The notes under the pieces: generated by a model | The model's input: the letters and a program-made list of their open reading frames with translations, nothing else | Database searches by the model: none | What the model was told of the DNA's origin: nothing | Source: Clostridia bacterium | Lineage (GTDB): Bacteria; Bacillota; Clostridia; Christensenellales; Aristaeellaceae | Assembly: GCA_045599485.1 (NCBI GenBank) | Contig: JAZRWA010000019.1 | Span: forward strand, 1 to 21,249 | Direction: 5' to 3' | DNA: 21,249 nucleotides | Program-made: the position numbers and the translations under genes | Part shown: piece by piece, positions 1 through 21,249 of the stretch | Layout: every line of letters starts with the position of its first letter | Position numbering within the stretch: the stretch's first letter is position 1

Positions 1-916
1 GGGCCCAGGAATCATGGACCGCGATGACGGTGTCACCGCTGTCACGCAGCGCCTGCAGCTGCAGCTCCTCCTGACGGCTGACCAGACCGACGTTGTATTC
101 GATGGTATCGATGGCAGAAAGCTTGACGCAGGTTCTTTCCAGATTGGTCAGCATGCGCCAGGCATCGGCAGACATGACCAGCGCGTAAACATCCATACGA
201 TGATTGTCCACCAGAACCACGGGGGCGCTGTCCTGCAGATATTCGGTCTGATAGGTGAACAGCGTTTTTTCGGCGGCGTCGATGCTGCCGTCACTAAATG
301 CGGCGGCACAGTCCTGCGGCATGTCCACCGGCACGGCGCCGAGGGCGGTCAATGTTTCGGACATCAGCAGGGACCCGTCCGCGGCGTAACGCAGTCCCTT
401 GAGGTCCTCGAGTGAGGAGACCGGCGCTTTCAGCACGGTCTGCTCATAGCCCAGCTCCAGAAAAGCGATGCAGAGCATTTTTTCACCGTTCTTTTTGGGA
501 AACTCCAGAAAGCCGGTTGCCGTTTCACTTTCGGCAAAGGTACGGAACGCCTCATGGCTGGAAAAGGTGGCGGGCAGCGCAGGCAGGGAAAGCTCACCGG
601 CGCCGATGCCGGCCAGTTCGGAAACGGGGATCAGCATGAAATCAACGGTGATGCCCTCATTGTCCTTGACGCCCTGAAGCTGGCGGAGGCTTTCTGCGGG
701 GTCACCGAGCGTGCCGTCGGCGTAGACATCCAGCGCCAGACCATGATCGGTGTATTCCAAAATTCTGTCCCCGAAATAGAAGGCCAGCATGGCGGGGAGG
801 GAGAACTCACTGTCCTGCTCGGAGAAATACAGCATGTAGGATTCGTGCGCCGAGACGGGCAGGGCCAACGAGCCCAGCAAGGCAAGCAGGAGCATAAATA
901 CGATCGATTTTTTCAT
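1..916 (-). CDS. TRAP-type (DctP-family) periplasmic solute-binding protein; the C-terminal part runs off the window start
   Basis: Absent from the ORF track because it is open at the window edge. The reverse complement of 914-916 is ATG, preceded by GGAGGTG (rc of 925-931) with an 8-nt spacer. My translation starts MKKSIVFMLLLALLGSLALPVSAHES (signal peptide) and continues ...LPALPATFSSHEAFRTF...LKGLRYAADGS...VDNHRMDVYALVMSADAWRML..., with no stop down to position 2. The family call rests on remembered DctP-like motifs, not on a search. Confidence 0.6.
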   Translation of the reverse strand, partial: MKKSIVFMLLLALLGSLALPVSAHESYMLYFSEQDSEFSLPAMLAFYFGDRILEYTDHGLALDVYADGTLGDPAESLRQLQGVKDNEGITVDFMLIPVSELAGIGAGELSLPALPATFSSHEAFRTFAESETATGFLEFPKKNGEKMLCIAFLELGYEQTVLKAPVSSLEDLKGLRYAADGSLLMSETLTALGAVPVDMPQDCAAAFSDGSIDAAEKTLFTYQTEYLQDSAPVVLVDNHRMDVYALVMSADAWRMLTNLERTCVKLSAIDTIEYNVGLVSRQEELQLQALRDSGDTVIAVHDSWA

Positions 917-939
917 AAATCAGACACCTCCGCAAAAAT

Positions 940-967
940 ATCATATCACGATTTAAGGGTGTGTCAA
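940..967 (-). promoter_or_regulatory. Sigma-A type promoter for the TRAP binding-protein gene
   Basis: On the minus strand: TTGACA (rc of 962-967), a 16-nt spacer, then TGaTATGAT, an extended -10 (TATGAT is rc of 940-945; TG is rc of 947-948). It lies about 25 nt upstream of the ATG at 916. Confidence 0.5.
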
Positions 968-1081
968 TGATTCGATAAGAAACAGAAATGCGGAAATGTT
1001 CAAAAAGTTGCAATCTGATTCAATTGGTTAAAATAATGAAACAAAACTGAAATGTCATCCGCGTATTTCAGCCGTGGTTGC

Positions 1082-1111
1082 TTGACAGTGAAAAAATGCG
1101 GATGATATCAT
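1082..1111 (+). promoter_or_regulatory. Sigma-A type promoter of the Bat-like operon
   Basis: TTGACA at 1082-1087, an 18-nt spacer, and TATCAT at 1106-1111 with an extended-10 TG at 1103-1104. AGGAGG at 1121-1126 and ATG at 1134 follow immediately. Confidence 0.55.
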
Positions 1112-1133
1112 CAGGAAGACAGGAGGTGAAAAA

Positions 1134-2645
1134 ATGCGGACGGAGATCAGAAAGGCGCTTTAGCCGTTCAGAAGACGGCTGACGGCGGAAGCCTTGCTGC
1201 AGGCGGCGGCGGAAGCGTGCATGGCGACATGCGGCACAGCGGCGGTGATGTTTGCGCTGCGGCAGTATGATTTGATGGCTCCGACCCTGTTTTTTTGCCT
1301 GATCCCCCTGTTTTGGTTGGTGCTGGGCGGCTTCTTTTTTCTTCATCGACCGACCTGGGTGCGTACAGCGAGGCGCGTGGACCGTACCTATGAGCTGCAG
1401 GACCGGACGGCGACCATGGTACATCTGGCGCAGGATGAGGCGTTTTTTTCCGCTCTGCAGCGGCAGGATACCATTGAAAAGCTGAAGCGGCTGAATCCCA
1501 AGGCAATCAGACTGCGCTTTTCACGCCGGCGGTGGCTGGCCCTTCTGCTTTGTGTGACCCTTTCCGCCGCTGTGGCGGCAGGAGCCTTTCTTTCGGCGCA
1601 ATGGCTGCGCGGAGGCGAGACGGAATACATGGAATCGGACGAAATGAAACTGGCGCGTGCGCTGCTGCAGGATATGCGTGAGCGGCTGAATGACGCCGAT
1701 TTGTCCGAACAGGAAAGGGAAGCGTTGCTGCGGCAGATCGAAGAGACCGAAAACGCCCTGAATGGCGATAACTTTGGTTTGGACGAGCTGGCGGGCATTA
1801 CCCGAACAGTGGGCGAGCTGCAAAGCCGGCTGGATGAATCGCTGATCCGCCGCGGCTGGATCTATCTGCTGCGGGAGGAGCCGCATTATACCGCTGTGGC
1901 GGACGGCATGATCAATGAGGATATACCGGCCATGCAGGCAGCGCTGGCGGCCAACTATAATGAAGTGATGAGCAAGACGGGCACGGAAGCCATCATTGCC
2001 CTGATGGATCTGAAGACGGAGATCGATGAGGCGCTGGAGGCGGATAACGAGCCCGATGACGAGGACGCCTATCTGCAGTACGCGTTTTATCTGTTTGCTG
2101 ATGATATGCTGGGTGCCGCCAACCACATTGCCGCGCACAAAAACCCGGACAGTGTGATCTTTAACGCCTTTGCGCTGCTGGAAAAGCGCCTGATCAGCAT
2201 CATCAACGGTGTGGATATCATCGTGGAGGCGGATGAGAACGAACAAAACATCTATTTCCGCCAGGAGGACGGCGATGAGGGCAGTGAGGACGGCGGCGGC
2301 ATGAACGGGCGCGCCGCGGAGGAAGGGGACGCGGAGGACGGCAGCGTGCTGCTGTATACCGCCGACCCGGACGGCATGCACGGCGCGGGCACCGGCACCC
2401 GCAGCCAGCAGCACTATGAAGAAAGCGAAAAGGTGTATGAGCCGTCGCTGGATCCGTACAGCACCGCCTATGACGCAGCGCGGGAATATGAATTTGAATT
2501 GAACGGCATCGAGATCGAAAACAGCCATGTGGCGTACGGTCAGGTCTATGGGTCGTATTATGCCCGGATGATCGAAGCCATCATGGACGGCCGCATCCCG
2601 TAGGAGATGCTGCATTCGGTCGAGGCGTATTTCTTTGGACTGTAA
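1134..2645 (+). CDS. Membrane-anchored acidic protein, first gene of the MoxR/DUF58/VWA module (DUF4175-like from memory). It contains two in-frame TAG codons (1161-1163, 2601-2603). The standard-code ORF is 1194-2603.
   Basis: The track ORF 1194..2603 starts at a TTG. The ATG at 1134 is in the same frame and has a strong RBS (AGGAGG, 7-nt spacer). It is separated from the ORF only by the TAG at 1161. After the TAG at 2601 the frame stays open for 13 sense codons (EMLHSVEAYFFGL) to a TAA at 2643-2645. Hydrophobic segments are present (TLFFCLIPLFWLVLGGFFFL, WLALLLCVTLSAAVAAGAFL), followed by a long D/E-rich region. The outer boundaries depend on TAG being read through. A conservative start is ATG 1221 or TTG 1194. 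Confidence 0.55.
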
Positions 2646-2684
2646 GAAAAAACAGCCATTCGGACAGACGAAAGGGGAAAAACA

Positions 2685-3674
2685 ATGAATCAGGCGGAAA
2701 CGCTCCGGCGCTTCAGGGAGAAGAGCGGTCAGGTTTTTGAACAGATCAACCGGGATATGATCGGCCAGCAGGAAGTGGTGCAGCATGCGGTGATCGCGAT
2801 GATCACGGGCGGCAATGTGCTGCTGGAGGGCGTGCCCGGCGTGGGCAAAACGCGTTTGGTGCGCGCCATCGGCCGTGTCTTTGGCCTGCCGTTTTCGCGC
2901 ATTCAGTTTACGCCCGACCTGATGCCCTCCGATGTGACGGGTACCAACGTGATGACCCGCGATGAGAAGGGCAACACGGTGTACCGCTTCCAGCCGGGCC
3001 CCATCTTCAGCAACATTGTGCTGGCGGATGAGATCAACCGTGCCACGCCCAAAACACAGAGCGCGCTGCTGGAGGCCATGCAGGAGCATATGGTCTCGGT
3101 AGCCGGTGTGGATCACCGCCTGGAGGAACCCTTCTTTGTGCTGGCGACGCAGAACCCCGTGGAGCAGGAGGGCACGTATCCGCTGCCTGAAGCACAGATG
3201 GACCGGTTTATGTTCAAGCTGGTCGTCGGCTTCCCGACGGTGGAGGAGCTGGAAAAGATCGTATTGATGACGCAGCAGACGATGGAGGAGACTTCCGAGC
3301 AGGTGCTGGACGCCGAAACGCTGCTTCAGATGAGAGCGCTGGCCAAGCAGATTCCCGTGCTGCCGGAGCTTTTGACCTATACGATGCGGCTGGTCTCCGC
3401 TACCCATGAGGATTCGGCCGAAAAGGCGGAGGTGACCGGACAGTACATCGCGCTGGGCGCAAGCCCCCGCGCCTGCCAGGCATTGATCACAGCGGCCAAA
3501 GCGCGCGCGCTGATGGACGGCCGTTTCAATGTGTGCAAAGAGGACATCGATACCCTGGCGTACCCGGTGCTGCGCCACCGCATCAAGCTGAACTATGCGG
3601 CGATGGCGGAACGCAAGACGGCGGACATGCTGATCGCGGAGCTGATCCGCGAGGTGTCTGCCCGCAAACGCTGA
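2685..3674 (+). CDS. MoxR-family AAA+ ATPase
   Basis: 329-aa ORF. Walker A is LEGVPGVGKT and Walker B is VLADEINRA, with ATQNPVEQEGTYPLPEAQMDRF also present. RBS AAAGGGGA lies upstream of the ATG at 2685. TGA stop. Confidence 0.95.
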   Translation: MNQAETLRRFREKSGQVFEQINRDMIGQQEVVQHAVIAMITGGNVLLEGVPGVGKTRLVRAIGRVFGLPFSRIQFTPDLMPSDVTGTNVMTRDEKGNTVYRFQPGPIFSNIVLADEINRATPKTQSALLEAMQEHMVSVAGVDHRLEEPFFVLATQNPVEQEGTYPLPEAQMDRFMFKLVVGFPTVEELEKIVLMTQQTMEETSEQVLDAETLLQMRALAKQIPVLPELLTYTMRLVSATHEDSAEKAEVTGQYIALGASPRACQALITAAKARALMDGRFNVCKEDIDTLAYPVLRHRIKLNYAAMAERKTADMLIAELIREVSARKR

Positions 3675-3675
3675 A

Positions 3676-4581
3676 ATGGCGGCGGCAAGACGCAGGCAGC
3701 TGTTGGATGATGAGTTTCTGGCCACGCTGAACACGCTGAATCTGAGCGCGAGGATGCCCATCAACAACCGTTTTGCCGGTGTGCACCGCTCCAAGACCTA
3801 CGGCGGCATTTCCGAATTTGCGGACTACCGGGAATATCAGCCCGGCGATGATCTGCGGCGCATCGATTGGAATCTGGCCGGCCGTACGGGACAATACTAT
3901 ATCAAGCAGTTTCTGGATGAAAAAAAGCAGATGGTCCGCATCTTTCTGGATACCTCCCTTTCCATGCTGGGCGAGGCGGACAGCGATAAATCGCTTGCGG
4001 CTTTGCGCATGGCCGCGGCCATTGCGTATCTGGCGGTGCAGGCGATGGACAGCGTGTGCTTTTATGCCATGAACGGGTCAAGAAGCGTGCCGGTGGGGCC
4101 GGTGATCAACTGCAAGAGCCAATTGATCGCCACGTTTGCCGAACTGGAGCAGGTTGATTTTTGCGGAACCTGCGATATCGGGGCGGCCATTGCTGATCAG
4201 GGGCGCTTTGGCGGCGGCAGGGGGCTGACCGTCATTCTTTCCGACCTGCAGACCGATTCGGACTGGAAGGGCGCCATCCGTTCCCTGAAAGCCAAGGGAC
4301 AGGATGTCATGCTTATCTGCCTTTTGTCCAAGGGGGAGGAGCAGCCCGCCTATCGCGGGGCGCAGTCCCTGGCGGATGCCGAACTGCCCGAAACACAGCC
4401 ATTTCATGTGGAGGTGGACCGGGATATGCTGCACGCCTATGAAGAGGCGGTGCGATGGTTTTACCGGGATGTGGAAGCCTTCTGTGCCGGGGAGAATGTG
4501 GCGCTGGCCTGTGTCGGCGGCGGGGATGCGCCCGAGGAAGTGCTGCTGCAACGGGGCTTTATGACGGGGTTGATCAAATGA
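3676..4581 (+). CDS. DUF58 domain protein (usual MoxR partner)
   Basis: 301-aa ORF carrying the hallmark DYREYQPGDDLRRIDWN motif. The ATG lies 1 nt after the MoxR TGA. TGA stop. Confidence 0.9.
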   Translation: MAAARRRQLLDDEFLATLNTLNLSARMPINNRFAGVHRSKTYGGISEFADYREYQPGDDLRRIDWNLAGRTGQYYIKQFLDEKKQMVRIFLDTSLSMLGEADSDKSLAALRMAAAIAYLAVQAMDSVCFYAMNGSRSVPVGPVINCKSQLIATFAELEQVDFCGTCDIGAAIADQGRFGGGRGLTVILSDLQTDSDWKGAIRSLKAKGQDVMLICLLSKGEEQPAYRGAQSLADAELPETQPFHVEVDRDMLHAYEEAVRWFYRDVEAFCAGENVALACVGGGDAPEEVLLQRGFMTGLIK

Positions 4582-6416
4582 AGATACTGCATCCGGAATA
4601 CCTTTGGATGGCAGGCGGCCTGATATTGCTGGTCGTGCTGTGGATCCTGCGTCCGCAGCGGGAGAAAAAGGCCGTGTCATCCGTGTGGCTGTGGCGCCTG
4701 AGTGAAAGGTTTCACTCACGAAGGATGCCGCTGCACCGTATGAAAAAGATGCTGCAGTTGCTGCTGCAGCTTTTTGCCGTGTCCGCGGCGGTGCTGCTGG
4801 CCCTGCGCCCGGTATTTCGGGTGCCGGATGCAGGCAAGGAATACATAGCTGTGGTGGACGTTTCGGCCGGCATGGCGCTGAACGGACGTCTGGAAAAAGT
4901 GAAGGAGAGCCTGCTGAAAGACATTTCCTCCTGCGGCGCGGGAACGGAAGTGACCGTGATCGCGGCGGGCAGCGGCGCGGTGACGCTGCTGGAAAAGAGC
5001 ACCGACCGCAATGAGATCGAGTATGCTGTGACCCGCCTTCAGATTGATTGGGGCACCATGAATGTGCAGGCGGCGGCGGAGACCGTGCAGAGGATGCTGG
5101 ATCAAAGCCCCGAGGCGGAAATCGTGTGGTATACCGACCGGGCTTTGGAGAGCGATGAGATCGTTTTGCACCGGACGGGGGACGGAGACTGCTGGAACGC
5201 GGCGGTCAACCGGCTGTCCTGCTCACGGCAGGGCGTGACCACGACCTTTGAGGCGGAGATCATCAGCTATAATGCCGCCGCCGAACTGACCTGCGCGCTG
5301 TATCTGGATGAGCACATTGCCGGGGCACGGCAGGTCTTGCTGAAGGAAAATGAGCCGGCTGTGGTGGAATGGGAGATCAAAAATGCCTCCTTTTCCGCCG
5401 CAAGGGTGGTTTTTGCCGCGCAGGACGCCTTGCAGGAGGACAACGAGGCGCTGCTTGTGAGGCCCGCGGAGCACGCTGTCCGCGTACTGCTTTGCAGTGA
5501 TGAGCCGTTTTTCTGGCAGCAGGTGCTGCGTGCCTTTGACGTGGTGCAGCTGGAGGTGCGCGGCGCGGCGCAATGGGAAGATACCTTTGAAAATTACGAT
5601 ATTTATGTGTTTGACGGCGTATTGCCCAAAACGCTGCCAACGGACGGCGGTATCTGGATGATCCACCCCGACAGACTGCCGCGTGAGACCGGGCTGCTCT
5701 TTGGCGCATATCAGCAGGGCGGCTATCTGGAACTGCCCCGCGGCGGCATTCAGAGGCGGCTGCAGCTGGAAAACGCACTCATCAGCCGGGATATCATGGT
5801 GCAGAAGCTGCATCAGATCAACGATACCGAACGCTTTGAGATCGCGCTGACGGCAGGCGGACAGCCTGCGCTGCTGGCGATGCGGGAGAGCAACGGACTG
5901 GCCAGGGTGATCTTTTCCTTTGATCTGCATGATTCCAACCTGCCGCTGATGGGGGATTTTGTTTTGATCGTGGGGCAGCTGCTGGACTATACGATGCCGG
6001 AGCTGATGAGCGATACGACGGTGAACGCCGGCGAAGCGGTGAAGGCGGCGGTAACGCCCCTGGCGAAGGAGATCTATCTGAAGCTGCCGGACGGCACGCT
6101 GAAGGCCCTGCCCTTTACGGTGGACAGTGTGCAGTTTACGCCCGCATCGCCCGGGGTGCATACGCTGATGCAGCTGAAGGAAAACGGCATGCTGCAGTAT
6201 GCGGATTTTGTCTGCCGCATTCCGCCGTGCGAATCCGATCCGCGGGCAGGCGAGGTCCAGACGGTCAGCCTGGTGCGTGTGCCTTTTACGGAAGAAGAAA
6301 AAAACGCGCGGGCGGAGCAGACCGACCGCATGCGGGATATCGGAACGGAATTGGCGGCTGCGTTGCTGCTGCTGCTCTTGCTGGAATGGATGGTGTATTA
6401 TCATGAACAGTATTGA
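4578..6416 (+). CDS. BatA-like membrane protein: N-terminal double-TM domain, VWA-like domain with a degenerate MIDAS, and a C-terminal TM anchor
   Basis: The ATG at 4578 overlaps the DUF58 stop (ATGA), implying translational coupling. The track ORF start at 4455 lies inside DUF58 and is unlikely to be real. The N-terminus MKILHPEYLWMAGGLILLVVLWILRP...VWLWR resembles the Bat N-terminal two-TM domain. The MIDAS position reads VVDVSAGM instead of DxSxS. The C-terminal helix is LAAALLLLLLLEWMVYY. TGA stop. Confidence 0.75.
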   Translation: MKILHPEYLWMAGGLILLVVLWILRPQREKKAVSSVWLWRLSERFHSRRMPLHRMKKMLQLLLQLFAVSAAVLLALRPVFRVPDAGKEYIAVVDVSAGMALNGRLEKVKESLLKDISSCGAGTEVTVIAAGSGAVTLLEKSTDRNEIEYAVTRLQIDWGTMNVQAAAETVQRMLDQSPEAEIVWYTDRALESDEIVLHRTGDGDCWNAAVNRLSCSRQGVTTTFEAEIISYNAAAELTCALYLDEHIAGARQVLLKENEPAVVEWEIKNASFSAARVVFAAQDALQEDNEALLVRPAEHAVRVLLCSDEPFFWQQVLRAFDVVQLEVRGAAQWEDTFENYDIYVFDGVLPKTLPTDGGIWMIHPDRLPRETGLLFGAYQQGGYLELPRGGIQRRLQLENALISRDIMVQKLHQINDTERFEIALTAGGQPALLAMRESNGLARVIFSFDLHDSNLPLMGDFVLIVGQLLDYTMPELMSDTTVNAGEAVKAAVTPLAKEIYLKLPDGTLKALPFTVDSVQFTPASPGVHTLMQLKENGMLQYADFVCRIPPCESDPRAGEVQTVSLVRVPFTEEEKNARAEQTDRMRDIGTELAAALLLLLLLEWMVYYHEQY

Positions 6417-8934
6417 CGTGCGGTTTGAAACACCGCTTGCATTGCTGACGCTGATTCCGGCGGCGGTACTGCTGATACTGTCCCTGCGCCGCATTCCGAC
6501 GGCTCAATTGAGCAAAAAGGCCAGAAATACCCATTTGGGGCTTCGGCTTCTGGCGGTTTTGTGCGCGGTGCTGATCTTATCCGGCTTGTCTGTCAGCAGT
6601 GTGACCAACAAAACGGTGATGGCTCTGCTGCTGGATACCTCGGACAGCACGGCAGGGAGACGGGAGGAATTGCTTCAGGCGGCGGAGACCATTGAAGCCG
6701 CGGCGGACCGGAATACGCAGATCGTGCACATCGCCTTTGGCGGCAATGCGGTGCAGGTGAGCGCGTTTGAAAACGAAAACGGTGTGGAAACGGGCGCTAC
6801 GGACGCCGCGGGTGCGATGATCCTGGCGGCCAATGCCCTGGAGGGCAGCAGCCGCAAGCGCGTGGTTCTGCTGACAGACGGCGTGCTGACGGACGGTGAT
6901 GTGATTTCTGCCGCGGAGATGCTCGGCGGCAAGGGCATCCGTCTGGACGCGTATTATGCGGAATATCTGTCAGCAGAGCCGGAGGCGCAGGTCACGGCGG
7001 TAACGCTGCCCTCGGAGGCGGTGCTGGGGCAGAGCATGACATTGGATACGGTGGTGACGGCTAGCGGCTCCATCGGCGCCTCGCTGGAGGTATCCGACCG
7101 GGAGGGTCGCCTTTCGGTCAAACAGGTGCGGCTCTATAAGGGCGAAAACCGCTTTGCCCTGACCGCCCTGCCGAGATACGCCGGGACATCGGAGTTTTTT
7201 GTGAAGCTGACCCCCGAAAAGGATACGATACCCGGGAACAATGCCTACGGCGCGGTGACAGAGGTGACCTCACAGCAGAGGATTTTGCTGGTGGAGGGAC
7301 AAACGGGCAACGCCCGGGCGCTGCGGCAGCTGCTGGAGGAACACGAGTGCGATACTACGGTCCTCGGGGCGGCGGAGGTGCCGACGGACATGGAAGCATT
7401 GTGCCGCTACAGCCTGATCATCCTGCTGGATGTGGATGTGCTGGACCTGCCGCAGAAGGCACCGGCTCGCTTGCGGGAGTATGTGGAAACCTATGGGCGC
7501 AGCCTGCTGGCCGCCGGCGGCGAGCATACTTTTTTGTACGGAAACATGAAGGATACGGCACTGGAAACCATCCTGCCGGTCAGCATGGAGGTGAGCCGCA
7601 GCGAGAGCGCGGAGCCGGCGGTTTTGCTGTTTTTGCTGGATAATTCCGCTTCCATGGAGGGCACCCCGATCACCATGGCCAAGCGCGGTCTGATCAACGC
7701 GATCCAGTCGCTGAATGACAATGATTTTGCGGGCGTGATCGCCTTTTCCACGGAGTCTTCGGTGGTATCGCCCATCATTTCCATGGAAAACCGCGATGGC
7801 CTGATCAACTCGGTGGCGCGTTTGGGCACGGTGATGGGTACGCAGTACAACCCGGCACTGCTGGATGCCGAAAAACTGCTGGAGCAATATGAGGGCAGCG
7901 GCAAAAAGCACATCATTTTGCTCAGCGACGGTAACCCGAGCGATACGGGGTATGAAGAGATCGTGGTGAGGCTGGCGGAAAAGGGCGTGACCCTTTCCAC
8001 CATCGCGATGGGCGCGGACATCCGGGACGACGTGATGGCCATGCTGGCAACGCTGGGCGGCGGAAAATTCTATCGTGTGGAAAGCTCCTATGATCTGCCG
8101 TCCATTGTACTGACCGATACGGTGGCTTCCCAGACGGAGCACCTGGTCAGGGGCAGCGTGACGCCGGAAACGGTCAGCCCGCGCTATGGTATTTCCGACC
8201 CTCTGCCGCCGCTGGGCGGGTATATCCGTACCGATGCCAAGGCAGGAGCCGAGGTGCTGCTGACGGTGGAAAAGAACGATCCTTTGTTTGTGCGGCAGAG
8301 CTTTGGCAGCGGCCGTACGGCGTGCTTTACCGCCGACCTGAGCGGACAATGGACCGACATGTGGTTCAGGGATGATCCTGCCCGTGCCACGCTGGTACGG
8401 CTGATCGAGGAACTGCAGCCCACGGCGTATACGGCAGCGGCGCGGGAGATCCGTCTGGAAGCGGGCGGCACCCAGAGCATTCTGACCGCTCGGGCGGCGG
8501 AAGGCGCCGCTTCGGCGAAGGCGGAGGTGACTGCTCCGGACGGACGTGTCATGACACAAGACCTTTTTATGAATGAAGAATGCTGGACAGCGGAGATCCC
8601 GACCCCCGAAACGGGACGGTATGAACTGCTGATCCATGATTATGACGCCGCGGGAATGCTGCTGCGGACCCGCAGCGCGGCGGAGTATGTATCCTATTCG
8701 CGGGAGTACGATGCCTTTCCCGATACGGTCGCGGCCAGGGAGCAGCTGCAGGAGATCTGCTTTATGACCGGCGGCATGATGACCACGGATGCGGCGCTGC
8801 TTTCCAAAGTGGAGCTGGCAGGACTGCCGGTGGAGCGCGATGTGCGTTCCCTGTTGGCGGGGGCGGCTTTCTTTCTGCTGCTGATGGACCTGACCCTGCG
8901 AAAGCTTCGACCGAAATTTTTGTATCGCCGCTGA
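6403..8934 (+). CDS. Membrane protein with two von Willebrand factor A domains flanking a GATase1-like domain; N-terminal BatA-type double TM and a C-terminal TM
   Basis: The ATG at 6403 overlaps the previous gene by 14 nt. The track start at 6199 lies inside the upstream gene. N-terminus: MNSIDVRFETPLALLTLIPAAVLLILSLRR. MIDAS 1 is LLLDTSDST...LLTDG and MIDAS 2 is FLLDNSASMEG...ILLSDGNPSD. C-terminal helix: AGAAFFLLLMDL. TGA stop. Confidence 0.85.
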   Translation: MNSIDVRFETPLALLTLIPAAVLLILSLRRIPTAQLSKKARNTHLGLRLLAVLCAVLILSGLSVSSVTNKTVMALLLDTSDSTAGRREELLQAAETIEAAADRNTQIVHIAFGGNAVQVSAFENENGVETGATDAAGAMILAANALEGSSRKRVVLLTDGVLTDGDVISAAEMLGGKGIRLDAYYAEYLSAEPEAQVTAVTLPSEAVLGQSMTLDTVVTASGSIGASLEVSDREGRLSVKQVRLYKGENRFALTALPRYAGTSEFFVKLTPEKDTIPGNNAYGAVTEVTSQQRILLVEGQTGNARALRQLLEEHECDTTVLGAAEVPTDMEALCRYSLIILLDVDVLDLPQKAPARLREYVETYGRSLLAAGGEHTFLYGNMKDTALETILPVSMEVSRSESAEPAVLLFLLDNSASMEGTPITMAKRGLINAIQSLNDNDFAGVIAFSTESSVVSPIISMENRDGLINSVARLGTVMGTQYNPALLDAEKLLEQYEGSGKKHIILLSDGNPSDTGYEEIVVRLAEKGVTLSTIAMGADIRDDVMAMLATLGGGKFYRVESSYDLPSIVLTDTVASQTEHLVRGSVTPETVSPRYGISDPLPPLGGYIRTDAKAGAEVLLTVEKNDPLFVRQSFGSGRTACFTADLSGQWTDMWFRDDPARATLVRLIEELQPTAYTAAAREIRLEAGGTQSILTARAAEGAASAKAEVTAPDGRVMTQDLFMNEECWTAEIPTPETGRYELLIHDYDAAGMLLRTRSAAEYVSYSREYDAFPDTVAAREQLQEICFMTGGMMTTDAALLSKVELAGLPVERDVRSLLAGAAFFLLLMDLTLRKLRPKFLYRR

Positions 8935-8942
8935 GGGGACTG

Positions 8943-8951
8943 TGCTATAAT
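8943..8951 (+). promoter_or_regulatory. Possible extended -10 promoter element (TGcTATAAT) ahead of the DUF1648/SDR pair
   Basis: TATAAT at 8946-8951 with TG at 8943-8944, about 35 nt upstream of the GTG start. No good -35 element is seen. Confidence 0.3.
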
Positions 8952-8984
8952 GCCTTGTGAAACAACCGCAAGGAGGGATCGGCC

Positions 8985-9497
8985 GTGAAGAGGGAACGAA
9001 AGCCCTATATTACCGAAGGGCATCTGCTGCTGGAGAGGATTGCTTACCTGCTGCTGCTTGGCGCGTTTGCGGTATGCGTGGAGAAGGCGATCATATCCCC
9101 GGGAACGATCGCCACGCACTTTGATTTGTACGGTCAGCCGGATGGATACGGCTCCCCGTGGGTGATGCTGATCCTGCCGGCGGTCATGCTGGCGGTGAAC
9201 GGACTGATCAGTGTGCTGATCCGCAGGGTTCCGCCTGAAAAGATGAACATGCCCTTTGAACTGAAGCGGGAAAACACCGATAAGGTCATGACCGCGTTCA
9301 CCGGGATGCTGTTTGTGATGGAGGCGGAAATGGCCGTTTTCGCCTTTGCGGAAACGCTCCTTTGGGCCAACGGAAGAAGCAGCCTCTGGAATGCTGTATT
9401 GCTGACGGCGGCGATGCTGCTGACGACGGTGCTGGGCACCGTTCGCGCAGTCAGGGCAAACAAAGCTTCGCAGAGGGAGGAGAGCCATGGAGTTTGA
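8985..9497 (+). CDS. DUF1648-type integral membrane protein
   Basis: GTG start with RBS AAGGAGGG at 8970-8977. The motif IATHFDLYGQPDGYGSPW after the first TM helix matches my recollection of the DUF1648 signature. About four hydrophobic helices. TGA stop. Confidence 0.7.
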   Translation: MKRERKPYITEGHLLLERIAYLLLLGAFAVCVEKAIISPGTIATHFDLYGQPDGYGSPWVMLILPAVMLAVNGLISVLIRRVPPEKMNMPFELKRENTDKVMTAFTGMLFVMEAEMAVFAFAETLLWANGRSSLWNAVLLTAAMLLTTVLGTVRAVRANKASQREESHGV

Positions 9498-10197
9498 AGG
9501 CAAGATTGCCGTTGTGACCGGCGGCGCGCACGGCATCGGACAGGCTGTTGCACAGGAATTCAAACGGCTTGGCGCGACGGTGCATGTGATCGACATCGAT
9601 CGGGGAGCGCATTATGAGGGCGATATCAGCCGTAAAGAAGTGCTGGAGGCCTTTGCCGCGGACGTGATCGAAAAGCACGGGCATGTGGATTATCTGGTGA
9701 ACAATGCAAAGCCGCTGATGAAGGGCCTGGACGAGTGCAGCTGGGAGGAGTTTCAATACGCGTTGTCCGTTGGCGTGACGGCACCGTTTTATCTGACAAA
9801 ACTGCTGGTACCGTATTTTGCGCCGGGGGCGGCGGTGGTCAACATCTCTTCCTCCCGGGATCGCATGAGTCAGCCGCAGACGGAAAGCTATACAGCGGCC
9901 AAAGGCGGCATTGCCTCGCTGACGCATGCGCTGGCGGTCAGCCTGAGCGGCAAGGTGCGGGTCAATTCGATCTCGCCGGGCTGGATCGACACGGATTATA
10001 CCGTCTATGACGGACCGGATGCCTCGCAGCAGCCTGCGGGACGCGTGGGAAACCCGATGGACATTGCTCACATGGTGATGTTCCTCTGTTCGGAGAAGGC
10101 GGGCTTTATCACCGGCGAAAACATCTGCGTTGACGGCGGCATGACGAAGCTGATGATCTATCATAACGATTGCGGCTGGAAGCTGGAGCAGGAATAA
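9487..10197 (+). CDS. Short-chain dehydrogenase/reductase (SDR) family oxidoreductase
   Basis: Cofactor motif VTGGAHGIG, NNA motif, catalytic S...YTAAKGG (YxxxK), and ISPGWIDT. It overlaps the upstream gene by 11 nt. TAA stop. Confidence 0.9.
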   Translation: MEFEGKIAVVTGGAHGIGQAVAQEFKRLGATVHVIDIDRGAHYEGDISRKEVLEAFAADVIEKHGHVDYLVNNAKPLMKGLDECSWEEFQYALSVGVTAPFYLTKLLVPYFAPGAAVVNISSSRDRMSQPQTESYTAAKGGIASLTHALAVSLSGKVRVNSISPGWIDTDYTVYDGPDASQQPAGRVGNPMDIAHMVMFLCSEKAGFITGENICVDGGMTKLMIYHNDCGWKLEQE

Positions 10198-10217
10198 AGT
10201 CTTGAACAAATCAATCC

Positions 10218-10255
10218 CCCATGTGCGGATCACATGATCGGCACATGGGTTTTTT
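10218..10255 (+). terminator. Rho-independent terminator after the SDR gene
   Basis: CCCATGTGC (10218-10226) pairs with GCACATGGG (10241-10249). An inner GATC/GATC extension lengthens the stem. A T6 run follows at 10250-10255. Confidence 0.75.
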
Positions 10256-10351
10256 CAGTTTAAAAAGGCATCCGGTCTCAGAATATTGCGAAACAGGAAA
10301 GAAATGGATATAATAAAGATACAGAACAGACCTTTGGAAGGAGCAATATCC

Positions 10352-11485
10352 ATGAAATTGATCCATATTGCCGATCTGCATCTGGGCAAACAGATAGGAG
10401 ACCGACTGATTCTGGAAGAACAGGAAGCGGTGCTGCAGCAGATCATCAGCATTGCGAAGGATGAAAAAGCCGACGGCGTGCTGATCGCGGGGGACGTATA
10501 TCAGCGTTCTGCCCCGCAGGCGGAAGCCATGACGGTGTTTGATCGCTTTGTGTCGCAGATCGTGGAGCTTGGGAAAAAGGTGTTCATCATCAGCGGCAAC
10601 CATGACTCGGCACAGCGTATCTCCTATTTCTCAGCGCTGGTCAGAAATGCCGGGGTGTATGTGACGGAAACGTTTGATGGTCATCTGCAGCATGTGACGC
10701 TCAAGGACAGGGACGGCGAGCTGAATGTGTGGCTGATGCCGTTTTTGCGCCCGACACAGGTGAAGCGGCTGCTGCCGGAGGCAAAGATCGTCAGCTATCA
10801 GGACGCTGTCGCGGCGGTGCTGGAGGCCACAGAGATCGATTTTTCCAAGCGAAATGTGCTATTGTGTCATCAGTTCATCAGCGGCTGCGAGACGACCGGC
10901 GATGAAGAAAAGGCCGTCGGCGGTCTGGACCAGATCGACGGACGGGTGCTGGACGGATTTGACTATGTGGCATTGGGACATATCCACGGACCGCAGCGCG
11001 TGCTGCGGGAAACGATGCGCTATGCCGGCTCGCCGCTGAAGTATTCATTCTCCGAGGCGCGGCATAAAAAATCGGTCACGGTGGTTGAACTGCAGGAAAA
11101 GGGAGAGGTCAGGGTGAAGACTGTTCCCCTCTATCCGCTGCACGATGTGAGACTGGTGGAGGGAATGCTGGCGGATGTGATGAAAATGGACTATTCCGAT
11201 GATTTTGTGTGGGTCACCATCCATGACGAGCTGCCGCCCCCTGATGCCAAGGTGAGCATTACCAATGTGTTCCCCAACATGCTCAAGTTTTCGGTCGTCA
11301 ACAGCCGAACCAAGTATGATATGGATGTGCAGGCACTGCATGCGATGGAAAACAAACAGGCCATCGAGCTGTTCTGCGACTTCTATCGCCTGCAGAACAA
11401 TGATCAGCTGCCCAATGAAACACAGATGAAGATCCTTGAAAAAATCACCCGGGAACTGGAGATGAAGCCCGATGAAACCCTGTAA
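10352..11485 (+). CDS. sbcD: Exonuclease SbcD (Mre11-family nuclease subunit)
   Basis: ATG at 10352 with RBS GGAAGGAG and an 8-nt spacer. The track start at 10286 has no RBS. Metallophosphoesterase motifs are present: IHIADLHLG, AGDVYQR, SGNHD, LGHIHG. TAA stop. Confidence 0.9.
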   Translation: MKLIHIADLHLGKQIGDRLILEEQEAVLQQIISIAKDEKADGVLIAGDVYQRSAPQAEAMTVFDRFVSQIVELGKKVFIISGNHDSAQRISYFSALVRNAGVYVTETFDGHLQHVTLKDRDGELNVWLMPFLRPTQVKRLLPEAKIVSYQDAVAAVLEATEIDFSKRNVLLCHQFISGCETTGDEEKAVGGLDQIDGRVLDGFDYVALGHIHGPQRVLRETMRYAGSPLKYSFSEARHKKSVTVVELQEKGEVRVKTVPLYPLHDVRLVEGMLADVMKMDYSDDFVWVTIHDELPPPDAKVSITNVFPNMLKFSVVNSRTKYDMDVQALHAMENKQAIELFCDFYRLQNNDQLPNETQMKILEKITRELEMKPDETL

Positions 11486-14102
11486 GCTGGTCATGTCGGC
11501 CTTTGGCCCTTATGCCGGAAGGACGGAGATCGATTTTACCCTGTTGGGCGAAAACGGGCTGTTTTTGATCGCCGGCGATACGGGCGCGGGAAAAACAACG
11601 ATTTTTGACGCCATGAGCTTCGCCCAGTACGGCGAGGCGGCGGGCGGCAAAGAGAGAAGAAAAAGCAAATCCTTCCGTTCGGATTATGCCTCTCCCACAA
11701 CGGAGACCTGGGTGGATTTTACCTTTACGCACCGGGGAGAAACATGGCGCATCAAGCGCAGCCCGGAATATACCCGCCCCAAAAAGTCCGGCGAGGGCAT
11801 GACAACGCAGCCCGCTGAAGCCGAGATGGAGTGCGCCGAAACGGGAGAGAGTTACTATGGCCTCGGCGACGTCAACCGTCAGGCACAGGAACTGATCGGC
11901 CTGACGCAGGATCAGTTTACGCAGACGGTCATGATCGCGCAGGGGGATTTTCTCAAGATCCTCAACGCCGATTCCAAGGATCGCAAGGCGCTGTTTCAGA
12001 AGCTGTTCAATACGGAAATGTATGACAGGATCCGTGAGAAGCTGAAGGACATGGAACGTGAATGCAATGACGAGCGGGCGGATCTGGAAAAGCGGATCGA
12101 GGTGGCACAGGGGAAGATCGTACCCGATGCGGATTTTGCCGAAAGAGAGCTGCTGCAGCTGTATTGCACGGAGCCCAAATATGCAGCGCTGCTGCTGGAA
12201 GTGCTGGGACGCCAGATCGAACAGGAAAAGCAGGGGAAAAAGAAAGCTTCGGATGAAAAGGATCACGCGCTTCAGTGCCTGAATGAGGCCCTTGTGAGGC
12301 AGGAAGCGGGAAAAAGTCTGAACAGGCGGTTTGAAGAACAGGCCGCCTGCAGAGAAGAACTGAACCACCTGACGGCACAGCGGGAAGACGTGGAAGAGAA
12401 AAAACAGCGGCTGTAGATCGCGCGCAGGGCATAGAAACTGGTGCCCGCCGCCGCCCTGCTGAAGCGGACGGAGGAGCAGCTGGAAACGCAGCGGCGTCAG
12501 CTGGAAACATAGCTGCAGCGGCAGAAACAGGCGGCGGAAGCACTGAAGCCGGCGGAGGACCGCCTGCAGGAAGCGCTCAGCCATCAGGAGGAAGCAGCGG
12601 AGCTGCAGCAGAAGGCCAGACAGCTGAAGGAAACGGTGCCCGTGCTGAAGGAATTGACCGCAAAACTGCGTGAGCAGCAGCTGCTTCAGAAAAAGGTATC
12701 GGAGCTGACGGAGAAGAGCACGGCGGCGGATCGGGCGTATACCGCTGCAAAGGAGCAGTATTATCTGAGCCAGGCGGGACTGCTGGCGGCTGAACTGCGT
12801 GCGGGCAAGCCCTGCCCTGTGTGCGGCGCGGTGGAGCATCCGGCACCGGCGGCGCTTTCTTCGGCCGCGGTGACCGCCGAACAGCTGGATGCCGCGGATC
12901 AGAACCGCCGTCAGGCGGAAAAAGCGCTGCAGGATACGAACAACGCGCTGACGGAGATCAAGGGAAAAATCGACGCGGCCCGCGAAAAGCTGACGCAGCT
13001 GCATATTGCTGAGGAGGAAACGGAGCGCACCGTGCAGCAGAAGGCGCGTGCAGCGGAGGCTCAGGCGAAGGCGTATCTGGATGACATCGAAACGAGCCGC
13101 GAAGCGGTGGAGCAGACCAGGGAGCAGCAGTCGAAGAGCGCCGGCGCGGCAGAGAAGCTGCGGCAGGGTCTTGAGGAGCTGGAGAAGCAGCGGACAGAAC
13201 AGCAAAGCGGCTTTGAGGCTGGACTGCGGACATGCGGCTTTGAGAATGCCCGGGCGTTTGAAATGGCGAGGATGCCCGAAAACGAGATGGGCCGCATGGA
13301 GAAGGCGGTGCGGGAATACGGTGAACAGCTGCGTTCCCAGTCCGACCGCGCGGAAAGGCTGGCGGCGGAGCTGAAGGACAAGCAGCCTGCCGATCTGGAT
13401 AGCCTGCAGAAGCTGTGCGACGACCTTCAAAAAGCACACAAGGCCGCGGAATCGGCCGAACAAGCGTATGATAAGAAGCTTGTGATGCATGAGGACGCGC
13501 GCAAGGAGATTGAAAAAGCCCTCAAACAGCGCGAACGCCGTCAGAATCACTGGGCGGCGGTGCATGACCTGTATACCTGCTGCGCCGGTCAGACAGCAGG
13601 CAGCCGCAGGGCGAAGCTGACCTTTGAGGCCTATGTGCAGCAGTACTATTTCAAGCAGGTGGTGACGGCGGCCAATCTGCGCCTGAAGGTGCTGACGGAC
13701 GGCATGTTCCACCTGCGCTGCAAGGAGGAAGCCGAGGACCGTGTGCATCAGAGCGGCCTGGACCTGGATGTGCATGACAGCAGCACGGGGCAGTGGCGTG
13801 ATGTTTCGACCCTGTCGGGCGGTGAATCCTTCCTGGCAAGCCTGGCGCTGGCACTGGGGCTTTCCGATGTGGTGCAGGGACAGAGCGGTGCCATCCGCAT
13901 GGAAGCCATGTTTATTGATGAGGGCTTTGGCACGCTGGATGATAACGCGCTGCGCAATTCCCTCCGTGTGCTGGATGATCTGGCGGACGGCAAGCGTCTG
14001 GTGGGCATCATCAGCCATGTGCATGAACTGGAAGAGAAGATCGACAAACAGATCGTCGTCAGCAAGACACCCGGCGGCTCGAAGGTTACCGTGGTGGTGT
14101 GA
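11472..14102 (+). CDS. sbcC: Exonuclease SbcC (Rad50/SMC-like ATPase), one reading frame interrupted by three in-frame TAG codons (12414-12416, 12432-12434, 12510-12512). It is either recoded/suppressed or a pseudogene.
   Basis: Track ORFs 11472..12416 and 12636..14102 share a frame (both starts are divisible by 3). The 219-nt gap translates as continuous coiled coil with no TGA, no TAA and no indel. N-terminal Walker A is IAGDTGAGKTT. The zinc hook CPVC is at 12813-12824. The ABC signature is LSGGESF, Walker B is MFIDEGFGTLD, and the H-loop is ISHV. The ATG overlaps the sbcD end by 14 nt. TGA stop. Confidence 0.8.
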
Positions 14103-14164
14103 CAGCCCCCCTGATTTGAATACATATTCCCTGCATTTTTGATACATATTCTATTCCTTTGCGC

Positions 14165-14193
14165 TTGACAGGGGAAAAGGGAGAGAGTACAAT
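14165..14193 (+). promoter_or_regulatory. Sigma-A type promoter of the Fe-ADH/G1PDH-like gene
   Basis: TTGACA at 14165-14170, an exact 17-nt spacer, and TACAAT at 14188-14193. Confidence 0.65.
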
Positions 14194-14246
14194 AGAATGT
14201 GGTATCAGTCCGGTTTTATTCCGTATTGTACCCAAGAAAGGATGGA

Positions 14247-15602
14247 ATGAACAAAATGATTCATTTTGCCGATGCTGATTTGAAGACCCTGATCGCGCCC
14301 GAAGGCCATGCGTGCGCCTGCGGCCGCACCCACTCCATGGTGATGGATTACGTTTCGATCTGCCCCGGCGCTGTCAAGGAGATCCCTGCCGGCCTGAAGG
14401 CGATCGGCGGCACAAAACCCTTTATTGTTTGCGATGAGAATACCAAAGCCGCAGCGTGGCCCTTTGTGGAACCTGTGCTGGCCGCTGCAGGCATCAACTA
14501 CAGCCTGTACTGTTTCCCCGGCGCGCACATCGAGCCCGATGAGCAGGCGATGGGCTCCCTCGCCATGGCCTATGATCCCAGCTGCGACTGCATCATGGGC
14601 ATCGGCTCCGGCGTGATTAACGACTGCTGCAAGATCATGGCCAAGATCACCGGTCACAAGCAGATGATCGTGGGCACCGCGCCCTCCATGGACGGCTATG
14701 CCAGCAACTCCTCCGCCATGATCCGTGACCGCATCAAGGTATCCATTTACGATCCCTCTCCCGCGGCCATCATCTGCGACATCGATATCATCAAGAACGC
14801 GCCCATGCGCATGCTGTGGGCCGGCTTCGGCGATATGCTGGCCAAGTACATCGCCATCTGCGAGTGGCGCATCAGCAACCTGGTGACGGGCGAATACTAT
14901 TGCGAGAACATCGCCGATCTGATGCGTGCCAGCCTGCGCAAGATCGTGGAGAACGCTCCCCAGCTCAAGACCCGTGACGAAAAGGCCGTGCAGGCCACCG
15001 TGGAGGGTCTGGTGCTCAGCGGTGTGGCCATGAGCTACGCCGGCATCTCCCGCCCCGCCAGCGGTCTGGAGCATTACTTCAGCCATCTGTGGGAAATGAT
15101 GGCTCTCGACCGCGGCAACAGCTATGAGCTGCACGGCATTCAGGTGGGCGTGGGCACGCTGATCACCCTGAAGCTGTATGACAAGATCCGTGAGATGAAG
15201 CCCAGCCGTGAGACGGCCGAGAAGTTTATCACCGATTTCTGCGATGAAGAGTGGCAGAAGATGATCCGCCGTATCTTTGGCAAGGCTGCCGAGACCGTCA
15301 TCATGCAGGAGCATAACCAGTTCCACAAGAATGACAAGACCCGCCATGCCGCCCGCCTGACCAACATTCTGGAAAACTGGGATGAGATCCTCAAGATCAT
15401 CGATGAGGAGCTGCCGGACCGTGAGGCCATTGCCGCCATCATGAAGGGCCTGGAGATGCCCATGACGCCCGAAGACATCAACATCAGCTGGGAAGATACC
15501 TGCGACGCCTTCATCGGCAGCCGCGACATTCGCGACAAGTACCTGTCCAGCAGCATGCTGTGGGACATGGGCGTGCTGTACACCACCGAGTTGCCTAAGT
15601 AA
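14247..15602 (+). CDS. Iron-containing alcohol dehydrogenase superfamily protein, sn-glycerol-1-phosphate dehydrogenase-like (AraM/EgsA-type)
   Basis: Motifs GIGSGVINDCCK, VGTAPSMDGYASNS, AGFGDMLAK and LEHYFSHLWE (metal-binding His) match my recollection of the G1PDH-like subfamily. The start is ATG 14247 (MNKMIHF), with 14256 as an alternative. The track start at 14199 lies too close to the promoter at 14165-14193 to be the real start. TAA stop. Confidence 0.7.
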   Translation: MNKMIHFADADLKTLIAPEGHACACGRTHSMVMDYVSICPGAVKEIPAGLKAIGGTKPFIVCDENTKAAAWPFVEPVLAAAGINYSLYCFPGAHIEPDEQAMGSLAMAYDPSCDCIMGIGSGVINDCCKIMAKITGHKQMIVGTAPSMDGYASNSSAMIRDRIKVSIYDPSPAAIICDIDIIKNAPMRMLWAGFGDMLAKYIAICEWRISNLVTGEYYCENIADLMRASLRKIVENAPQLKTRDEKAVQATVEGLVLSGVAMSYAGISRPASGLEHYFSHLWEMMALDRGNSYELHGIQVGVGTLITLKLYDKIREMKPSRETAEKFITDFCDEEWQKMIRRIFGKAAETVIMQEHNQFHKNDKTRHAARLTNILENWDEILKIIDEELPDREAIAAIMKGLEMPMTPEDINISWEDTCDAFIGSRDIRDKYLSSSMLWDMGVLYTTELPK

Positions 15603-15610
15603 ACGAGAAC

Positions 15611-15770
15611 GGGTTTTTAAAGGGGAACCACGCTTTCCGAAGCCGGAAAGCATGGTTCCCCTTTTGATCCCCTCCGAGAAAGCAAGAGTTTTTGAAAGGG
15701 GAGAAGTACGCTTTTCGATGCCGAAAAGCATACTTCTCCCCTTTGACCCCTCTTGGAGAAAAGGCAGGTA
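15611..15770. repeat. Tandem duplication of a unit of about 77-80 bp; each copy carries a long palindromic hairpin (hairpin A 15622-15661, hairpin B 15698-15741)
   Basis: Unit 1 is GTTTTTAAAGGGGA..TCCCCTTTTGATCCCCTCCGAGAAAGCAAGAG. Unit 2 is GTTTTTGAAAGGGGA..TCCCCTTTGACCCCTCTTGGAGAAAAGGCAGG. The inner stems are conserved (ACGCTTTyCG / CGrAAAGCAT). The outer stems differ but stay complementary. Confidence 0.8.
15619..15665 (+). terminator. Hairpin A: an 18-bp stem, probably a bidirectional intrinsic terminator after the Fe-ADH gene
   Basis: GGGGAACCACGCTTTCCG (15622-15639), loop AAGC, CGGAAAGCATGGTTCCCC (15644-15661). It is flanked by AAA on the 5' side and TTTT on the 3' side. There is one C.A mismatch (15631/15652). 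Confidence 0.65.
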
Positions 15771-15784
15771 TTTTCGCACGGAAA

Positions 15785-15835
15785 AACACCCTTGCACATT
15801 TGTCTGGCGTCTACAGCCAACCGTGCAAGGGTGTT
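15785..15835. repeat. Inverted repeat: a 13-bp stem with a 25-nt loop
   Basis: AACACCCTTGCAC (15785-15797) is the exact reverse complement of GTGCAAGGGTGTT (15823-15835). Confidence 0.7.
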
Positions 15836-15873
15836 ATTGTGTTGAAATTTGATTGCTTTTTCTCGGAAGGCTT

Positions 15874-15910
15874 GGAAACCATGCTTTTTGGCACAAAAAG
15901 CGTGGTTTCC
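15874..15910. repeat. Hairpin C: an inverted-orientation member of the same palindrome family, 18 nt downstream of the fumC stop
   Basis: GGAAACCATGCTTTTTG (15874-15890), loop GCA, CAAAAAGCGTGGTTTCC (15894-15910). It has a 17-bp stem with one T/G pair. The arms resemble the reverse complement of hairpin A. Confidence 0.75.
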
Positions 15911-15928
15911 AACGGATCTCTTTTCCTG

Positions 15929-17305
15929 TCAAATCATTTGCTCGGGGTGGAAGACCTCGTCAAAGCGTTCGGGCGTGAGGTAGCCGAGGGCCACACAGGC
16001 CTCCTTGAGGGAGATGTTTTCGACATACGCCTTCTTGGCGGTGCGGGCGGCGTTCTCATAGCCGATATAGGGGTTGAGCGCGGTGACCAGCATGAGCGAG
16101 TTGTGCAGGTTATCGTGCATCTTCTTCTTGTTTGCGGTGATGCCCGAAACGCAATTTTTATTGAAGGAAACGATGGCATCGCTCATCAGACGGGCGGACT
16201 GCAGGAAATTGTAGATCATGACGGGCATGAACACATTGAGCTCAAAATTGCCCTGAGAGGCGGCAAAACCAACAGCGGCATCATTGCCCATGACCTGCAC
16301 GGCGACCATGGTGACGGCTTCGCACTGGGTGGGGTTGACTTTGCCGGGCATGATGGAGGAGCCGGGCTCGTTTTCGGGAATGTGGATCTCGCCCAGACCA
16401 AGCCGCGGACCGGAAGCCAGCCAGCGGATATCGTTGGCGATCTTCATCATGTCGCAGGCGAGTGCCTTGATAGCGCCGTGGGCAAAGACCAGCTCATCCT
16501 TGCTGGTGAGGGCATGGAATTTGTTGGGAGCGGTGATGAACGCCTTGCCGGTGAGGGCGGAAAGCTCCTCGGCGACCGCTTCGCCAAAGCCCTTGGGAGC
16601 GTTGAGCCCCGTGCCGACCGCCGTGCCGCCCAGTGCCAGCTCACAGAGGGGCGGGATGGAACGGCGAAGCAGCTCCGCATCCCGTTCGAGGGAGCTGCGC
16701 CAGCCGCTGATCTCCTGGCTGAAGGCGATGGGCGTGGCATCCTGCAGGTGCGTACGGCCCGATTTGACGATGCCGGCGTTTTCCTCCTCCAGACGGCGGA
16801 AGGTGGCGACCAGTTCGTTAACGGCGGGGAGGAGGCGATCCTCCAGCATCAGAACAGCGCTGATGTGCATGGCGGTGGGGAAGGTATCGTTGGAGGACTG
16901 GGACATGTTGGCGTCATCATTGGGGTGCAGCAGGGGCTTGCCCGCCAGCTGATTGCCGCGGCCGGCAATGACCTCATTGACGTTCATGTTGGACTGCGTG
17001 CCGCTGCCCGTCTGGAATACCACAAGGGGGAATTCCTTGGCCAGCAGGCCGGCGGTGATCTCGTCGCAAACACGGCAAATAATGGCGCATTTTTCATCGG
17101 TCATGCGCCCCGGAACAAGCCGGTTGTTGGCCAGGGAGGCGGCCTTTTTGAGCAGGCCGAAGGCGTGTATGATTTCTTCCGGCATGGTTTCGGGGCCCAC
17201 GCCGATCAAAAAGTTTTCATGGCTGCGCTGGGTCTGGGCACCCCACAGGCGTGTGGCGGGAACACGGACCTCGCCCATGGAGTCATGCTCGATACGGAAT
17301 TCCAT
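15929..17305 (-). CDS. fumC: Class II fumarate hydratase
   Basis: 458-aa ORF starting MEFRIEHDSMGEVRVPATRLWGAQTQRS and containing the fumarate lyase signature GSSIMPGKVNPTQCEA. RBS GGAGGT (rc of 17315-17320). TGA stop. Confidence 0.97.
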   Translation of the reverse strand: MEFRIEHDSMGEVRVPATRLWGAQTQRSHENFLIGVGPETMPEEIIHAFGLLKKAASLANNRLVPGRMTDEKCAIICRVCDEITAGLLAKEFPLVVFQTGSGTQSNMNVNEVIAGRGNQLAGKPLLHPNDDANMSQSSNDTFPTAMHISAVLMLEDRLLPAVNELVATFRRLEEENAGIVKSGRTHLQDATPIAFSQEISGWRSSLERDAELLRRSIPPLCELALGGTAVGTGLNAPKGFGEAVAEELSALTGKAFITAPNKFHALTSKDELVFAHGAIKALACDMMKIANDIRWLASGPRLGLGEIHIPENEPGSSIMPGKVNPTQCEAVTMVAVQVMGNDAAVGFAASQGNFELNVFMPVMIYNFLQSARLMSDAIVSFNKNCVSGITANKKKMHDNLHNSLMLVTALNPYIGYENAARTAKKAYVENISLKEACVALGYLTPERFDEVFHPEQMI

Positions 17306-17338
17306 TGGGAAACTACCTCCGATCAGTGAAGTGGTTTT

Positions 17339-17368
17339 ATTTTACTATATCTCCTCCCCGCGTGGCAA
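17339..17368 (-). promoter_or_regulatory. Possible sigma-A promoter for fumC
   Basis: On the minus strand: TTGCCA (rc of 17363-17368), an 18-nt spacer, and TAAAAT (rc of 17339-17344), about 34 nt upstream of the ATG. Confidence 0.4.
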
Positions 17369-17374
17369 GCGGGA

Positions 17375-17403
17375 TTGATACAGCGGTGAAAAAATGTTAT
17401 AAT
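17375..17403 (+). promoter_or_regulatory. Sigma-A promoter of the flavin reductase / membrane protein / aminopeptidase operon
   Basis: TTGATA at 17375-17380, a 17-nt spacer ending in TGt (extended -10), and TATAAT at 17398-17403. RBS AAGGAGGA at 17421-17428. Confidence 0.65.
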
Positions 17404-17436
17404 ATCCCTACCGATCCGAAAAGGAGGAACCCAAAG

Positions 17437-17997
17437 ATGAGAAAGGATTTTGGCAAGCAGACCTGGCTGTATCCTATGCCGGTGCTGATCATTGCCACCT
17501 ATGACGAGGAGGGCACCCCCGATGCCATGAACGCTGCCTGGGGCGGCATTCATGACACCAACCAGATCTGCATCTGCCTGTCGAAGGAGCACAAGACGGT
17601 GCAGAATATTTTTGCCCGCAAGGAGTTTACCGTCAGCCCGGCGACCGCGCCGCAAACGGTGGCGGCCGATTATGTGGGCCTGGTCAGCGGCAATCAGGTG
17701 AGCAACAAGGTGGAAAAGGCCGGCTGGCACACCAGCCCCGCCCCGCACGTGAACGCTCCTGTGATCGACGAGCTGCCCATGGCGCTGGAATGCCGTTTTG
17801 TCAGCTATGACGAGGCTTCCGGTCTGCTGGTGGCGGATATCGTCAACGTGTGTGCCGATGAAGCTGTGCTGGGAGCAGATGGCCAGATCGATGTTTCCAA
17901 ACTGCGCCCCATCACGTTTGACCCTGTGCATCATGCCTATTTGGAGCTGGGCGTGCGTGCCGGCGGCGCATTCAGCGACGGAAAGCAGCTGATCTGA
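17437..17997 (+). CDS. Flavin reductase-like FMN-binding (split-barrel) domain protein
   Basis: ATG at 17437 behind AAGGAGGA. The track start at 17251 lies inside fumC and the promoter. The N-terminus KQTWLYPMPVLIIATYDEEGTPDAMNAAWGG is typical of the flavin reductase-like domain family. TGA stop. Confidence 0.8.
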   Translation: MRKDFGKQTWLYPMPVLIIATYDEEGTPDAMNAAWGGIHDTNQICICLSKEHKTVQNIFARKEFTVSPATAPQTVAADYVGLVSGNQVSNKVEKAGWHTSPAPHVNAPVIDELPMALECRFVSYDEASGLLVADIVNVCADEAVLGADGQIDVSKLRPITFDPVHHAYLELGVRAGGAFSDGKQLI

Positions 17998-17998
17998 C

Positions 17999-18547
17999 AT
18001 GGCCGGAGCAAGAAAAGCCACCATGCGCCTGGCCTTCTGCGGCGTGATGACGGCACTTGGCACGGTGCTGATGCTGCTGGGCGGCGTGATCCCCGTGGCC
18101 ACTTACTGTGTACCGATGATCGCCGGTCTGGTGCTGCTGGCGGTGCTGCTGGAATATGGCCTTCGCTGGGGCTGGATGGTGTGGGGCTGTACGGCGCTGC
18201 TGACGCTTCTGATGGGCGTGGATAAGGAAGCGGCCTTCTTCTATCTGTTTTTCGGCTGCTATCCCATGCTGAAGCCGTATATGGAAAAGCTGCCCAAGGG
18301 GCTGCGGCTGCCCGCCAAGGCGCTGCTGTTCACGCTGATCACCACAGTGATGTATCTGCTGCTGTGCTTTGTGTTTCCCCTGGAGGCGGTTCTGGCGGAG
18401 TTCCGCGAGGGATCGCTCATCTTCAACATCGTGCTGACAGCTGTCATTCCGCTGTGCATGCTGCTGTATGACTGGCTGCTGACGCCGATGGCGCTGCTGT
18501 ATGTTCAAAAGGTACATCCCAGATTAAAGCTGCTCAGACGCGGCTGA
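17999..18547 (+). CDS. Polytopic integral membrane protein of unknown function (about 5 TM helices)
   Basis: 182-aa ORF beginning 1 nt after the upstream TGA. It has strongly hydrophobic segments (LAFCGVMTALGTVLMLLGGVIPV, MIAGLVLLAVLL, LLFTLITTVMYLLLCFVF, and others). I recognise no family. The start is uncertain (ATG 18023 is an alternative). TGA stop. Confidence 0.6.
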   Translation: MAGARKATMRLAFCGVMTALGTVLMLLGGVIPVATYCVPMIAGLVLLAVLLEYGLRWGWMVWGCTALLTLLMGVDKEAAFFYLFFGCYPMLKPYMEKLPKGLRLPAKALLFTLITTVMYLLLCFVFPLEAVLAEFREGSLIFNIVLTAVIPLCMLLYDWLLTPMALLYVQKVHPRLKLLRRG

Positions 18548-18563
18548 TATGGAGGTAATAAAA

Positions 18564-19862
18564 ATGAAAGCCCGTGAATTTATCGATTTTGTCCGTTGCT
18601 CCCCCACTCCCTTTCAGGCGGTGGAAGCGCTTTCCAAAGCCTTTGACGCAAAAGGCTTTAAAGAATTGAAGGAAAATGTGCCCTTTCAGGTCAAGGCGGG
18701 CGGCAAGTATTATGTGACCCGCAACCGCTCGGCGGTGATCGCCTTCACGGTGCCCGAAGGGGCTTGCGGCAGCTTCCAGATCACGGCGGCGCACAGCGAC
18801 AGCCCGACCTTCAAACTCAAGCCTGTGTTTGAACAGACGGTGGGGGACAAGTACGTGCGCTTCAATATCGAACCCTACGGCGGAACGATCATGTCCACGT
18901 GGTTTGACCGTCCGCTTTCCGTGGCCGGCCGTGTGATGGTGCGTACCGAAAACGGCGTGAAGACCGAAATGGTGGATATCGACCGTGATGCCGTACTCAT
19001 CCCCAACATGCCCATCCACTTCAACCGTGAGGTGAACAGCGGCTACAGCTACAATCCGCAGGTCGACCTGCTGCCCCTGTACGGCGATGGTTCCGCCAAG
19101 GGCGGTCTGATGCGCGAGCTGGCGGAAAAATGCGGCTGCAGGGAGGAGGATATCCTCGGCACCGATCTGTTCCTGTACAGCCGTACGCCGGGCAGCGTCT
19201 GGGGCGCCAAGGATGAGTTTTTCTCCTGCGGACGCATCGATGACCTGGAGTGCGCGTGGACGGCGGCGGAAGCGCTGATGAACGCGAAGACCGAAGGGCA
19301 CATCAATGTCTGCGCGGTGCTTGATAATGAAGAGGTGGGCAGCACCAGCAAGCAGGGTGCTGATTCAACCTTCCTCTATGATGTGCTGTACCGTGCGGCC
19401 TGCGCGCTGGGCTATGATGATGAGCACATTCGTGCCATGATGGCCGCCGGCTTTATGCTTTCCGCCGACAACGCCCACGCGGTGCACCCCAATCACGGTG
19501 AAAAATTTGACGCCGATAACCGTGTTTATATGAACGGCGGCGTAGTCATCAAGGCCAACGCCAATCAGAAATACACCACCGATGGTGTTTCCGCGGCGGT
19601 GTTCTCCGAGATCTGCCGCCGGGCGGGTGTGCCGGTGCAGTATTTTGCCAACCGTTCCGACGTACGCGGCGGCAGCACACTGGGCAATATTTCCAACGCG
19701 CATCTTTCCATGAATACCGCTGATATCGGTCTGGCCCAGCTGGCCATGCACAGCTGCTGCGAAACGGCCGGCACAAAGGACGTGGAATACATGATCGAAG
19801 CGGTCCGCGCCTTCTATGAGACCGACATTGTTATGCAGAAGGACGGCACCTACAGCTTCTGA
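18564..19862 (+). CDS. M18-family aminopeptidase (aspartyl aminopeptidase-like)
   Basis: ATG at 18564 is preceded by GGAGG (18551-18555) with an 8-nt spacer. The track start at 18549 would include the RBS. Motifs: FIDFVRCSPTPFQAV, AAHSDSPTFKLKP, LDNEEVGS, SADNAHAVHPN. TGA stop. Confidence 0.85.
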   Translation: MKAREFIDFVRCSPTPFQAVEALSKAFDAKGFKELKENVPFQVKAGGKYYVTRNRSAVIAFTVPEGACGSFQITAAHSDSPTFKLKPVFEQTVGDKYVRFNIEPYGGTIMSTWFDRPLSVAGRVMVRTENGVKTEMVDIDRDAVLIPNMPIHFNREVNSGYSYNPQVDLLPLYGDGSAKGGLMRELAEKCGCREEDILGTDLFLYSRTPGSVWGAKDEFFSCGRIDDLECAWTAAEALMNAKTEGHINVCAVLDNEEVGSTSKQGADSTFLYDVLYRAACALGYDDEHIRAMMAAGFMLSADNAHAVHPNHGEKFDADNRVYMNGGVVIKANANQKYTTDGVSAAVFSEICRRAGVPVQYFANRSDVRGGSTLGNISNAHLSMNTADIGLAQLAMHSCCETAGTKDVEYMIEAVRAFYETDIVMQKDGTYSF

Positions 19863-19905
19863 ATCGCAAAAAGTTGTTAATAGAATCATCCGAGAACGAT
19901 TTGAT

Positions 19906-19970
19906 AATCAGCCGTGAAGGGGTGTTCTTTCCTGAAATGAAGGGAAAACGGCACTTTTTTACGGCTGATT
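19906..19970 (+). terminator. Putative terminator region after the aminopeptidase gene
   Basis: The outer 10-bp stem AATCAGCCGT (19906-19915) pairs with ACGGCTGATT (19961-19970). It encloses an imperfect inner hairpin that ends in a T6 run (19955-19960). This is not a canonical compact terminator. Confidence 0.35.
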
Positions 19971-19983
19971 TTATGAATTGCAA

Positions 19984-20012
19984 TTGACTTAGAATTGTAA
20001 CATATATAAAAT
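19984..20012 (+). promoter_or_regulatory. Sigma-A promoter of pckA within an AT-rich island
   Basis: TTGACT at 19984-19989, a 17-nt spacer, and TAAAAT at 20007-20012. A leader of about 145 nt follows, then GAAGGAGG and the ATG at 20164. Confidence 0.55.
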
Positions 20013-20163
20013 TATATATAATAATATTCCATATTAGAATTTTACATTCCGTGCGGATTGCAATAAGATTTATTCGGTGAGAGTTGTTTTGAACGGACCT
20101 CACCGAAACGTTATAGCTACACGGCGTCCCAGAGGACGTGCGCGTTAAGAAGGAGGATATATC

Positions 20164-21249
20164 ATGAATCCGTGCTGCATCGAAAAGTATGGTATCGCCG
20201 GCGTAAAAGAGATTGTTTACAATCCCTCTTACGAAGAACTCTTCGCCGAAGAGACCAAGGCCGAACTGGAGGGTTATGAGGTTGGCAAGGTCAGCGAGCT
20301 GGGGGCCGTCAATGTCATGACCGGCATCTACACCGGCCGCTCCCCCAAGGATAAATATATCGTCATGGACGAAAACTCCAAGGACACCGTGTGGTGGACC
20401 ACTCCCGAATACAAGAACGACAACCACCCCATGAGCGGTGAGGTCTGGCAGACCGTCAAGGACCTGGCCCTCAAGGAACTGGGCAACAAGCGCCTGTTTG
20501 TCGTGGATGCCTTCTGCGGCGCCAACAAGGATACCCGCATGGCCATCCGCTTTATCATGGAAGTGGCCTGGCAGGCTCATTTCGTCAAGAACATGTTCAT
20601 CATCCCCACCGAGGAAGAGCTCAAGGACTTCGAGCCCGACTTTGTGGTCTACAACGCTTCCAAGGCCAAGGTGGAAAATTATCAGGAGCTGGGCCTCAAC
20701 AGCGAGACCTGCGTGGCCTTCAACATCACCAGCCGTGAGCAGGTGATCATCAACACCTGGTACGGCGGCGAGATGAAGAAGGGCATGTTCTCCATGATGA
20801 ACTACTACCTGCCGCTCAAGGGCATTGCCTCCATGCACTGCTCCGCCAACACCGATATGAACGGCGAAAACACCGCCATCTTCTTCGGTCTGTCCGGTAC
20901 CGGCAAGACCACCCTGTCCACCGATCCCAAGCGTCTGCTGATCGGCGATGACGAGCACGGCTGGGATGATAACGGCGTGTTCAACTTCGAGGGCGGCTGC
21001 TATGCCAAGGTCATCAACCTGGATAAGGAATCCGAGCCCGATATCTACAACGCCATCCGCCGCACCGCGCTGCTGGAGAACGTGACCCTGGATGAGAACG
21101 GCAAGATCGACTTCGCCGACAAGAGCGTCACGGAGAACACCCGTGTTTCCTACCCCATCGATCATATTGCAAACATTGTTCGCCCCGTGTCTTCCGCTCC
21201 TGCAGCAAAGAACGTCATCTTCCTCTCTGCTGACGCATTCGGCGTTCTT
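20164..21249 (+). CDS. pckA: Phosphoenolpyruvate carboxykinase (ATP); the N-terminal 362 codons, running off the window end
   Basis: Absent from the ORF track because it is open at the window edge. RBS AAGGAGG precedes the ATG at 20164. The translation starts [30 protein letters not shown], continues ...[15 protein letters not shown]..., and contains the kinase P-loop [13 protein letters not shown] and LIGDDEHGW. The track ORF 19831..21165 (-) is its antisense shadow. Confidence 0.93.

Follow-up and report, generated by a model that had tools for sequence, protein, structure and literature searches.

The window (the whole stretch of DNA analysed, 21,249 nucleotides) contains genes that are interrupted in frame by TAG, which raises the question of whether UAG still ends translation in this bacterium or is read as an amino acid, and if so, as which one.

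In-frame TAG codons and gene ends in the window

The original prediction had placed TAG in frame at five positions, and all five were found there (Table 1), as codons 10 and 490 of the frame 1134-2645, with a TAA terminator at 2643-2645, and as codons 315, 321 and 347 of the frame 11472-14102, with a TGA terminator. Gene identities were taken from Pfam, and the stop codons given earlier for the other complete genes were confirmed. TGA ended MoxR, DUF58, the BatA-like gene, the double-VWA gene, DUF1648, sbcC, fumC (minus strand), the flavin reductase, the gene for a 182-aa protein and M18; TAA ended SDR, sbcD, Fe-ADH and one further gene of 444 aa on the minus strand, missing from the earlier gene list.

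Taken alone, these five TAGs are weak evidence, little above chance, because about 60% of random nonsense mutations in such GAG/CAG/AAG-rich genes give TAG (56-64% of single-base nonsense changes; five out of five, P ~0.08) and TAG terminates only 8-13% of ORFs in related Clostridia (zero TAG terminators in the window, P ~0.07-0.14). The original argument that no gene stops at TAG holds as an observation and is weak by itself, TAG terminators being rare in relatives too. Significance came only from comparative data.

Table 1. Coordinates of genes and codons discussed in the text; A, B and C denote the three relatives of the window genome.
Feature	Position	Strand	Description
Gene 1	1134..2645	+	First gene of the MoxR/DUF58/BatA/VWA operon; 503 aa with TAG as sense; ends at TAA
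Gene 1 codon 10	1161..1163	+	TAG in the window genome only; GAG (Glu) in A and B
Gene 1 codon 490	2601..2603	+	TAG in L001, L003 and L088 as well; all four genomes
Gene 1 tail	2604..2645	+	13 codons, EMLHSVEAYFFGL, then TAA
Double-VWA codon 697	8491..8493	+	CGG (Arg) in the window; TAG in A (L001 15807) and B (L002 1375)
sbcD codon 394	11465..11467	+	AAG (Lys) in the window; TAG in B (L002 6075)
sbcC	11472..14102	+	SMC/Rad50-type ATPase; 876 aa with three TAGs read through, the length of intact homologues
sbcC codon 315	12414..12416	+	TAG; GAA (Glu) in B; family column D13 A5 T4 N2 S2 V1
sbcC codon 321	12432..12434	+	TAG; CAG (Gln) in B; family column Q 26/27
sbcC codon 347	12510..12512	+	TAG; GAG (Glu) in B; family column A 23/27
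sbcC codon 660	13449..13451	+	GAA (Glu) in the window; TAG in C (L006 738-740)
fumC codon 43	17177..17179	-	GAA (Glu) in the window; TAG in C (L006 4434) and A (L089 672)
444-aa gene	19831-21165	-	Terminator TAA

TAG codons in the lineage and selection beyond them

The lineage set comprised the window genome (W), Logan SRR27361835, the horse-faeces MAG GCA_024404275.1 and ENA ERZ27247129, the three relatives being 84-95% identical at the DNA level. All lineage sequence belonged to one syntenic region of ~40 kb with ~31 gene families, and 'genome-wide' is an extrapolation from these. A scan of GTDB genomes for lineage members returned one contig, a JGI metagenome scan with gene 1 returned no further member, and the same scan with MoxR yielded relatives at 63-68% identity only, which served as outgroups; the lineage is a narrow, rarely sampled group of gut Clostridia. 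Neither sbcD nor the gene 1 product called by NCBI gave an exact match on look-up, and a literature search by the accessions of these genomes gave no paper. Candidate loci set aside were L004, an unrelated M18 match with 39% G+C, an internally duplicated gene and normal use of TAG stops, and P0123, L091 and L092, a clustering artefact with chorismate synthase in several frames, probably from a eukaryote with introns. L093 held no additional TAG site.

Across the four genomes, in-frame stops were found at 11 distinct sites (16 occurrences) in six genes, namely gene 1, double-VWA, znuC, sbcD, sbcC and fumC. Every site was TAG (11/11, P ~0.004), with no TGA, no TAA and no frameshift, and TAG made up ~0.08% of codons. 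In each of the six genes an in-frame UAG was flanked on both sides by homology to one protein. The TAG at gene 1 codon 490 was common to W, A, B and C, that at VWA codon 697 to A and B, and that at fumC codon 43 to A and C; some were shared by genomes with ~30% synonymous-site difference. Most sites were confined to one genome, and TAGs continue to appear anew in the lineage.

Purifying selection, measured as pN/pS, was about equal before and after the TAGs, also between TAG-bearing pairs. For double-VWA, A versus B (TAG in both) gave 0.21 downstream and 0.16 upstream; znuC gave 0.25 and 0.23, and fumC 0.04-0.06 (0.06 downstream of TAG). Between the window and C, fumC codons 1-42 differed by 12 synonymous and 0 nonsynonymous changes and codons 44-68 by 9 and 2. 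Gene 1 codons 1-29 showed 5-6 synonymous and 3-4 nonsynonymous differences. SbcC and gene 1 orthologues were aligned, as had been suggested with the original prediction; homology continued past the TAGs, and the columns at the TAG codons were read (see below). In sbcC the zinc hook CPVC, the signature LSGGE, Walker B and the H-loop, all invariant columns, lie downstream of the TAGs and are retained, and in sbcD codon 394 is followed by PDETL and then TAA in the window and in B alike.

Gene 1 encodes a membrane protein without a Pfam family, and its ATG at 1134 is preceded at 7 nt by a strong ribosome-binding site, GGAGGTGA. Orthologues were present in loci L001, L003 and L088, and distant homologues lay upstream of MoxR in 35 outgroup loci. 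The tail EMLHSVEAYFFGL aligned with the C-terminal motif of the family, E[ML]..IIE.YF..L (35 outgroup homologues), the homologues stopped at about the same point, and A and B differed in the tail by 3 synonymous and 0 nonsynonymous changes. We take the 13 codons after TAG 2601, on this alignment, to be the true C-terminus of gene 1.

Within the same operon, ~117,000 aligned codons from 80 outgroup loci held no in-frame stop. No genuine TAG terminator was found among the ~31 lineage gene families (P ~0.02-0.06 at the relatives' baseline of 8.5-13%); three apparent TAG stops all ran on into homologous or conserved sequence. In one outgroup contig TAG terminators numbered 0/16. Because of the shared TAGs, the undiminished selection, the C-terminal motif of gene 1 and the stop-free outgroups, UAG appears to be translated, and we consider it highly probable that it is an ordinary sense codon wherever it is present in this lineage. 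The original proposal to that effect is strongly supported by TAGs in six genes across four relatives, each assembled independently.

Readings of UAG

The residue was approached through the sites where one genome has TAG and its nearest relative does not. At nine such sites the relative had Glu six times and Gln, Lys and Arg once each. Family columns were acidic at four TAG sites: gene 1 codon 490 (outgroup column D14 E10 G3 P3 A2 Q2 S1; D/E 24/35), sbcC codon 660 (D18 E7 N1 G1; D/E 25/27), sbcC codon 315 and znuC codon 89, where Glu is also found in EttA. Of six family columns one was Gln, and those of FumC codon 43 and VWA codon 697 were too variable to point to a residue. BLOSUM log-odds were 38.5 for E, 22.7 for Q and 16.1 for D, which favoured Glu over Gln by ~8 bits, and Glu partners exceeded the mutational expectation (P 0.0003-0.01). 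Exchanges between GAG and TAG differed from a rough neutral estimate by no more than 2-4 fold, whereas those between CAG and TAG were ~20-45 fold below expectation; were CAG and TAG synonymous, W and its relatives should show ~23-45 such differences, and 1 was seen. Provided that UAG is translated, these comparisons tip the balance modestly towards glutamate; glutamine would then be a minor contender, and the rest falls to pyrrolysine, another residue or a mixture.

In the proposed mechanism, UAG would be decoded by a CUA-anticodon tRNA that differs from tRNA-Glu(CUC) by a single base, at position 36, and RF1 would have been lost or made UAG-blind. Termination would then be carried out by RF2 on UGA and UAA, the sole terminators observed in the lineage sequence. 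Scans for tRNA genes and Rfam families in the window and the lineage loci returned no tRNA gene, and neither prfA nor a pyl cassette or tRNA-Pyl was among the genes of these loci (~75 kb of sequence). The reassignment looks young, because TAG amounts to only ~1% of the codons of Glu type and the majority of sites are confined to single lineages. The full reading, in which free-living gut Clostridia use a fourth bacterial genetic code with UAG as Glu and with termination by RF2 at UAA and UGA, is put forward tentatively, its chances falling a little short of even. The genome has ~58% G+C and no sign of reduction.

The alternative that survives best, although we hold it rather improbable, is that UAG lacks a single canonical meaning, either as genome-wide pyrrolysine or through ambiguous reading after RF1 loss; the ambiguous variant, a part of this already improbable reading, would involve near-cognate tRNAs, or a tRNA(CUA) that receives Glu, part of which is then amidated to Gln. 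The aligned residues are indeed mixed (E, Q, K, R and, at znuC codon 205, possibly a hydrophobic one, as in some ABC ATPases). Most Clostridia form Gln-tRNA via transamidation of Glu-tRNA, a route that could blur E and Q. Genome-wide TAG as pyrrolysine is documented in archaea (10.1101/2024.09.30.615893), and in RF1-free E. coli UAG is decoded by near-cognate suppression (PMC6207430). However, TAG occupies the conserved acidic columns of znuC 89, sbcC 660 and gene 1 490, where bulky pyrrolysine or a random mixture would be ill tolerated, and the excess of Glu partners would be unexpected were any residue acceptable. Bacterial pyrrolysine is known only from a few methyltransferases and one serine dehydratase. 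The TAG sites had no PYLIS-like element or downstream structure, and the TAG-bearing genes were unrelated to methylamine metabolism. For a Code 34-like state, methylamine genes or a PYLIS-like element are not strictly needed.

Glutamine, the meaning of UAG in phage genetic code 15, was the first guess of the original prediction and would be read by a tRNA-Gln(CUA); it is a single transition (CAG to TAG) away, it ranks second by log-odds, and reassignment of UAG elsewhere usually ends in Gln (PMC8629427). Judged from its alignment (Table 1), sbcC codon 321 is the single site that speaks for Gln, and it conflicts with Glu. Against this stand the one Gln among nine nearest-relative comparisons, the near absence of CAG-TAG differences, the acidic columns and the lower log-odds, and we regard the guess as unsupported and glutamine as unlikely. 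No phage or mobile-element context was seen; the genes belong to chromosomal metabolism and repair and lie in conserved synteny.

That UAG is still mainly a stop read by RF1, with a leaky suppressor or context-dependent read-through making scattered nonsense codons tolerable, likewise has little probability. The codon is rare, so that a weakly efficient suppressor alongside RF1 is conceivable, most sites occur in a single genome, and the missing TAG terminators are statistically weak. Yet gene 1 has retained its TAG at codon 490 across a synonymous divergence of ~0.3, the TAG at fumC codon 43 stands in two genomes despite the very strong constraint on this gene, the loss of product from partial read-through would be compounded over the three TAGs of sbcC, and none of the ~31 gene families ends at TAG. 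The TAG-bearing genes belong to different operons and share neither sequence context nor structure at the TAGs. As originally noted, no common hairpin follows them (100 nt 3' of the 11 sites, folding z-scores -1.7 to +1.9), and the base 3' of TAG was T at 0/11 sites, which is uninformative (P ~0.17).

Under the standard code, the TAGs would be plain nonsense mutations, in pseudogenes or split genes, or errors of sequencing or assembly. This reading, raised in the original prediction as its own alternative, can be rejected as extremely improbable, since, for all the mutational bias towards TAG and the downstream start that NCBI assigns to gene 1 of the window (460 aa), identical TAGs recur in independent assemblies from different samples, 11/11 sites are TAG without a frameshift, selection persists past them even between two TAG-bearing genomes, a conserved motif lies 3' of TAG 2601 and the outgroups are free of in-frame stops. 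The signs of pseudogenes, namely relaxed constraint, mixed stop types, frameshifts and non-conservation between strains, were not seen. Split genes with re-initiation were also discarded, since they would require a FumC fragment of 42 aa and an SbcC coiled coil broken at three points, both implausible, and since constraint also covers the codons from TAG to the next start codon.

Comparison with known systems

Were UAG confirmed as Glu, this would be the first prokaryotic stop-to-Glu reassignment. Translation of UAG on a bacterial chromosome would by itself call for a new code table, and would show that a high-G+C genome of ordinary size can do without RF1-dependent termination. A young codon capture would be open to observation, with TAG sites few, mostly lineage-specific and exchanging mainly with Glu codons, and a natural tRNA-CUA with its synthetase could be useful for genetic code expansion. 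Annotation under table 11 fragments about one quarter of genes in these genomes; gene 1, fumC, VWA, znuC and sbcC are already fragmented by NCBI and by the gene callers of public collections, and such fragmentation skews protein databases, pseudogene counts and MAG quality estimates.

The UAR = Glu nuclear codes of peritrich ciliates and Blastocrithidia (NCBI tables 30, 31) likewise turn UAG into glutamate; in these eukaryotes UAA changes together with UAG, whereas here UAA still terminates. In gut phages with code 15 (TAG to Gln; Lak, crAss-like) the same codon has passed from stop to sense, with in-frame TAGs scattered in conserved genes without special context, and the habitat is again the animal gut. 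Unlike in those phages, the genes here are bacterial chromosomal housekeeping genes (fumC, sbcCD, znuC, the MoxR operon), the aligned residues suggest Glu rather than Gln, and TAG is far rarer.

Archaeal Code 34, in which all TAG is pyrrolysine (10.1101/2024.09.30.615893), resembles the present case in that TAG lies inside many ordinary chromosomal genes, TAA and TGA appear to be the only terminators, the change is hardly visible by coding density, and differing numbers of TAG sites point to a recent switch. Code 34 belongs to archaea and requires a pyl cassette; this organism is a bacterium in which TAG stands at conserved acidic columns, a placement in favour of a canonical acidic residue.

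According to the literature examined, known bacterial reassignments all concern UGA (PMC8629427), and UAG has been reassigned only in phages, eukaryotes and, as pyrrolysine, archaea. Our search of the literature on reassignment and the pyrrolysine code revealed no description of UAG sense coding across a bacterial chromosome. In bacterial code 4 (Mycoplasmatales, some endosymbionts, Eggerthellaceae) and code 25 (Gracilibacteria/Absconditabacteria), a monophyletic group of bacteria has captured a stop codon and presumably lost the release factor that recognised it, as proposed here; those codes concern UGA and RF2 in AT-rich, reduced genomes, whereas here UAG and RF1 would be concerned at ~58% G+C.

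The same architecture as that inferred here is found in C321.deltaA and its successors, the RF1-deleted, amber-free E. coli (PMC11903333, PMC6207430), with no UAG terminators, RF2 terminating at UAA and UGA, and UAG open to a tRNA-CUA. C321.deltaA is man-made; the lineage described here would be its natural, evolutionarily young counterpart, starting to repopulate its genes with UAG.

Weight of the window taken alone

The window is a segment of bacterial chromosome of ~58% G+C, in which no tRNA genes were found (features in the table below). The five in-frame TAG codons lie exactly where the original prediction placed them and their frame was verified; its statement that no other complete gene stops at TAG holds for all complete genes of the window. 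A strong ribosome-binding site stands upstream of ATG 1134 of gene 1, the first gene of the MoxR operon. Single-base nonsense mutations in these genes would give TAG in 56–64% of cases, owing to the many GAG, CAG and AAG codons, and five TAGs out of five therefore has P ~0.08. TAG terminates 8.5–13% of ORFs in related Clostridia, and on the outgroup contig L090 (GCA_054286065.1, JAZTFX010000012.1) 0 of 16 genes end at it; as TAG stops are already scarce in relatives, zero TAG terminators in the window has P ~0.07–0.14. By itself the window is unremarkable, the statistical weight first given to it was too optimistic, and the case must rest on comparison with relatives.

Features of the window and of neighbouring loci in other genomes
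Feature	Position	Strand	Remark
DctP-type binding protein	window, left end	minus	runs off the end
gene 1	window 1134-2645	plus	first of five-gene operon; no Pfam family; in-frame TAG at codons 10 and 490
MoxR, DUF58, BatA/VWA gene, double-VWA gene	window		remainder of operon, in this order
DUF1648, SDR, sbcD	window		next in order after operon
sbcC	window 11472-14102		next after sbcD; in-frame TAG at codons 315, 321 and 347
sbcD/sbcC overlap	window 11472-11485		14 nt, different frames
Fe-ADH, fumC, flavin reductase, 182-aa protein, M18 aminopeptidase	window	fumC minus	next in order after sbcC
444-aa gene	window 19831-21165	minus	no Pfam family
Insertion in relative B	L002 3128-4819	minus	1.7 kb; absent at window ~10198-10285
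PEPCK_ATP gene in B	L005 3134-3519		downstream of M18
Gene past M18 in A	L089 3659-3829	plus	at contig end
Gene past M18 in C	L006 7423-7800	plus	at contig end
M18 aminopeptidase, unrelated contig	L004 2538-4358		606 aa; contig 39% G+C

In-frame TAG codons in four genomes

Gene 1 belongs to a single 90% cluster among 5.8 billion proteins, the members of which pointed to three more genomes; the lineage is rare. Relative A was taken from Logan SRR27361835 (loci L001 and L089), B from the horse-faeces MAG GCA_024404275.1 (‘Clostridia bacterium isolate Horse_feces223’; loci L002, L003 and L005) and C from ENA ERZ27247129 (loci L006 and L088). DNA identity was ~95% among A, B and C and 84–90% to the window genome (W), and the next-closest SbcC, M18 and MoxR homologues had just 60–77% protein identity. 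The lineage sequence compared was ~75 kb from the four genomes, over one syntenic region of ~40 kb, with 80 MoxR loci (L008–L087) and L090 as outgroups.

The gene 1 family consists of fast-evolving, unannotated membrane proteins without a Pfam model, always upstream of MoxR-DUF58-BatA-VWA operons, with the motifs ‘RPT...A.R.D..L.L.ER..TM’ and, C-terminally, ‘E[ML]..IIE.YF’. P0123 (57 aa; L091 and L092) was rejected as a cluster member, being a chorismate synthase fragment over several frames, probably from a eukaryotic gene with introns; its placement is a clustering artefact of the protein collection. Between its SDR and sbcD orthologues, B carries an insertion with a 563-aa product that weakly matches the FMN_bind domain, and synteny between the window and the relatives breaks past the M18 peptidase. 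The M18 aminopeptidase of L004 has an internal tandem duplication of ~170 residues, either real or an assembly artefact.

Orthologous genes of W, A, B and C hold 11 distinct in-frame stop sites in 16 occurrences, all of them TAG; no in-frame TGA or TAA and no frameshift was found in these genes. Given ~60% TAG expected among nonsense mutations, 11 of 11 has P ~0.004. As a control, 0 in-frame stops were found in ~117,000 aligned codons of MoxR, DUF58, BatA and VWA orthologues from the 80 outgroup loci.

In-frame TAG sites, with codons of near relatives and residues of homologues (VWA, the double-VWA gene)
Site	TAG in	Near-relative codon	Family column
gene 1 codon 10	W	A and B (nearest): GAG (Glu)	
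gene 1 codon 490	W, A, B, C	no non-TAG codon	D14 E10, others 11
VWA codon 697	A, B	W: CGG (Arg)	variable, no residue signal
znuC codon 89	A	B: GAG (Glu)	Glu after Q-loop; Glu in EttA too
znuC codon 205	B	none to compare	
sbcD codon 382	B	W: AAG (Lys)	
sbcC codon 315	W	B: GAA (Glu)	D 13/27
sbcC codon 321	W	B: CAG (Gln)	Q 26/27
sbcC codon 347	W	B: GAG (Glu)	A 23/27
sbcC codon 660	C	W: GAA (Glu)	D18 E7, others 2
fumC codon 43	A, C	W: GAA (Glu)	variable, no residue signal

Selection on either side of the TAGs was assessed by Nei-Gojobori counts, and constraint was present both before and after them. For fumC (W vs. C), 12 synonymous and 0 nonsynonymous differences were counted in codons 1–42 and 9 and 2, respectively, in codons 44–68, ahead of the next Met; everything past the TAG (codons 44–458) had a pN/pS of 0.06. 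In VWA (A vs. B, TAG in both) pN/pS was 0.21 downstream and 0.16 upstream, with 3 synonymous and 0 nonsynonymous differences in the 11 codons from the TAG to the next start. The znuC comparison (A vs. B) gave 0.25 after A's TAG and 0.23 before it, and sbcC past codon 660 (W vs. C) gave 0.16.

Homology likewise extends beyond the TAGs. SbcC of W is 876 aa long (homologues 875–879 aa), and downstream of its three TAGs all invariant columns are kept (CPVC zinc hook, LSGGE, Walker B, H-loop). In the outgroups, MoxR is preceded by weak but clear homologues of gene 1, all with C-termini of the form ‘...G..[LI][PS]-[DE]-E[ML]..IIE.YF..L-stop’, and the end of gene 1 in the window, ‘GRIP-TAG-EMLHSVEAYFFGL-TAA’, aligns with this pattern residue by residue, so that TAG 2601 (codon 490), kept in 4 of 4 lineage genomes, is an internal codon and not a terminator. 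Gene 1 is the clearest single item for translation through TAG. Three apparent TAG terminators occur in the lineage (gene 1, B znuC and B sbcD), and homologous sequence clearly continues in two of them: gene 1, and B znuC, where read-through restores the strand after the H-loop. In B sbcD the TAG is followed by PDETL and then TAA, with the same tail in W; as this tail doubles as the start of SbcC, its conservation cannot count separately in favour of read-through.

Pseudogenes, split genes, nonsense mutations and sequencing errors, some of which the original prediction had kept as its alternative, were rejected because constraint and homology persist past the TAGs and the same positions recur in assemblies from different samples and pipelines, which excludes base-call error. 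The core of that prediction, UAG read as sense, is strongly supported by the sites found across the four genomes, three of them shared, and by the sequence past them. UAG is very probably translated in some form, and its standing as a lineage-wide sense codon is likely, if somewhat less so, with whole-genome scope extended from the one syntenic region. Because the lineage sequence is this one region, we infer whole-genome reassignment, the residue and RF1 loss from it.

Residue inserted and manner of decoding

At the nine comparable sites the nearest-relative residue was Glu in six, and Gln, Lys and Arg in one each. Summed BLOSUM62 log-odds were 38.5 for E, 22.7 for Q, 16.1 for D and 10.9 for K, favouring Glu over Gln by ~8 bits. 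Codon usage and mutation alone would draw just 13–25% of new TAGs from GAG and 23–49% from CAG, and the Glu excess over this expectation has P 0.0003–0.01. A rough neutral expectation for codon exchanges was taken from rates at four-fold degenerate sites: were TAG a synonym of GAG, W and its relatives should differ by ~10–19 GAG<->TAG exchanges, against 5 Glu<->TAG pairs observed; were it a synonym of CAG, ~23–45 CAG<->TAG differences would be expected vs. 1 observed. On the relatives' codons, log-odds, Glu excess and exchange counts, Glu would be the best estimate, with a chance slightly above even provided that UAG is translated, and Gln, the first guess, is disfavoured. The single clear exception is the conserved Gln column at sbcC codon 321, which is at odds with pure Glu. 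Less probably, UAG may encode pyrrolysine, or a Glu/Gln mixture via the transamidation pathway.

Decoding is context-independent, because no motif, structure or favoured following base common to the TAG sites was found; the earlier remark that no hairpin is shared after the TAGs was upheld (folding z-scores −1.7 to +1.9). The TAG-bearing genes are spread over more than one operon and over both strands. The decoder would be a tRNA with anticodon CUA, for which tRNA-Glu(CUC) is a candidate source one change away, at position 36. RF1 would be lost or UAG-blind; the terminators observed in lineage genes are UGA or UAA, both RF2-readable. The switch to UAG sense appears recent, as TAG makes up ~0.08% of codons (in W, 5 TAG vs. 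495 GAG+GAA) and most sites are lineage-specific; gain is ongoing, because GAG became TAG at znuC codon 89 of A after the split from B. Scarce TAG terminators in related Clostridia fit a codon-capture route. TAG stops are rare even among the closest relatives that keep the standard code, which would fit codon disappearance before capture.

Comparison with known codes

Every bacterial reassignment known is one of UGA (PMC8629427); Bacteria have three known codes, and TAG in them is otherwise a stop except in a small set of Pyl enzymes (10.1101/2024.09.30.615893). Literature searches on reassignment or the pyrrolysine code turned up no UAG sense code described for a whole bacterial chromosome, and no paper was found under the accessions of the lineage genomes. 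Phage code 15 concerns the same codon but phage genes and Gln, and archaeal Code 34 shares both codon and genomic signature but is archaeal and encodes Pyl. The other closest analogues are the codes with UAR=Glu known from certain ciliates and trypanosomatids, and engineered RF1-free E. coli.

Follow-up and report, generated by a model that had tools for sequence, protein, structure and literature searches.

Natural stop-codon reassignments known in bacteria concern UGA only: according to Shulgina and Eddy (2021; PMC8629427), all known bacterial code changes reassign this codon, and a 2026 paper on Eggerthellaceae (PMC13462651) lists UGA cases exclusively. In code 4 (UGA-to-Trp) and code 25 (UGA-to-Gly), a stop-to-sense change spans an entire lineage of cellular bacteria and was recognised because conserved genes contained in-frame stops. 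The uncultured gut Clostridia described here appear to share both properties, except that UAG and RF1, rather than UGA and RF2, would be involved.

Reassignment of UAG has been documented in phages, eukaryotes and, recently, archaea. In gut phages (Lak, crAss-like and others), TAG is reported to be recoded to Gln in what is called 'genetic code 15' (10.1101/2021.08.26.457843; PMC9523058). Similar to the lineage analysed here, code 15 phages live in the gut, carry TAG in conserved genes and terminate genes with TGA or TAA, with Gln being a leading candidate for the decoded residue. By contrast, the loci studied here belong to a bacterial chromosome with housekeeping genes (fumC, pckA, sbcCD and a moxR operon), TAG is far rarer in them than in the phages, and no suppressor tRNA was seen on them. 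Archaeal Code 34 offers a further parallel, in that TAG is a sense codon genome-wide in a prokaryote, occurs in diverse genes and is followed by extensions that restore homology. However, this code is archaeal and comes with the pyrrolysine (Pyl) machinery and methylamine methanogenesis, whereas the TAG columns of the Clostridia suggest Gln or Glu.

Conserved in-frame stops that evolve under purifying selection are also on record for ordinary bacteria (Belinky et al., 2021; PMC7918605). As in the present lineage, orthologous TAG alternates with CAG in those cases, and dN/dS is below 1 near the stop, but they involve isolated genes under weak constraint (dN/dS 0.66-0.82). In the gut Clostridia, TAG is the sole in-frame stop and hits several genes within 20 kb, omega is 0-0.17 and there is no evident TAG terminator. 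Escherichia coli supE and RF1-deleted recoded strains are mechanistically close to what we propose, as UAG is read by tRNA(CUA) or near-cognate tRNAs when RF1 activity is low or missing. They are products of laboratory selection or engineering, whereas the lineage is natural and represented in at least eight independent gut metagenomes.

TAG codons within sbcC and geneA

The window, that is, the entire 21,249-nt stretch analysed here, had been predicted to carry TAG codons at 12414, 12432 and 12510 in the preserved frame of sbcC, and these were confirmed as codons 315, 321 and 347 (Table 1). Across the 876-codon frame (2.6 kb), we found no frameshift and no TAA or TGA ahead of the TGA at 14100, in agreement with the claim that indels and other stop types are missing. 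Walker A, CPVC, LSGGE, Walker B and the H-loop could all be located, in line with the statement that every catalytic motif is intact, and the upstream sbcD is likewise intact and overlaps the start of sbcC.

When read through the TAGs, SbcC is colinear with orthologues of 876-878 aa and is 60% identical, at full length, to 877-aa SMC-family ATPases. Pfam domains AAA_23 and SbcC_Walker_B were detected in its N-terminal and C-terminal parts, respectively, and Metallophos and SbcD_C in the product of the upstream sbcD. Thus, the protein displays the hallmarks of the SbcC/Rad50 family, including Walker A, a coiled coil with a CxxC hook, the C-terminal motifs and an adjacent sbcD gene. A 314-aa product corresponding to sbcC cut at the first TAG is present in the protein collection and comes from an NCBI contig of 21,250 bp, indicating that this TAG (12414) was already in the deposited record and is not a later addition.

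The original prediction captured the three sbcC codons but missed two further in-frame TAGs, both in geneA (1161-1163 and 2601-2603). The window hence contains five in-frame TAGs, three in sbcC and two in geneA, and no other lesion; with five occurrences in about 6,600 window codons, TAG as a sense codon is very rare. The start of geneA is canonical (AGGAGG-N7-ATG), with TAG following soon after, at codon 10, which is why a mechanical ORF call begins at TTG 1194. The second TAG, geneA-470, appears to be a stop, yet the next 13 codons (EMLHSVEAYFFGL) and the TAA match the conserved C-terminus of the homologues, reproducing the family ending ..VEAYFYGL, and nine geneA homologues each run exactly 14 residues beyond the end of the alignment. 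Read-through of this apparent terminator restores homology to the C-terminus of the family.

Table 1. Location of genes, in-frame TAG codons and SbcC motifs in the window
Feature	Position	Strand	Remarks
geneA, membrane-protein gene upstream of moxR	1134..2645	+	AGGAGG-ATG start to TAA; two in-frame TAGs
In-frame TAG, geneA codon 10	1161..1163	+	GAG (Glu) in sister clade
In-frame TAG, geneA codon 490	2601..2603	+	Counted from ATG 1134; 'geneA-470' when counted from TTG 1194
sbcD	10352..11485	+	Intact; stop TAA; 14-nt overlap with sbcC start
sbcC (SbcC/Rad50-type ATPase)	11472..14102	+	876 sense codons if TAG counts as sense; terminator TGA 14100-14102
Walker A, GDTGAGKT	11574..11597	+	Motif in sbcC
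In-frame TAG, sbcC codon 315	12414..12416	+	Frame of ATG 11472; GAA (Glu) in sister clade; variable column in distant homologues
In-frame TAG, sbcC codon 321	12432..12434	+	CAG (Gln) in sister clade; Gln in 109/120 homologues
In-frame TAG, sbcC codon 347	12510..12512	+	GAG/GAA (Glu) in sister clade; Ala in 109/120 distant homologues
Zinc hook, CPVC	12813..12824	+	Motif in sbcC
ABC signature motif, LSGGE	13812..13826	+	Motif in sbcC
Walker B / D-loop, MFIDEGFG	13908..13931	+	Motif in sbcC
H-loop	14007..14018	+	Motif in sbcC

In-frame TAG and purifying selection in the sister clade

A scan of genome_contigs yielded one close relative, L001, and a scan of metagenome_contigs yielded none. The sister clade comprises the horse-faeces MAG GCA_024404275.1 and contigs from Logan and ENA, covering at least eight samples. 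Eight sister-clade contigs from eight samples (the NCBI MAG GCA_024404275.1, ENA and Logan) share a TAG at sbcC codon 660, and another contig position, sbcC codon 434, is TAG in L008. Further examples include codon 43 of fumC, which encodes a central metabolic enzyme (L009), and a VWA gene (L001 and L018). Codon 372 of sbcD is TAG in L001 and L007, where it could equally be a true stop located five codons early. The geneA-470 TAG is retained in L016, L017 and L018, and its conservation between window and sister clade spans dS≈0.35; two TAG positions, this one and sbcC TAG660, persist across diverged genomes. Overall, at least five unrelated genes in this lineage contain in-frame TAG, among them sbcC, geneA, fumC and the VWA gene. 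The clade has about 10 distinct interruptions, all of which are TAG, with no TAA, TGA or frameshift, and the outgroup L019 (59% SbcC identity) has no in-frame TAG. Sequencing or assembly error was rejected as a cause, given that TAGs of this kind are present in NCBI, ENA and Logan assemblies independently of one another.

Sequences downstream of the TAGs evolve under constraint. For the 216 codons that follow sbcC TAG660, pairwise dS is 0.04-0.19 and dN/dS 0-0.17; among seven distinct contigs, this region accumulated 41 synonymous versus 12 non-synonymous differences, whereas neutrality predicts 24% synonymous (p=2e-16). In the 13-codon tail of geneA, L017 and L018 differ by three synonymous and no non-synonymous changes. 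In the window itself, omega is 0.29-0.37 for sbcC codons 315-388, compared with 0.38-0.40 in the flanking coil and a sister-versus-sister baseline of 0.31, and 0.11 for the C-terminal head, similar to the N-terminal head. Hence, the dN/dS comparison that had been proposed as a check gave no sign of relaxation past the TAGs; neither relaxed selection nor mixed lesions beyond the first stop, as expected of a pseudogene, were found. At conserved columns, the window deviates about 3.8-3.9 times as much as a typical homologue, before and after the TAGs alike, but this count against 120 distant homologues carries no information, as the window falls outside that set as an outgroup.

The suggestion that sbcC is a live gene with its TAGs being read is supported by the shared TAGs, the downstream constraint and the additional TAG-bearing genes. 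The phenomenon belongs to the lineage rather than to sbcC. The decisive support for reading TAG as sense stands outside the sbcC segment on which the original prediction was centred.

Candidate decoding of UAG

Taken together, the comparisons make it probable that UAG, rather than ending translation, specifies an amino acid in the organism from which the contig derives and in its sister gut Clostridia clade, or is at least decoded efficiently there. The sbcC TAGs would then simply encode amino acids, as ordinary though rarely used codons of a functional SbcCD nuclease gene. That UAG has been reassigned to Gln and/or Glu in this uncultured lineage, and that RF1 has been lost or inactivated, we regard as somewhat probable. 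The proposed decoder would be a tRNA with the anticodon CUA, and release factor 1 would have been lost or weakened in parallel. Neither the window nor 12 related loci contained a tRNA gene, and prfA (RF1) was absent from the loci compared, namely, the window and related loci.

As for the inserted residue, Gln or Glu had been expected at the orthologous sbcC columns, and the nearest relatives do have GAA (E), CAG (Q) and GAG/GAA (E) at these positions. In 120 homologues, Gln is nearly invariant at two TAG columns (109/120 and 118/120), and a third column is strictly acidic (116/120); over all TAG columns, two have near-invariant Gln and two have acidic residues, with variability at the others. 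The residue is, on this evidence, most likely Gln or Glu, and hand-calculated log-likelihoods for the two are practically equal. Many Gram-positive bacteria, including Clostridia, have no GlnRS and produce Gln-tRNA by amidating Glu-tRNA. If the lineage is among those without GlnRS, tRNA-Gln could have given rise to a tRNA(CUA) able to bring either amino acid.

Natural amber suppression without full reassignment, whereby RF1 is kept, a suppressor tRNA or near-cognate reading allows partial read-through and TAG-bearing genes are expressed at a lower level, is a possible but unlikely alternative, as is its corollary that sbcC, with three TAGs, would be strongly turned down. The rarity of TAG as a sense codon, and its occurrence in genes in which a lower dose may be tolerated, would fit such an arrangement, as would the sbcD codon 372 TAG if it serves as a stop; expression-lowering read-through has been proposed for ordinary bacteria (Belinky et al., 2021; PMC7918605). 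However, TAG is also found at codon 43 of fumC and codon 10 of geneA, and SbcC would be very scarce after three serial read-throughs, although sbcC appears to be under normal selection. Furthermore, no true TAG terminator was seen in the lineage loci, the ambiguous sbcD case aside: the 14 visible terminators of the window are TGA (10) and TAA (4), and there are none of the TAG type in L009, L017 and L018 once the read-through cases are set aside. Given that TAG terminators are also lacking in the outgroup L019 (0/17), their absence is not unique to the clade and the terminator argument is weak.

Some Firmicutes carry pyl genes, and the window contents are compatible with UAG encoding pyrrolysine genome-wide, as a bacterial counterpart of archaeal 'Code 34'. 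Nevertheless, we consider this highly unlikely. The TAG columns in relatives contain Glu or Gln, never Lys-like residues, and are a poor fit for the bulky Pyl; pyl genes are absent from the loci compared (the window and related loci). Genome-wide TAG-to-Pyl translation, with TAGs in many ordinary genes, is described for some archaea in a report which also states that the code has not been observed in bacteria (bioRxiv 10.1101/2024.09.30.615893).

Even less probable is that sbcC is a very recent pseudogene with three nonsense hits, the remaining TAGs being separate tolerated truncations. Under the standard code, sbcC is cut at codon 315, and its three TAGs in the window are known from one contig only. 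Moreover, TAG is the commonest nonsense product in this CAG/GAG/AAG-rich gene, accounting for 61-73% of the possible single-step nonsense changes, so that three of three would be TAG by chance with P = 0.22-0.39; the exclusive use of TAG, initially held to be among the stronger arguments, is therefore weak by itself. By contrast, three independent hits within 33 codons are improbable (p≈0.004), the 2.6 kb show no frameshift or other stop, and selection on sbcC is not relaxed. The long-term retention of in-frame TAGs in the lineage, with strong purifying selection downstream, and the preservation of the family motif in the geneA tail beyond TAG also speak against inactivation.

A simple sense-codon model does not account for the tight clustering of the three sbcC TAGs (p≈0.004) either. 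If TAG is a sense codon, these would stem from single first-position changes (GAG, CAG and GAG to TAG) in the coiled coil, a region that tolerates substitutions and has an unusually high share of codons a single step away from TAG. Several candidate sources of the cluster were rejected. For template switching or gene conversion, the region 12200-12800 offers only short, weak repeats and hairpins, none of which would put T at the TAG sites; the coding-strand changes (G-to-T, C-to-T and G-to-T) lack one deaminase signature, as a single mutational process would leave; and a diversity-generating retroelement was ruled out, the changes in sbcC not being adenine-directed. A preceding A is common among the in-frame TAGs, but ATAG is the prevailing context of TAG across all frames of the window (15/26) and CTAG is almost absent, so that this context is not specific.

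The least plausible explanation is that of split genes, with a stop at each TAG, a downstream restart and SbcC assembled from separate polypeptides: although the sister clade has a GTG 15 nt past TAG660, at which gene callers place a 211-aa product, the window GTG at 12636 is preceded by AAGGAA and Rad50 heads can form from halves supplied separately, L001 has GTT in place of the latter GTG, and restarts account neither for geneA codon 10, the TAG located 13 codons ahead of the end of geneA and fumC codon 43 nor for three successive sbcC TAGs.

Probable amber decoding and the biology of gut Clostridia

Lineage-wide decoding of UAG would be a code change for which we could not find a description in any bacterium; our literature search, which was incomplete in coverage, returned no bacterial UAG reassignment. 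If true, a natural amber-codon genetic code would be in evidence for the first time in a cellular bacterium, adding a new bacterial code which standard pipelines would have missed because TAG makes up only about 0.05-0.1% of codons. It would also represent a natural case of early, low-usage codon capture, and the outgroup, already without TAG terminators, gives a hint of the sequence in which the steps occurred. Under translation table 11, sbcC, fumC and other genes would be miscalled as pseudogenes or fragments; for instance, an NCBI 'hypothetical protein' of 211 aa is the C-terminus of SbcC. Phage-host biology would be affected as well, as TAG-recoded phages live in the same habitat, and the lineage might provide a natural source of UAG-decoding parts for genetic-code expansion.

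The sbcC gene of the window and its TAG codons

The window is an entire NCBI contig of about 21,250 bp from an uncultured Clostridia bacterium, with a GC content of 57.8%. With its three in-frame TAGs read through, sbcC comprises 876 codons and ends at TGA 14100, which confirms the original observation that the TAGs (codons 315, 321 and 347) lie within a preserved frame; the 314-aa translation of window 11472-12413 has an exact counterpart on record from one NCBI contig of the same length. The read-through protein is colinear with hundreds of SMC-family/SbcC proteins of 876-878 aa, the top match showing 60% identity over the full length. The integrity of the motifs was also confirmed, with Walker A, the zinc hook CPVC, LSGGE, Walker B/D-loop and H-loop all found, and Pfam domains AAA_23 and SbcC_Walker_B are recognized in the two parts of the gene. 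The product of the upstream gene contains Metallophos and SbcD_C domains, and sbcD overlaps the start of sbcC by 14 nt. Between the SDR gene and sbcD, a GC-rich inverted repeat (10207-10256; CCCCCATGTGC...GCACATGGG) followed by TTTTTT looks like an intrinsic terminator, suggesting that sbcDC probably has its own promoter.

Two other features of sbcC were observed. Residue 52, near Walker A, is Gln (CAG, 11625-11627) in the window, a window-specific substitution in a column that is Leu in at least 98% of 120 homologues and in the related contigs L001, L005, L007 and L008. The minus strand carries a 900-aa open frame (11445-14147) antisense to the whole of sbcC. Its translation is of low complexity and L/Q/R/F-rich, and the frame appears to result from the abundance of CAG, CTG and GAG codons in the coiled coil rather than to be a gene.

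Within sbcC, the exclusive use of TAG, originally regarded as a strong point, proved to be a weak argument. The gene contains 64 CAG, 48 GAG and 46 AAG codons, so that 61-73% of the possible single-step nonsense changes yield TAG, and the probability that three out of three would do so is 0.22-0.39. By contrast, the tight clustering of the three TAGs is real, beyond chance and not accounted for by a simple sense-codon model: for three independent nonsense mutations to fall inside a stretch of 33 codons out of 876, p≈0.004. sbcC holds 17.5% of the TAG-adjacent codons of the window. On the window plus strand, TAG trinucleotides (n=26) are ~10-fold rarer than composition predicts, with ATAG accounting for 15 of the 26 and CTAG occurring only once.

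Coordinates of geneA (the membrane-protein gene upstream of moxR) and of the in-frame TAG codons in the window
Feature	Position	Strand	Remark
geneA, true extent	1134-2645	+	ATG 1134 after AGGAGG; stop TAA 2643
In-frame TAG, geneA codon 10	1161-1163	+	GAG in three sister contigs
In-frame TAG, geneA apparent stop	2601-2603	+	homologue C-terminus continues beyond
In-frame TAG, sbcC codon 315	12414-12416	+	frame of ATG 11472
In-frame TAG, sbcC codon 321	12432-12434	+	frame of ATG 11472
In-frame TAG, sbcC codon 347	12510-12512	+	frame of ATG 11472

In-frame TAGs in other genes and in relatives

The mechanical ORF call for geneA (1194-2603, TAG end) is wrong at both ends, the call being cut short by two further in-frame TAGs. 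The AGGAGG lies seven bases before the true start, and the context of codon 10, MRTEIRKAL-x-PFRRRL, is otherwise identical between the window and the three sister contigs. After the second TAG, 13 further codons, EMLHSVEAYFFGL, lead to a TAA; their C-terminal motif (..VEAYFYGL/M) is also that of nine homologues, each of which extends exactly 14 residues beyond the alignment end, and the TAG is kept in L016, L017 and L018. With both geneA TAGs shown to be internal, all five frame-0 TAGs of the window genes are internal.

For the species of the window, this contig is the sole representative. Its sister clade, which includes the horse-faeces MAG223 (GCA_024404275.1; contigs L001, L010 and L017) and the Logan/ENA contigs L005, L007-L009, L011-L016 and L018, shares 77-82% identity in SbcC and about 90-93% in SbcD. 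Synteny is kept on both sides (moxR-DUF58-batA-VWA; Fe-ADH-fumC-flavin reductase-M18-pckA), except upstream of sbcD, where L005, L007 and L001 have a gene for a secreted protein on the minus strand and the window has the DUF1648 and SDR genes. As predicted, the nearest relatives carry Gln or Glu codons in the three sbcC TAG columns (GAA, CAG and GAG/GAA). The sister clade has in-frame TAGs of its own. Eight contigs, each from a different sample, have TAG at codon 660 of sbcC, which is GAA in the window and lies in a column that 116 of 120 homologues fill with Glu/Asp; L008 has TAG at codon 434, where 118 of 120 homologues have Gln. Further TAGs occur at fumC codon 43 in L009 (GAA in the window) and in a VWA-domain gene of L001 and L018 (CGG in the window). 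In the NCBI annotation of MAG223, the C-terminus of SbcC is entered as a 211-aa "hypothetical protein". At sbcD codon 372, where the window has AAG (11465-11467), L005 TCG and L008 GAG, a TAG occurs in L001 (5994-5996) and L007 (2280-2282), five codons ahead of the TAA that ends the gene in the other three; this may be another read-through TAG or a true stop five codons early.

Selection downstream of the TAG codons

Given that the codon-660 TAG is common to all eight contigs, these diverged after it arose. Across the following 216 codons, dS between pairs ranges from 0.04 to 0.19 and dN/dS from 0 to 0.17; among the seven distinct sequences, 41 segregating changes are synonymous and 12 non-synonymous, against a neutral expectation of 24% synonymous (p=2e-16), or 28 and 3 when L007 is left out. 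Judging from these substitution patterns, the region downstream is translated. In geneA, the second TAG is kept despite dS≈0.35 between the window and the sister clade, and its 13-codon tail shows three synonymous and no non-synonymous changes between L017 and L018. For window sbcC codons 315-388, untranslated under the standard code, omega is 0.29-0.37. The coil before them gives 0.38-0.40, and a comparison of this segment between two sister contigs without TAGs in it gives 0.31; the C-terminal head (0.11) resembles the N-terminal one. Thus, the relaxed selection that would have marked sbcC as a recent pseudogene is absent.

Wherever a real gene is interrupted in the window or in the related loci (about 60 kb), the interruption is a TAG. 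About 10 distinct sites are involved, with no TAA, TGA or frameshift among them, in line with the original remark that sbcC lacks indels and other stop types. UAG decoding by the lineage is the simplest account of these data. Partial suppression with RF1 retained is not separated from full reassignment by these data but is considered less likely. Split genes with re-initiation after the TAG and pseudogenisation of sbcC are less likely and contradicted by several of the TAG and selection observations, as is sequencing error.

Probable decoding of UAG and relation to known codes

Six or seven of the TAG sites have GAG/GAA as the orthologous codon, two have CAG and one has CGG. The columns of sbcC 321 and 434 are near-invariant Gln, those of sbcC 660 and the second geneA TAG (E5/D3/A1) are acidic, and the remaining ones are variable; rough log-likelihoods are equal for Gln and Glu. 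Pyrrolysine is less likely, being a poor fit to the aligned residues. No tRNA genes were found on the window or any related locus examined. GlnRS is absent from many Gram-positive bacteria, including Clostridia, which make Gln-tRNA by amidating Glu-tRNA; if the same holds for the present lineage, either Gln or Glu could be inserted by a tRNA(CUA) that originated from tRNA-Gln.

The 14 visible terminators of the window are TGA (10) and TAA (4). However, the lack of TAG stops is not diagnostic of reassignment, because the outgroup L019 (GCA_054286065.1; 59% SbcC identity), with no in-frame TAG in 22.6 kb, likewise ends its 17 genes with TAA (11) or TGA (6) and none with TAG. This might represent a stage before reassignment, with TAG stops lost before TAG became sense, or merely a general scarcity of TAG stops in the group.

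According to Shulgina & Eddy 2021 (PMC8629427), UGA is the codon reassigned in every bacterial code change known, and a 2026 paper on Eggerthellaceae describes UGA cases only (PMC13462651). TAG-to-Gln recoding is established in gut phages (10.1101/2021.08.26.457843, PMC9523058), and genome-wide TAG-to-Pyl recoding has been reported in some archaea, the authors noting that it was not observed in bacteria (10.1101/2024.09.30.615893). Ordinary bacteria contain scattered conserved in-frame stops under weak constraint (Belinky et al. 2021, PMC7918605). In the literature searched, of which coverage was incomplete, no report of UAG being read by a bacterial lineage came to light, so that an earlier description is possible. 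Overall, in-frame TAGs across genes of the lineage and selection downstream of them support the initial suspicion that the sbcC TAGs are read and suggest a phenomenon larger than sbcC, with a lineage of gut Clostridia probably decoding UAG as an amino acid. This would probably be a further case of stop-codon reassignment, an already known phenomenon, in which sbcC would be functional and its three TAGs rare sense codons.
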